Shown here: piece by piece, positions 1 to 64,000 of the stretch
How positions within the stretch are numbered: the first letter of the stretch is position 1
Layout of the letters: every line of letters begins with the position of its first letter
Source: an uncultured Chloroflexia bacterium
GTDB taxonomy: Bacteria > Chloroflexota > Anaerolineae > Anaerolineales > E44-bin32
Assembly (NCBI GenBank): GCA_963789825.1
Contig: CAWBME010000005.1
Location: 257,239-321,238, forward strand
DNA: 64,000 nt
Reading direction: 5' to 3'
The notes under the pieces: model-generated
Told to the model about the DNA's origin: nothing
Seen by the model: the letters and a program-made list of their open reading frames with translations, nothing else
The model's database searches: none
Program-made: the position numbers and the translations under genes

Positions 1-1972
1 AAGTAGAAGCCGGTCCGGCCGTCCGGGTAGGGCAGCGTGCGCTCGACCTGCACGCCGGTGATCTTGGGGTTCTGCAGAATGGCTGCGTACTCCTCCGGCG
101 TGAGCACGAAGAGCAGCTCCCGGGTCAGTTCCCCAAAGTCTGCTAAGAAGCCGTCGGCATTGGAGACTTCGATCGGAGCTTCGTCGGAGATGAAGAAGCG
201 CTTGACGACATCGATCCCGTTGCCCCAGGTCGGCGAGACCAGCACGCGCTGATCGGGATTCGCCGCCACCACTTCGCTCACGGCGCCAAAGACCTGGGAG
301 GCGCCGTACTGCATCTCCATGCCGTACTCGCGATTCCACGTGGGCCCGTTCGCCAGCGCGTCCCGCAGCATGGCGAGGTTCACGCCGGCCAGGGCGACGA
401 ATACGATTGCCGCTACGGCCGGCGCGCTGCGTGGCGCCCGGCGGACCAGCCACTCCAGCGGCAGATCTACCCCAATGGTCACCAGCATCGTCGCCGGGAC
501 GACGAACGACAGCAGGCGAGTGATGCCTGCCCCGGCCACGGCGCCGGCGAGCGGGACGGCCAGCAGGCAGGCCAGCACGGCGCGATAGGCGGGATCGCGC
601 CAGCGCCGAACGGCCGCGACCAACCCGATCAGAGCCAAGGGCGCCATCCAGCGCGCCATGTGGCCGTAGCCCAACATCGTGTGCCGTGGCAGGTCATGCG
701 CCTGCGGCCAGAACCAATAGGCCGGGCTGATGCCGCGGCCGTAGGCCTGGAGCGAGAACAGGATCTTCCCAGCCAACGGCCCACCCTCCGCCCAGGGGCT
801 GGCCAGGATGCGCAGGATCTCCGGCTGCGCCTCCGGCATCTGCAGGTAGAAGCGCAGGTAGGGAAGCGCCAGAAGGGCCAGAACGAGCACCCCGCGCAGC
901 ACCACCGTGCGCTGGCGGCGATGGTAGGAGAAATCGGACACCACCAGCAGCGCCGCCGTCGCCGGGAGGATGATCTGCCCTGGGCTGTAGGTGTAGAAGG
1001 CCATCGCTCCGAACACCATCGCCAGGTACAGGCTCTTGGGTGACCGCAGCCGGTAGCGCAAGTAGAAATACAGGAAGCAGGCATAGAACGAGACCATCAG
1101 CGTGGTCTCGAAGGCAGTACGCGAGTGCAGGAACCAAGCTGGCACTGCCGAGAACAGGAGCACACCGACCCACCACAGGCGCAGGCGGAAGAAGTCGCGC
1201 AACGCGAAACCCGATAGCGAGCGCCCCGGGAAGGGTGAGCAGGGCAGCGGTGGCCCGCGTCGACGAAGACCGACTTGCCAAACAGCAAATACGGAATGAC
1301 CTGGGCGTAGACCGACAGGCTGAGGTTGAAACGATAGACATTCTGGAAATAGGTCGGGAAGTAGTTGCCGAGGAAGTCGCGAAAACCATCACGCACGAAG
1401 TCCGCCGCCAGCACGGTCTGCACGGCTTCGTCGGTGAAGAAGTAGATCGGGAAGTCGGCTAGGCGGATCAGGCGCAGAGCAAGATAGACCGCCAGCGACA
1501 GCCCGAACAGGACAAGGTCGAAGGCGGGACGCGTGGCAAGAGGACTGCGACCGCCAGTGAGCGGCGCCGACCAGGCGGCGATCTGGGAGCGCAGGCCTGC
1601 CCGCCGAGGGCGCTGCGGTGGCTCCGGCGCTGCAGCCGGGAGCATCTCCAGCTGAGGCTGTGCTGCCACGGAGGGGACTTCGTCCATCGAGGGTGGCGCC
1701 TTCGGGGTGGGCGCCTCGCCCACGGCGTGCTGGAAGATCACTCGCGGCCACTCGCCGGGTTGGGCGGCTTCGACCGTCAGCCGAACCCGGGTGCCGGGGG
1801 GAACCGTCACGCCCAGGGCAACCGACTCCGTGCCCGGAGGTGCGTCCTTCGACGGCTGCTGTTCGAAGGTCAGCTGAGGGCCAGCATCGGGGAGGGTGGG
1901 CTCGCGCCGCCCAGGCTTGCCCCGGCTGGCCTTTCGCCGGCCCTTGGCTCGCTGCCCTTCTCTCGAAGTCAT
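1..1972 (-). CDS. GT-C fold membrane glycosyltransferase, family 39 / ArnT-PMT-like (paralog 1); C-terminus lies beyond window start; two apparent frameshifts near 1200-1260
   Basis: ORF 1097..1972 gives ...FPIYFFTDEAVQTVLAADFVRDGFRDFLGNYFPTYFQNVYRFNLSLSVYAQVIPYLLFGKSVFV. The continuation TRATAALLTLPGALAIGF, then ALRDFFRLRLWWVGVLLFSAVPAWFLHSRTAFETTLMVSFYACFLYFYLRY..., lies in the other two minus frames. The last frame stays open to position 1 (manual translation). Multi-TM pattern typical of ArnT/PMT enzymes. Confidence 0.6.
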
Positions 1973-2017
1973 ACGCGGATCAACACCCTCCGGACCCCGA
2001 CCGCCATCGGCTTGCGA

Positions 2018-2563
2018 CTACTGCAGCGCTTGGCGCACTTCTTGGGTCAGTTCCTCGATGGGCACGTACATCACGCCCCGATTCTCAGCTGCCCCGTAGT
2101 CCTGCAGCCACACCAGCCGGCCGTCTTCATCGACCAGGGCGAAAGTATGTCCGGGCTCGCCCGATGCGACTGCCCACTGCAGAACGCCATAGGCTTCGGA
2201 CACCGAGTGGTCGGCATCACTCAGCATCGGTACGGAGGTGATGCCCAGGGCCTGCGCCTCCGGCGCCATTTCCTCGACGGAGTCGAAGGCGATGCTCAGC
2301 ACCGGGACTCCGAGGGACTGAAACTCAGGATCGTTTTGCAGGTCGACGACCTGCTGCATGCAAGGCGGTCAACCGACCGCCATGTGGAAGAAGAGCAGCA
2401 CCGGGCTGACGCCGGTGAAGTCGGATAGAGCGACCTGGGCGCCGCCGACCGCCGGCAGCGAGAACCCAGGCGCCTCATCGCCGACCTGCAGTCCGGCCGC
2501 AGGAGCGGACCGGCACCCGGCCAGGGCGAGCGCAGCGAAGAAGGCGAGTACCGTTGCACGCAT
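2018..2563 (-). CDS. Exported lipoprotein, thioredoxin-fold redoxin/peroxiredoxin-like; probable selenoprotein with U-P-P-C redox motif (TGA at 2369-2371 read as Sec)
   Basis: ORFs 2369..2563 and 2018..2359 share one frame and are split only by TGA. The joined sequence is MRATVLAFFAALALAGC...VSPVLLFFHMAVG-U-PPCMQQVVDLQNDPEF...GHTFALVDEDGRLVW. It has a lipobox (LALAGC) and a redoxin-like core, and the stop codon sits at the CxxC first-Cys position. Confidence 0.7.
2338..2354 (-). promoter_or_regulatory. Candidate SECIS hairpin 14 nt 3' of the in-frame UGA
   Basis: The minus-strand RNA GCAGGUC-GUC-GACCUGC forms a perfect 7-bp stem with a G/U-containing loop. Its position relative to the UGA is compatible with bacterial SECIS elements. 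Confidence 0.4.
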
Positions 2564-2635
2564 GGCTTCTCCTCAGGGGGCTGGCCCGGCTGTGCCGGCA
2601 TCGTTCCGATCTGGCCCGCCCTCACCGCCGACATT

Positions 2636-4610
2636 CTACTCGGACACCACCCAGGCCAGGATGGGCGGATTGCCGGGCATCTCCTCGAGGGCGATTTCTG
2701 CCCCGGTAGGATATGCTGCGCGGATCCGTGGGAGGATGTCCTGCTTCTCCAGAAGGAAGACGAAAGCATAGGGTGCAGATCCTGCCGGGCAATCCTGGCT
2801 GAGGGGCCAGGCGCCGTCACAGACGGGACGGCCCTGGATCAGGTAGTTCAGACTGGGGAAATTGGCGAAGCTCAGGCGCGGCTCGCCGAAGAGCACAACG
2901 CCGGTTTCCGGTGGAAGCTCGGCGGCAAACTCACCAACCACCCGGGCGGCGTAGGTAGCACTGTCGCCGTAGGCCCCGGCTGGGATGGCCTCGACGAAGA
3001 AGAAATGGGCTTCCCGCACAGCTACCAGCGTCACTGCCTGCAATCGTGCAGATGGCGACCAAACGCCGCAGCGCAGGGGAGGGAATTCCTCTGGCTTGCT
3101 CAACGATCCAGGCCGGGGCGCATGCGGCGATCATCGCTAGCACCGGCAAGATGCCCTGCATGCGGTGCCCGTTGGGAGCCTCCACGCTAAGGGTCCCGAC
3201 GAGGATCGCGCCCGTGAGCGCGCTGAGCAAGATCAACGAGCGCGGGTCGCGGAGGTTGCGCAGCAGGAGCAAACTGCCCAGGCAGAAGAGCACGGCGCTG
3301 AGTGGGAAGAGCATCGGCTGCGTCGGGTGATAGATGCCGCGAATCGGGACCGCCACCAGCCCGAGCACAGAGGTCCAGAACTGCGTCGGCAGCTCGCCCT
3401 GCGAGAACACGCGTGGGCCGTCTCCACCGGACAGCAGGCCTGAGATGTCGGCGACGGCCACGCCGCTCAAGGGGGCGGTGAACTCGTTGGGATGCGCCAC
3501 GAAGAAGAGCGTCAGCGGCAGGACCGTAACCAGACTCACCAGGACCAGGCTGAGCACTCCCTGCACCCGGTCTCGGGCGGGCCAGGTCATCGCAAGGATC
3601 ACCAGCCATAGCGGCACAGCCAGCACCAGCAGCCGGCCCGTTGGATAGAACAACTGCCCAAGCCCGATGGCGAGGCCGGAGAGAAGGAAGGCCCAGCGGG
3701 CGTTGGTCGTCCAGGCGACCCAGAGCGCCCCGATCACCAGCGCCAGGAAGAAACCGTCCCAGACGTTGTTGACCGCGATCCGGCTGAACATCAGGTGGAC
3801 GTGGGAGCCGGCCACGAGCAGCGCCGCGAAAGCCCCGTGAGCCCGGCCGTATAGACGCGAGCCCGTCCAGAAGGTAGCCAGCACGGCCAAGACCCCACCG
3901 ACGGCAGAGGGCAAGCGGGCAGCGAGCAGCGTCGGCCCCAGCCATCGCTGGGACAGGCTGACCAGCCAGAAGTAGAAGGAAGGGAAGGAGTGCCACGCCG
4001 TGCCGAACAGATTGGAGCGCGTTGCGCGGAGGAACTCCAGCCCGGTGATGGCTCCCGAGCCCTCGTCGCCGTTGACAGCGAAGGGGATGGTGTCCATCCG
4101 GTACAGACGCAGCGCCAGGGCGAGCAACCCGAGGCCGATCGCCAACGCCAGCGGGACGAAGGACTTGCGGTCAAGGTGCGGGCGCTCGCCTCGGTTCCAC
4201 AGGCCGGCCGCAGTGAGCACGATCCCACCGGCCCACAACCATCCGTGCATCGTCGAACGCGCCATGGCTTCATCGCCGGTCGCAGAGGCGGCGCCGAGCG
4301 CCAACAGCAGCCCATTGAACAGCAGCACGACCTGCGGTGGCGAGACGCCCAGCCAGCGCCCTAGGCGCTCCACCCCGGCCCATAGTGGCCGGAACCAGCG
4401 CCCGTCGTCGACCTCGAGCCCCAGGAAGAACAGCGTCAGCCCGGCGCCCAGAATCAGGGCGTTGATCAGGACTGACTGCGTTCCCCACAACAGCGCCAGG
4501 CCGACTGCTGCGAGGGCGAAACCGTCGAGCAGACAGATCGTCTGCTCATTGGCAAGCTTGCGCGATGGGGGAGTCTCCGAGTCAGCGGTTTGGAGGCTCA
4601 GCACGGCCAA
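2636..4610 (-). CDS. GT-C fold membrane glycosyltransferase, family 39-like (paralog 2); apparent frameshift near 3100
   Basis: The 559-aa ORF 2931..4610 is multi-TM (…RLYRMDTIPFAVNGDEGSGAITGLEF…HSFPSFYFWLVSLSQRWLGPTLLAARLPSAVGGVLAVLATFW…). The soluble C-terminal domain continues in ORF 2636..3103 in another frame. Confidence 0.65.
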
Positions 4611-4763
4611 GGCTCCTCAAGCGCATTCTAGGGCTGCGGTCTGGCGGTTGGGGTAAGCCATAGGTACTGCGCAGCCGGTCTTCGCCAAGCGTATGGCCCA
4701 GCTCTTCCAGGCGTCGCGGCGCAAGGAGCAAGACCCATGCCGGCGGGGGCGCCTGCTGGCGCC

Positions 4764-5951
<1,188 letters not shown>

Positions 5952-6063
5952 GGCTTCCTCCTTCAGCGTGGAGTCAGTCTAGAGTATAGTGCAGGAGCAT
6001 TTCCGCTGCCCGCGGCGTCGCGGTAGAATCCTCCTCCAGTCCCCTGAAAATCGCGAGGCGTGC

Positions 6064-6384
6064 ATGGCCGAGGCAATCAGCCCGGAGATCTTCCAGCACT
6101 TGGTCGGCCTGGCGGCGCTCGAGCTGGACGCCGGGGAGGCGGAGTACCTGCGCCGCGAACTGAACAGCCAGCTCAAGGCGATCCGCGAGCTGGAAGCCAT
6201 TGACCTGGACCCGGCGACGCCGATTGCCTCCCACGGAGTTCCCTACACGCCGGGGACCAGCCAGCCGCCGCGCGAAGATCGCGCGCAGCCCTCCGGGCTT
6301 GCCGACGACATCCTGGCTCAGGTGCCCGAAACCGAAGGCCGCTACATCGTAGTCCCCGATATCCCGCACACGGAGCTGGAATGA
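6064..6384 (+). CDS. gatC: Asp/Glu-tRNA amidotransferase subunit C
   Basis: MAEAISPEIFQHLVGLAALELDAGEAEYLRRELNSQLKAIRELEAIDL... is GatC-like. Its stop overlaps the gatA start (ATGA at 6381-6384). I chose the internal ATG at 6064 within ORF 5989..6384. Confidence 0.85.
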   Translation: MAEAISPEIFQHLVGLAALELDAGEAEYLRRELNSQLKAIRELEAIDLDPATPIASHGVPYTPGTSQPPREDRAQPSGLADDILAQVPETEGRYIVVPDIPHTELE

Positions 6385-7973
6385 ACCGCGCGCTGTGCGA
6401 TCTGTCTGCCGTCGAGATTGCCGAACGCGTGCGACAGGGCGACTTGCGGGCGGTGGATGTGCTCGACTCGGCGCTCGAACGGATTCGCCAGGTCGACGGA
6501 CGGCCGGGTACGACGACGGCAGGGCAGGCCCTTGCCGACGACGAGATCACGGTGCATGCCTTCATCACGCTGACCGCCGACCGGGCGCGCCGGCAGGCCG
6601 AGACGATCGACCGCCAGGTAGCGGCCGGCGCTGACCCGGGGCCTCTGGCCGGGGTCCCCCTGGCGGTCAAGGACATCTTCTGTGTGCGCGGCACGCCGTC
6701 GACCGCAGGCTCCCGCATCCTCGAGCCCTTTGTCTCCCCCTACACCGCCACGCCCGTCGAGCGGCTGGAGGCGGCCGGAGCGGTGACCCTCGGCAAGGTC
6801 AACCTGGACGAGTTCACCTTCGGCTCGTCGAACGAGTCCACGGCGTTCCAGCCGGCGCCGCGCAACCCGTGGGACCCGGCCTGCGTCCCGGGGGGGTCGT
6901 CTGGCGGCAGCGCGGCGGCCGTCGCCGCCGGGGAAGCAGTGCTCTCGCTCGGGACCGATACGGCAGGCTCCGTCCGCCAGCCGGCCGCGTTCTGCGGCGT
7001 GGTCGGTCTCAAGCCTACCTACGGCCGGATCTCGCGCTATGGGTTGATCGCCTTCGCCTCCTCGCTGGATTGCCCGGGGCCGGTCGCCCGAAGCGTCGCC
7101 GATGCCGCCCGCATGCTCCAGGTGTGCGCCGGCGCCGACCCGCGCGATGCCACCTCCGCCAGCGTTCCGGTACCCGACTACTCGACGGAGCTGGCCCGTG
7201 ACGTGCGCGGGCTGCGGATCGGCTTGTCGCCGGACTACTCGCGCTTGAGGTACCCCGACCCTGCTACCGGGGAACTGGCCGAGCAGGCCATCCACCCCGA
7301 GATCGAGGCCGCCGTGCGGCGGGCGGCCGACATCTTGGCGCGTCAGGGTGCCGAGATCGTCGAGGGCGTGCCCATGCCCAACACGCACTTTGGCATCCCG
7401 GCCTACTTCGTCATCTCGCGCGTCGAGGCCGCCTCCAACCTGCACCGCTACGACGGGGTGAAGTACGGCCGGCGCGCCTTGGGAGACCTGCCGGACGTCC
7501 AGACGCTCTACCGCCGCTCGCGCGGCGGCGCGTTCGGTCTGCAGCCCAAGCTGCGTATCCTGATGGGGATGTACGTCTCGGCCGAGCAATACGAGAAGGA
7601 CTACTACCAACGTGCGCTTCAGGTGCGCACCATGATCCGGCGCGACTTCGAGCAGGTGTTCAACCCGACGGGCGACTTTCGGCTCGACTGCCTGCTGACC
7701 GCCACCACACCGACGACAGCCTTCGAGATGAATGCCGTTTACGGCGACTCGGTGCTGATGCAGTATGCCGACCTACTGACCGTGGCTGCCGATCACGCGG
7801 GTATCCCTGGCATTTCGGTGCCGGCAGGGCTGGATGCGCGGCGGCGGCCGATCGGGATCCAGCTGCTCGGGGCGGATTTCTCGGAAGGGATGCTGCTGCG
7901 CGTGGCACATGCCTTCGAGCAGGCCACAGCCGATCAGGCATGGCGCACCGAGCGCCCCATGGTGCTCCTGTGA
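6381..7973 (+). CDS. gatA: Asp/Glu-tRNA amidotransferase subunit A (amidase signature family)
   Basis: 530-aa ORF with the amidase signature ...GGSSGGSAAAVAAGEAVLSLGTDTAGSVRQPAAFCGVVGLKPTYGRISRYG.... Confidence 0.93.
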   Translation: MNRALCDLSAVEIAERVRQGDLRAVDVLDSALERIRQVDGRPGTTTAGQALADDEITVHAFITLTADRARRQAETIDRQVAAGADPGPLAGVPLAVKDIFCVRGTPSTAGSRILEPFVSPYTATPVERLEAAGAVTLGKVNLDEFTFGSSNESTAFQPAPRNPWDPACVPGGSSGGSAAAVAAGEAVLSLGTDTAGSVRQPAAFCGVVGLKPTYGRISRYGLIAFASSLDCPGPVARSVADAARMLQVCAGADPRDATSASVPVPDYSTELARDVRGLRIGLSPDYSRLRYPDPATGELAEQAIHPEIEAAVRRAADILARQGAEIVEGVPMPNTHFGIPAYFVISRVEAASNLHRYDGVKYGRRALGDLPDVQTLYRRSRGGAFGLQPKLRILMGMYVSAEQYEKDYYQRALQVRTMIRRDFEQVFNPTGDFRLDCLLTATTPTTAFEMNAVYGDSVLMQYADLLTVAADHAGIPGISVPAGLDARRRPIGIQLLGADFSEGMLLRVAHAFEQATADQAWRTERPMVLL

Positions 7974-8090
7974 GGGAAGGCGCCCTCGAATTGCCAGCGA
8001 TCGCCTCCCGATTCTCCGGACTTGTGGCAGGGCGGCGATCGGCCTTCCTGACACTCACCTTCAACCTTCCTCGGCGCACGCATTGAATCG

Positions 8091-10096
8091 ATGACGAACT
8101 CGGCGGACTTGCGAGCGGCACGGGCATCGGCGCCACGCAATCCCGACTGGGGAAGGGGAGACTATGGCGTCCTCGTCGGACTGTGCCTCCTCGGGTTAGC
8201 CCTGATCCTATCCGTCGGAAGGGACTACGGCATCTCCTGGGATGAGCCCAACCTCTCAGCGGTTGGTCGGAGCACGTTGAACGCCTATCGAACGCTGGAG
8301 CGGCCGACCGAGTCCTACGCCGTACAACATGGACCGTTCTACTTCGCGGTGGCGGAGCTTGTGGCGGGCGTACTGAGTGGCGCGGAATTGGGGTTCTCCG
8401 CCAGTGACGGCCACCATCTGGCCTACGCCCTTTGCTTCCTGCTGACCGCGATCTCGGTCTACAGCATCGCTCGAGGCTTCGTCGGACGCCTTGCGGCCAT
8501 GCTGGGAACGTTGATGCTTGTCACGCAGCCGTTGCTCTTTGGACATGCCTTCATCAACCCCAAGGACATCCCGTTCATGGGGTTCTTCTCGGCCGCCATG
8601 GCCCTAGGGATGGTCTTGTATCGCAGCACGCCGGCTGAGCCGTTCAATTCGAAGGACTTCCATCAGGCTGAGCGACGCCGATTGGAGCGCGGCACGATCG
8701 GCGGCGCGGAATCGGTGGCTGGCCGCATCACGCTTGACAAGGCTCGTTGCTATCCTTGGCGCAGCTGTCGCGGCCGTCGTTCTCGTTGACCTCATCTTCG
8801 TCCACCGCCTGGTCTTGCCAGGCATCACGCCCCTGGTCGTCCGGCTGTACGAGGGCCGAGGTGGTGCACCGTTCCAAGCCCTCTTTGACCGGCTGGCGGA
8901 GAACAGGGGTGACGTGCCCGTCGAAGCCTACATTGCCAAGGCGGTGGCTGCTCTCAACAGGCTGACCATCAGTGGGATCGCGCTGCTGCTGCTTGCCGCG
9001 TTGACCACGGCAGCCGCGCTGCTGGCATCCCCCCTCCGCCAGGCTGGGCAGAGGCTTCCTGGCGCTGCTTGTCTTGGCAGGCATCATGCTCGGCCTGACG
9101 ACAGCGATCCGGATCCTCGGGCCTCTCGCCGGGCTGCTGATAAGCGGCTTGCTCGTCAGCCGCCTTCGCCTATGGGCGTTGCCAGCTCTGCTGGTCTACT
9201 GGCTCGTGGCCTCCGTTGTGTGCTACCTGGCTTGGCCGTACCTGTGGGGACACCCGATCGCTGGTCTGCTCGACAGCCTGAGAGTCATGTCTCAGTTCCC
9301 TTGGAATGACCCCGTGTTGTTCGGCGGCCGATTCATCCTGGCCAAGGACGTGCCTTGGTTCTATGCACCTGTGTTGTTCGGCCTTCAACTGACACTCCCC
9401 GCGCTTGTGCTCGGATTGCTGGGCGGGGTCCTTGGCGCGGCGGAATCGCACCACAGACACAGCACCGGCGCCATCCTGGTTCTTTGGAGCTGGCTCATAC
9501 TGCCTCCCCTGCTGGTGATTGGGATGCAATCGACAGTGTATGACAACGCCCGGCACCTGCTCTTCGCCCTTCCTCCACTATTCGTCATGGGTGGACTCGC
9601 CTTCGAATGGATGTTCCGGCGCATACACCTGCCGGCTGTCCGAGGGCTGATTGGGTTGGTGGCGTGCCTCCCCGGTCTCCTTGCCATTGTCCAGTTGCAT
9701 CCCTATGAGTACATCTACTACAACGAAATCGTAGGTGGAGTAGGGGGTGCCGCCCGAAGATATGAGCTCGACTACTGGGGCACCGGGTTTCGCCAGGCCA
9801 TGGAAGAACTAAATCGGATTGCACCGGAAGGCGCCTCAGTTGCTGTGTCCGGACCTCTGACATCGGCCTGGCCCTTCGCCCGAGAGGATATGGTTCTGTG
9901 GAAGAACCCTCGAGCGGCAGGGACGGAACGGCCGGACTTCCAGATCGCCACCTCCAGGTGGAACTGGGATCTGGATCCGACGCAGTGGCACCGGCTGGCC
10001 CATGCCGATTGGTGGCCCGAAGCCCGGGTGGTCTGGGCCCTCGAACGCGATGGGGCTCCCCTGGTGGTCATCAAGGAGTTGAAGCGTGGGGACTGA
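8091..10096 (+). CDS. GT-C fold membrane glycosyltransferase (paralog 3); two apparent frameshifts near 8735 and 9070
   Basis: Three consecutive ORFs (8091..8789, 8734..9309, 9074..10096) align collinearly with the intact neighbour 10588..12153. Shared blocks are YGISWDEP, LLFGHAFINPKDIPF, VYDNARHLLFALPP, QLHPYEYIYYNE and ELDYWGT. Confidence 0.7.
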
Positions 10097-10213
10097 CCCC
10101 GGGCAGCCTGTGACTCAGTCTCACGCTGGGCAGCGCCAAGTTGTTGAGCCGGACCGCAGACGAGCCCCAGCCACAGGACTCTCGGTGGGGTCCTGCCGAA
10201 GCGTGGTGGGCGC

Positions 10214-12153
10214 GTGCTGACCCGATCGCGCTGGGGTCGCTCCGATACGCTGCTGGTGGTCGCCATTGTGGTGGGTGGACTGCTGCTTGCGCTTACGCTG
10301 GGGAACGACTACGGGTTGTCCTGGGACGAGCCCCTCATTGCCACCTACGTCGGACGGCTGCTGCGAGCCTACGCCAGCCTGGAGTCGAAGGATAGCGTCT
10401 TCGTCGACTTGCACTACTACGGCCCGCTGTTCTTCCTGATCGCCGATGGGATCGGTCGAGGCCTGCGGGAGATTCTCACAGGCTGGTCCCTGGCAGACGG
10501 ACGCCACGCCGCCTACTTCCTGAGCTATGTGATGGCCACGCTGTCGGTCTTTGTCATCGCGCGGGGGTAACCGGACGCTGGCCGGCGTTGATCGGCGCCT
10601 TGCTGATGGCGACACAACCCCTGCTCTTCGGACACGCCTTCATCAATCCTAAGGACATCCCCTTCCTCGGATTTTTCGCTGCAGTGGTCGCCTCCGGCAT
10701 GCTGGCGGTACAAGCGATCCCCGCGGAGGCGGGCGTGGCAGGGGGACGGCCGAGTGCTGCCTCGGCGGAGTCTGCTGACTTCCTGATGCGGCTGCGGGCC
10801 GTCTGGAAGCGCATGGCTTGGCCGTTGAGGATTCTGCTCGGCTTGATCCTGGTGCTTGGCCTGGTCTTGCTGGTGGATGCGTTGTTCTTGGCGCGAATCA
10901 CCCTGCCCTTGTTCTTGTCGTTGACCCGGGCAGCCGTGGCCGGCGAGGCGCCTGGCTTGGTCCAGGGGATGTTCGACCGCATGACGGAGGCGGGCCGTGC
11001 GATTTCCATGGAGGATTACCTTCACAAGGTCACCGGGCTGCACCGGAGAATCGGAATCTTCGCAGGCGCACTGTTGCTGGTCTTGTCGCTATCGCTCGTG
11101 ACGTCCGCGGTGCTATCGAGAAACAAGCCGTTGGGAAGGGCGTTCGCCTGGTGGTGGCTGGTCTCGGCGGTCCTGGTGGGCGCGGCCACCGCCATTCGGG
11201 TCTTGGGCCCAATGGCCGGGGTCCTGGTCTGCACGCTGTTGGTTGTCCGCCTGGGCCGGAGGTCAATTCCGCTGGTCGGGTTGTACTGGCTTCTGGGGGC
11301 AGCCGTTGTCTACGCTGCCTGGCCCTACCTGTGGGGCCAGCCGATCGCGGCCTTTCTTGAAGCCTTCAGCCGAGCGGCCGAATCTCCGTGGGATGCCAAG
11401 GTCCTGTTCATGGGGCAGCTGACACGCGTCATCGATCTGCCGCGGTACTACGCGCCAGCAATTCTCTCACTCCAGCTCACATTGCCGGCTTTGGTCCTGG
11501 CGCCGTTGGGCGCCGTGCTCAGCGTTGTCATGGGCAGAAGGACAGGGAATCTGCCGTGGGCGCTTGTGCTGTGGGCGTGGTGGTTGGTTCCATTCGTACC
11601 GAGCGTGGCGCTGGGCTCGATTGTCTATGACAATGCCCGTCAGCTCTTGTTCGCCCTGCCACCCATGTTCGCCTTGAGCAGCTGGGCCATCGCGGTGCTG
11701 CTGCGCGCCGTTCGCTTCCGGCTAGCGCGCCTCGCTCTGTCTCTGCTTATTCTTCTTCCTGGCCTACTGGCGATCCGCCAGCTCCATCCCTACGAGTACC
11801 TCTACTACAACGAGCTTGCCGGAGGTGTGAGTGGCGCCCACCGGCGGTTCGAGATGGACTACTGGGTCACCGGGTTGCGCGAGGCCATGGAGTACGTCAA
11901 TGAGATCGCGCCCCCAAGTGCGACCGTGGCGGTCGCCGGTTCGCGTGCGGTCGCGGCCTACCACGCCCGAGAGGATCTGGATGTGTGGCCGCAGGATGAC
12001 CTGGGAGAGCCCGGGCGTCGACCGGATTTCTTGATCGCGACCACCCGTTGGGACTCGGATCTGAATGCCTGGCCGGAAGCTCCCATCGTCTGGAGGCTGG
12101 AGCGCGACGGTGCGTTGCTGGCGGTGGTCAAGGATCTGCGGGGCGGCGGGTGA
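10214..12153 (+). CDS. GT-C fold membrane glycosyltransferase (paralog 4, tandem duplicate of paralog 3); one apparent frameshift near 10565
   Basis: ORF 10214..10570 ends ...VFVIARG. The +2 frame continues VTGRWPALIGALLMATQPLLFGHAFINPKDIPF, matching paralog 3. The shift lies in a GGGGG run. Confidence 0.7.
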
Positions 12154-12277
12154 ACGCGTTCGGTAGTCGCGGCCTGGATCGATATCGGACTTCAGTGGAC
12201 GACGACGGGTGCGCGCACCCAGGAGTTGGACGACCTCCCGCGCCCGCCGATCGATGCTGCAGGAGGGACGGACGCTG

Positions 12278-13727
<1,450 letters not shown>

Positions 13728-13738
13728 GCCCGCGCCGC

Positions 13739-14650
13739 ATGCCCCACCGAGAACTGCCCGAAGCCGAGTCCGGATTCACCCACGTCGCAGGTCTGCGCAT
13801 CCACGAACTGCACTGGCGGGCGGCGCGCTCCACGGCGCCGATCATCTTGCTGCACGGTCTGGCCTCCAACGCCCGCATCTGGGAGCTGTGCGCGCCGCGC
13901 CTGGCGGCGGCTGGCTTCGACACCTGGGCGATCGACTTGCGAGGACATGGCCTGAGCGGAAAGCCGGCGCGGGGCTACTCCTTCCCGGCGATCCGGGCCG
14001 ACCTCGAGCGCTGGATCCGCGCGCGTCGGCTGCGGCACCCGCTCCTCGTCGGTCACTCGTGGGGTGCCTACCTGGCGATCGACTATGCACGGCGCGATCC
14101 AGCGGGGCCGGCGCGGCCGCGTGGGCTGGTGCTGGTCGACGGCGGGATGAGCCAGATGGCGGACATCCCCGGCGCCAGTTGGTCTTCCGTACGACGGCGG
14201 CTTGCGCCGCCGCGCCTGGCGGGATTGACGGTTGAGCAGCTGCACCAGCGGCTGACCGCGCCCGGCCGAGCCTGGACCCCCACTGTGCGTGCCCTGCAGA
14301 TCGTGATGGGCAACTTCCATGTGGACAGTCGAGGCAGGATCCGGCCCCATCTGACCCGCCCGCGCCACTTGCAGCTGTTGCGCACGATTTGGGACTACCG
14401 CGCGTATCGGGCCTACCGGGAGCTTGCCTGCCCGGTGCTCCTGCTGCCGGCTGTGCCGCCCTCGCCACGCACATCCGCCGAGGACCGGTATCTGGAGGAG
14501 AAGCACAGGGGCGTCGCAATCGCCCGCAGGGAAATCGGCGAGGTGCGGGTGCACTGGATGCGCGACACGATCCACGACGTCCCGCTGCAGCGGCCGAACG
14601 CCCTGGCCAATCAGATCCTCCGCTTTGCCGGGGAGTTGGATTCGAGTTGA
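13739..14650 (+). CDS. Alpha/beta hydrolase fold protein
   Basis: 303-aa ORF with ...PIILLHGLASNARIWE... and the nucleophile elbow ...LLVGHSWGAYLA.... Confidence 0.8.
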   Translation: MPHRELPEAESGFTHVAGLRIHELHWRAARSTAPIILLHGLASNARIWELCAPRLAAAGFDTWAIDLRGHGLSGKPARGYSFPAIRADLERWIRARRLRHPLLVGHSWGAYLAIDYARRDPAGPARPRGLVLVDGGMSQMADIPGASWSSVRRRLAPPRLAGLTVEQLHQRLTAPGRAWTPTVRALQIVMGNFHVDSRGRIRPHLTRPRHLQLLRTIWDYRAYRAYRELACPVLLLPAVPPSPRTSAEDRYLEEKHRGVAIARREIGEVRVHWMRDTIHDVPLQRPNALANQILRFAGELDSS

Positions 14651-14654
14651 ATTC

Positions 14655-15173
14655 GTGGCCGCAGCTTTGAGGTCTCATCCGCAGCATGGGGTCTACACGC
14701 TGCGCCCAGCGAGCGCCGGAGATCAAGCCGCCATCCGGCGGCTGGTGTACCAGGCGCGCATCAATCCGCGCGGGCTGGACTGGCGGCGCTTTGTGCTGGC
14801 GGTCGATGCCGGCCAGCGGATGGTCGGCTGCGGCCAGATCAAGCCGCATGGCGATGGAAGCCGGGAACTGGCATCGATTGCGGTGGACCCCGGCTGGCGG
14901 GAAGGCGGGGTGGCCAGCGCCATCATCGGGGACCTGATGCAGGCCGGCCCGCCGCTGTGGCTGGTCTGCCGCTCGCAGCTCACCCCCTTCTACGCCCGCT
15001 TCGGATTCCGCCCGGTCCTCCCGGAGGAGCCGACGCCGGGCCACTTCCGGCGGATGCTTCGCCTCGGCGGCTGGCTGAACCACTGGGTGCCGCCCGGTCA
15101 GGGTCCGTGCGTCATGGTCTGGGACGGGGCGGACTTACCCTCCAAGGCGGCCGCAGGGCTGCAAGCCGAATGA
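14655..15173 (+). CDS. GNAT family N-acetyltransferase (GTG start inferred)
   Basis: Only the C-terminal part of ORF 14424..15173 looks protein-like: ...VYTLRPASAGDQAAIRRLVYQARIN...ELASIAVDPGWREGGVASAIIGDLM...FYARFGF. I chose the in-frame GTG just after the upstream gene's stop. Confidence 0.55.
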   Translation: MAAALRSHPQHGVYTLRPASAGDQAAIRRLVYQARINPRGLDWRRFVLAVDAGQRMVGCGQIKPHGDGSRELASIAVDPGWREGGVASAIIGDLMQAGPPLWLVCRSQLTPFYARFGFRPVLPEEPTPGHFRRMLRLGGWLNHWVPPGQGPCVMVWDGADLPSKAAAGLQAE

Positions 15174-15298
15174 AAGTTGTCTTCGGCCGGCAAACTCGAT
15201 AGACTGGAACAGGACTTGCATCCCATCTGTGCGGGCAAATCGCGCGCAGGCTGCCCGGTTTGCGCTCTGGGCCGGGTGAGGGAAGGAGCGGGTGGGGG

Positions 15299-15911
15299 AT
15301 GAAAGCCATTCTGGATGACCTCAACGACATTCCCGGCGTCAACGGGGCGTTCGTCTGCGATGCCGAGGGCAAGGTGCTCGCTTCCTCGCTGCAGAAGCCG
15401 ATCGCACAGGACCTGCTGGATGGTGTTGCGAAATCGCTCAGCCGGACGGTAGCAGGGGTCCGCACGCTGCAGGGCAAAGGTTCTCCCGATATCGAGATGG
15501 TCTTCGAGTTCGAGCGTCCTGATTCTCAAGCCGCTTGATCCGGGATCCCTCTGCATTCTGTGTGTCCCCAAGGTCAACATTCCCATGCTCAACCTGACCG
15601 CCAACATGGCGGTCCGCCAATTGAAGAAGGCGCTTGCTGGCGGCGGGACGGCGGCGCCGGCAGTGCCGGCAGCCGGCGGGGCCCGTATCTCGGCGGCTGC
15701 GTTGGCGCAGATCGAGCACGAGCTGGCGGTGGCTGTCGGACCGGTAGCCGTGCTGATGGTCGACGAGACCCTCTCCAAGCTGCGCTGCACACGCGAGACC
15801 CTGACCGAAGCGCAGTCGGCGGCTTTCCTGGATGGGATTTCGGCGGAGATCCCTGATGCAGCCAAGAAGGCCCATTTCATGGAGTCTGCTCGGCGAATTC
15901 TTGCCCGCTGA
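15299..15911 (+). CDS. Roadblock/LC7 (MglB-like) domain protein with a C-terminal extension; apparent frameshift near 15515
   Basis: MKAILDDLNDIPGVNGAFVCDAEGKVLASSL...DIEMVFEFER continues in another frame as VLILKPLDPGSLCILCVPKVNIPMLNLTANMAVRQLKKAL... (ORF 15585..15911). A GGAAGGAG RBS lies upstream of the ATG. Confidence 0.6.
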
Positions 15912-15980
15912 GTGTAAGCATGCGCCGGCCCGAGTGGGGCTTCGGCGACGGCTTACGCCGGCGTGGACGGGAGGTCAATC

Positions 15981-16763
15981 ATGCGCAACACGATCGGTTT
16001 GAGGCTGAGCCTGGGGTTCTTGGTGATGATCGTCCTGCTGTTGGCGGTCAGCGTCGTCGGGCTGTGGTACAGCACCCAAATCGCCACGGCGATCGAGGCG
16101 GTGTCGGTGCAGACTCAGCAGCTGGTCAACCTGGTGCTGATCGAGACGGCCATCGAGCGCGCCGAACTCTCCCTGCAGTCCTCGCTCGCTGACCGTACGG
16201 ACGGCGGATTGGCGCGGTCGGGCGTGCTGCTGGACACGGCCGGCGAGCGGGTGGGCGAGTTCGTCGAGACCACACGCGGCATCGATCCGGCGATGCTGGA
16301 CGCGCTGCGGGTGGGCTCGGACGGGTACCAGGAGGTCGCCGGCTCCTACGTGGAGGCCGCCAGGGAAGGGCCGATCAACCGAACGCAGTCCAACGCGCGC
16401 ATCGGGGAATCGCGCGATCAGCTGCAGCTCGCGCTCGACGCCTTGAAGAAGGCGTTACGCGAGTCGATCAACGCGACCACCGAACAGGCCCAGCAGGCCC
16501 AGCAGACCTCGAGCGTGATCTCGACGGTGATCTCGCTGGCGGCCGTCGCTCTGGGGATCGTGCTGGCCGTGGTAATCACGCGCAGCATCACGCGTCCGCT
16601 CTCCTACCTGGTGCGCACGGCCGACAAGCTGAGCACCGGGGATCTGGAAACACCCGTCGAGGCGCGGTCCAAGGACGAGGTGGGTGAGCTGGCGGAGTCC
16701 CTGGAACGGATGCGTGTCAGCCTGAAGGCGGTGATGGACCGGGTTCGGGCGCGCACAGGCTAG
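15981..16763 (+). CDS. Membrane sensor with a four-helix-bundle-like ectodomain and a HAMP domain, no output domain
   Basis: MRNTIGLRLSLGFLVMIVLLLAVSVVGLWY (TM1) is followed by a helical ectodomain of about 170 aa, then TM2 and HAMP (ITRSITRPLSYLVRTADKLSTGDLETPVEARSKDEVGELAESLERMRVSL), then a stop. A GGGAGG RBS precedes ATG 15981. Confidence 0.7.
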   Translation: MRNTIGLRLSLGFLVMIVLLLAVSVVGLWYSTQIATAIEAVSVQTQQLVNLVLIETAIERAELSLQSSLADRTDGGLARSGVLLDTAGERVGEFVETTRGIDPAMLDALRVGSDGYQEVAGSYVEAAREGPINRTQSNARIGESRDQLQLALDALKKALRESINATTEQAQQAQQTSSVISTVISLAAVALGIVLAVVITRSITRPLSYLVRTADKLSTGDLETPVEARSKDEVGELAESLERMRVSLKAVMDRVRARTG

Positions 16764-16810
16764 CCCGCATCCAGTCAGCCGAGGCTGAGCGTCGAATTGC
16801 CCGCAACGGG

Positions 16811-16846
16811 CAGCCAGGCGTGGGTTTGTGATCCCACGCCTGGCTG
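16811..16846. terminator. Bidirectional intrinsic-terminator-like hairpin between convergent genes
   Basis: Perfect 14-bp stem CAGCCAGGCGTGGG / CCCACGCCTGGCTG with an 8-nt loop, followed by ATTCTTGTG. Confidence 0.6.
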
Positions 16847-16887
16847 ATTCTTGTGCCTGCCCATCGGACCCCGACTTCGGCCGGGCG

Positions 16888-18320
16888 TCAACGTGTGGCG
16901 ACGTCGAAGGAGACGAAGTCACCGCCTGGCGAGGCGAGCAGGGTGAGCGCCCCGGCAATCGAGCCGAGCGACAGGTTCCAGCTGCCTTCGCCGCCGGAGA
17001 GCAGGATGAACTCGCTGGGGTTGATCCACTGCAGAGTGTGCCCGTCGCCCAGGGTCGCCGGCGCAGCTGTGGGAGCGCCGAGCTTCAGGTTGGCTGGCGA
17101 AGTCCTGCGAGAAGACGAAGTGTAGGCTGTCCGGCGACCACCCCTTCCAGCTGACATCGCCCGACACGTACATCCCAAGCCCGCTGCCATCGGCTCGCCC
17201 CAGGTAGAGCTCGGTGACATTGGGGTCGGCGCCCGTCCGCCCAAAGGCGACCTGCTCCAGGTCGGGAGCGAGCGAGGCGGCAGAGAACTGGGTGAAGAAG
17301 AAGTTGCCGGGGATGGCTGGTCCGGCACTGGCGGCGGCTGAGTCGCGCGCGATCCGCCACACCGTACCGCTGGGATCCGCAGCCAGCGGATCGGCCGAGG
17401 CGATGGCGGCGCCCACCGCCCGCGAATCGGGCGACCAGGTCAGCTTGGGGTAGGACAGGTACTCGCTGTAGGTGATGATCATCGGGAAGGTGACCAGGTC
17501 CTGGCGCAGGTCGGACCCGTCGGCATCCACCAGGCCGATCGAGGTCGGTCGGACGAGGGCGATCGTCTCGCCGTCCGGTGAGGGGCTGAAAGCGCCTCCT
17601 TGCCCGGGCGGAAGCAGCGTGGTCAGCGCGCCGGAGTCGGCATCGAGCTGAAGCAGATCGTCGTAGCGGAACACTCCCGGCCCTTCGGGAACGCCCTGGG
17701 TGCCGAGCAGCAGGATGTGGCTGCCCGGCAGGAAGTCGAATCCCGCCAGGTCGTTGAACAAGAACTCGTCGTGAGCGTAGAGTTCGTTCCAGCGGGTCGA
17801 GGCAAGGAGCAGCGTCTGGCCGGAGCCGTCGCGGTTGACTGGCCCAGATCTCGGAGGGCATGTCGATCTGTTCGCGGCGGGCGAAGGCGATTCGCTGGCC
17901 GTCGGACGAGATCACCACCTGTACCACCCCGCCGGTCGTGCTCAGTTGTCTCCCCGGACCATCGCCTTCGATCAGCCAGGCCTCGCCGCCGCTGGTGTAC
18001 GCCAGGCTGAAGCTCCCAGCGGGATCGCCCAGACCGTTGGCAGCGGATGGCGGCTCAACGCCAGTGGTCGGCACCGGAGAAGCGATGGGTCCTTCGGGGG
18101 CCGTGCCGGTCGCCGCCTGCAGGGTGGCGGCGACAGCCGTCGCCACCGGGTCGCCGCCGCTCCCCCCGCCTGCCGGCAGGGCACAGGCCAGGGCGGTGAG
18201 CAGCAATCCAGCGGCCACGGCCAGCATGCGTCCAATGGCACCCCTACCGGTTGGGCGTTCGACGGTCGGGATCGCATTCCGGGAGTCCCGGCGCGATCGA
18301 GTTGGATGCATGACCATCAC
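16888..18320 (-). CDS. Secreted TolB-like beta-propeller lipoprotein; two apparent frameshifts near 17835 and 17100
   Basis: The N-terminus has a signal/lipobox (...LLLTALAC...). SSDGQRIAFAR / SPDGETIALVR / SPDSRAVG / WSPDSLHFVFS repeats span three minus frames (17085..18320, 16919..17761, 16888..17328). Confidence 0.6.
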
Positions 18321-18453
18321 TCCTGTGGCGAATCGGTTGCCGGCGGGTGGTTCAGGTAGGCTGCGGGAGGCAGCCTACGGATGCCGCCGAGGATTGTAGC
18401 GGGAACGCCGCCGACCGCCAACGCGGACCTCGCCGCACGGACAGGCCGATGGC

Positions 18454-19305
18454 TCAGCGGTCGTAGGTGTAGAACCCCCGGCCGGTCTTCCGGCCCAGGT
18501 AGCCGGCGTCGACCATCTTGCGCAGCAGTGGCGCCGGGCGGTACTTGTCCTCGCCCAGGTCGCGCTGCAGCACCTCCATCACGAACAAGACCACGTCCAG
18601 TCCGACCAAATCTGCCAGGGTCAAGGGCCCCATCGGGTGGTTCATGCCCAGCCGCATCACGGTGTCGATGGCTTCGGCGGAGCCGATGCCTTCCTGCAGG
18701 GCGAAGACCGCTTCGTTGATCATCGGGCACAGGATGCGATTGCTGATGAAGCCCGGGGAGTCCTTGGCCTCCACCGGCTCCTTGCCCATCCGGCGGCCGA
18801 CGTCCAGCGCCACGGCAGTTGTGGCGTCGGAGGTCGCCAAACCGCGAATCACTTCTAGCAGGCGCATCAGCGGCACCGGGTTGAAGAAGTGCATGCCGAT
18901 AACCTGCTCAGGCCGCCGCGTGGCGGCGGCGATCTTGGTCAGTGAGATCGACGACGTGTTCGAAGCCAGCACGGCCGCGGCGGGTGCCAGCCGGTCCAGC
19001 TGGCCGAACAGCTCGAGCTTGAGGGAGGGGTTCTCGGTAGCGGCCTCGATCACCAGGTCGGCCTGGCGCACGGGCTCCAGGTCGAGGGCGGTCTCGACCT
19101 TCAAGGCTGCCTGAAGCTGATCCTGGGTGAGGCCACCCTTCTCGGCCATCCGTCCGGCGGACTTGGCGATGGCAGCCCGGCCGGTTTCGATGGCCTGCGG
19201 GATCACGTCGGTCATCACGACCGAGTAGCCGGAGACGGCGGCAGTCTGGGCGATGCCGTTGCCCATTGTGCCGGCGCCGACAACAACGATCTGGCGGATG
19301 TCCAT
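18454..19305 (-). CDS. hbd: 3-hydroxybutyryl-CoA dehydrogenase
   Basis: [34 protein letters not shown]... is an NAD-binding 3HCDH N-domain followed by the C-domain; 283 aa, intact. Confidence 0.9.
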
Positions 19306-19314
19306 GGTCCCTCC

Positions 19315-20526
19315 TCAGGCCTCGATCTCGATGGCCATGGCAACGGCCTCGCCGCCGCCGAGACACAATGCGGCGAGGCCGCGCCGCTGTCCACGGTCCT
19401 GCAGCGCGTGCAGCAAGGTGGTCAGGACGCGCGCCCCCGAGGCGCCAAGCGGATGCCCGAGGGCGATCCCGCCGCCGCGCACGTTGACCTTGTCCCAGTC
19501 CCACCCCTGGTCGGCCAGGGCGTAGCCGTCCGCCAGCACCTGCGCCGCGAAGGCCTCGTTGAGCTCGATCAGGTCCACCTCCGGCAGGCGCCAGCCGACG
19601 CGTTCCAGCAGGCGGGGGATCGCACGGGCCGGAGCGATGAAAAGCTCCTTGGGCGGGACGGCCACCTGAGCGGAGCCGACGATGCGCGCCATCGGCCGCG
19701 CACCCAACTGCTGCGCCCGGCGGCGGCTGGCGATCACGACCGCCGCGGCGCCATCGTTCAGCCCGGGTGAATTGCCGGCCGTGACCAGCCCATCGGGCTT
19801 GAAGGCCGGCTTCAGGGCGGCGAGCGCTTCGCGTGTGGTGTCGCGGCGGGGCGTCTCGTCCTGCGCCAAGATCGTCGGCGGCCCCTTGCGCTTGGGGATC
19901 TCGATCGGGATGATCTCGCGGGCGAACTCGCCGCGGTCGATGGCGGCAATCGCCTTCTGATGGCTGCGCAAAGCCCAGTCGTCCATCGCCTGGCGGGTGA
20001 CCTGGTAGGCGGCGGCGATGTACTCGGCCGCCATCCCCATGGCCCAGTCCTCGAACGGATCCCACAAGCCGTCATGCAGCAGCGAGTCGACGAGCGCCTG
20101 GTGGCCGTAGGAGATTCCACCGCGCCCGCGCACCAGGTGCGGTGTGTTGCTCATGCTCTCCATGCCGCCGGCGACGATCAGTTCGGCGTCTCCCAGACGG
20201 ACGGCCTGCGCCGCGAGCATGCAGGCCTTCAGTCCCGAGCCGCACACCTTGTTCAGTGTGGTGGCGCCAACGGTTGGCGGCAGGCCGGCATGCAGCGCTG
20301 CCTGGCGAGCCGGGGCCTGCCCGAGCCCGGCAGAGACCACGTTTCCCATCAGGACTTCGTCGATCGTGTCGAGTTGCTCGACCCCGGCCCGCTCCACGGC
20401 GGCGCGGATGACAACGGCGCCAAGCCGGGGAGCGGGAAGCGGCGCCAGGCTCCCCTGGAAGTGGCCCATCGGCGTTCGAGCCGCGCTCAGGATGACCGGC
20501 TCATGTGCGTCAGACGGTGAAGCCAT
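19315..20526 (-). CDS. Acetyl-CoA C-acetyltransferase (thiolase II)
   Basis: 403-aa ORF with ...LNKVCGSGLKA... (nucleophile Cys) and C-terminal ...ALCLGGGEAVAMAIE. Confidence 0.92.
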   Translation of the reverse strand: MASPSDAHEPVILSAARTPMGHFQGSLAPLPAPRLGAVVIRAAVERAGVEQLDTIDEVLMGNVVSAGLGQAPARQAALHAGLPPTVGATTLNKVCGSGLKACMLAAQAVRLGDAELIVAGGMESMSNTPHLVRGRGGISYGHQALVDSLLHDGLWDPFEDWAMGMAAEYIAAAYQVTRQAMDDWALRSHQKAIAAIDRGEFAREIIPIEIPKRKGPPTILAQDETPRRDTTREALAALKPAFKPDGLVTAGNSPGLNDGAAAVVIASRRRAQQLGARPMARIVGSAQVAVPPKELFIAPARAIPRLLERVGWRLPEVDLIELNEAFAAQVLADGYALADQGWDWDKVNVRGGGIALGHPLGASGARVLTTLLHALQDRGQRRGLAALCLGGGEAVAMAIEIEA

Positions 20527-20593
20527 GTGCTTCCTCCTGGGATGAACGAACCGGATGTGTCAGGAGGCGGCCTGTTGGGCCGCGTCGCTCAGG

Positions 20594-21124
20594 CTACTCG
20601 GTGGGCGGCGTGCCGGTCGGCTGGGCATCGCCCAGGGTGAGGGATTGCCACGCGGTGTGCAGCCGCTGATAGCTGCGGGAAAGGTCCTCGGGGATCACCC
20701 GAGTCTGGGCGGTGGTCGCCATGAAGTTGGTGTCGCCCGCCCAGCGCGGCACGACGTGCACGTGGACGTGATCGGCAACTCCCGCTCCGGCCGGCGCGCC
20801 GATGTTGATCCCGACATTGAACGCCAGCGCGCCGTACGCGCCGCTCAGCGCCTGCAGTGCCAGCCCGGTCAGCTGCATCAGTTCGGCCTGAGCCGGCGGC
20901 TCGAGATCGACGATGGAGGGCACATGCCGGTACGGCACGACCATCAGGTGCCCGTTGGTGTAGGGGAAGCGATTGAGGATGACGAAGCCGTGCTGGGCCC
21001 GATGCACCACCAGGTTCGTGTCGCCGTCCGGCTGAGCCAGGCAGTCGCAGAGGAAACAGGCAGCCGGCTCGCCGCCAGCAGACTCGATGTATGGCATTCG
21101 CCAGGGGGCCCAGATCCGCTTCAT
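20594..21124 (-). CDS. HIT family (histidine triad) nucleotide hydrolase/transferase
   Basis: ...FPYTNGHLMVVP... and the histidine triad ...ADHVHVHVVPRW.... Confidence 0.85.
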   Translation of the reverse strand: MKRIWAPWRMPYIESAGGEPAACFLCDCLAQPDGDTNLVVHRAQHGFVILNRFPYTNGHLMVVPYRHVPSIVDLEPPAQAELMQLTGLALQALSGAYGALAFNVGINIGAPAGAGVADHVHVHVVPRWAGDTNFMATTAQTRVIPEDLSRSYQRLHTAWQSLTLGDAQPTGTPPTE

Positions 21125-21195
21125 CGACGCCTTCCATTCTAGCAGAAGGCCGAAGGCTTGGCATAGAAACCTGCAAGCCGTCCTACAATGTGACC

Positions 21196-22002
21196 ATGTT
21201 GGATGCCGCCTCGGTCGAGCGCCGACTGTCCGCAGGGGGACTGGGCCTTCCGCTGATCTTCCGGCCTCGGGTGGGGTCTACCCAGACGCTGGCCAGCGAG
21301 CTGGCGGCCGCCGGCGCGACGCATGGCACGCTCGTGGTGGCCGACGAGCAGACGGAAGGCAGAGGCCGGCATGGGCGCCGCTGGTTCACCCCCCCCGAGT
21401 CGGCGCTTGCCTTCAGCCTGGTGCTGCGCCCGAACCTGCCCTCGGGCGCAGCGGGCAGCCGTCAGCTGGCAGCCTGGAACCTGCTCGGCGCGCTGGCGCT
21501 GGCCGAAGCGCTCGAAGCGCTGGGGGCTCACCCGGCGATCAAGTGGCCGAACGACGTCCTGCTCGAAGGGCGCAAGGTGGCCGGCGTGCTGCTCGAGGTT
21601 GAGTGGGTCGAGGCAACCGTCGATCGCCTGCTGATGGGCATCGGCGTAAACGTAGCTGCCGGCGCCGCGCCGCCAGGGACTGCCGTCGACTACCCGGCCA
21701 CCAGCGTGGAGGAGGCCGTCGGATCCCTGCCCAGCCGGGAAGACCTGCTGCTGAGCATCGTCGGCCGCATCGATGCCTATTGCCAGGTACTGGACCCGCC
21801 GGCGATCGTGGCCGGTGTGAACCAGCGCCTGGCCTACCGGGGCCAAGGGGTTCAGGTGGGCACCGGGTCGGCGACGAAGCAGGGCATCCTCGTGGCGGTA
21901 GGCGAGGAGGGTGAGATCGTCCTCAGGGTGGAAGGCGAGGGGGATGTGCACCTGTCCGGCGCGGATCCCCATCTGCGCCCGCTCGACGTGCCACGCGAGT
22001 AG
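21196..22002 (+). CDS. birA: Biotin--[acetyl-CoA-carboxylase] ligase, class I (no N-terminal HTH)
   Basis: ...VVADEQTEGRGRHGRRWFTPPESALAFSLVLRP...IKWPNDVLLEGRKVAGVLLE.... I chose the internal ATG at 21196 in ORF 21091..22002. Confidence 0.85.
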   Translation: MLDAASVERRLSAGGLGLPLIFRPRVGSTQTLASELAAAGATHGTLVVADEQTEGRGRHGRRWFTPPESALAFSLVLRPNLPSGAAGSRQLAAWNLLGALALAEALEALGAHPAIKWPNDVLLEGRKVAGVLLEVEWVEATVDRLLMGIGVNVAAGAAPPGTAVDYPATSVEEAVGSLPSREDLLLSIVGRIDAYCQVLDPPAIVAGVNQRLAYRGQGVQVGTGSATKQGILVAVGEEGEIVLRVEGEGDVHLSGADPHLRPLDVPRE

Positions 22003-22047
22003 AATAGGCGGCAGGCGCGGCGTTGCCTGCCGTACGGGAGGCTGGAG

Positions 22048-22263
22048 ATGTTCGACAATCTGCGGGACATGTCGGAAGGGGAGTCCTACCTGGATTCGTC
22101 TGACCTGGAAACCAGCGTTCAGCCCAAGCGAAAGGGCCCGGAGCGCCGCGTCATCGGCATGACTGCCGGGCAGCGCCTTGTCCTCTCCATTCTGTTGCTG
22201 TTCACATCGATCGTGATGGGCGCCATGTGCCTGCTGGTCTTCGGGAAGGTCTGGGTCGTCTAG
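22048..22263 (+). CDS. Small hypothetical membrane protein (71 aa)
   Basis: Acidic N-terminus followed by one clear TM segment (LVLSILLLFTSIVMGAMCLLVFG). I recognise no family. Confidence 0.35.
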   Translation: MFDNLRDMSEGESYLDSSDLETSVQPKRKGPERRVIGMTAGQRLVLSILLLFTSIVMGAMCLLVFGKVWVV

Positions 22264-22368
22264 CGGCCGTCGGGGGCTCTCGACCGGAACCCCGCGCCGG
22301 CAGCCGGAAGCTGTACCAGTGCGAGGCCATGCCTGGCCCATAGAGGGCCAGCACGGATGACATTGCCG

Positions 22369-22400
22369 GGGGTGGGGGGAGCCTTGGCTCCCCCCACCCC
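22369..22400. other. Perfect 15-bp G/C-rich hairpin
   Basis: GGGGTGGGGGGAGCC-TT-GGCTCCCCCCACCCC lies downstream of the small ORF. There is no T-tract, so a terminator role is uncertain. Confidence 0.4.
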
Positions 22401-22463
22401 CGGATGGGTTTCAGCCCGCACGGCTTGGCCGGGGAGCAGGCACGCTGATCCCCGGCTGCGCTC

Positions 22464-22801
22464 GGGATGGCACGTCACCGCCACATGTCATCCTGAGCCC
22501 CCGCCAGGGGGCGAAGGATCTGCTTGTGGTTTCGGCGCGGCGCCGAGGTGGGACTCCGGAAAGCAGATCCCTCGCTGCGCTCGGGATGACACAGGTGGAA
22601 GGCGCTCGGGATGACACATCTGCGAGTTGCCTGGGATGGCACGTCACCGCCACATGTCATCCTGAGCCCCCGTCAGGGGGCGAAGGATCTGCTTGTGGTT
22701 TCGGCGCGGCGAGGTGGCAAGCAGATCCCTCGCTGCGCTCGGGATGACATGGCCAGAGTGCCGGGATGCAGCGGCGCTCGGGATGACACAGGTGGAAGGC
22801 G
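22464..22801. repeat. Two tandem ~169-bp units, each containing a ~95-106 bp imperfect palindromic element (TGTCATCCTGAGC...GAAGGATCTGC...GCAGATCCCTC...GCTCGGGATGACA)
   Basis: GGGATGGCACGTCACCGCCACATGTCATCCTGAGCCCCC recurs at 22464 and 22633. The palindromic cores are 22486-22591 and 22655-22749, with extra GCGCTCGGGATGACA half-sites between them. Confidence 0.85.
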
Positions 22802-22859
22802 CTCGGGACGACAAGCCGCTGCCGTGCCGCGGCTTGCATGGTTGCATGGGGGCGCCGCG

Positions 22860-23786
22860 CTACGCTTCGATAGGGCGTTGGGCGAGGAATGCGTCGACCT
22901 GCGCTCGGGTCGGCAGGCCCGCTCGCCCGCCGAGCGCCTGGGTGTTCAACGCCGCCACGGCGCTGGCGAAGCGGGCGGTCTCGCGATGCGTCATCCCCTG
23001 CAGCAGGCCGAACACGAACGCACCATGGAAGCTGTCGCCGCAGCCGGTCGTGTCGACCACCTCTGGCATGGCGTAGGCCGGCTGGTGGAACGGCGGCTCG
23101 CCCTGGCCGTGCACCCAGCAGCCGCGCGGGCCGTCGGTGATCACGACCAGCGCGGGACCCTCCGACAGCAGCCGGCGCGCGGCGGGCTCGAGCTCAGCTT
23201 CGCCGGTGTAAGCCTGGGCAAACTGGCGGGCGACGATACAGAGGTCGGTGCGCGGAACCAGGCGCAGCAGCTCCTGGCGGAAGCGGTGGGCGCCGCCATC
23301 GAAAGAGACCCGCCCTCCGGTCTGATGGGCCCACTCGCACGCCTGCAGGCACGCCTCGAGGTGGCGGCCGTTCAGGTGGACGAAGCCGGCCGCCTCGACC
23401 GCCTGGCGCAGCGGTTCGCCCGGCGCCAGCGGCGGCGCGCTGCCCGGATACCACACGATGGTGCGTGCGCCGTCGTTCCTGCGGACGAGCACGCACGAGA
23501 GGGTTGAAGTGGCGCCGGGATGAGTCTCAAGCAACTCGTCGGCCACCCCTGCCTCGGCGAAGGACCGGCGGACGAACTCGCCGCGCCAGTCGTCGCCGAT
23601 GGTGTCGGCCATGGCGGCACGCGCGCCAAGCCGCGCCAGGGTCACGATGGCCGTCGCTACCGGACCGCCGCCCTGCAGCGTCATCGCCAGCGCCTGCTGG
23701 TTCTCCTCGTCGCTGGGGAAGTGATCGACCAGGTAGAGCGCATCTACCGTAGAGACACCCAGCCCCAGCACGTCAAGGCGCTTCAT
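22860..23786 (-). CDS. PfkB-family carbohydrate kinase (ribokinase-like)
   Basis: MKRLDVLGLGVSTVDALYLV...GGGPVATA... and the C-terminal ...VVDTTGCGDSFHGAFVFGLL... (DTxGxGD motif). Confidence 0.85.
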   Translation of the reverse strand: MKRLDVLGLGVSTVDALYLVDHFPSDEENQQALAMTLQGGGPVATAIVTLARLGARAAMADTIGDDWRGEFVRRSFAEAGVADELLETHPGATSTLSCVLVRRNDGARTIVWYPGSAPPLAPGEPLRQAVEAAGFVHLNGRHLEACLQACEWAHQTGGRVSFDGGAHRFRQELLRLVPRTDLCIVARQFAQAYTGEAELEPAARRLLSEGPALVVITDGPRGCWVHGQGEPPFHQPAYAMPEVVDTTGCGDSFHGAFVFGLLQGMTHRETARFASAVAALNTQALGGRAGLPTRAQVDAFLAQRPIEA

Positions 23787-24300
23787 CGGCGGCGAGTGTA
23801 GCACAGGCACCGGGTGCAGAGAGCCGAGGCTGGGGCTCATTCAGGTGGATTGCCTGTCCACGCCAGGCTCGCTGGCCGCCCAGGCGGACGCCGCTGGCCA
23901 GACCGGCGCATCGGCTGCAAGGCACCGTACGCAGGTCGAGCCGCGCACTGCTCGGCTTGTCTCCCGGCCCGAAGCGGTGAGCCCCCGCGCAGCGCTCGGC
24001 CGCCGGAAGGCGCAGCAGGAAGCAGACGGGAGACGCAGGTTCCCGCGGCAGGCGCCACGCGCCAAGCGGAAGAACGGGGGTGGGGCGCGCCTGGAATCCC
24101 ACGAGTCCGGGGACTGGCAACCCCGGTCGCCCAGTCCTCATGGGCTCGGGAACAGCATCGAGCAGGGCGGGCCCTGCTCGATGGTGAATCTCGGTCGGGC
24201 GGCGGGCTGGTATCCACCGATGCCCCACCTCGGCGCCCAGCCGCTGGGCTGGCGCGGATCCCGATGCTTCGTGCTCGGCTCGCCGGCTGACGCCTTCCGG

Positions 24301-26727
24301 TCAGGGGGTCAGCGTCAGGTGGTCGGCCGCAGAGGCTTCCACATCCGACCTGGCCCACAGCATCGGGTGCAACTGGATGTTGCGCCACAGGTCGATCATG
24401 TCGTCGTAGTGCGGATGGAACGGATGCCCCGACTGCCCCGTGGTGTGCACCGAGACCGAACGCGCGAAGTCGGCCAGGTCGATGATCTGGCGGTAGCTGG
24501 GAACCCAATTGACATCGAAGGGTTCGGCCAGGTCATAGCTGGTGGCGTTGAGCGTGTCGCCCAACCCGTCGACCTCGACCGGCCCGCGGTTGAAGATGCG
24601 CTCAATCGGGGCGATGCCACTCTGCCCCAGGCTCTGGTTCTCGAAGGTCGCCCGGTGCAGGTCACCCCAGCGCCAGCCGGTCATGTCTTCGCCCTGGCTT
24701 TCCATCAACTCGTCGACGGCGTCGGCCAGCGCCAGCAGCAGGATCATCTCCCGGTCCTCGACCTCCGGTGTGCGCCGGTCATCGAACCAGGCCGAAGTCG
24801 GATCCTCGAGCAGGTTGAGCAGCGCCACCATACTCTGCTCGATGGCCTTCTCGAACAGCTTCTCGCCCATCTCGTCTTCGAAGACCCGTTGCGCCAGGTG
24901 CAGGCGGAAGACCTCGAACAGTGCAGCGGCGCCGCTGTCGCGGGTGGCGTTCCCGTCCCAGGCGCGCAGCAGTCCAATCGCCTCGAACAGCGCCGGGTCC
25001 TCGGGGTTGAGCGCCAGCACGTAGGGCAGGACCTGGCGCGTCCAGGTTGAGAGGCTGTCGCCCTGCAGCAGCTGGATTTCGTCACGCGTCAGGCTGCTAT
25101 CGTTGGCCAACGCCTCGTCGAGGCGCAGGGCGCGGTAGCCAGGATCCCAGTCCTTGGTGAGCAGATAGGGGTAGCTTTCGCCGACCACAGCATTGTTGGC
25201 CGTGCTGATATACCCCTTCTCCGGGTTGAAGGAGGTAGGAAGCGAGTCGAAGGGGATGAACCCCGTCCATTCATGCTCACCCGTCCACCCTGGGACCGGC
25301 ATCGTCCCGTTGCCGGAGGCGCGCTGCGGAATCCGTCCAGGCGCCTGGTAGCCGATGTTGCCGTCGACGTCGGCGTAGACGAAGTTCTGGCTGGCGATGT
25401 CCCAGTAGCGCAGTGCCTCGCGGAACTCCTCCCAGTTTCCGGCGCGGTCGATCCGCAATACGCTCGGGATCAAGCTGCTGGGCTGCAGTGCCGTCCACGA
25501 GAGCGCCAGCGGCTGCCAGCCGAAGTACCAGTCGTCCTCCGGCCCGCCCAGGACGTCGTTGATGATCGGGCCGTGGCGTGACTGGCGCACCAGGATGGTC
25601 ACCGGCTCTTCCTCGCCGGCCACAGCGATCTCCTCGGTGATCAACTCCAGGTCTTGCCAGACGCCCTGATACTCGTACTGCATCGGATTGTCGGGATTCA
25701 AACGCTCGATGAACAGATCCTGGACATCCGGGCCGAGGTTGGTGAGACCCCAGGCGATACGCGCGTTGTGGCCGATGATTACCCCGGGAGCCCCGGCGAA
25801 GGAGGCGCCCACAAGGTCATAGCGGCATGCCGGGCCCGGCTCCGTGCAGTGCAGTCCGATTTCATACCAGATGGAGGGCATCTGGATGCCAAGATGGGGA
25901 TCGTTGGCCAGGTAGGGCATGCCGGTGTCGGTTCGGCTGCCGGCGACCACCCAGCTGTTGCTGCCGATACCTGATCCACGGCCGAAGGCCAACGGTCGGG
26001 AAGCTTGCTCGGGGATGGCGGCCAGGGTCGCGGGGTGAACAGCCTGACTGACGATCACCGGGTAGTCGGGGGGGTAGTCGGGATAGAAGACGCGTACGGC
26101 GTTGTCGCCAAGCGCCGCGGCCAGATGCGAGCGCAGCAGTTCATCGTCCATGTTGCCGCCCAGGTCCCAGGCCATCACCTTGGCCCAGGTGAGGGTGTTG
26201 AGCGGGGTCCAGGGCTCGGGCTCGAAGGAAACGCCTGTAAGCCCGAGCAGGACGAATTCCAGGCCAAGCTTGCCGCGGTTGGCCGAGACGTAGGCATTGA
26301 CGCCGTCGGCGTAGGCCTGCAGGGCGTCGCGGTCCTCACCGGCGAGCGCCTCGAGCTCCTTGGCCGCGACGCGATGCCAGCCGAGGGTGCGGATGAAGCG
26401 ATCATTCTCAAGGGCGGAGGGGCCAAGGATCTCGGACAGGCGGCCAGCGCCGATACGGCGCCAGAACTCCATCTGCCAGAACCGTTCCTGCGCGTGAACA
26501 AAGCCCTGGGCGAAGAACAGGTCGTGCTCATTGGCAGCGTAGAGGTGTGGGATTCCCAGAGAGTCGCGGTAGACCTCGACCGTTTGCTGCAGCCCGGGCG
26601 CGGCCAGCGTGCCGCTGGTGGTCGGGAACTGTTGGCGGGCGGTCAGGTAACCCCCGACCAGCAGTCCGATCGCAAGCGCGAGCACAATGATGATGAAGAC
26701 AAGGATGACCTTGGCTGTGCGTGACAT
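24301..26727 (-). CDS. Penicillin acylase family Ntn-hydrolase (penicillin/AHL acylase-like), N-terminal membrane anchor
   Basis: Intact ORF of about 808 aa with ...RGSGIGSNSWVVAGSRTDTGMPYLANDPHL... (the Ser nucleophile context of family S45). Start MSRTAKVILVFIIIVLALAI with a GGAGGGG RBS. Confidence 0.88.
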   Translation of the reverse strand: MSRTAKVILVFIIIVLALAIGLLVGGYLTARQQFPTTSGTLAAPGLQQTVEVYRDSLGIPHLYAANEHDLFFAQGFVHAQERFWQMEFWRRIGAGRLSEILGPSALENDRFIRTLGWHRVAAKELEALAGEDRDALQAYADGVNAYVSANRGKLGLEFVLLGLTGVSFEPEPWTPLNTLTWAKVMAWDLGGNMDDELLRSHLAAALGDNAVRVFYPDYPPDYPVIVSQAVHPATLAAIPEQASRPLAFGRGSGIGSNSWVVAGSRTDTGMPYLANDPHLGIQMPSIWYEIGLHCTEPGPACRYDLVGASFAGAPGVIIGHNARIAWGLTNLGPDVQDLFIERLNPDNPMQYEYQGVWQDLELITEEIAVAGEEEPVTILVRQSRHGPIINDVLGGPEDDWYFGWQPLALSWTALQPSSLIPSVLRIDRAGNWEEFREALRYWDIASQNFVYADVDGNIGYQAPGRIPQRASGNGTMPVPGWTGEHEWTGFIPFDSLPTSFNPEKGYISTANNAVVGESYPYLLTKDWDPGYRALRLDEALANDSSLTRDEIQLLQGDSLSTWTRQVLPYVLALNPEDPALFEAIGLLRAWDGNATRDSGAAALFEVFRLHLAQRVFEDEMGEKLFEKAIEQSMVALLNLLEDPTSAWFDDRRTPEVEDREMILLLALADAVDELMESQGEDMTGWRWGDLHRATFENQSLGQSGIAPIERIFNRGPVEVDGLGDTLNATSYDLAEPFDVNWVPSYRQIIDLADFARSVSVHTTGQSGHPFHPHYDDMIDLWRNIQLHPMLWARSDVEASAADHLTLTP

Positions 26728-26861
26728 CGTCCCCTCCGAGCGTGAGATGGGTTGTAGCATGCCGGAGAGGCGAAGTCAACACGCATAAGCTGCGGAAACT
26801 TGACCTGGGAGGCCAGAGGCATTGGATTCGGAGCCGGTGGAGCGGATCCCCCGCCTGGAAT

Positions 26862-26974
26862 TGTCATCCCGAGGCTGGTCTTCGGCCGAGGGATCTGCTT
26901 GTGCGGTCGGCGAGGGCCAAGCAGATCCCTCGCTGCCCCTCCGCTGCGCTGCGGGGCGGGCGCTCGGGATGACA
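26862..26974. repeat. Third copy of the palindromic element
   Basis: TGTCATCCCGAGG...GAGGGATCTGCTTGTGCGG...GCAGATCCCTCGCTGC...GCGCTCGGGATGACA has the same arms as the copies at 22486 and 22655. Confidence 0.8.
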
Positions 26975-27240
26975 CAAACCCCATGTCACCGTGGCGGGGG
27001 GCGCTCGGGATGACACAAACCCCATGTCACCGTCGCAGGGCGGGCGCTCGGGATGACACAAACTCCATGTCACCGCTGGCGGGGCGGGCGCTCGGGATGA
27101 CACAAACCCCATGTCACCGCCGCAGGGCGGGCGCTCGGGATGACACAATCGCCAGGTCACCGTGGCGGAGCGGACGCTCGGGATGACAGAGGGTGCTGCG
27201 CTCGGGGTGACAGCGGGGGTGCGCTCGGGATGGCGGCGAG
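26960..27240. repeat. Tandem array: six units of 41-44 bp (GCGCTCGGGATGACACAAACCCCATGTCACCG + ~10 nt) followed by two shorter ~23-bp units
   Basis: Unit starts read at 26960, 27001, 27044, 27088, 27131, 27174, 27198 and 27221. Each unit can fold as GATGACA...TGTCACC. The array ends about 150 bp before the gyrA start. Confidence 0.85.
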
Positions 27241-27392
27241 GTGACATGCTCGGGGGACAAGGGCACGCTGTGCTTGGGAGGGCCGAAGGAAGCGGAGATG
27301 TCCGCCAACGTACCCCGAATCCCGGTCCCCGGGGTATAATTCCATTTCGGCCGCGGTCCCCCCGAGTCCCGCACAACGAGTTGACATAAGAG

Positions 27393-29875
27393 ATGGAAAT
27401 CGGCACTGTCCAACAGGTCGATATCGACGAGCAGATGCGTGGGGCGTACCTCGACTACGCCATGAGCGTGATCGTGGCGCGCGCCCTGCCGGACGCCCGC
27501 GACGGCCTCAAGCCGGTTCACCGCCGCATCCTGTACGCCATGCACGACATGGGGATCCGCTCGAACACGCCCCACCGCAAGTCGGCCCGCATCGTGGGCG
27601 AGGTGCTCGGCAAGTACCACCCGCATGGGGACGTGGCGGTGTACGACACCATGGCCCGCCTGGCGCAGGACTTCTCGATGCGCTACCTGCTGATCGACGG
27701 CCAGGGCAATTTCGGCTCGATCGATGGCGACCCGCCGGCGGCCATGCGTTACACCGAGGCCCGCCTCAATCGCCAGGCGGAAGAATTGCTGCTCGATATC
27801 GACAAGGAGACGGTTGATTTCGTCGACAATTTCGACGCCTCCCTGCAGGAGCCGACGGTGCTGCCCGCCCGCCTGCCCAATCTACTGCTCAACGGAACCA
27901 CGGGCATCGCCGTCGGAATGGCCACCAACATCCCGCCGCACAACTTGCGCGAGCTGGCCAGCGCCATTCGCTTCCTGGTCGATGAATACGAGCGGATGGA
28001 CGAGATCGGCGTCGAAGACCTGATGCGGCATGTGCCCGGGCCGGACTTTCCCACCGGCGGCACGATCATCGGCATCGAGGGCATCAAGCAGGCCTACAGC
28101 ACCGGCAAGGGGCGCCTGGTCTTGCGAGCCACTGCCCACATCGAGGAGATGTCGGGCGGCCGCCACCGCATCGTGATCACCGAAATCCCCTACCAGATCA
28201 ACAAGACCGGGCTGATCGAACGGATTGCCGAGCTGGCGCGCGATGGCAGGCTCGACGACATCTCGGATCTGCGGGATGAGTTCGATCGGCGTGGCATGAG
28301 CCTGATCGTCGAGCTGCGTCGCGGAGCGCAGCCGAAGAAGGTCCTGAACAAGCTTTTCAAGTACACCCCGCTGCAGACGACCTACGGCGTGCAGATGCTG
28401 GCCCTGGTCGACGGCGAGCCGCGGGTGCTTTCGCTCAAGCGCGCCCTGCAGGTCTACATCGAGCACCGCCGGGCGGTGATCACCCGCCGCTCGCAGTTTG
28501 AACTTAGGAAGGCCCAGGCCCGGGCCCACATCCTGGATGGCCTGCTGATCGCCCTGGCCAACATCGACGCCGTCATCGAGACCATCCGCAAGTCGAAGGA
28601 CAGCGAAGCCGCCAAGGCCCGCCTGATGGAGCGCTTCTCGCTCAGCGAGCTCCAGGCGGTGGCCATCCTCGACATGCAGCTGCGCCGTCTGGCGGCGCTC
28701 GAGCGCGAGAAGATCGAGACGCGAACACAAAGAAGTTCTCAAGCGCATCGCCCAGCTGGAGGACCTGCTGGCGCATCCCAAGAAGCTACTGGGGGTCATC
28801 AAGGAAGACCTGAGCCAGGTGGAGGCTAGCCTACGGCGACGATCGCCGCTCGAAGATCGCCATCGACGCCTCGGAGGAGCTGCGCGAGGAAGACCTGGTG
28901 GCCGACGAGGCGGTGCTGGTCAGCATCACCGAGCGCGGCTACGTCAAGCGGGTGGCGGCGACGGCCTATCGACGCCAAGGCCGTGGCGGGCGCGGTGTCA
29001 TGGGTCACTCGATGCGCGGCGAAGATGAAGTGATGATGCTCTTCCCGGCGCGCTCGCTCGATACGGTGCTGTTCTTCTCCGATCGCGGCAAGGTGTACTC
29101 GGAGAAGGCCTACCAGATCCCGGACGCCAGCCGGACGGACCGCGGCGTGTCAATGGTCAACATCCTGGCGGTCGAGGCGGACGAGACGATCACCGCCACG
29201 GTGACCGTGCCCAACTTCGAGAGCGCCAACTACTGCACCATGGTCACGCGCAAGGGCAAGATCAAGCGCGTGCAGCTCTCCGAGTTCGCCGCCGTCCGGC
29301 CGTCGGGGTTGATCGCCATCTCGCTCGACAAGGGCGACGAACTCGGCTGGGTCAGGCTGACCAGCGGCAAGAACGAGATCATCCTGGTCACCGAGGCCGG
29401 CCAGGCGCTGCGCTTCCACGAGAAACTGGTGCGCCCGATGGGGCGCCCGGCTGCCGGCATGCGCGCCATCGCCCTGCGCGCCAAGGATCAGGTGGCCAGC
29501 ATGGACGTTGTCGAGGCCAAGGGGGATTTGCTGGTTGTGACCAAGAAAGGCTATGGCAAGCGCACGCCCCTCAAGGAGTACACCCCCAAGGGACGGGCTA
29601 CCAGCGGCGTGCTGACGCTGAGCAAAGAGAAGATGAGCCTCACCGGGCGGATCGCCGCCGCGCGTGTGGTGCACGCCGAGGACGACCTGACGATCATCTC
29701 CAGCGGCGGGATCATGCTGCGCACCAAGGTCGGCCAGGTGAAGCAGGCCGGGCGGGCGACGATGGGCGTGCGCGTGGTCGACCTGAAGGACAAGGACGAG
29801 GTGGGCTCGGTGGCCATCATCTCGGCCAAGGACCTCGAAGCGGCGGGGGTCGAGCAGAACGGGGCCGGCGGCTGA
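27393..29875 (+). CDS. gyrA: DNA gyrase subunit A; two apparent frameshifts near 28720 and 28830
   Basis: ...[32 protein letters not shown]...MRYTEARL.... The three frames join as ...LEREKIE / [36 protein letters not shown] / [26 protein letters not shown]..., followed by C-terminal beta-pinwheel repeats. Confidence 0.92.
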
Positions 29876-29991
29876 CGGGGCGAGCCCGGTCTGGTTTGCC
29901 CGCTCGTCCGGGGCTTGGGGGAGTGGCCCCGCACACCCGAGTCCCTGCCAGTCCCAGATGCCTACACCCACGCTAGAGTGCCCCATCCGTT

Positions 29992-30007
29992 TGTGACGTC
30001 CATCACG
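29992..30007. promoter_or_regulatory. CRP/FNR-family-like palindrome TGTGA-N6-TCACG upstream of the cytochrome operon
   Basis: TGTGACGTCCATCACG matches 9 of 10 positions of TGTGA-N6-TCACA. It lies about 170 bp upstream of ATG 30175, and a GATAAT box sits at 30053-30058. Confidence 0.3.
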
Positions 30008-30174
30008 AGGAGCGGGTGACATCCTTCTCTCCCCTTCGGCACATGCCCAAGCGATAATCCCAGAGAATAGTGGTATTCGCTTATGCGGATGAAAGCTGGT
30101 CCCTGAGCACGGGTGGGCGGCTTCATGAGCCGCCGCATCTGCCAGCGAAGTTCCGCCTCAAGGGAGACAAGCGC

Positions 30175-31634
30175 ATGCGACGTCGCTACGTGTGGATCCT
30201 GGGGCTTGCCGTCACCCTGGCGTTGATCCTCATCCCGATCGCCATCTTCTTCCCCCGCGCGGAGCCGGCGCGCGATGACCCGGCGGCAGCGCTCACGGTG
30301 CGCAAGCCGCCGACCGACCATCAGCCGCTGATGACCGGCCCTTACACCACCGGCGAAGACGTGACGCGCGCCTGCCTGGAATGCCATGCCGACGAAGCCG
30401 ACGAAGTGATGCAGACCGTTCATTGGACCTGGGAGAGCAAGCCCTACCCGATTCCCGGCCACGATGAGCTGGTGACGATCGGCAAGAAGAACAGCCTCAA
30501 CAACTTCTGCATCGGCATCCAGTCCAACTGGGCCGGATGCACCTCCTGCCACGCCGGCTACGGCTGGGAAGATGCCGACTTCGACTTCGGCGACAGCGAG
30601 AAGGTCGACTGCCTGGTGTGCCATGACAACACCGGCACCTACCTGAAGGGACAGGCAGGACTGCCGGCTGAGGGCGTCGACCTGGCCTACGTGGCGCAGA
30701 GCGTCACCTGCCCGACCCGGGAGAACTGCGGCTCGTGCCACTTCTCCGGGGGCGGCGGCAACGCCGTCAAACACGGCGACCTCGATCAGCACCTGATCTA
30801 CCCGACCGAGAACCTGGACGTGCACATGGGCGGCCAGGACATGCTGTGCACCGACTGCCACCAGACCGAGGATCACCAGATCCGCGGCCGGGCGATCTCG
30901 GTCAGCTTCGACCAGGAGAACCAGGCGCATGTGCACGGATTGCCACAGCCAGGCGCCGCATGAGGACGACCGCATCAACACCCACCTGGCCAGCGTCGCT
31001 TGCCAGACCTGCCACGTCCCGGCTGGCGGCACAGGCGATCCGACCAAGATGACCTGGGACTGGTCGACCGCCGGACAAGATCGGCCGGAGGACGAGCACG
31101 AGTATCTGAAGATCAAGGGCTCGTTCTTCTACGAAGAGCGACTTCACGCCGGAGTACTTACTGGTACAACGGCATCTCCGATCGCTATATCCTGGGAGAT
31201 ACGTTTGATCCAAGTCAGCCGCTCAACATGAACCCGCTGGCCGGCGATATCAATGACCCGGACGCCCGCATCTTCCCCTTCAAGGTGCATCGGGCCAAGC
31301 AGCCGTACGACACGCGTCTACAACTACCTGCTCCAGCCCAAGACCTTCGGCGAGGGCGGGTTCTGGACGGAGTTCGACTGGGACCAGGCGCTCCGGATGG
31401 GCTCCGAGGCCGTCGGCCTACCCTTCAGTGGGGAGTACGGCTTCGCCGAGACCGAGATGTACTGGCCGCTGACGCACACCGTCGCACCGGCCGGACAAGG
31501 CACTGCTGTGCGCCGACTGCCATTCACCGGAGGGGCGGCTCGACTGGCAGGCGCTCGGCTATCCCGGTGACCCGATGGAATGGGGCGTGCGGAGTCCGGC
31601 CGCTCCAGGCGAGACCGCGCAGGTGACACCATGA
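30175..31634 (+). CDS. Membrane-anchored octaheme c-type cytochrome, tetrathionate reductase (Otr) family-like; four apparent frameshifts (near 30925, 31148, 31315, 31495)
   Basis: N-terminal TM segment (RRRYVWILGLAVTLALILIPIAIFF). Eight CxxCH motifs: CLECH, CTSCH, CLVCH, CGSCH, CTDCH, CTDCH, CQTCH, CADCH. Blocks such as TVHWTWES and IGKKNSLNNFCIGIQSNWAGCTSCH recall the Otr family from memory. AGGGAG RBS; the stop overlaps the next start (ATGA). Confidence 0.7.
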
Positions 31635-34385
31635 TCTTGCGCGGCAGGCTCCTCCATCCGATCTTCGGCGTGCTCGTCTTCGTCGGGCTGCTGCTGATCG
31701 TCGGCGGCCTCCAGGCGTTGGACGCCTCCGCTGCGCTGAGCTTCAAGCCCGCCGCAGCAGACCTCTCCCCTTCACCCCGATGTGGCGCTGTTGGATGCGG
31801 ATGGCGTGAATGTGTTGGAGAGCGGCAAGCCCGTCTCCACGATGCGCACCTGTGGCGAGTGCCACGACACCGAGTTCATCGCCGCCCATTCCGGCCATTC
31901 GCAGGCTGGCCTCGATAGCTTGGCGCCCGCCGGGGAAACCTCGACCGGGCGTCCCTGGGACATGAGCGAGGGGATCTTCGGGAAGTGGGACCCGATGGTC
32001 TATCGCGTGCTGTCCGAGAGCGGCGGCGCGGAGCTCGACCTAGGGACGGCCGGCTGGGTCCAGACCATCGGGGCCCGCCACGTCGGCGGGGGGCCGGCGG
32101 CGCTCAGCCGCGACGGCACGCCCCTGCAGGAACTGCCAGTCCGCTCCGACGATCCCGAAACCAGCTGGCTCGACCCCGAAAGCGGACAGGTGCGGGCTTG
32201 GGATTGGGAGCAGTCCGGCGTCGTCGAGATGAATTGCTTCCTGTGCCATACGGCCGAGCCCGACAATGCGGCGCGCATCGAGGCCCTGCAGCAGGGTTCC
32301 TTCGGCTGGGCCAACACGGCCACGCTGCTGGCAACCGGCCTGGTCGACCGCACAGGCGATACCTATCGCTGGAACCCATCGGCCTTCGCCGAAGACGGGA
32401 CGGTCACCGCCGCCCAGCTGGCGATCCAGGACCCGGTCAACGAGAACTGCGGTCAGTGCCACGGGCTGGTGCACGATGAGGGCGACGACCCGATTGTAGC
32501 GGTCAGTTGCGACCCGGCGATTCGCCGCACGGTGACCACCGGCCAGATCATCGCCCCCGAGCGGCTCTCTGACTCGGGGATGAACCTGGTCGGCAAGGAA
32601 GACCTAACCCGGCCGTGGGACATCCATGCCGAGCGCCGGGTGGAGTGCACCGACTGCCACTACTCGCTCAACAACCCGGTCTACTTCCAGGAGGCCGAGA
32701 GCGCCCGCCCGGAGCACCTGACCTTCGACCCGCGCCGTCTCGAACTGGGTGAGTACCTGTACCAGCCGTTGCACGATCTGGCGCGTGGGCCAAGCCTCAG
32801 CGATCCAGTGACGCCGGAACAGGCCGGCTCGATGCGCCGCTGCGACTCTTGTCACAGCATCGAGTCCACCCATGACTGGTTGCCCTACAAGGACCGCCAC
32901 CTGGCAGCCTTGAGCTGCGAGACCTGCCACGTGCCGGATATGTACTCCAACGCCGCCCGGCAGGTCGACTGGACCGTGCTGCGCCCTGACAGCTTCGCCC
33001 GCGGCATCTGCCGTGGCACAGACACCACAGTTGGCGGACAGCCGGTCATCACCGGCTTCCAGCCGGTGTGGATGCCGCGCCAGGAACCGGATGGCAGCGC
33101 CCCGCTGACCCCCTACAACCTGGTGACGACCTGGTTCTGGGTTGCCGGCGATCCTGAGCAGCCGGTTCGCCTGACCGAACTGGAGGGCGCCTGGTTCGTG
33201 GGCGATGCCTATGCCCCGGAAGTGATTGCCGCCCTGGATGCGGATGGGGACGGAGCGCTGGCGGACGTGGAACTGCAGCTGGACACGCCGGAGAAGGTGG
33301 AGCTGATCGCCGGTCGCCTGGCGGCACTCGGGGTGGAGAACCCGCGGATCACCGGCGAGATCCAACCCTTCGGCATTCACCACACCATCGCCAGCGATGA
33401 GTGGGCGATCCAGGACTGCCAGGACTGCCACAGTGACCAGTCACGCCTCACCCAGTCCTTCGACCTCGCCGCGTACGTGCCTCCCGGCGCCGAAGCGGCG
33501 TTTGTTGGCGGTTCGACCGCCATCACCTCGGGCGAGATCGTGGCCGCCTCCGACGGCGGGTTGGTGTATCAGCCCGACACCGGGTCGCGCCAGTTGTATG
33601 TTCTGGGACACGACCGTGCCGAGTGGGTCGACTGGCTGGGCGGGCTGCTCTTCGTCGGTGTGCTGATCGGGATCGTGATCCATGGCGGCTTGCGCGTGGT
33701 TTCGGCGATGCGCCACCGCGGGGCTGCCGCCGAACCGGCCACCGAGACCGTGCGCATGTACGGTGTCTACGAACGCCTGTGGCACTGGCTTCAGACCTTC
33801 GCCATCGTGGCGCTGCTCTTCACCGGCCTGGTGATCCACCGTCCCGACAGCTTCGGCATGTTCAGCTTCCGCGGCGTTGTTCTGGTCCACAACATCCTGG
33901 CGGCGATCCTGGTGGTGAACGCCGGCCTGTCGCTCTTCTATCACCTGACCAGCGGGGAGATCCGCCAGTTCGTCCCGCGCCCGGTCGGCTTCTTTGACCA
34001 GGCCATGCTGCAGGCCAAGTACTACCTGAAGGGCATCTTCCGCAATGAACCGCATCCGTTCGAGAAGACGCCGGGCAGGAAGCTCAACCCGCTGCAGCAG
34101 GTGACCTACTTCGGGATCCTCAACGTACTGCTGCCGCTGATGATCCTGACCGGCATCCTGATGTGGGGCGCGCAACGCTGGCCGGAGTACTCGGCCTTGA
34201 TCGGCGGACTAACCGTCCTCGGCCCGGTGCACGCCGGCGTCGCCTGGATGCTGGCGGCTTTCATTGTCGGGCACGTCTATCTGACCACCACTGGGCCCAA
34301 GCCCTTGAGCAGCCTGCAGGGAATGATGTTCGGCACAGAGGCAGTCGAGAAGGGTCCTCTGGAGACCCAGGGAGGGAAGGCATGA
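31631..34385 (+). CDS. Heptaheme cytochrome c fused to a C-terminal di-heme cytochrome b membrane domain (PhsC / FdnI / Ni-Fe hydrogenase cyt b family-like); one apparent frameshift near 31778
   Basis: Signal anchor MILRGRLLHPIFGVLVFVGLLLIVGG. Seven CxxCH motifs: CGECH, CFLCH, CGQCH, CTDCH, CDSCH, CETCH, CQDCH. A C-terminal domain of about 230 aa has 4-5 TM helices and four spaced His (RLWHW, LVHNIL, GPVHAG, IVGHVYL). Confidence 0.75.
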
Positions 34386-34957
34386 CCACAAGCTCCGAGA
34401 TCGGGACGGCCCCGAAGCGAGGACTCCTGCACGCGCTCACCGGCCGGCCGGAAAGGCCATATGCCAATTCCTACGCCGCCGGTGCGTTGCTGGGGATCGT
34501 GCTGTTCCTGTCGTTCTTCATCACCGGCAACGGCCTGGGCGCTTCCGGTGGGTTGAACCGGATGATCGTCTTCGTCGAAGACCTGATCGCGCCGGCCCAC
34601 ATCGACCGCACGCCCTACCTGATCGAGATGGCGGGCGGGGTGCGCAACGCCCTCGATAGCTGGGTGGTGTTCGTCGCCCTGGGGGCGCTGGTTGGCGGCT
34701 TTGCCTCTGGTTGGTTCAACGGTCGGCTGAAGGCGGAGACCAAGAAGGGGCCGCGCATTTCGGTGCGCACCCGCTGGGCGACGGCTTTCGTCGGCGGAGC
34801 GATCATGGGCTATGGCGCCCGCTTCGCCCGCGGTTGCACCTCCGGCCAGGCGCTATCCGGCGGAGCGACGCTCTCTGTCGGAAGTTGGGCGCTGATGTTC
34901 TGCATCTTCGGCAGCGCCTACGCCCTGGCGTACTTTGTGCGCCGTTTGTGGACATAG
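34382..34957 (+). CDS. YeeE/YedE family sulfur-compound transporter half-protein
   Basis: The ATG overlaps the upstream stop. Multi-TM with ...FITGNGLGASGG... and ...GYGARFARGCTSGQALSGG... (sulphur-transport repeat with a conserved Cys). Confidence 0.8.
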   Translation: MTTSSEIGTAPKRGLLHALTGRPERPYANSYAAGALLGIVLFLSFFITGNGLGASGGLNRMIVFVEDLIAPAHIDRTPYLIEMAGGVRNALDSWVVFVALGALVGGFASGWFNGRLKAETKKGPRISVRTRWATAFVGGAIMGYGARFARGCTSGQALSGGATLSVGSWALMFCIFGSAYALAYFVRRLWT

Positions 34958-34967
34958 GGAGGTCAGT

Positions 34968-36197
34968 ATGCCGCCGTTTCCGCTCCACCTCGAGTCCCTG
35001 GTCGGCCAGTACGGCAGCTACCTGGTCTTCTTGCTGATCGGTATCGCCTTCGGCTATGCGTTGGAGATTGCCGGCTTCGGCAACTCCATCAAGCTGGCCA
35101 ACCAGTTCTACCTGAAAGACATGACCGTGCTCAAAGTGATGTTCACGGCGATCGTCGTGGCCATGGTGCTGATTTTCGGTGCCAGTGCCCTCGGCTTGCT
35201 GGACGTCAACCTGATCTGGGTCAATCCCACCTACCTGATCCCGGGGCTCGTCGGCGGCCTGATCATGGGCGTTGGCTTCATCGTCGGCGGCTTCTGCCCC
35301 GGCACCTCGGTGGTGGCAATGGCCACCTGGAAGATCGACGGCCTGTTCTATGTGCTGGGCACGCTGTTCGGCATCTTCCTGTTCGGTGAGACCGTCGACA
35401 ACTTCAGCGCCTTCTGGAACTCGACCTACATGGGCCGGTTGATGCTGCCCGAATGGCTGGGCGTGGATACCGGCGTGGTCGTGGTGGGCGTCGTGCTGAT
35501 GGCGATCGGTATGTTCGCCGGCGCCGAGCAGCTGGAGCGCATCTTTGGCAAGAAGGACCTGAAGGCCGAGCCGCGCCGGCGTTTCGTCGGCGCCGGGGCA
35601 CTGGTCGGGTTGGCGGTGGTGGTTGCGCTGATCGGTCAGCCGACCACCAAAGACCGCTGGCAGGCCGTATCCAGCGTCAAGGAAGCGGCGCTTGCCGAGC
35701 GGCAGGTCCAGATCGAGCCCGGGGAGCTGCTGAACCTGCTGCACGACCACGAGCTCAAGCCGATGCTGCTCGATGTGCGCGACGAGGCAGACTACAACCT
35801 GTTCCATCTCGAACGGGCGATGCACGTGACGCCGGAGATGTTGCCCGAGCGGCTGGAGGAGTTCCAGCTCGAGGGCCCGACGACGGTGTTCGTGGTGATG
35901 AGCAATGATGAGCAGGCGGCAACAGAAGTATGGAAGACGCTGGTGGCCGAGAGTGTGCCCAACGTCTACGTCCTCTCGGGCGGCGTCAACGGCTGGCTCG
36001 ACACCTTTGCCGCCGAGGATGAGCGCATCCAGCCGGCGGAGCCCGGCGCGCCGGACGCGCTGCGCTACACCTTCGCCGCGGCGCTGGGCTCAACCTACCC
36101 GGCCGCCGATCCGAACCCCGGGGAGTATGCGTTGGAGTACCCGACGAAGATCAAGCTAGAACTGAAGCGCGGCCCGACCGGCGGCGGCTGCGGTTGA
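34968..36197 (+). CDS. YeeE/YedE family transporter half fused to a rhodanese-homology domain; C-terminal GGGCG tail
   Basis: GGGAGG RBS. ...IMGVGFIVGGFCPGTSVV... belongs to the membrane domain. The rhodanese-like region (...MLLDVRDEADYNLFHLERAMHV...VFVVMSNDEQAATEVW...VLSGGVNGW) has Ser where the catalytic Cys is expected. The protein ends ...KIKLELKRGPTGGGCG. Confidence 0.75.
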   Translation: MPPFPLHLESLVGQYGSYLVFLLIGIAFGYALEIAGFGNSIKLANQFYLKDMTVLKVMFTAIVVAMVLIFGASALGLLDVNLIWVNPTYLIPGLVGGLIMGVGFIVGGFCPGTSVVAMATWKIDGLFYVLGTLFGIFLFGETVDNFSAFWNSTYMGRLMLPEWLGVDTGVVVVGVVLMAIGMFAGAEQLERIFGKKDLKAEPRRRFVGAGALVGLAVVVALIGQPTTKDRWQAVSSVKEAALAERQVQIEPGELLNLLHDHELKPMLLDVRDEADYNLFHLERAMHVTPEMLPERLEEFQLEGPTTVFVVMSNDEQAATEVWKTLVAESVPNVYVLSGGVNGWLDTFAAEDERIQPAEPGAPDALRYTFAAALGSTYPAADPNPGEYALEYPTKIKLELKRGPTGGGCG

Positions 36198-36235
36198 AAC
36201 CGCCAGACTGAGGCCGATCCCTGCGCCTCTGCCGA

Positions 36236-36278
36236 GCGACCCGCCAGGTCAAGGTGCGAACCGAGACCGGCGGGTCGC
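36236..36278. terminator. Hairpin between convergent genes (possible terminator)
   Basis: GCGACCCGCC ... GGCGGGTCGC forms a 10-bp stem with a 23-nt loop, followed by TGCGTTTGG. Confidence 0.35.
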
Positions 36279-36342
36279 TGCGTTTGGATCAAGACCCATA
36301 GCGGTGGCGGCGGTGAGGGAGTCCTCGCTGACCAGGGTTCGT

Positions 36343-37161
36343 TCAAGCCCGCTGCAACGTGCCGCCCAGCCACACGGCGCGTTCAACCTCGGCGCCACTT
36401 GGCAACAAGCGCGGCAGCAACCCCGCCAGGCGCTGCGGGTCACCGGTGGTGAATAGCCGGGGCGGGCCGGGCTGACCTCGGACTGCCGTCAGGCGGCGCT
36501 CAGTGAGCAGTCGGGCCGCCTGGCGGGCAACGGCCGGCGAGGGGTCGATCACTTGAACGCCCGGTCCGGCCAGTTCCTCAATCAGCGGGATCACGAATGG
36601 GTAGTGGGTGCAGCCGAGCACCAGCGTGTCGACGCCGCGCGCCAGCAAAGGCGCAAGGCCGCGCTGCACAATCGCTCGCGTCTCCGGCCCATCGAAATCG
36701 CCGGCCTCGATGCGCTCGACCAGGCCGGGGAGGGTCTGGGGGATCACTTCGACGCCGCCGGCGAAGCGCTCGACGACCGAGGCGAACAGCTCGCCCTGGA
36801 AGGTGGCCGGCGTGGCCAGCACGCCCACCACCTTGCTGCGGGTGGTCGCCGCCGCCGGCTTGACGGCAGGTTCCATCCCCACAAAGGGGACTTCCGGGAA
36901 GGTCCGGCGCAAGTGCTGCAGCGCGGCGGCGGAGGCCGTGTTGCAGGCCACGACGATCAGCTTGGCGGCGTGATCCAGCAGGAAGCGGGTGATGCCCTCG
37001 GAGAAGGCCTGGACCTGCTCAAGGGGCCTGGGACCGTAGGGGACATGCGCCTGATCGGCGAGGTAGACGACAGACTCATCCGGCAGGGTGCTGCGGATCT
37101 GACGCAACACCGAGAGCCCGCCGAGGCCTGAATCAAACACGCCGATGGGGGATTCGCGCAT
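36343..37161 (-). CDS. murI: Glutamate racemase
   Basis: MRESPIGVFDSGLGGLSVL..., ...VVACNTASAAAL..., ...LGCTHYPF.... Confidence 0.92.
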   Translation of the reverse strand: MRESPIGVFDSGLGGLSVLRQIRSTLPDESVVYLADQAHVPYGPRPLEQVQAFSEGITRFLLDHAAKLIVVACNTASAAALQHLRRTFPEVPFVGMEPAVKPAAATTRSKVVGVLATPATFQGELFASVVERFAGGVEVIPQTLPGLVERIEAGDFDGPETRAIVQRGLAPLLARGVDTLVLGCTHYPFVIPLIEELAGPGVQVIDPSPAVARQAARLLTERRLTAVRGQPGPPRLFTTGDPQRLAGLLPRLLPSGAEVERAVWLGGTLQRA

Positions 37162-37195
37162 GGCCGTCGATGCTGGACCCGGGTCGGACCGGCGG

Positions 37196-37924
37196 CTAGC
37201 CCGCCGCGCCCCGGGCTGCGGCGATCAAGCCGGTGAATAGGGCTGCCGAGCGATCTTCCGCCGGCATCCGCTCGGGGTGCCATTGTACTCCGAGGTAATG
37301 GGGATGGCCCTCCAACTCCGCCGCCTCAATCACGCCGTCGGGCGCGAAGGCCGTAGGTCGCAGTCCGGATCCAGGCAGGTCGATCGCCTGGTGATGGGCG
37401 CTGTTGACCTGCAGGATCGTGGCACCGAGGCAGGCCGTCAGCGCACTGCCGTCGGTGACGGTCACTGCATGGACCGGCTGCTCGGAGGGTTGATCGTCCG
37501 CATCGTGACGGATGGGACCGGGGCGCTGGCTGGGCAGGTCTTGGAACAGCGTGCCGCCGGCGGCGACGTTGATCAGCTGCAGGCCGCGGCAGATCGCCAG
37601 CAGCGGGCTGCCCTCGTCCGCCGCCCAGCGGGCAAGCTGCAGTTCGGTCTCGTCCCGGGCGGCATCCAGGCTGTGCAGGCCGTCGATGGGCGTCTGGCCA
37701 TAGCGCTGCGGCGAGACATCGCCGCCTCCGGTCAGCAGCAGCCCGTCTAGCCGCTGATAGAGCACGCGCAGCGTATCGCCGAGGAGGCCATAGGGGATCA
37801 ACAGCGGCAGGCCACCGGCGCGTTCAACCGCTCGCACGTAGGCCTGGATGCGGTCGGCGAGTGGACCCGAGGACTTGCTCGTAGGCAGCGTTGTGGTCAG
37901 GCCGATCAGTGGTGCCTGAAGCAT
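37196..37924 (-). CDS. Class I glutamine amidotransferase, peptidase C26 / gamma-glutamyl-GABA hydrolase (PuuD)-like
   Basis: Only the last 242 aa of ORF 37196..38746 are protein-like: MLQAPLIGLT...LLAICRGLQLINVAAGGTL...VNSAHHQAI...LGVQWHPE. Confidence 0.8.
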   Translation of the reverse strand: MLQAPLIGLTTTLPTSKSSGPLADRIQAYVRAVERAGGLPLLIPYGLLGDTLRVLYQRLDGLLLTGGGDVSPQRYGQTPIDGLHSLDAARDETELQLARWAADEGSPLLAICRGLQLINVAAGGTLFQDLPSQRPGPIRHDADDQPSEQPVHAVTVTDGSALTACLGATILQVNSAHHQAIDLPGSGLRPTAFAPDGVIEAAELEGHPHYLGVQWHPERMPAEDRSAALFTGLIAAARGAAG

Positions 37925-37950
37925 CTCGCCTCGCTCGCCCGAAACAAGAA

Positions 37951-37975
37951 GCGGGTTCGGGCTTGACCCGAACCC
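37951..37975 (-). terminator. Intrinsic terminator downstream of rplS
   Basis: The minus-strand RNA CGGGUUCGGG-UCAAG-CCCGAACCCG forms a 10-bp stem, followed by CUUCUUGUUUCGGG. Confidence 0.6.
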
Positions 37976-38040
37976 GACACATGTCGAGCTTGGAACTGTT
38001 GCGCGGCGCGGATCCGACACGCTGTCCGCCGCGCTCGTAG

Positions 38041-38391
38041 CTAGGCCTTGCGCTTCTCGGTCAGCCGTGCTCGCTTGCCCGTGCGGCCGCGCAGGTAGTA
38101 CAGCTGCGCCCGGCGCACGCGTGCCTGGCGTTGAACCTCGACCTTTTCGATGCGCGGCGAGCGAAGCAGAAAGGTGCGCTCGACGCCGATGCCATGCGAG
38201 GCGGTGCGGCGGACGGTGAAGTTGGCGTTGTTGCCGCCGTTGCGCAGGCGGATCACCGTGCCGCGGAACTCCTGGATGCGCTCGCGGTCGCCTTCCTTGA
38301 TCCGGACATGCACGTTGACCGTGTCGCCAGGGTTGAGCTGGGGGATGTTGGGATTGGCCGCAGCTTCCACGGCTCTCAACGTTTCCTGCAT
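38041..38391 (-). CDS. rplS: 50S ribosomal protein L19
   Basis: [86 protein letters not shown].... Confidence 0.93.
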
Positions 38392-38422
38392 GATGACCCA
38401 TCCTTGCCTGAGGGCAAACGAC

Positions 38423-38486
38423 CGCCGCCCCACGCTTCCGGGCGGCGCAGGCAGGCATTTTACCACGGTCTGGGCACCCCTGTCCA
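38423..38486 (-). promoter_or_regulatory. Putative sigma-70-type promoter plus 5' leader hairpin of rplS
   Basis: On the minus strand, TGGACA (38481-38486) is followed by an 18-nt spacer and TG-n-TAAAAT (the -10 box at 38457-38462). Downstream is an 8-bp leader hairpin CGCCGCCC/GGGCGGCG (38423-38447). Confidence 0.35.
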
Positions 38487-38828
38487 TGCCGCGCGGAGTT
38501 CAGCCGGCGGGTGCGCCCCTGCGGGCAGGAAGGGCTCCACGCAGGGGAACCCCCACCCCCGCCCCCCGCACTCCCCCTGTCCGGGGGTGCGTTCCCAGGG
38601 GCTCGAGGTTCGTCACTGGGGAGGGTTGATGGGGGCTGTGGGCGGGGCTGCCTCGGCGACCCAGCTTCCCTGCACGGGCCTGGCCGGCCTTGACCAGGCG
38701 CCGAAGCTCGGTGAAGCGAGGTTCGGGCACCGCCGTTGAGCGCCATACGGGATGGAGCCGATGGGGCGGTGACAATGCTCAGGCTCCGGTTCTGAGGGGG
38801 TGAGGCAATGCCCAGGCGGGGGCCGCCG

Positions 38829-39809
38829 TCAAGGCGCTTGCCGGTAGGCGACGTACAAGTCAGCCTCGATCAGCTTCCCTTCCTCGACAAAATGGTGCAC
38901 GAAAACAAGATTCCCGGCGGGGTCCAGCGTCGGCTCGCCGGCGAAGCTCGAGACGATGAGCTCAGCCGAGCCCCAATCCACGCCGGCCCAACGTGCGCGG
39001 TAGACGGCGGGGGCCCCCTGATACCAACGCGTGAACCACAGTTCCTTGCCGTCGGGCGTCAGGTACGGCCAGCCTTCGTCCTCAGGCGTGTTCACCGCTG
39101 CCAGTGCGGTCGGGGCGGACCAGCCGTCCCCCACTCGGACCGTTGTCCACAAGTCACGGCCGCTTCCCGTCTCGCTCTCGCCATGGAACACCATCCGGCT
39201 TCCGTCGGCGGAGAGATGCATCTCGCCCGCCTGCAGGTCGCGGTTGAGCTGCTCGCCGGCGTTGCGCCACCCCGAGGCCACACCCTGGCGTAGCGTGGCT
39301 GTCCACAAGTCAACATCCCGGAAGTTGCCCGGGCGGGCGGAGCAGAACCAAAGTTGCTCACCGAGGAGGAACGGGCACCCGTCCAACGCGGGCTGCCCGA
39401 GGTCCTGGAGTTCAAGGAGTACGGGCTCGCCCCAGTCACCGGTGCTAGCTGTGGAGAGGTAAATGCCGGTGACCCCGTCGCCGACCTGCTGCTCTGCCGG
39501 TATGGCCAGATCGGGCGTGAACCAGAACAACAGGCTCTGACCGTCCGCCGAAAGGAATGGCAAGTCCTCGGCTCCGGCGGTGTTGATCGGGCCGGGCAGA
39601 GGAACGGGATCGGACCAGCCAGGGTTGTGAACCCTCGGTGGATAGCGGTCGGTGTCCGGAGTCCGCTTCACGGCCTGCTGCGGGATCTGGGTCAAGCGCG
39701 AGGTTGGCGCGACCGTCGCCGTGGGAGGCGCAGGTGCACATCCCGAAAGAAGGACGGAGAAGGTCAGGGACCAGGCGGCGACTTGGCTTGCTCTGAGAGA
39801 GCTCATCAA
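38829..39809 (-). CDS. Secreted TolB-like beta-propeller lipoprotein
   Basis: Lipobox ...FSVLLSGC.... Repeats: LSADGQSLLFW, LSADGSRMVFH, LTPDGKELWFT. Confidence 0.7.
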   Translation of the reverse strand: MMSSLRASQVAAWSLTFSVLLSGCAPAPPTATVAPTSRLTQIPQQAVKRTPDTDRYPPRVHNPGWSDPVPLPGPINTAGAEDLPFLSADGQSLLFWFTPDLAIPAEQQVGDGVTGIYLSTASTGDWGEPVLLELQDLGQPALDGCPFLLGEQLWFCSARPGNFRDVDLWTATLRQGVASGWRNAGEQLNRDLQAGEMHLSADGSRMVFHGESETGSGRDLWTTVRVGDGWSAPTALAAVNTPEDEGWPYLTPDGKELWFTRWYQGAPAVYRARWAGVDWGSAELIVSSFAGEPTLDPAGNLVFVHHFVEEGKLIEADLYVAYRQAP

Positions 39810-40066
39810 TCGATCATGGCGGATTCATACAGAGATACAGCCTGTCGGCGGCGCAGGTTGCGCTGGGTCCGGCCAGGCGATCAGGCTGGAAGCGCAGGCG
39901 CCAGCTGCCAGCTCGCGCTCTTGGGCGGGGGCCCCGGCCGCGTGGTGGGCCGATCCTGTGAGGGCCTCGACCACCGTGCGCGTGCTGCCAGGAAGGGAGC
40001 CTCGCCGGGGGACCTCGTTCGACCCGGGCCCGCCCAGCCGAACGCGACCCCCGGACCCGACCGGCC

Positions 40067-40600
40067 TCAAGTCGGGATCAGGGACTTCCGCGCCAGCAAC
40101 AGCCCGGCGAGCGACTTGGCATCCTCCAGCATTCCGGACTCGACCAGGCGCGCCAGCCCTGTCAGGGGGACCTTCTTGATCTGCAAGTCCTCATCGGCAT
40201 CCGGCTCCAGCGGTGCCGGGGTGAGCGCGCCAACCAGGTACAGGTGGAGGTACTCGCTCGAGTAGCCTGGAGCCAGGTAGAAGCCCCCGAGGCGCTTGAT
40301 CCTTCCCGGTGACATGCCGATTTCCTCGCGGCATTCGCGCACGGCGCACGCCTCGGGTGTCTCCCCGGGCTCGAGCGTCCCCGCCGGCAGTTCGAGCATC
40401 ATCTTGCCGCAGGAATGCCGGTACTGGCGCACGAACCAGACGTTGCCCTCGCTGTCAAGCGGCACCAAGGTGATGGCCTGCGGATGATCGACGACCTCGA
40501 CCTGCATCGTCTCGCCATCCGGCCGGCGCACCGTGTCGACGTGGACCGAGAAGGCCCGGCCGTGGAAGCTCTCTTCGGATCCGAGGACAGTGTAGGACAT
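40067..40600 (-). CDS. NUDIX hydrolase (ADP-ribose pyrophosphatase-like)
   Basis: Nudix box GTLEPGETPEACAVRECREEIG. I chose the internal start MSYTVLGSEE. Confidence 0.85.
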   Translation of the reverse strand: MSYTVLGSEESFHGRAFSVHVDTVRRPDGETMQVEVVDHPQAITLVPLDSEGNVWFVRQYRHSCGKMMLELPAGTLEPGETPEACAVRECREEIGMSPGRIKRLGGFYLAPGYSSEYLHLYLVGALTPAPLEPDADEDLQIKKVPLTGLARLVESGMLEDAKSLAGLLLARKSLIPT

Positions 40601-40741
40601 CAGCCTGGTCTCCTGCTCGCGGCCCACCCCAGTGTTCGGGGCCTGCGTGAATGAACGGGGTTCGGACATCGTCCGAACCCCGGCGGAATTCGCTCGCGCG
40701 TGCAGCGGCTGATCAGCAGGCTTGATGCTGCCAGCAGGACC

Positions 40742-41263
40742 TCAGCTCTCGCAGGGGATCGTCAGCTCCTGACCCGGGAAGATCAGCCAGGGGGAGACAA
40801 TGTTGTTGGCGGCGGCGATCTCCTTCCAGAAATCCGGATCATAGCCCAGGTTGATCGAGATGCGGAACAGCCGATCCCCTGGCTTGACCACGTACTTGTA
40901 CGGGCAGCTGGGCCGGGCGGTAGGGACGGCTGTCGCCACCAGCGCCGGGGTCGGGGTCACCAGCGGGGTCGTCAGAAGCCCCGTGGGCGTCGGTGGGGCG
41001 GCCGTCGGGACAGTTCCACCGGGTGCCTGCGTCGCCTGGGGCTGTGCGCCGCCGCCCGCCGCCTGGGCAGTCTGTGTCAGCAGCGCGTAGCGCACGGCCT
41101 CCATCGTGGCCTGCAGGCCGGAAGAGGCCCCGGGGGTGCCGGCAGGCGTGCCGGCGCCTCCCGTGGCGGGTGGCGGGGTGGACGCGCTCCGGCTGCAGGC
41201 GGAGGCGGTCAGAAGCAGCAGCAGCGCCAGCAGCAAGTAGGGCAAACGGCGCGAGACCAACAT
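40742..41263 (-). CDS. LysM-domain lipoprotein with a Pro/Thr/Ala-rich linker
   Basis: Lipobox LLLTASAC. C-terminal LysM domain YKYVVKPGDRLFRISINLGYDPDFWKEIAAANNIVSPWLIFPGQELTIP. Confidence 0.8.
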   Translation of the reverse strand: MLVSRRLPYLLLALLLLLTASACSRSASTPPPATGGAGTPAGTPGASSGLQATMEAVRYALLTQTAQAAGGGAQPQATQAPGGTVPTAAPPTPTGLLTTPLVTPTPALVATAVPTARPSCPYKYVVKPGDRLFRISINLGYDPDFWKEIAAANNIVSPWLIFPGQELTIPCES

Positions 41264-41478
41264 TGGTTCCTCCCGTGGGTCCTCCGGGGATCGGACGCAG
41301 ACCCAGACGCCCCAACGGCCGGCATGCTAGCACAGCCGTAGGGGAGCGTCAAGCGGCCATGAGGGCCCAGCGCTCCATCGGTGCAAGACTCGTGCCGCGC
41401 GGCAGCCTTGCCAGCGCCAGGTGCGGACGGCGGAATCGGGTGGGGGCAACCCGACTGGGCAGCCCGGCCCGGTGCGTC

Positions 41479-42643
41479 TCAGTGCAAGCTTTGCAGGATG
41501 GTGGTGACGATGGTGGCGCCGGAGCCACCGACGTTCTGGGCCATGCCGAGGTGTGCCCGGCTCAGCTGATTGCGACCGGCCTCTCCCCACAACTGGCGCA
41601 CCACCTCGACGATCTGGTACACGCCGGTTGCACCGACCGGGTGGCCGCGTGCCTTGAGGCCGCCATGCGTGGCGATCGGCAGTCGGCCATCCGCCCCCAG
41701 CTCACCGTCCAAACCCATCCGGGGGCCCTGACCGGGCGCGGCGAAGCCGCCCGCCTCGAGCGAGAGGGCGGACATGATGGAGAAGGCGTCGTGCAGCTCG
41801 AAGAAGTCGATGTCCTTAGGCCCAACCCCGGCCATGGCGTAGGCTCGAGCAGCCGAACTCCTCGGCTGCCTGCAGGCGCAGCGGCTCGCGCCGATCGTGG
41901 ATGGCGAGGCTGTCGGTGGCGCTGGCACTGCCCGCCACACGCAGCGGGGCGCGGCCCGAGCGCGGGGAGAAGCGGTCCAGCGGCGCCAGCAACACGGCCG
42001 CCGCTCCGTCGCCGATCGGGGAGGCGTCCAGCAAGTTGATCGGATCGCAGATCATGCGCGCCTTGCGATACGCCTCGGCGCTGATGCGATCCTGCAGCCG
42101 GGCATAGGGATTGCGCGAGGCGTTGTCATGCGCCACGATCGAGAAGGGGGCGAAGTCCTCGTGCTTCCAGCCATACTCGTACATATAGCGCTGCATGATC
42201 AGCGCGTTCAGGGCGACGAAGCTTGGGCCATGCGGCACTTCGAAATCGGCATCCGCCGCCGAGGCCAGGCCGAGCGTCACTTCGGAGACGAGCGTTTCGG
42301 TCATCTTCTCGACGCCGACCACCAGCGCCACGTCGACTTGGCCCGAGGCGACCGCCAACCATCCGGCGCGGAACGCCGAACCCCCCGAGGCGCAGGCGGA
42401 CTCGGCCTTGAAGGCCTCGATCCCGCGCAGACCGGACCAGTCGGCGATCTGGGCACCCAGGTTCAGCTGGCCGTGGCGGCCGCAGGCTGCCAGCATGTTG
42501 GCGACGACCAATAGATCGACCGAGTCGACGCCGGCATCCTGGCGCACAGCCTGCACGGCGGCGCCGGCGAGCTCGAGGGTTGATTGCCCCCAGTGCTCGC
42601 CGACGGGCAGCATGCCGTATCCGAGAACGCCTACGTTTCGCAT
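41479..42643 (-). CDS. Thiolase-like protein (archaeal / SCP-x type acetyl-CoA acetyltransferase), paralog 1; apparent frameshift near 41875
   Basis: ...GIEAFKAESACASGGSAFRAGWLAVASGQVDVALVVGVEKM... carries the nucleophile Cys. The C-terminus (...DIDFFELHDAFSI...GGLKARGHPVGATGV...) is in ORF 41479..41940. Confidence 0.8.
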
Positions 42644-42716
42644 CGCACCTTGACAAGCGGACAGCCTGCCGGCAGAGTGACCCAGCAGGCTGTCCGGCGA
42701 GTGTCGTCCGGAGGTT

Positions 42717-43115
42717 TCAGGCCGCCAACAGCGGGCGGAACTTGTAGCCGTAGACCAGCATGCCGCGCTCGCCGTCCGAGCGCAGCCGGCGGGTAACCAT
42801 CTCGACAGGCATGCCGATTTCCACCGACTGGTCCCCCAGGTCGGTGAGCTGAGCGGTCACCATCGGGCCCTCCGCCAGCCGAACCAGGGCGACGGTGTAG
42901 GGGGCCGTCTCCTCATAGCCGGCGGGAGGCGTATGGACGGTGGTGAAGGAGTAGACCTCGCCCCGGCCGCTGAAGGCATAGGCCGTGCGCGCTTCCTGCC
43001 CGCAGTCCGGGCAGACGTCACGCGGCGGGAAGATCTTGACCTGGCAGTGCGGGCACATCTCGCCCACCAGGGAGTAGCGCTGCTGCCTCAAACGCCAATG
43101 TCGGGATACTTCCAT
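42717..43115 (-). CDS. DUF35 OB-fold / zinc-ribbon protein (thiolase-HMGS scaffold type)
   Basis: ...GEMCPHCQVKIFPPRDVCPDCG... (rubredoxin-like ribbon) followed by an OB-fold (...YTVALVRLAEGPMVTAQL...). Confidence 0.85.
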   Translation of the reverse strand: MEVSRHWRLRQQRYSLVGEMCPHCQVKIFPPRDVCPDCGQEARTAYAFSGRGEVYSFTTVHTPPAGYEETAPYTVALVRLAEGPMVTAQLTDLGDQSVEIGMPVEMVTRRLRSDGERGMLVYGYKFRPLLAA

Positions 43116-43188
43116 AAAGGCACCTCTTCCACGTTGTGCAGGCCGAGTCTAGGCCCGAGCCCCTGTCAAGAACTATCAGGCTGGCGCC

Positions 43189-44379
43189 TCAGCTCTCCAT
43201 CCGGCTCAGGACGTGGGTGGCGGCGGTCGCCCCGGCTCCGCCGATGCACTGGGCAGCCCCAACCCGGGCCCCGGGGACCTGGTTTTCCCCCGCCCGTCCC
43301 TGGAGTTGCAGCGTCAGTTCCGCCAGCTGGTAGACCCCGGTGGCCCCGCCGGCATCGCCGCGGGCCTTCGACCCGCCGAAGGTCAGGATTGGCAGGCTGC
43401 CGCCGCGGCCGAACGCCCCCTCGCCGGCCAGATGCCAGGCCTGCCCGCGCGGTGCCAGGCCTGCCGCCTCCAGCGAGAGCGCAGCCTGGATGCTGAACAG
43501 GTCGTGCAGTTCGAACAGGTCCAGGTCATCCGGGGTGGCGCCGGCCTGGGCGAGGGCGCGTTGAAACGATAGCGATCCGGCAGGCATCGCCAGCGGGTCC
43601 GGCTGATCGTGCAGCGCGACCGGTGCCGTGGCCACGGCCGAGCCAGCAACGACAACCGATGGCCGGTCAGCAGTGCGCGGCAGCAAGCCGGCGCGGGTGA
43701 GCACCAGCGCCGCCGCACCGTCGGCCATCGGTGCGGCATCCAGCTGACCCACGGGTGGGGCGACGGGCCCAGCCTGGAGGTAGTCGGTCAGCGTGATCGC
43801 ACGTCGGTAGATGGCGTTGGGGTTGGTGATGGCGTTCTGATGCGCCTGCAGGGAGAAGGGCGCCAGGGCTGCCTCGGGAGCGCCCGATTCGAGCAGGTAG
43901 CGGCGCATCAACAGCGCTGCCTGCGCCGCCGGTGTCATGCCCTGGACGGCCTCGAAATCGGCGTCGACGCTCATGGCAATGGCGGCGTCGACCAGCGGAC
44001 CGGTGCGGTCGGTGACCTTCTCGACTCCGACGACCAGCACGCAGTCGACCTGCCCGGAGAGCAGGGCCAGATATCCCTGGCGGAAGGCGACGCCCCCGGA
44101 GGCGCCTGCCGCTTCGAAGCTGAGGGCCTCGATCCCGCGCTGCCCGATGAAATCGGCGATCAGCACGCCGAGATGCGTCTGGCCGGACAAGGCGGGGGCA
44201 TACATGTTGCCGACATAGAGCGCCTGGGGTTGCAGACCGCCGGCATCCTGCTGGGCGCGCTCCGTGGCGCGCAACGCCAGCTGGCGCAGCGAGACATCCC
44301 AATGCTCACCGACCGGCGTGATGCCCACGCCGGCGACGACGACCGCCTGATCGGGATCGGAAATGGCGCCGGCAGTCAT
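43189..44379 (-). CDS. Thiolase-like protein, paralog 2, lacking the nucleophile Cys (Gly at that position)
   Basis: Collinear with paralog 1 but reads ...[41 protein letters not shown].... The codon is GGC (checked on the DNA). Confidence 0.8.
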
Positions 44380-45449
44380 GTCATGGCCAGCGTGCCGCGG
44401 AAGCGCGCGTAGGTGGCGTAGTCGATCTCGGTGCGGCGCTCGATGTAGGTCTGGGTGCTGGGAGCGCGGCCGCGCCGATCGACCAGCCGCTCGGTGGCCA
44501 CCAGATGGAAGGCGTCCGAGCCGGCGCCCGAGCCATACGAGACGAGCAGAATCCGGTCGCCCGGCCGGGCCAGGTCCAGCACGGCGGTCAACCCCACCAG
44601 CGCCGAGCCGGCGTAGGTGTTGCCGATGAGCGGGACGAGCAGGCCGGGCGCGATCTGCTCAGGCTTGAAGCCCAGCGTCTTGCCGATGCGCTGAGGGAAC
44701 TTGGTGTTCGGCTGGTGGAAGACGACGTAGGCGTAGTCAGAAGGGCGGGTGCCCAATCCGCGCAGCATGGCCTCCGCCGCCTCGGTGATGTGCTTGAAGT
44801 AGGCCGGCTCGCCGGTGAACCGCTCCCCGTGCTCGGGATACTTTTCGTGCGCCCGACGCCAGAAGTCGGGTGTGTCGGTGGCGTAGGACAGCGAGGCCTC
44901 GATCAGGCAGAGCGAAGTCTCCGCCGGACCGAGCAGGTAGGCTGCGCCGCCCGAGGCCGCGGTGTACTCCAGCGCGTCGCCCGGACGAGCTTGGGCGATG
45001 TCCATGCCGATCGCCAGGGCGTGCGGCGCCATGCCGGAACCGACGAAGCCAATGGCTGCCTGAAAGGCCTCGGTGCCGGCCTTGCAGGCGAACTCCCAGT
45101 CGGCAGCCTGCGTGAAGGGCGTGGCGCCGATCGCTTCGGCCACCAGGGTTGAGGTGGGCTTGACCGCGTAGGGGTGCGACTCCGAACCGACCCAGACGGC
45201 GCGGATGGTGGAGGGATCGATGTCCGCCCGGGCCAGCGCGTTGCGGGCGGCCTCGATCGACATCGTCACAACGTCCTCATCCATCCCGGCGACCGCCTTC
45301 TCCTTGACCGGCAGTCCAGCGGCGCCGGCGTGCCATACCCGGGCGACCTCGCGTGCCGGCAGGCGGTAGCGGGGGATATAGGCGCCATAGCCGACGATGC
45401 CGACTGGGCGGACCGGCCGCAGCAGGGGGGTTGGTCCAGCTTCTGTCAT
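44376..45449 (-). CDS. Hydroxymethylglutaryl-CoA synthase (archaeal-type)
   Basis: ...[15 protein letters not shown]..., ...[12 protein letters not shown]..., ...[13 protein letters not shown]..., ...[10 protein letters not shown]..., ...GNTYAGSAL.... Its stop overlaps the start of the downstream thiolase-like gene. Confidence 0.85.
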
Positions 45450-45480
45450 AGGGAAAGCTCCCGGTTCCGCAGCCGCCGCC

Positions 45481-46809
<1,329 letters not shown>

Positions 46810-46988
46810 CGCCCGGTTTATAGGCTGTCCAAGCTGGCAAAAGCTATCAGCCTGGGTGCCGCCCCTGCGGCGGGCGAGGATAGGGTAGAATCCGCAGGCG
46901 GATGAGACCAGCGGTGAGCCCGGACCCACGTCCAGCACGCAACAACCCCTCGCACAATGCCCTGCCGGCGACCGACCCAATCGAGTCG

Positions 46989-48692
46989 ATGCGGTCCCTT
47001 CACCGCGCCACCCTCAGCCTGTACTCCGATCTCTCGCTGGATGGTGTGTTGCACCGGATCACCAGCGCCGCCCGCGAACTCTCCGGCGCGGAGTACGCCG
47101 CCCTGGGGATCCCGGACGGACACGGAGGGCTTGAGAAGTTCATCCCGGTCGGGATGAGCGAGGAACAAATCCAACGCATCGATCATCACCCGGTCGGGGA
47201 GGGGCTGATCGGGGAAATGCTGCGGCGAGGCGAAAGCATCCGCCTGGACAACCTGTCCCAGCACCCGAAGTCGATCGGGTTTCCGCTCGGCCATCCGCCG
47301 ATGCGCTCGTTCCTCGGCGTGCCAATCTCCGCCTATGGCCGGTCGATTGGGCAGCTCTACCTCACCGAGAAACGCGGCGACGCAGCCTTCACCGAGGAAG
47401 ACCAGCGCCTGATCGAGATGCTGGCCTCGCATGCCGCAGCCGCCATCGAAAACGCCAGGTTGTACCGGCAGGTGTTGGAGAGCGAAAAGGAGCTGTCCCA
47501 GCGCAACGAGGAACTCGAACTGTTCAACACCCTGGCTACCGCAGTGAGCTCGGCGCTCGAGCTGGATGAGCTGCTGGAGTCGATGCTGCCGCATGTGATT
47601 CAGCTGTTCGGCGCGGAGGCGGGCGAAGTCTTTCTGCGCGAGGAAGGCACGAGCGCCTACCGCCTGGCGCTGCTCAAGGGCGACAGCCCGCGCCCGTTCT
47701 GGGAGCTGGACCACTTCCATCTGGGCGAGGGATTCGTCGGGGGTGTGGCACTGGCCGGCAAACCCGCCTGGACCGATAACCTGTCGGACGAGCCGCGCTT
47801 CCTCTCCCCGGCCTTGGCGCGTTCAGGGTTCGAGGCGCTGGTCGGCGTACCGCTCACGGCGCGCGGCCAGGTGGTGGGTGTGCTCGACATGGCCTTCCGC
47901 TCGCCGCGGCGGATCACCTCGCGCGAGGCCGGCCTGCTGGAAGCGGTGGGCGCAGGCGTCGGCGTGGCGGTGGACAATGCCCGTCTCTACCGCGATGCTC
48001 GGCGGCTGGCTGTGCTCGAGGAGCGCGAGCGCATCGGGATGGACCTGCACGACGGGATCATCCAATCGATCTACGCCGTGGGTCTGAACCTGGAGTCCGC
48101 TCGCCTGCTGTTCGATGACTCCGCCGAGAAAGCCATGGAGCTGATCCCTCAGGCGATCGATGCTCTCAATGCCACCATCCGCGACATCCGCAATTACATC
48201 CTCGACCTGCAGCCCAGCCGCATTCCGACAGGCGATCTGGCCAAGGCACTGGGACGCCTGGTGCGTGAGTTCCGCGCCAACACGCTCTCCGAGACCGATC
48301 TGCAATTGGAGGCGGCGGCGCTGGTGAGGCTGGCGCCGGAGGTCTCGACCTCGCTGTTCATGATTGCCCAGGAAGCGCTGGCCAACGTCGCCAAACACGC
48401 CCGCGCCTCGCGCGCCTGGGTCAGCCTGCGCATGATCGGCGGAGAGGTTTGCCTGCAGATCATCGACAACGGTGGCGGGTTCGACGCCGAGCATGCCTCC
48501 CGCGTGCTGGGCCATGGCATGTCGAACATGGCTTCCCGGGCACGGCAGATCGACGGCGAACTGGAAGTGGTTTCGGAGCCAGGCGAAGGCACGACGTTGA
48601 CCGTGCGCCTGCCGGGACAAAGCGGTAACGTGCCGCTACCGGTAGGCTCGCAGACCGAAGAAGGCAGCTCCTCGCTCGATTCCTCGCTCTGA
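46989..48692 (+). CDS. GAF-GAF sensor histidine kinase (HisKA_3 / NarX-DegS type)
   Basis: Two GAF-like regions, then the H-box ...EERERIGMDLHDGIIQSIYAVGL... and an HATPase domain (...GHGMSNMASRARQIDGELEVVSEPGEGTTLTVRLP). An alternative start exists at 46902. Confidence 0.85.
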   Translation: MRSLHRATLSLYSDLSLDGVLHRITSAARELSGAEYAALGIPDGHGGLEKFIPVGMSEEQIQRIDHHPVGEGLIGEMLRRGESIRLDNLSQHPKSIGFPLGHPPMRSFLGVPISAYGRSIGQLYLTEKRGDAAFTEEDQRLIEMLASHAAAAIENARLYRQVLESEKELSQRNEELELFNTLATAVSSALELDELLESMLPHVIQLFGAEAGEVFLREEGTSAYRLALLKGDSPRPFWELDHFHLGEGFVGGVALAGKPAWTDNLSDEPRFLSPALARSGFEALVGVPLTARGQVVGVLDMAFRSPRRITSREAGLLEAVGAGVGVAVDNARLYRDARRLAVLEERERIGMDLHDGIIQSIYAVGLNLESARLLFDDSAEKAMELIPQAIDALNATIRDIRNYILDLQPSRIPTGDLAKALGRLVREFRANTLSETDLQLEAAALVRLAPEVSTSLFMIAQEALANVAKHARASRAWVSLRMIGGEVCLQIIDNGGGFDAEHASRVLGHGMSNMASRARQIDGELEVVSEPGEGTTLTVRLPGQSGNVPLPVGSQTEEGSSSLDSSL

Positions 48693-48778
48693 TAGGTGGC
48701 CTGTCACAAGGGGACAGGTATCACTACAGCCCATCTGCCCGGCTTCCTATACTGAAGGCTGCCGGGGGATGGCCTGAC

Positions 48779-49147
48779 GTGAATCCGGCCTTGGTCTACA
48801 TTGTCGACGAGCACGAACCCGTTCGGGGTGCCCTGGCCGAACGGCTCGGGCGCGCCGAGGGGATCGCCATCCTCGGTCACTCGGGGGAGGTCGGCCAGGT
48901 CATGCAGGACACGCTCGACGACCACCCCGATGTCGTGCTGCTGGAAATCAAGCGCACCGACGGCATGGGCGTCGAGCTGCTGCGCCAGCTGACGCACCTT
49001 CCCGACCCACCGCAAGTGATCGTCCTGACCTCGTATCCAACGGAGTGGGAAAAGGATGCGGCCCGCCGTGCGGGGGCCGCCGCGTACCTGCTGAAGGAGA
49101 TCGACTCGGACGAGTTGATCCGTTACATCGAGGACATCGCCGGCTGA
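48779..49147 (+). CDS. Stand-alone receiver (REC) domain protein with Glu at the phospho-acceptor position
   Basis: VYIVDEHEPVR..., ...PDVVLLEIKRTDGMGVELL... (Glu where the conserved Asp is expected), ...VIVLTSY..., ...YLLKEID.... GTG start. Confidence 0.75.
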   Translation: MNPALVYIVDEHEPVRGALAERLGRAEGIAILGHSGEVGQVMQDTLDDHPDVVLLEIKRTDGMGVELLRQLTHLPDPPQVIVLTSYPTEWEKDAARRAGAAAYLLKEIDSDELIRYIEDIAG

Positions 49148-49181
49148 CCGCCGGCGGGCGGCGTCCGCCCGGGCGCCGAGG

Positions 49182-49379
49182 CTAGCTTCTCAAGTACTGC
49201 GTCTTGAGAAAGTAGTCCAGCCAGATGAAGGTCAGGCTGGCGAACGCCAGGCAGATCAACAGCGCATTGCTCAGCGAGAACTTGTCCAGTGTGGTGTTGA
49301 AGGCCAGGATCGCCCCGGCGCTGGCGGCGAGGCCAACGACCAGCGAGATCCCCCAGACAGCTGCACGACGAACCCTCAT
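49182..49379 (-). CDS. Small hypothetical two-TM membrane protein
   Basis: MRVRRAAVWGISLVVGLAASAGAILAFNTTLDKFSLSNALLICLAFASLTFIWLDYFLK. I recognise no family. Confidence 0.35.
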   Translation of the reverse strand: MRVRRAAVWGISLVVGLAASAGAILAFNTTLDKFSLSNALLICLAFASLTFIWLDYFLKTQYLRS

Positions 49380-49777
49380 GGCTGACCACTCCCAAATCCG
49401 AGTAACTCGGGTGATTTTACCGGCCACCACGCCGACCGTCAAGCTCCGGAGGAGATCCCGGCAAAGCAGGACGCCCGGTCCTTACCCCCGCCTCCGTTGG
49501 AGCGAGCCCAGGCGCGCCCGCCCGGGCTGACCTGGCCTCCTGCCTCACTGGCGTGCCCGTCTCCGCCGTCGGGTGCGGCCTCGCGCATGCCAGCCCAGCG
49601 GATTGCAGGCCGTCAGCGGAACAGCGCACCTTCGGGGAGCGACGGACCGAAGCGATGTGAAGTGGAGTGAGCGAATGGGCATGGCCGCGGCCGGGGCGCT
49701 CCGGGCCCCGACCTGCGACTTCGACTGACTCAGCGCGTTGCGCTCAAGGGTAGCTGCGCAGGCGTGAGCCTTCGAGG

Positions 49778-50275
49778 TCAAGAGGGCCCAGGGTGTGACG
49801 GCTCTTCCTGGTGCAGCTCCCGCAGGATCTCCAGGATCTCGGCGTTCTCGGGAATCTCCGACATGGAATGACCGTAGTGGGCATAGCGGGCGGTTCCCTG
49901 GCGGTCGACGATCACCTGCGCCGGCATGCGCCCCAACTTGAACAGGTTGACCTCCTGCCCGAACAGCCGGAGCACCTTGTGCTCGGGATCGGGAAGGCCG
50001 ATGAACGGCAGGTCGTGCTCGGCCCAGTAGGCGCGAAAGGCGTCGGCGGTGTCTGGCCCAACGACGACGATCTCGGCGCCGGCGGCGACAAACTGGGGAT
50101 GGTCCAGGCGCAACTGCGCCATGTGCCGGCGGCAGAACGGTCAGGTGAAGCCGCGATTGAAAACCAGGACGAGCGCCTTCTCCCTCGACAGGTCGGACAG
50201 GCGGAACGACTTGCCAGTGAAGTCCTGGAGTTCGAAATCCGGCGCCGGCAGACCCAGGGCGGCCTTGGGGCTCAT
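49778..50275 (-). CDS. PRX_like2-type thioredoxin-fold protein; probable selenoprotein with U-P-F-C redox motif (TGA at 50141-50143 read as Sec)
   Basis: MSPKAALGLPAPDFELQDFTGKSFRLSDLSREKALVLVFNRGFT-U-PFCRRHMAQLRLDHPQFVAAGAEIVVVGPD...MPAQVIVDRQGTARY.... The TGA is in frame and sits at the first Cys of the FxRGxWCPxC motif. GGAGGTG RBS before ATG 50275. Confidence 0.7.
50114..50135 (-). promoter_or_regulatory. Candidate SECIS hairpin 5 nt 3' of the in-frame UGA
   Basis: The minus-strand RNA CUGC(C)GCC-GGCACAU-GGCGCAG forms a 7-bp stem with one bulged C and a 7-nt loop beginning GG. Confidence 0.4.
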
Positions 50276-51286
50276 GGCAACACCTCCACGTTCGATGCGA
50301 CTGCAGCACGGGTGAACGAATTCGAGATGGCCCTGCAGGAACTGCCGCAGCACGGGCAGCAAGGCCTGCGGGCACTCCTCCTGCGGAAGGTGGCCGCACT
50401 CGGGCAGCACGACCCATCCTGCCCCCGGGATCAGCTCGGCGACGCGCTGGCTGTCCTCGGGCGGTACGATCTGATCGCTGGCCCCGGTGACCACCAGTGT
50501 GGGAACCGAGACCTCGGGCAGGCGGGCTTCCAGCCCAAGCGGCTGGCTGGCTCGCCTCAGCTCCCACAGCGCAACGTCCCAATGGTCGGCCCGGAGAGGC
50601 TTATCGTATCCCTGGCGGATCTCGGGCGTGATGCGGCTTGGATCGTGCCAGGCCAGGTCCAGCAACATCCGACTTCTCCCAATGAAGGTGCGCGCAATCA
50701 GCGGGCCGAGGCGATCGATCGGCGGCAGGCGATAGAGCCACGTCGGGCCCGGTGGCCCCCCAACCTCGAGCACCGCCGGGGAGATCAACACCAGGCCGAG
50801 CACGCGTTCCGGATGCTCCAGCGCCGCTTGGACGGCGATCGCTCCCCCGGCGGAGTTGCCCACCAGCACGGCCTGTTCGATAGACTGCGAGTCCATCAAT
50901 TCCAGCAGCAGGTCGACCTGCGCCTCGGCGCTGTATGGGCTCTCAGCCTGCCACGTCCCGGGCAGCGGGCGTTCGGTCAGTCCGAACGCCGGACGGTCGT
51001 AGGCGATCACGCTGCCGGACTGTGCCAGAGGCTCGAGCACCTCGTGCCAACTGAACAGGCTGGCGCCAAAGCCGTGCAGCAGGATGATGGCCGGCTCGCC
51101 ATCGCCGGCGGCTTTGAAGTGCACGCGCAGGTCGTTGGCCGTGGCGAACTGGCTGTCGGGATCGGCCAGACTGGCGGGAGGCACGCTGTCAGGCAGTTCT
51201 GGAATCGGGATCACCATGGGCAGTGCCAGGAGAGCCAGCAGCAACAGACCCAGCAGGATGGCAACCCCGCGGATGGCGGTGGTCAT
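50276..51286 (-). CDS. Alpha/beta hydrolase (membrane-anchored); as assembled it has no stop codon before the downstream redoxin gene
   Basis: MTTAIRGVAILLGLLLLALLALPMV..., ...AIILLHGFGASLFSW..., ...VLVGNSAGGAIA..., ...PECGHLPQEE.... The frame runs on through ...FVHPCCSRIERGGVA into MSPKAAL.... Confidence 0.7.
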
Positions 51287-52036
51287 GGCCGGGCGCCGTC
51301 GACTTCGGCCAGAAGGGCAAGGGTTGCTTGCACGACCAGGTCCTGCTGCTGGTCGGGCGAAATGGCCGCCGGGTGCGAGCCGGGCTGCGGCGGATAGCGG
51401 CCGAATTGGGCGTGATTCCCTCCGACGATCTCGACGTAGTGGGTGTGCAGCCGGAATCACGGCACGACGAGCGCGGCGATGGTCTCGGGCTGGACCAGCC
51501 GATCGTCCGTTGCCGTAGATCGATGGTGCGCGGGAATGGTCAGCCGGGAGAGGTCATCGTCATCGGCGGGAATGGCGGCCCACAGCACCAGGCCGGTCGC
51601 ACGCGTTCGGGTGTTGCGGACAAAGCGGGCGGCGGCAATCGCCCCGCCGAGGGAGTGCCCGGCCAATGACCCACTGCCGAATTGCGGGAAGGCCTGCATC
51701 GCGGCCTGACGGCCGCGTTGGGCGCCAGCAAGGCAAGATTGAACGGCATGGGGACGGTCAGGATGGTGATAGCCTCGATCGGCGATCGCCGCGCACCGTT
51801 CGGCGTAGATGCGCGGATCGACCCGGGCGCCCGGGTACAGGATCGAGACCGGTGGCGCGCGCTCGGTGCCGGCAGGAAGGCGATCCATGGATCGAGCTGC
51901 ACGGCCAGTCTGGCTTCGGCGACCAGCGCGGCAAGCGCCTCGGGCTCCGGTTGCGCCGGGGTCCAGACCCAGATGGCGCACCCACCAGCAGCGCCGCTCA
52001 GGGCAGCCCGCCAGGAGGATGAGCAATACGCTCCAT
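51283..52036 (-). pseudogene. Alpha/beta hydrolase paralog B, heavily disrupted (about five frame changes plus an in-frame TGA at 51457-51459)
   Basis: Pieces in three frames align to paralog A: ...QLDPWIAFLPA / ERAPPVSILYPGARVDPRIYAERCAAIADRGY / ITILTVPMPFNLALLAPNAA / AAMQAFPQFGSGSLAGHSLGGAIAAARF...LVLWAAIPADDDD...ALVVP-stop-FRLHTHYVEIVGGNHAQFGRY...GARP. Confidence 0.5.
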
Positions 52037-52088
52037 CTCGCCCTCTCGCGCGCTTGCGTCCATCAGTCGAGGGTCGACAGCCAGATGC

Positions 52089-52965
52089 TCACGTGCGTAG
52101 GCCGGCCGGGCATCGCGTGGAAGGCAGGTGCCGACGCCGACGACTACCATCGATCCGCACCTCGCTGGCCAAGCCGTCAGGCGCATCCGGCCGAGATCGC
52201 GAAGCCCTATGCCGGTCTCCATCGACACGCTGGAGCAAGGCCAGCGTGGCCGCATCAATATGATCCCACTGTTCGTTGGCGGAGATGGTCGCCGGATTGT
52301 CGCCGGTCTGCGGCCCATAGTCGCCGAACTGGGCGTGGTTGCCTCCAGCAATCTCGACGAAGGCCGTGTCCGCTGGGAGCAAGGCCTCGAGGCAGGATGG
52401 TCATCGGGTCGGACGAGGCCATCGAGCGAGCCGGAGATCGAGGCCGCCGGCAGGCCGCTGGTCGAGAGGTCGTCGCCGCCGGCAGGATAGGCGGCCCACA
52501 GCACGAGGCCATCCGTCCGATCCGGATGCTGTGCGGCGAAGTTGGCGGCCATGGCGCCGCCCAACGAGTGGCCGCCGACCACCCAGCGTTCGATCCCAGG
52601 ATATGCCTGCATCACTTCCAGCGCGCGGCCGGGAGCGAACACGGCCAGGTTGAGCGGCATCGGCACGATCACCGTGAGATAGCCGGCCTCGGCCAGGCGG
52701 CGTGCAGTGACGGCGTAGGCACGCGGATCGACACGGCCGCCCGGGTACAGGATCAGCGCCGGTCGGCTTGGGCTCGGCGGGGGTGAAGGTGATCCATGGG
52801 ATCCTGTGAGACTTCGACTTGGCCGTCGGAGACCAGGGCGGCCAACGCCGCCGCTTGCGGCTGCGCCGCGTCCGATGCCCACACGGTGAAGGCAAGAACG
52901 GCGAGGCAGATCACTGCCGCCAGGCCCGCCAGCAGCCACAGTCCTTTGCGCACCACGGGTCTCAT
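52089..52965 (-). pseudogene. Alpha/beta hydrolase paralog A, three apparent frameshifts (near 52800, 52760, 52385)
   Basis: MRPVVRKGLWLLAGLAAVICLAVLAF...EVSQDP / WITFTPAEPKPTG / ALILYPGGRVDPRAYAV...VVGGHSLGGAMAANF...LVLWAAYPAGGDD... / LLPADTAFVEIAGGNHAQFGDYG.... This could be an intact gene with assembly errors. Confidence 0.45.
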
Positions 52966-53147
52966 GCGAAACCGCCTCCGTGACTAGTGACGCGCCGAAA
53001 GGCGACGCGCAGTGCCTCGCCCCGTCCGCGGACGGACCGGAACCGGCACCGGCTGCGGCGGGGCAGGTGGGCGCAGGGAGCGGGCGAGATCGAGCAGCGC
53101 GGCCCTCAGCTCCGACCAGAGGGAGGGCGCGAGCGAGTCCTTGGGAT

Positions 53148-53564
53148 TCATGTCTCTTCTCCTCCTGCGGCTCGTTCCGCAGGCGAATCGATGCGGATGG
53201 TTGCCCAGCTACCACGCCTCAACTTCATCATGACCTCGAAGCCTCTGAGCTGCAAGCCATACTTCTTGCGGAAGAGCCGCTGAGCGAGGTCGGCCTGCTC
53301 GGGGGGTGCGAGCTGTGCGCGGGCTTCGATCCACTCGCCTTTGGGATTCCCCTGGGCATCGCTCGGCACGAGGCGCACGCGTGCCTGATGGCGGATGCGC
53401 TTGACCTTGCCGCTGTCTGCCTGGGTGCGCACGAACAAGCGGCCCTGGTCTTCGGCAAACCAGACCGGGGTGCGCACACCGACGCCAGATCGGCGGAAGG
53501 TTTCCAGGTTGAGGTACTGGTGCCCGGTGAGGGCATCGGTCCATTGGCTTGCGTTGGTTGGCAT
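53148..53564 (-). CDS. PPOX-class (pyridoxamine 5'-phosphate oxidase-like) probable F420/FMN-binding protein
   Basis: ...HQYLNLETFRRSGVGVRTPVWFAEDQGRLFVRTQADSGKVKRIRHQARVRLVPSD...; 138 aa. Confidence 0.7.
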   Translation of the reverse strand: MPTNASQWTDALTGHQYLNLETFRRSGVGVRTPVWFAEDQGRLFVRTQADSGKVKRIRHQARVRLVPSDAQGNPKGEWIEARAQLAPPEQADLAQRLFRKKYGLQLRGFEVMMKLRRGSWATIRIDSPAERAAGGEET

Positions 53565-53568
53565 CTCG

Positions 53569-54436
53569 TTATGGCTCCAGGGAGGGCAGCGTGGCCGGAC
53601 GAACGTCGACGCTCACGCCGAAGTGCTCCTGCTGGCTGCGGCTGAGGCGCTGCCAGCCCTCGCGGCAGTGCGCCGCGCAGCATCCACCCCATCCCGGCTG
53701 CCCGCACGATGCGCCCGGTCTGCCCGTCGGTCGCCGAGCTGGCCAGCCAGACCGCGCGCTGCGCCGGGATTTCGGCATCCTGGGCCCACATGCGCACGAT
53801 CGTCTCCATCACCCGCAGCCGGCCCTCGAACCCTTCGACCGCCGCGGGCCGGATCAGCATGTCGGTGCGCACCATCCCGGGCAGAAAACCGAACACGCCG
53901 ATGCCGCTCTGGCGGTACTCCTTGGCCAGGGACAGCGTGAATGAGCGCATCCAGGCCTTGCTGGCGGCATAGGCGTTCTGATAGGCGACCGGGCGATCGG
54001 CGCCGCGCCCCAGGACGTTGATCAACTTGCCGGAGCGGCGTGGAAGAAAGTAGCGCATCGCTTCGCGGCTTCCCCAGTAGGTCCCGAGGATGTTGGCTTG
54101 CACGACGGCGGTGAAATCGCGTGGGTCGACGTGCATCGTGGCGCCATACGGGGCAGAAAGGCCGGCATTGTTCACCCAAATGTCGACGCCGCCGAACTGC
54201 TCCTGTGCCAGCCTGCCAAGCCTGCGAACCTGATCACCGTCGGCCACATCCACCGCCAGGCCAGCCGCCCGCCGTCCAGCCTGCGTCAGCTGCGACAGAG
54301 CGGCTTCGACGGAATCCGCCTGCCGAGAGCCAATGACAACGGCCGCGCCCTGCGCTAGGTAGGCGTGTGCGATCGCCAGGCCGAGGCCGCGTGTGCCGCC
54401 GGTGATCACTGCCACTTTGCCGTCCAGTACGCCCAT
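53569..54436 (-). CDS. Short-chain dehydrogenase/reductase (SDR); apparent frameshift near 53680
   Basis: MGVLDGKVAVITGGTRGLGLAIA... (TGxxxGxG), ...NNAG..., ...YAASKAW... (YxxxK). The C-terminal tail continues in ORF 53569..53778. Confidence 0.8.
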
Positions 54437-54576
54437 CTCGGTCTCCGGCCTGTCTGCGCGGCTCTGGGCCGCGCTATTCCATCCTATCACGGGGACAAGG
54501 TTTTGTCAAGGTTACGTCCATATTCGCCGGGGAGGCGAACCGCAAGCCTGCCGGCGGAGGGGACGCCCGGGTGTGC

Positions 54577-55525
54577 TCACGTGGCGGCGGCCTCGTCCAG
54601 GGCGGCAACCTCTTGGGCGCTCAACTGCCACCCCATGGCACCGGCGTTCTCCGTGGCTTGGGCGGCGTTCTTGGCGCCAGGTATGGCCACGGCGCCTTTG
54701 GCGATCACCCAGTTCAGCGCCACCTGCGAGGGTGTCTTGTCTGCGTGTTCCCGCCCGATCTGCCGGAGCAGGTCGAGAAGGCGTGCCAGACGGTCTGAAG
54801 GAACACGAGACGCCATCCAGCGCCGCATGCCGGGAGGCCGGTTGCCCTCACCGTACTTCCCGGTCAGCAGGCCTTGGGCGAGGGGACTGTAGGCAATCAA
54901 GGTGATCGAGTGCTGCCGGCAGGCGTCCAGCAGGCCGTTGGTCTCCGGCTGACGCGCCAGCAGGCTGAAGCGGACCTGGTTGGAGGCCAGCGGCAGGCCA
55001 TACCGGTCCAACGCCTCGGCCGCCTCCAGCATCTGCTGTCGGTTGTAGTTGGAGACGCCGATCGCGCGCCACCAGCCCCAACTCGTGGGCCTCGGCCATG
55101 GCCTGCATCCAGGTGTGGATGGCGACCGGCGGCAACGGCTGATGAATCTGATACAGGTCCACTCGCCGCGCGCCGATCCGCTCGAGACTGCGCCGCAGGG
55201 CGTTGAGCAACTCTCGCCGGCGCAGCCTCCAGGGAAAGGGCATGAACTTGGTGGCCAGGACGACCTGGCCCGGGGATTGGCGCAGATACTCTCCGAGCAG
55301 ACGCTCCGAAGTCCCATGGCTGTACACCTCGGCCGTGTCCACCCAGTTCACGCCGGCCCGGCGTGAGACGTCGAAGGCCTGCTGCACATCGTGCAGCTGA
55401 TGCGTCGAGCCATAGGACCAGAACCAGCGGTCGCCCCACTGCCAGGCGCCCAGCCCGATGGGGCTGATGCGGACCTCGGACTTCCCCAGGGGCAGCGTGC
55501 TGTCGAACTCGGATCGAAGACTCAT
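54577..55525 (-). CDS. Aldo/keto reductase; apparent frameshift near 55068
   Basis: The N-terminal half MSLRSEFDSTLPLGKSEVRISPIGLGAWQWG...VNWVDTAEVYSHGTSERLLGE...VDLYQIHQP... is in ORF 54848..55624. The C-terminal half ...RAIGVSNYNRQQM...LIAYSPLAQGLLTGKY...ALNWVIAKGAVAIPGAKN... is in ORF 54577..55317. Confidence 0.8.
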
Positions 55526-55889
55526 CCATCGCTCTCCATGACGTGGCTCACGATTTCTTGACCGGGGAGGCGGTGCTCGGGGATTGGCGCAGAAACTCTC
55601 CGAGCAGACGCTCCGAAGTCCCATTGCTGTACACCTCGGCCGTGTCCACCCAGTTCACGCCGGCCCGGCGTGAGACGTCGAAGGCCTGCCGGACATCGTG
55701 CAGCTGATGCGTCGAGCCATAGGACCAGAACCAGCGGTCGCCCCACTGCCAGGCGCCCAGCCCGATGGGGCTGATGCGGACCTCGGACTTCCCCAGGGGC
55801 AGCGTGCTGTCGAACTCGGATCGAAGACTCATCCATCGCTCTCCATGACGTGGCTCACGATTTCTTGACCGGGGACGCGGTGCTGCGGG
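55276..55889. repeat. Direct tandem duplication, 2 x 307 bp (about 98 percent identical)
   Basis: ATTGGCGCAGA(T/A)ACTCTCCGAGCAG...CTCATCCATCGCTCTCCATGACGTGGCTCACGATTTCTTGACCGGGGA occurs at 55276 and 55583. I counted about six mismatches by eye. Confidence 0.85.
55548..55832 (-). pseudogene. Truncated duplicate of the aldo/keto reductase 5' end (first ~90 codons) created by the 307-bp duplication
   Basis: MSLRSEFDSTLPLGKSEVRISPIGLGAWQWG...VYSNGTSERLLGEFLRQSP then reads across the duplication junction into STASPVKKS-stop. Confidence 0.6.
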
Positions 55890-57302
55890 CGCGGCCGTAG
55901 GCCGCCAGCGCTCGCTGTCGCGCCCAGCCGTGGTCGACCAGCGGCAGCGGGTACTGTTCGCCCAGGTGGCAGCCGGATTCGCGCTGCACGCCGGCCGGCA
56001 TCTCCCAGGGCTGGTGGATCCAGCCCTCGGGCACTTGTGCCAGCTCGGGGACCCAACGGCGGATGTACGCCCCGTCCGGATCATGGCGTTGGGCTTGCGC
56101 CGTCGGATTGAACACGCGGAAGTAGGGAGCGGCATCGGTGCCCGTCCCCGCCGCCCACTGCCAGCCGCCGTTGTTGGAGGCCGGGTCGCCGTCCAGCAGC
56201 TGCTGCATGAACCAGCGTCTCGCCCCAACGCCAATCGATCAGCAGATCCTTCACCAGGAAGGAAGCCACGATCATCCGTGCGCGATTGTGCATCCACCCG
56301 GTCGCTGCCAGCTGACGCATGGCCGCGTCAACCAGTGGGTAGCCGGTGCGGCCGGCACACCAGGCCTGGAAGGCGTGCCGATCGTTCTCCCAGCGGATCG
56401 AGCGCAGATCGGCACGGAAGCTACGGCGTCCGACGAGCGGGAAGTGGAACAGGATGGCCGCGAAGAACTCGCGCCAGATCAGTTCGTTCAGCCAGATGTC
56501 CGCACCCTCGCGGGCGGCCTTGTCCGGGGCCAGCTGATAGGCGTCGAGCGCCCCCAGCGCGGCCTGGCGCGCCGAGAGCATCCCGAAGCGCAAGTAGGGT
56601 GACAGCCGGGAAGTCCCAGGCAGGTCGACTCGGTCGCGGCCGAGGCTGTAATCGAAGATCGCTGCCGGCGAAGCGGTGGTGAACTGCTCCAGCTGTCGGT
56701 GGGCGGCGGCCTCGCCGGGCTGGAACTCGTTCGCCTCCACGGCCTCGGGCCGCGGGATCGGCAGGCCGGCGATGCGCGCAGGGGTCGGGATCGAGGCGGG
56801 GGCAGGCAGCAACTCGGGCCGGCCGGGCAGTGGCAGCGACCTCCAGGTGCGCCCGAAGGGCGTGAAGATGGTGTACGGCGTTCCGTCGCGCTTGAGGACG
56901 GCCGCCGGATCGTGCACCGTCGGCCATCCGGTCAGCATCAGCGGGAGGCGTTCGGCGACCTCGGCATCGCGCCGACGGGCGTACGGCGAGACGTCGGCCT
57001 CGGCGAAGATAGCCCGAGCGTCGACCTCGGCGGCCAGCTCGCCCAGCGCTTCGACGGGCACGCCCTGCCGCAGGATCAGCCGCGATCCGCGTGACCTCAG
57101 ATCCTGGTCGAGCGCGCGCAGTCCGTCGAACAGGAAAGCCTGTCGGCGCGGGCTGGCGTTCTTCCCTCCGAGCAGCTGGGGGTCGAGGATGAACACGGGG
57201 ACGACACGTCCCCTCGGCGCACCCCGCCTGCAATGCCGGATTGTCCAGCAGTCGCAGGTCGCGTCGGATCCACCACAGGGCAACCGATCGGCTGCGGCTC
57301 AT
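55855..57302 (-). CDS. phr: Deoxyribodipyrimidine photolyase / cryptochrome family; two apparent frameshifts near 57220 and 56215
   Basis: [24 protein letters not shown] / ...[12 protein letters not shown]...[43 protein letters not shown] / ...[32 protein letters not shown].... Confidence 0.85.
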
Positions 57303-58831
57303 ACTGCTCCAGCCTGATGCCCTGGCGCATGCTCAACGGGCATGCCGGATCGGGCGGCCTCGCCCAGGACGAGTTGCGCCACGCGCAGCCCTCCGAGGGC
57401 GACGGCGGTCGTCGATTGGCCCGGGAAGATGCTGTCGCCTACGCGGTACAGCCCCCGGCCGAGGCGCGGGGCCTCGAAGCGCAGCAGATGGGTCTGTGGG
57501 TATCCGCCGACCCAGCCGCCGGCGCGCAGGGTGAAGCGCTCGAAGGTGAGTGGCGTGGCGGGGAGCAGCAACCGGACACGCGAGCGGATGCCCGGGATGG
57601 CTGCTTCGGCGGCCTGCAGCAGGCGCTCGGTGTAGCGCTCGCGGCGGCCCTCGAAGGCTGCCGGGTCCCGCCGGTGCAGCTCCCACCAGGGATGGGGCAG
57701 GGTGTGCGTGCTGAGGGTGACCGCCCGATGGCCGGAGGGCGCCCGCGCCGAATCCCAGTGCGGGCTGAGCGAGAGGAAGACGCTGTTGCCCTCGCCCAGC
57801 GGCTCCCCCAGGATGGCCTGATGGTGCAGGGGCAAGTCGTCTGGGAGCCCGTCGCCCTCGACCCCGAGGTACAAGCAGAATGCGCTCCAGGCATCGGACG
57901 ACGGCACATCCGCCGGGTCCGATTGGCGGCGGCGCGGCGCATCGACCAGCAGCCGGTGGATGTTGGCCGAAGGGAGGTTGAAGATGACCTGAGAAGCCTG
58001 CAGCGACAGTCCCTTGGCGGTCTCGACGCGGTATCCCGAAGCGCCCGCAATTGGACGCACGGCCGTGACCCGCTGGCGGTAGTGAATCGTCCCGCCCAGC
58101 CGTGTGATCTGGGCGGCCAGTGTCTTGGCCAACGTACCCATCCCGCCCGGCAGGTGCACGACGCCGCGCCGCGGCAGGTCAAGCGCCGCTGCAGCGTAGA
58201 GGGCGTTGGCGCGGGCCGAAGGGGTCTGTGCCGAAATCAACAATTGGGCATCGACCAGCAGCCGCGTGCGATCCGATGCCGCCCCCAATCGCCTCCGAAC
58301 GGGAAGGAGGGCGTCCAGTGCCATCCCGGGAAGGGTTGCCGGAGCGCGGGCGGCGATGCCGACGGCGAGACCGGCCAGCGCCCGCACCTGCCTCGGTGAC
58401 TGTGGCGGCCAGGGCGGCAGCTGCTGCGCCGCCTGCCAAAGCCGATCGGCGGTTTGTTCCTGCCAGCGCCAGAAGGCTTCCGCCTTCGGGTCCAGCCTCA
58501 GGCGCTCCTCCTGCCACCGGGCGGGGTCTCCCCAGCGTTGGACCACCATTCCATCCGGCAGGTGAACGGTCATCGCCGGATCCGTGGGCCGGGCGTCCCA
58601 GCCGTCGAGGCCGATGGCGCGCGCAACCAGGTCCATCGGCCCACCGGCAGCGAACCCTCCGGCCAGTGTCGCGCCGGCGTCGAAGCGATAGCCTTGATGG
58701 TAGAAGGTGCCGGCGCAGCCTCCGGGGTAGATGTGCGCCTCCAGCACGACCACCGGCGCGCCGGCGCGGGCAAGCCTGGCGGCCGCCACCAGGCCGCCGA
58801 TGCCCGCGCCGACCACGACGACAGGCTTCAT
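57299..58831 (-). CDS. FAD-dependent oxidoreductase of the phytoene desaturase (CrtI/CrtD) family
   Basis: MKPVVVVGAGIGGLVAAARLARAGAPVVVLEAHIYPGGCAGTF...; 510 aa, intact. Start and stop overlap the neighbouring genes. Confidence 0.8.
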   Translation of the reverse strand: MKPVVVVGAGIGGLVAAARLARAGAPVVVLEAHIYPGGCAGTFYHQGYRFDAGATLAGGFAAGGPMDLVARAIGLDGWDARPTDPAMTVHLPDGMVVQRWGDPARWQEERLRLDPKAEAFWRWQEQTADRLWQAAQQLPPWPPQSPRQVRALAGLAVGIAARAPATLPGMALDALLPVRRRLGAASDRTRLLVDAQLLISAQTPSARANALYAAAALDLPRRGVVHLPGGMGTLAKTLAAQITRLGGTIHYRQRVTAVRPIAGASGYRVETAKGLSLQASQVIFNLPSANIHRLLVDAPRRRQSDPADVPSSDAWSAFCLYLGVEGDGLPDDLPLHHQAILGEPLGEGNSVFLSLSPHWDSARAPSGHRAVTLSTHTLPHPWWELHRRDPAAFEGRRERYTERLLQAAEAAIPGIRSRVRLLLPATPLTFERFTLRAGGWVGGYPQTHLLRFEAPRLGRGLYRVGDSIFPGQSTTAVALGGLRVAQLVLGEAARSGMPVEHAPGHQAGAV

Positions 58832-59271
58832 TCCAGTTCCAGCAGGCTGCGCGTGCGCCGGGCGCGGAAGGCGAACAAGAGCGGCAGGCCCAACACCATC
58901 CCCAACCCGAACGGACCCCACCAGAGATGCGGACGTAAACGGATCTCGATCTCGTCGCGGACTTCGGTCAGTTCCGGCCCAAGCTCATGGAAACCGTGCC
59001 GATGGACCCAGCGCCGGAATGGACCGGACTCCTGCACATCCACGAATCCTTGCTGCGTGACGTCCTCGAGGCGCGCCGCCCAGTGCACCGGGAGCGGGCC
59101 GAACCAGAGCGTGAAGCGCATCTGGCCGCCGCTCTCCAGCGAAGCAGGGGCGTCACGAAGCTGCATGCGGATCGGGGGCGGCGTGATTGCCGCCAGTGCT
59201 TCGGGGCGAGCGTGGAAGTCGCGCACCCGCTCGACGGGAGCGCGCAGGGTGAACGTGTGGCGGTAGATCAT
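58828..59271 (-). CDS. SRPBCC (START / cyclase-dehydrase-like) ligand-binding protein with a C-terminal TM segment
   Basis: MIYRHTFTLRAPVERVRDFHARPEALAAITPPP...FRRWVHRHGF...; tail WWGPFGLGMVLGLPLLFAF. Confidence 0.65.
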   Translation of the reverse strand: MIYRHTFTLRAPVERVRDFHARPEALAAITPPPIRMQLRDAPASLESGGQMRFTLWFGPLPVHWAARLEDVTQQGFVDVQESGPFRRWVHRHGFHELGPELTEVRDEIEIRLRPHLWWGPFGLGMVLGLPLLFAFRARRTRSLLELE

Positions 59272-60200
59272 CGATAGAGATCGGCGAGTGCCTGCTCGGC
59301 TGACGGGAACTCGAACGCAAACCCTAGATCCTGCAAGCGCTGGGGGATGATCTGGCAGCCATTGAGCACCAGGGTCGCTTTCTCTCCCATCATCAGGCGC
59401 AGCAGGAAAGCTGGCGTCGGGAACCAGAAGGGACGCCGCAGCGCGCGTCCAACGGCGCGGCCGAAGTCGTCGCTGCTCACCGCTCCGGGGGCGACCAGAT
59501 TGAAGGCGCCTGCGCCCTCGGGGCGCTCGATCAGGAAGCGGATGGCCGCCACCTCATCCCGCAGGTCGATCCACGGGACCCACTGTCGCCCGCTTCCCAG
59601 CCGCCCGCCGATCATCAGCCGGAAGGGCAAGGCCATCATCGGCAGGATGCCTCCCTGCGCACCCAAGACTACGCCTGAGCGGATGACCGCGCGCCGAACC
59701 CCCAGGGATTCGACCGCCTGGGAGGAGGCCTCCCACTCGACGCACACGGAGGCCAGGAAATCCTCCCCGGCGGGTTGGGTCTCTGCCACGGGGCCGGATT
59801 GGGCGACGCCGTAGTAATTAACCCCGGAAGCCTGGATGAAGGCGGTTGGCCGTCGATGTGCCTGGCGGATCGCCTGCGTCAGGACCTTGCCGGTGTCAGC
59901 GCGGCTGGAGCGGATCGCTCGCTTCTTGGCATCGGTCCAGCGGCCAAACAGGATGGAGGGCAGGCTCTCCCCGGCGATGCTGACTCCGGCCAGGTTGACG
60001 ACGGCGTGCGCCCCGTCGACTTCGGCCGCCCAGTCGCCGAGATTCCTGCCGTCCCACCGGACTTCACGGATCCCGGAAGCGGGAGATTGCGCCGAGGCGG
60101 GAGTCCGGGTCAGCACGACCACCTCCCAGCCCGCGGCGGCCATCTCGTCGGCTAGAGCCCTCCCTATCAACCCAGAACCACCTGCAAGAATGACGCGCAT
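59268..60200 (-). CDS. YfcH-type atypical SDR (NAD-dependent epimerase-like with a DUF1731-type C-terminus)
   Basis: MRVILAGGSGLIGRALADEMAAAGWEVVVLTR..., ...WVPWIDLRDEVAAIRFL..., ...FEFPSAEQAL. Confidence 0.75.
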   Translation of the reverse strand: MRVILAGGSGLIGRALADEMAAAGWEVVVLTRTPASAQSPASGIREVRWDGRNLGDWAAEVDGAHAVVNLAGVSIAGESLPSILFGRWTDAKKRAIRSSRADTGKVLTQAIRQAHRRPTAFIQASGVNYYGVAQSGPVAETQPAGEDFLASVCVEWEASSQAVESLGVRRAVIRSGVVLGAQGGILPMMALPFRLMIGGRLGSGRQWVPWIDLRDEVAAIRFLIERPEGAGAFNLVAPGAVSSDDFGRAVGRALRRPFWFPTPAFLLRLMMGEKATLVLNGCQIIPQRLQDLGFAFEFPSAEQALADLYR

Positions 60201-60312
60201 CTGCTCCTACCTTCCGTATCTGCTCGCTTGGGTGCTGCTGGCGGATGCTCGCTGCACGTGCGGGCCGCGTGCCGGACAGATCGCCGGCGGGGACCGCCGA
60301 GCGATCCCAGCC

Positions 60313-61620
60313 CTACCCGCCGAGCGTCCTCTGGAACCAGTCCAGGATGGGGCGACCGCTATCGCCCATTTGACGGGCGACTGCCCGGCTGAAGGTCTGC
60401 AGGTACTGCCGGAGCAGCTCGGGCTTCAGGTTGCGGTTGCTGATCAGGCCTTCGACCCAGGCGATGTCGCTTCCGAGAAGGCTCATGTCCCCCAGGGTGA
60501 GGGCGGCTCGGATCTCGGCGCTGAAGCTGGGATTGACCTCGCTGAGGATGTGATGCGGGATGGCGCCGTTGAGGTTCGAGACCACATCGGCCAGGATCGC
60601 TGCCTGGTGGGAGTCGAAGGCCTCACGCGCCTTACGATAGAGGGCCGAGGGTTTGTTGGGGGTCGGAGACGGAGCGCTCGCACTGAGCAATGCCTCGACG
60701 CTTGCCGGGACCTCGGACAGGGTGTTGCCAAGGAAGTGGCCGGGAATCAGTTGTCGGAGTTCGGGGAGCAGGCTGGCGATCCGTCCACCGTAAGCGAGCG
60801 GGACCGCTTGAGTTCCGAGCAGCTCGGCGATCGCCGGGAGGTGGGCGGCGGCCGGGAGGGTTTGCACAGGGGCGATCACCAGATCGGCGCCGTTGTCGGC
60901 CAAGGCGCGATCGAGATTCTGGAGCGGAACATTGGCGCCGAGGTAGACGACATGCCACCCGCGGCGTCGCAGCAACAGGGTGACAAGCAGCGGCGCGAAG
61001 GTGTGCTGCTCGCCTGGCGGGCACACCACCAGGATCCGCCCCTTGCGCGTCGCGGGAGGGGTGGTCAGCAGCAGCGACTCGAGGCGGCGCTGGGCTAACT
61101 CGGAGGCGAAGTGTTCTTGCTGCGTCGTGCTTCCCCCGGCATACCAGGCGTCGCCGATCTCGGAAAGGCCGCGCTGCAGGATGTCGACCAGGACGCTCTC
61201 GGCGGGGTACAGTGCGAAGGCTTGCGACAGCGTGGCTTCGGCGAGCGGCTCATCGTAGGCCATGCAGGCTGTCACCCAGCCCTGGCGCAGTTCTGAGAGC
61301 GCTTCGCCGCTGACGGACGGCAAGCGCGTCGGATCAGCGGCGCGGTAGACCGGCAGGGACAGCGGGTCCTCACCGTTGGCGCTGTGCCGCTGCCACAGCT
61401 CTGCGGCGCGGCTGATGCTCATCCCCTCAGCCTGACGGGCAACGAGCCACTTCAGCGTCTCGATGTCGCGTGGGGAGTACAGACGGTGACCGCCGCCGCT
61501 GCGATCCGGATGGGGAAGGCCGTAGCGCCTCTCCCAGGCACGCAGCGTGTCCGGCTTAAGACCGGTTTCGCGCACGACTGCCTTCAGGTTGAAGGTCGGG
61601 GTATCTGCCGTCGACGGCAT
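60313..61620 (-). CDS. carH: MerR-family regulator with a cobalamin-binding domain (CarH/LitR-type light sensor) plus a ~130-aa C-terminal extension
   Basis: MerR HTH FNLKAVVRETGLKPDTLRAWERRYGL. W-x9-E-H motif (DAWYAGGSTTQQEHF). B12 loop ILVVCPPGEQHTFAPLLV (E-x-H-x-x-A). Confidence 0.75.
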   Translation of the reverse strand: MPSTADTPTFNLKAVVRETGLKPDTLRAWERRYGLPHPDRSGGGHRLYSPRDIETLKWLVARQAEGMSISRAAELWQRHSANGEDPLSLPVYRAADPTRLPSVSGEALSELRQGWVTACMAYDEPLAEATLSQAFALYPAESVLVDILQRGLSEIGDAWYAGGSTTQQEHFASELAQRRLESLLLTTPPATRKGRILVVCPPGEQHTFAPLLVTLLLRRRGWHVVYLGANVPLQNLDRALADNGADLVIAPVQTLPAAAHLPAIAELLGTQAVPLAYGGRIASLLPELRQLIPGHFLGNTLSEVPASVEALLSASAPSPTPNKPSALYRKAREAFDSHQAAILADVVSNLNGAIPHHILSEVNPSFSAEIRAALTLGDMSLLGSDIAWVEGLISNRNLKPELLRQYLQTFSRAVARQMGDSGRPILDWFQRTLGG

Positions 61621-61648
61621 GCACCTGCTCCTCGGAGTGTATGAAAGC

Positions 61649-61678
61649 ATCCTACCACATCTGTCTAGTTTTTGTCTA
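61649..61678 (-). promoter_or_regulatory. Putative carH promoter with two 11-bp-spaced TAGACA direct repeats (candidate CarH operator)
   Basis: The minus strand reads TAGACAaaaacTAGACAgatgtggTAGGAT. The first TAGACA is a -35-like box 18 nt from the TG-n-TAGGAT -10 box. A GAGGAG RBS lies 8 nt before the ATG. Confidence 0.35.
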
Positions 61679-61778
61679 TACCCGCACCAGATAGTCGCAA
61701 CCGGGGATTCGGGGGGCTTGGGGAAACCGCACGCCGCCCGTGAGGGCGGCGGGGAGCCAGGGAGAGGCTGAGTGGGTG

Positions 61779-61851
61779 TGCCCCCACGGGGATTCGAACC
61801 CCGGTTTAGGCCTTGAAAGGGCCGCGTCCTGGTCCACTAGACGATGGGGGC
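61779..61851 (-). tRNA. tRNA-Glu: tRNA-Glu (anticodon UUC)
   Basis: I folded the reverse complement GCCCCCATCGTCTAGTGGACCAGGACGCGGCCCTTTCAAGGCCTAAACCGGGGTTCGAATCCCCGTGGGGGCA by hand. It has a 7-bp acceptor stem, a D arm GTCT/GGAC, an anticodon loop CUUUCAA and a T arm CGGGG-TTCGAAT-CCCCG. No CCA is encoded. Confidence 0.9.
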
Positions 61852-61916
61852 CGATCGACGGCCATTCTACCATCCGCGCTCGAGGCCGGTCAACGCGTGA
61901 GCGGGCGCGGGTGCGC

Positions 61917-63317
61917 TCAGCGCTTGCGCGGCCGGCGGGGGCGCCCTTCGACGTAGGAGGGCACGGTCAAGCCGAACACCGTGCACAGCCGGTTGTCGAG
62001 CATGCGCGAACGGATGCGAGGGTCGATCTCGTCCAAGCGCAGAGAGCTGGTGATCACCGTGGGCAGGGCCTTGTTGTAGCGGTGGTTGAGGATCTGGTAC
62101 AGCTTCTCCTGGGCCCAGGCGGTCGAGGCCTGCGTCCCGAGATCGTCCAGCACCAGCAGCGGAGTCTCGCGGATCTCGTCAAAGCGTCGGTCATAGGAAA
62201 CCGGACTGGATGGGCTGAAGGTTGCCCGCAGATGGTCGAGCAGGTCCGGCACCGGAACGAACATCACCGGGTAGCCCTGGCTGGCGCGATAGTTGGCGAT
62301 GGCCGCTGCCAGGTGGGTCTTGCCACTGCCATAGGTCCCGCTGAGCACCAGCCAGCCGGATGGCTCTTCGGCGAACTTGCGGGCCACGTCGAAGGCTTTG
62401 TGCAAGTTGCGCATATCGTCGGCCGAGAGCTTCTCCTCCTCGCGCAGGCTGAGCGTGCCGAAGGTCTGCTTGCCGTGTACATCCAGGGTGGAGAGCTCGT
62501 GTTGACCGAGGTCGTCGATCGGCCGGCGGTAGTCAGGCGCCTGGATCAGCACATGGTTGACGAGTTCGGGATCGGACAGGCGCGAGCGCAGCCGTCCATC
62601 GATCTCGTTCAGCGGCTGGTTGGTCGTGAGCACCGCAGGAAGGTGATTGATGTAGCGGTAGTTGAGGATCTGGAACAGCTTCTCGCGCGCCCATTCGGTA
62701 GCATGCTGGGTTCCCAGGTCATCCAGCACCAGCAGCCCGGCGTTGCGGATCTGGTCGAACCGATCTTCGTAATTGGTAGCCTCGCTGTCGAAGGCGGCGC
62801 GCAGCGAATCCAGCAGATCGGGCACGGTCAGGAACAGCGTTGGGACGCCGAGCGAGACGCACTCGTTGGCGATGGCCGCCGCCAGGTGGGTCTTACCGCA
62901 GCCGTAGCCTCCTTGCAGCAGCAGCCAGCCATCGAGGGTGTGGGCGTAGTGCCGGCTGGCCTGGAAGGCGCGCTCGAGCGATTCCTGGTGATAGGTGGCC
63001 AGGTTGGGGCGGCCGCGCGGCAGGAACGACTCGAAGGTCAGATCTTGCAGGCGGTCAAGCCGGCTGAGGCTGAACAGCTGCTGGCGGACCTGGCGGCGCA
63101 GGCCGGCCTGGCGGCAGGTGCAGGGCTCGAGCCGACCGAAGTCCGGGTCGCCCAGCGGCCGCTCGCGGCGCAGGTAGCCCAGTCCGTGGCAGTGCGGGCA
63201 ACTCGGATCGCCGGAATCCCCGGCGGCCGGGTCAGTGGTCGATGAAGTCGGCGTAGTCGCCCTCGACGTAGCGGCGGCGATCCGCTTCAGTGTCTCGGAG
63301 ATCTTCTCGCTCATCAC
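61917..63317 (-). CDS. Tandem double DnaC/DnaI-like AAA+ helicase-loader protein with an N-terminal CxxCxGxG zinc motif
   Basis: Two full modules: GWLLLQGGYGCGKTHLAAAIAN...LLVLDDLG...TTN and GWLVLSGTYGSGKTHLAAAIAN...LLVLDDLG...ITSS. The N-terminus has SCPHCHGLGYL...CTC. Confidence 0.8.
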   Translation of the reverse strand: MMSEKISETLKRIAAATSRATTPTSSTTDPAAGDSGDPSCPHCHGLGYLRRERPLGDPDFGRLEPCTCRQAGLRRQVRQQLFSLSRLDRLQDLTFESFLPRGRPNLATYHQESLERAFQASRHYAHTLDGWLLLQGGYGCGKTHLAAAIANECVSLGVPTLFLTVPDLLDSLRAAFDSEATNYEDRFDQIRNAGLLVLDDLGTQHATEWAREKLFQILNYRYINHLPAVLTTNQPLNEIDGRLRSRLSDPELVNHVLIQAPDYRRPIDDLGQHELSTLDVHGKQTFGTLSLREEEKLSADDMRNLHKAFDVARKFAEEPSGWLVLSGTYGSGKTHLAAAIANYRASQGYPVMFVPVPDLLDHLRATFSPSSPVSYDRRFDEIRETPLLVLDDLGTQASTAWAQEKLYQILNHRYNKALPTVITSSLRLDEIDPRIRSRMLDNRLCTVFGLTVPSYVEGRPRRPRKR

Positions 63318-63940
63318 GTCCCTTTGCCTGCCAGTCGTTCAGGATGGCCTGGACGTACGACCACTTGCGCACATTGTTGGCGACGGCGATGCGCATCGCC
63401 TCCTCGACCCAGGGTGCCGGGTAGCTGCGCTCGGCGTCGCGCAGGTGATCGGCGATCATCGGCGTCAGCGGACCGATGTTCTGCTCGTACAGGCTATAGA
63501 TGTTCGGCCGCTCGGGCAAGTCGATCTGCCCCAGCAGGTCTTCCGGCGCTGGCGACCACGCCCCGCTGGCCAGGCCGCCGGCGGCTGCCCGCCCGCGTTC
63601 GGTATTCAGGAAGTATAGCGTGGGCTCGCCCTCGCCAGCGGAGGCCGAGACCAGTGTGCCGCGCGCCACGGCGCGTGCCAGAGCGTCGTCCAGCGCGGCG
63701 TCTTCCTGCGTGCCCGAGGCACCCAGCGCCAGCATCAACCGGGCGTCCTGCGCCAGCTGTTGGCGCGTCAGGAAGCGCGAGCGTGCCCTCGCGGCGGGCG
63801 AGGGCATACAGCGCATACAGGCTGAGCTTGAGCTCGCCCAGATCGTCGATCGCCGGCAGAAGCTCGCGGAAGAAAGCCTCCGGCACGGGCGTCATGCGCT
63901 GACGTCCCTCCGGGAAGCCGGGGAAGCCTTGGCCGCTCAC
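63232..63940 (-). CDS. DnaD / replication-initiation (DnaB_2 domain)-like protein; apparent frameshift near 63790
   Basis: MSGQGFPGFPEGRQRMTPVPEAFFRELLPAIDDLGELKLSLYALYALARREG / ...RFLTRQQLAQDARLM...PNIYSLYEQNIGPLTPMIADHLRDAERSYPAPWVEEAMRIAVANNVRKWSYVQAILNDWQAKG.... Confidence 0.7.
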
Positions 63941-64000
63941 CCCACCCTCGAGGGGGGCGCGCTAGACCGGCTCTTCAGCCAGGTGAATGGTGCGCGTTTC

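Follow-up and report, generated by a model that had tools for sequence, protein, structure and literature searches.

Within the DNA analysed here, a 64-kb stretch from an uncultured Chloroflexia bacterium (referred to as the window), a redoxin gene carries a TGA triplet in frame within its active-site motif. This raises the question of whether the codon ends translation, is an artefact, or specifies selenocysteine (Sec), and, if the last, which element of the mRNA would direct the insertion. We consider it very likely that positions 50275..49778 encode a cytoplasmic selenoprotein of ~18 kDa, with a BCP/AhpE-like fold and a U45-P-F-C48 site, and that its UGA is recoded via the hairpin at 50121..50106.

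The redoxin gene and its reading frame

An earlier note on this DNA, written from the letters alone, had placed an in-frame TGA at the first cysteine of a CxxC motif in a redoxin, and the TGA is indeed there. Codon 45 is flanked by FNRGFT-TGA-PFCRRHMAQLR, giving FNRGFT-U-PFC if read as Sec, and the protein has the AhpC/TSA fold, matching the Pfam families AhpC-TSA (PF00578; E = 3.5e-23, 82.3 bits against a cutoff of 26) and Redoxin (E = 7e-17). The start codon at 50275 and the GGAGGTG ribosome binding site described with it are likewise in place (Table 1), and the GGAGGTG motif is also kept in a close relative, locus L081. Cys48, the second cysteine of the motif, is invariant among homologs and aligns with the TPGC motif of 5enu/BCP. 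Both halves of the open reading frame, 5' and 3' of the TGA, bear the coding signature of the host genome, the GC content by codon position being 0.61/0.43/0.86 on the 5' side and 0.73/0.40/0.86 on the 3' side.

The frame of the alpha/beta-hydrolase that lies upstream runs into the redoxin because of one extra C at 50330-50329, seen by comparison with L081 (94% identical), in which an ATGA overlap joins the end of the hydrolase to the start of the redoxin. A hydrolase-redoxin fusion was considered and, after this comparison, judged to be an indel artefact; a homologous hydrolase is found immediately 5' of the redoxin in 16 of the 125 loci with enough upstream sequence. The gyrA gene of the window is similarly split into two overlapping ORFs, and together with the extra C this agrees with the view that indels are the dominant type of error in this assembly.

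Table 1. Positions of the redoxin gene, the second candidate and their associated elements in the window
Feature	Position	Strand	Remarks
Redoxin gene	49778..50275	-	165 codons; ATG 50275..50273, stop TGA 49780..49778
Shine-Dalgarno-like GGAGGTG	50281..50287	-	5 nt 5' of the ATG; sequence read directly
In-frame TGA, predicted Sec codon U45	50141..50143	-	N-terminal position of the CxxC-type motif
Cys48 codon TGC	50132..50134	-	Predicted partner of Sec45; peroxidatic Cys position of peroxiredoxins
Alpha/beta-hydrolase ORF	50276..51460	-	Upstream; without a stop of its own, in frame with the redoxin up to the predicted Sec TGA
Predicted bacterial SECIS core U GGCGC (AGUU) GCGCC U	50106..50121	-	Within codons M52-A-Q-L-R-L57
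Hairpin CUGC(C)GCC / GGCACAU / GGCGCAG	50114..50135	-	Overlaps the conserved hairpin; can form here, not conserved
Second UxxC selenoprotein candidate	2018..2563	-	Lipoprotein-type AhpC/TSA redoxin; FFHMAVG-TGA(2371..2369)-PPC
Hairpin GCAGGUC-GUC-GACCUGC	2354..2338	-	In the second UxxC candidate

Conservation of the TGA and its exchange with cysteine

TGA is present at the homologous codon in 78 of 80 GTDB species genomes and in 76 of 78 metagenome loci, the latter search having been queried with Cys forms and yet returning loci that are almost all TGA. The TGA form makes up 154 of the 158 loci retrieved. The species genomes with the gene belong mostly to Chloroflexota/Anaerolineae, the rest being labelled Actinomycetota, Deltaproteobacteria and KSB1, and Smithella-like and other deltaproteobacterial metagenome-assembled genomes (MAGs) carry this redoxin subfamily. 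Where homologs have a sense codon at the site it encodes cysteine, never tryptophan or glycine. The earlier note had named a lack of conserved cysteine at this column as grounds for abandoning the selenoprotein reading, but cysteine occupies it in 11 of the 120 closest database proteins, and the DNA of seven such rare Cys forms reads TGC or TGT at the Sec codon. Relatives number at least 582 in all, and loci L082 and L087 look like recent conversions from Sec to Cys. Codon analysis reveals purifying selection both before and after the TGA, with synonymous sites free to change. In the 44 codons upstream, residues that are conserved (A11, P12, F14, L16 and others) vary synonymously almost to the maximum, indicating that this 44-codon part is translated in the redoxin frame. 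In L081 the TGA, reading frame and hairpin are all retained, and the differences from the window gene are mostly silent. Taken together, these comparisons make it almost certain that the in-frame TGA genuinely specifies selenocysteine.

A second UxxC candidate lies in the same 64 kb, and it is again a redoxin (Table 1). Among its top 120 homologs none has cysteine at the site, two read-through entries have tryptophan, and nearly all others start directly past the TGA. Its TGA and hairpin are kept in loci L168-L170, where a double change has turned one G-C pair into A-U. The suggestion that two TGA-bearing redoxin genes in one window reinforce each other gains from these data, the second showing post-TGA fragments and a GU-loop hairpin of its own. 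A third TGA, at 40744..40742 (PCES-TGA-GP), was considered and rejected as an ordinary stop, followed by a separate gene with its own Met.

Partial scans of the 64-kb window and ~170 flanking loci showed no selA, selB, selD or tRNA-Sec. ARAGORN, run on the window and 60 related loci, detected no tRNA-Sec, Pfam scans of 33 longer window ORFs, a subset of those present, gave no SelA, SelB or SelD domains, and tblastn with an approximate E. coli SelD query, a weak negative, gave no match in the window or any related locus.

Three other readings of the TGA have to be set against selenocysteine. The chance that it stems from faulty base calling or assembly, or from a recent mutation that has inactivated the gene and left a pseudogene, is negligible: errors do occur in this assembly, as the split gyrA and the extra C at 50330-50329 attest, but those observed are indels, not substitutions, and the same TGA recurs in the nearest relative and in 154 loci from independent assemblies. 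It is scarcely more credible that the codon is decoded as a standard amino acid (Trp, Gly or Cys), by a reassigned code or near-cognate read-through. A 'W' does stand at the site in 46 of the 120 closest database translations, but the DNA of the one Trp entry checked (P0022/L162) reads TGA, translated with another code. TGA is moreover the stop of 21 of the 27 Pfam-supported genes of the window, the redoxin gene included, which argues against any genome-wide reassignment. With tryptophan in place of the nucleophile of a CxxC motif, redox chemistry would be lost, sense-codon homologs have cysteine there instead, and decoding as a standard amino acid leaves the constrained hairpin described below unexplained.

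The third reading, that TGA acts as a stop here, leaving the gene a relic or yielding fragments of it (44 aa and/or, from Met52, 114 aa), for example in a lineage that has lost its Sec machinery, draws on the sel genes and tRNA-Sec not seen in the partial scans of the window, and on the 114-aa fragment that gene callers routinely produce. We nevertheless regard it as very unlikely, as both halves of the frame are under purifying selection in one frame, and the 94%-identical L081 retains TGA, frame and hairpin with mostly silent differences. A second TGA redoxin with its own conserved hairpin is also retained in the same 64 kb, and relatives that give up Sec have TGC or TGT and a changed hairpin, whereas the hairpin of the window gene is intact. 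The 114-aa fragment, furthermore, would have lost the first beta strands of the fold together with the entire active-site motif.

The hairpin downstream of the TGA

Counting the U of UGA as 1, the conserved hairpin at 50121..50106 spans positions 23-38, with its loop at 29-32 (50115..50112). The Ala-Gln-Leu codons within it are GCG-CAG-TTG in 77 of 77 TGA-bearing sequences and its Arg is encoded only by CGC or CGT, while codon entropies reach 1.7-2.4 bits at conserved Ala, Leu and Arg columns elsewhere. The core is intact in 145 of 146 distinct Sec-form sequences, and the 14-nt core GGCGCAGUUGCGYC is identical in nearly all 146, from records labelled as several phyla. Overall, 98.9% of hairpin cells are paired, the only variants being G-C to G-U, U-A to U-G and one C-G double change. 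This hairpin is the RNAalifold consensus on the 146 sequences and is also picked by a 60-nt fold of the window sequence. Its own free energy is -9.6 kcal/mol (z = -3.7). Among the Cys forms, in comparison, the core is intact in only one of seven and altered in the other six (Fisher p = 3e-9 against the Sec forms).

Covariation is almost nil because the helix barely varies: three of the six pairs are constant throughout, and the observed score is equalled in 40 of 500 shuffles. It is the invariance of 50121..50106 that suggests its pairing, and conservation of the peptide HMAQLR accounts for part of this invariance. When 60 nt are folded, the energy is no better than that of shuffled sequence (z = -0.27), a measure made uninformative by the GC-rich sequence. 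Rfam models at gathering thresholds gave a single match in the whole window, a tRNA-Glu, and a permissive Rfam scan of 49700-50400 yielded chance hits only.

The bSECIS model for bacterial SECIS elements specifies a loop of 3-9 nt, a stem of 4-16 bp, a G in the first two loop positions, a UGA-loop spacing of 16-37 nt and a free energy of at most -7.5 kcal/mol (PMC13188914). The conserved hairpin has a 4-nt AGUU loop, with G at loop position 2 followed by U, on a stem of 6-7 bp, and 25 nt separate the UGA from the loop; these values, like its free energy, all fall inside the limits of the model. It resembles the E. coli fdhF SECIS and the bSECISearch model in being a coding-region stem-loop after the UGA, with a small loop in which G precedes U and a spacing within 16-37 nt. 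The fdhF SECIS differs in its loop, which is GGUC where AGUU is found here and lies ~7 nt nearer the UGA, and in a bulged U in the stem that is absent here.

A different hairpin, at 50135..50114 with the loop GGCACAU, was put forward as the SECIS in the earlier note. It is present and does begin 5 nt after the UGA, but the claim that it is the SECIS fares poorly, its helix being complete in only 37 of 146 distinct relatives. In the window genome the helix has 7 bp and a loop starting GG, it forms when 52 nt are folded at minimum energy, and its outer four pairs (Y9-G30, U10-A29, G11-C28, C12-G27) can form in all relatives; these pairs, however, are made of invariant coding nucleotides, namely the Cys codon UGC and GCG-CAG. 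The inner three fall in two variable codons after UPFC and are unpaired in 38, 44 and 37 of 77 species genomes, about half in each case. The loop starts 13 nt past the UGA, below the 16-37 nt range (PMC13188914), and both RNAalifold on the 146 sequences and the 60-nt window fold select 50121..50106 instead. As the two hairpins overlap they are mutually exclusive. We think it improbable that recoding is real but depends on 50135..50114, or on alternation between the two overlapping structures. The pattern of conservation indicates that the insertion signal is probably the hairpin UGGCGC-AGUU-GCGCC.

In the assembly of events that we propose for the conserved hairpin, the UGA at 50143..50141 would be read as selenocysteine during translation, and UGGCGC-AGUU-GCGCC, 19 nt past the UGA within the coding sequence, would serve as the bacterial SECIS. 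SelB.GTP.Sec-tRNASec would bind to its small apical loop, which contains G-U, and be delivered to the UGA in the A site of the ribosome, as has been established for E. coli fdhF. Translation of the full-length protein would accordingly be expected to depend on SelB and to incorporate selenium in the host organism.

Fold, family relations and implications

A structural model was made of P0052, a natural Cys homolog 54% identical to the window protein, and this model (pLDDT 90.8) shows the BCP/AhpE peroxiredoxin fold at TM 0.83-0.87. Arg116 is invariant and aligns with the catalytic Arg of peroxiredoxins, and position 45 corresponds to the first Cys of CxxC in ResA and, in BCP, to the Thr of T-x-x-Cp. 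Judged from this model, the protein would share with the BCP/PrxQ and AhpE peroxiredoxins (PDB 3drn, 5enu, 1xvw) the overall fold, the peroxidatic cysteine (Cp) as Cys48 and the catalytic Arg as Arg116. It departs from BCP/PrxQ in that the Thr of T-x-x-Cp is replaced by Sec or Cys, creating a thioredoxin-like CxxC; of the BCP/PrxQ catalytic triad, Cp (C48) and R116 are present and the Thr is absent, the residue before position 45 being variable. The known Sec-peroxiredoxins are TxxU proteins, in which Sec takes the place of Cp (PMC13188914 Table 1).

This arrangement suggests a catalytic cycle. Sec45 would sit at the N-terminus of the first helix, where the attacking Cys of thioredoxin-type CxxC proteins is found, and would attack a disulfide or peroxide substrate. 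Cys48, at the peroxidatic position of peroxiredoxins and with the conserved Arg116 nearby, would then resolve the intermediate, forming an intramolecular selenenylsulfide that a thioredoxin-type reductant could reduce.

Prx-like thiol:disulfide oxidoreductase selenoproteins with UxxC or UxxU (PF00578) were predicted by Kryukov & Gladyshev in 2004 and form 'Prx-like 1' in the GOS survey; they are rated 'predicted with high confidence' (PMC13188914 Table 1) and are also listed in PMC2398784 and PMC1794560. The window redoxin appears to be a new member of this known, computationally predicted UxxC group, whose published representatives include WP_010940744.1 (Geobacter sulfurreducens). It has in common with the group an AhpC-TSA domain, a UxxC motif with Sec first, Sec/Cys pairs among homologs and a predicted SECIS stem-loop in the coding sequence just past the UGA. 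Deltaproteobacteria are also common to both, with Syntrophus (listed with the Prx-like family in PMC1794560) and Geobacter in the literature and Smithella-like MAGs here. Unlike the Prx-like family, the window subfamily is centred on Chloroflexota/Anaerolineae, and its Sec share is 154 of 158 retrieved loci, compared with 225 Sec and 2,740 Cys forms in GOS 'Prx-like 1'.

The window subfamily stays below the trusted cutoff of every NCBIfam model. The best-scoring curated family is NF040769, SelL-related redox protein (SelL_rel_redox), comprising relatives of the fish UxxU selenoprotein L, for which the window protein scores 79.6 bits and nine family members 57-77 bits, all below the cutoff of 120. 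The N-terminal half and the redox motif align with it (profile 1-99 of 173), but the C-terminal half is unaligned and the motif here is UxxC, not UxxU. Pfam AhpC-TSA_2 (PF13911), a proxy for PRX_like2, the type to which the earlier note had assigned the redoxin, scores 21.8 bits against a cutoff of 27; a CxxC with its second Cys at the Cp position presumably fits the family description of PRX_like2 (CDD cd02970). It is possible, though we hold it doubtful, that these redoxins make up a distinct, uncatalogued selenoprotein subfamily, almost always in the Sec form and with an essentially invariant 14-nt SECIS core across several phyla labels.

The closest database proteins, at 75-96% identity, are without exception fragments of 114 aa that begin at the Met following the TGA. 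GAP15703.1, a 111-aa 'peroxiredoxin' of the cultured Longilinea arvoryzae, is another post-TGA fragment; strain KOME-1 of this species has the gene on NZ_DF967972 at ~3.9087 Mb (locus L075). Tryptophan at the catalytic site in annotations arises because gene callers switch genetic code on short contigs. A widespread redoxin is thus mis-annotated almost everywhere, either as a post-TGA fragment or with Trp at the catalytic site.

What is known of selenoproteins in general is unchanged by these results, UxxC Prx-like forms having been predicted since 2004. For the window genome, two apparent gene fragments become intact predicted selenoprotein genes, and the comparisons imply that the source organism, Anaerolineales-like within Chloroflexota to judge from its nearest relative, probably decodes UGA as Sec. 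The invariant 16-nt hairpin offers a precise target for the study of SelB-SECIS recognition outside Proteobacteria. If the subfamily does prove distinct, such invariance would point to very strict recognition by SelB or to repeated horizontal transfer of the gene with its SECIS; the hairpin could then be a natural minimal SECIS for engineering, and the gene could provide a simple DNA marker for Sec decoding in Chloroflexota.

Two halves of one redoxin gene

The redoxin gene is broken by a TGA at codon 45 (U45), three codons ahead of a partner cysteine, C48. GC by codon position in both halves follows the pattern seen for genuine genes of the window (overall GC 67%), with values of 0.61/0.43/0.86 on the 5' side of the TGA and 0.73/0.40/0.86 on the 3' side. 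Translated with Cys at that codon, the product hits two Pfam models, AhpC-TSA (E = 3.5e-23) and Redoxin (E = 7e-17), and with the open reading frame, ribosome-binding motif and start codon all read in place, the in-frame TGA proposed in an earlier note on this DNA is borne out as written. Among the 44 codons 5' of the TGA, conserved residues (A11, P12, F14, L16, L26 and others) are encoded by the full set of their synonymous codons, which shows that this stretch is translated in the redoxin frame under protein-level selection. TGA is the stop of 21 of the 27 Pfam-supported genes in the window, the redoxin gene among them, and there is no genome-wide reassignment of this codon.

Features of the window, in window coordinates, with hairpin bases numbered from the U of the UGA as 1
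Feature	Position	Strand	Remark
Redoxin open reading frame, 165 codons	ATG 50275..50273, end TGA 49780..49778	minus	read from sequence
GGAGGTG before redoxin ATG	50287..50281	minus	read from sequence
TGA, sole in-frame interruption of redoxin frame	50143..50141	minus	context KALVLVFNRGFT-TGA-PFCRRHMAQLR
Conserved hairpin U23-G-G-C-G-C [A29-G-U-U32] G-C-G-Y-C-A38	50121..50106	minus	built from invariant bases
gyrA, split in two overlapping frames	27390-28829, 28814-29875	plus	DNA_topoisoIV domain; six-bladed C-terminal domain
Lipoprotein-type AhpC/TSA redoxin, FFHMAVG-TGA-PPC	2563..2018, TGA 2371..2369	minus	UxxC selenoprotein candidate
Hairpin of the 2563..2018 candidate	2338-2354	minus	GU loop, conserved in relatives

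The nearest relative (L081, 94% DNA identity) lies on the ENA contig MnO2_Bac_MAG_2_o_Anaerolineales and shares with the window the gene order three alpha/beta hydrolases, redoxin, response regulator, GAF histidine kinase and HMG-CoA reductase. In this relative the last hydrolase overlaps the redoxin start codon by ATGA. The window has an extra C relative to it at 50330-50329 (minus strand, inside the frame 51460..50141), which sets the hydrolase in the redoxin frame, so that the hydrolase runs without a stop ahead of the TGA; if real, this base would yield a hydrolase-redoxin fusion. We set the fusion aside because the essential gyrA is likewise split, a frameshift that indicates indel errors in the assembly, and the extra C is most likely another such error. 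Of the 125 loci with enough upstream sequence, 16 have a homologous hydrolase right ahead of the redoxin gene, two of them with Cys in place of Sec (L165 and L167); the association recurs but is not general. Within the tandem hydrolase run 5' of the redoxin gene (50276-52026 and beyond, minus strand) two genes were scanned, and three hydrolases in tandem were called at 1139-3721 of L081.

Neither selA, selB, selD nor tRNA-Sec was found in the 64-kb window or in the flanks of the related loci, with Pfam scans covering 33 of the longer window frames and ARAGORN the window plus 60 of the loci. Elsewhere in the window, a plus-strand cluster (30058-36197) encodes MtrC/MtrF-like multihaem cytochromes, a cytochrome b561-type membrane protein and a Sulf_transp (YeeE/YedE-like)-rhodanese fusion; YedE-like proteins are proposed selenium transporters. 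Two TGA contexts recur with the same translation, …ARRPARWG-TGA-CGPRTSPG on the plus strand at 55465 and 55772 (about 307 nt apart) and …-TGA-HGVCVIPS on the minus strand at 26988 and 27029 (41 nt apart), which indicates short direct repeats.

Sec and Cys forms among relatives

In a protein search the closest database proteins (75-96% identity) are all 114 residues long and start at a Met seven codons past the TGA; gene callers have therefore cut them as they would cut the redoxin gene. The best 120 matches include 46 full-length proteins with Trp at the TGA site, 11 with Cys and about 38 post-TGA fragments. One Trp entry (P0022), checked on its own contig, has TGA at this codon, and its Trp therefore stems from translation by another genetic code. 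GenBank GAP15703.1, named 'peroxiredoxin', is likewise a 111-residue post-TGA fragment, from Longilinea arvoryzae KOME-1 (L075, NZ_DF967972, locus positions 10001-10480). Public annotation of this redoxin family is systematically wrong.

On the DNA itself, TGA stands at the homologous codon in 78 of the best 80 loci from one-genome-per-species GTDB contigs, within the motif F-N-R-G/T-F-x-TGA-P-F/Y-C-x-x-H-M-A-Q-L-R. These loci are mostly Chloroflexota/Anaerolineae, the cultured L. arvoryzae KOME-1 included, and the remainder are labelled Actinomycetota, Deltaproteobacteria and KSB1. Even a metagenome scan whose query was an alignment of Cys forms returned TGA in 76 of 78 loci and TGC in just two. 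Altogether 157 sequences carry the TGA, and collapsing identical 60-nt stretches from the TGA onward leaves 146 distinct ones.

The Cys forms provide a natural control. Among the seven, the codons of the hairpin region vary (GCA, GCC; CAA, CGC; TTA, CTG; CGG, CGA), and the 14-nt hairpin core is intact in one of them as against 145/146 Sec-form sequences (Fisher p = 3e-9). Two TGC forms are placed among close Sec-form relatives, L082 (3104-3148) with the hairpin intact and L087 (3130-3174) with a single GCG-to-GCA change in it; the two resemble very recent Sec-to-Cys conversions in which a remnant SECIS persists, as has been described before (PMC1794560).

A conserved hairpin downstream of the UGA

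Conservation of the nucleotides 3' of the TGA goes far beyond what the protein demands. In every one of 77 aligned genes A53 is GCG, Q54 CAG and L55 TTG, while R56 is limited to CGC or CGT and 76 of the genes have TGC for C48; conserved Ala, Leu and Arg columns elsewhere show 1.7-2.4 bits of codon entropy, and at most other conserved Leu columns the commonest codon, unlike at L55, is CTG. The invariant bases build the conserved hairpin, whose pairs 26-35, 27-34 and 28-33 show no variation among the 146 distinct sequences. Pair 25-36 is G-C in 123 and G-U in 23, pair 24-37 is G-C in 145, and the closing pair 23-38 is U-A in 119, U-G in 20, C-G in 2 and mismatched in 5, the window sequence having U-U. 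RNAalifold on the 146 sequences returns this hairpin as its consensus, folding 60 nt of the window sequence also yields it, and on its own the 16-nt element reaches -9.6 kcal/mol (z = -3.7).

The published bacterial SECIS model specifies a loop of 3-9 nt, a stem of 4-16 bp and a free energy <= -7.5 kcal/mol (PMC13188914, Fig. 2 legend), with a G among the first two loop bases, in most cases followed by G or U, and a UGA-to-loop spacing of 16-37 nt (PMC13188914). With a 4-nt A-G-U-U loop, a stem of 6-7 bp and a spacing of 25 nt, the hairpin falls within all four constraints of this model (PMC13188914). Classical covariation is almost absent because the helix hardly varies, and the case for a predicted SECIS stands on the synonymous-site invariance, the fit to the model and the loss of the core in Cys forms.

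The earlier note had also placed a SECIS-like hairpin after the UGA, and such a hairpin exists, but the helix it chose is probably not the right one. That helix (CUGC(C)GCC / GGCGCAG, positions 9-16 with 24-30) is present as a sequence feature at 50135..50114 and can form in the window genome, in competition for the GGCGCAG that the conserved hairpin also uses. However, it is complete in 37 of 146 distinct sequences, its three inner pairs, which draw on the two variable codons past UPFC, cannot form in 38, 44 and 37 of 77 genomes, and its loop begins 13 nt past the UGA, outside the range of the bacterial model. With the conserved hairpin in its place, the selenoprotein interpretation itself is upheld by the conservation of the TGA in relatives, the existence of Cys forms and the constraint on the hairpin, the PRX_like2 assignment of the earlier note staying tentative.

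Further bases nearby are also fixed or nearly so. The fifth codon past the UGA varies except at its last base (position 18, window 50126), which is G in 146/146 distinct Sec-form sequences, and the Cys48 codon (position 12, window 50132) is TGC in 145/146 Sec forms. RNAalifold suggests a 3-bp mini-helix, UGC/GCA, immediately 5' of the predicted SECIS hairpin; however, 6/7 Cys forms share the G at position 18.

The second candidate in the window, at 2563..2018, has no Cys at its TGA site among its best 120 homologs; two are read-throughs with Trp and nearly all others are fragments beginning right past the TGA. Three fetched relatives keep the TGA, followed at positions 18-34 by a hairpin GCAGGUC-GUN-GACCUGC, and one relative has a G-C to A-U compensatory double change in its stem. 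Compared side by side, as the earlier note proposed, the hairpins of both candidates are short GC-rich stems with a small G-U-containing loop 25-30 nt from the UGA. Both redoxin families occur on a 1.73-Mb contig seen in two of the fetched loci (L008 and L168), giving at least one other genome with both, and the two TGA genes do reinforce each other as had been argued. At 290-6399 of L168, from another Chloroflexia genome, a very similar cytochrome cluster adjoins the homolog of the 2563..2018 gene.

Fold, predicted chemistry and family

When aligned by HMMER to solved structures, U45-x-x-C48 coincides with the CxxC of ResA/TlpA-type oxidoreductases; against the T-P-G-C motif of BCP, C48 falls on the peroxidatic Cys and U45 on Thr, and the invariant R116 is aligned with the peroxiredoxin catalytic Arg. 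For P0052, a natural Cys homolog with 54% identity and the same FNRGFTCPFCRRH motif, a confident AlphaFold2 model (pLDDT 90.8) has the motif at the start of helix 46-57, and the model's top structural matches are BCP and AhpE peroxiredoxins (TM 0.83-0.87), with ResA behind (TM 0.76). Alignments and model together point to a peroxiredoxin-fold protein whose active site is converted to a thioredoxin-like UxxC. In the most likely cycle Sec45 would attack the substrate, a disulfide or hydroperoxide, Cys48 would then resolve this step by forming a selenenylsulfide, and re-reduction would come from a partner of thioredoxin type. The protein has no signal peptide and is thus probably cytoplasmic.

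Selenoproteins that combine UxxC with a PF00578 domain already form an established family, known from computational prediction, given for Geobacter, Syntrophus and Desulfotalea (PMC1794560), called 'Prx-like 1' in PMC2398784, and listed as 'Prx-like thiol:disulfide oxidoreductase', 'predicted with high confidence', in PMC13188914 (Table 1). The redoxin gene agrees with this family on every feature tested here. It reaches no NCBIfam family at trusted cutoff; the best, SelL-related redox protein, gives 79.6 bits where the cutoff is 120, and the scores of nine relatives lie at 57-77 bits. The Sec trait was already known in Chloroflexi, with three selenoproteins (PMC1794560, Table 2).

The redoxin TGA gene is a real feature and belongs to this known UxxC Prx-like class, which as such would not surprise a specialist. 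Mildly notable are the extent of its mis-annotation, the rarity of non-Sec forms among the retrieved relatives and the invariance of the SECIS core across genomes labelled from several phyla.
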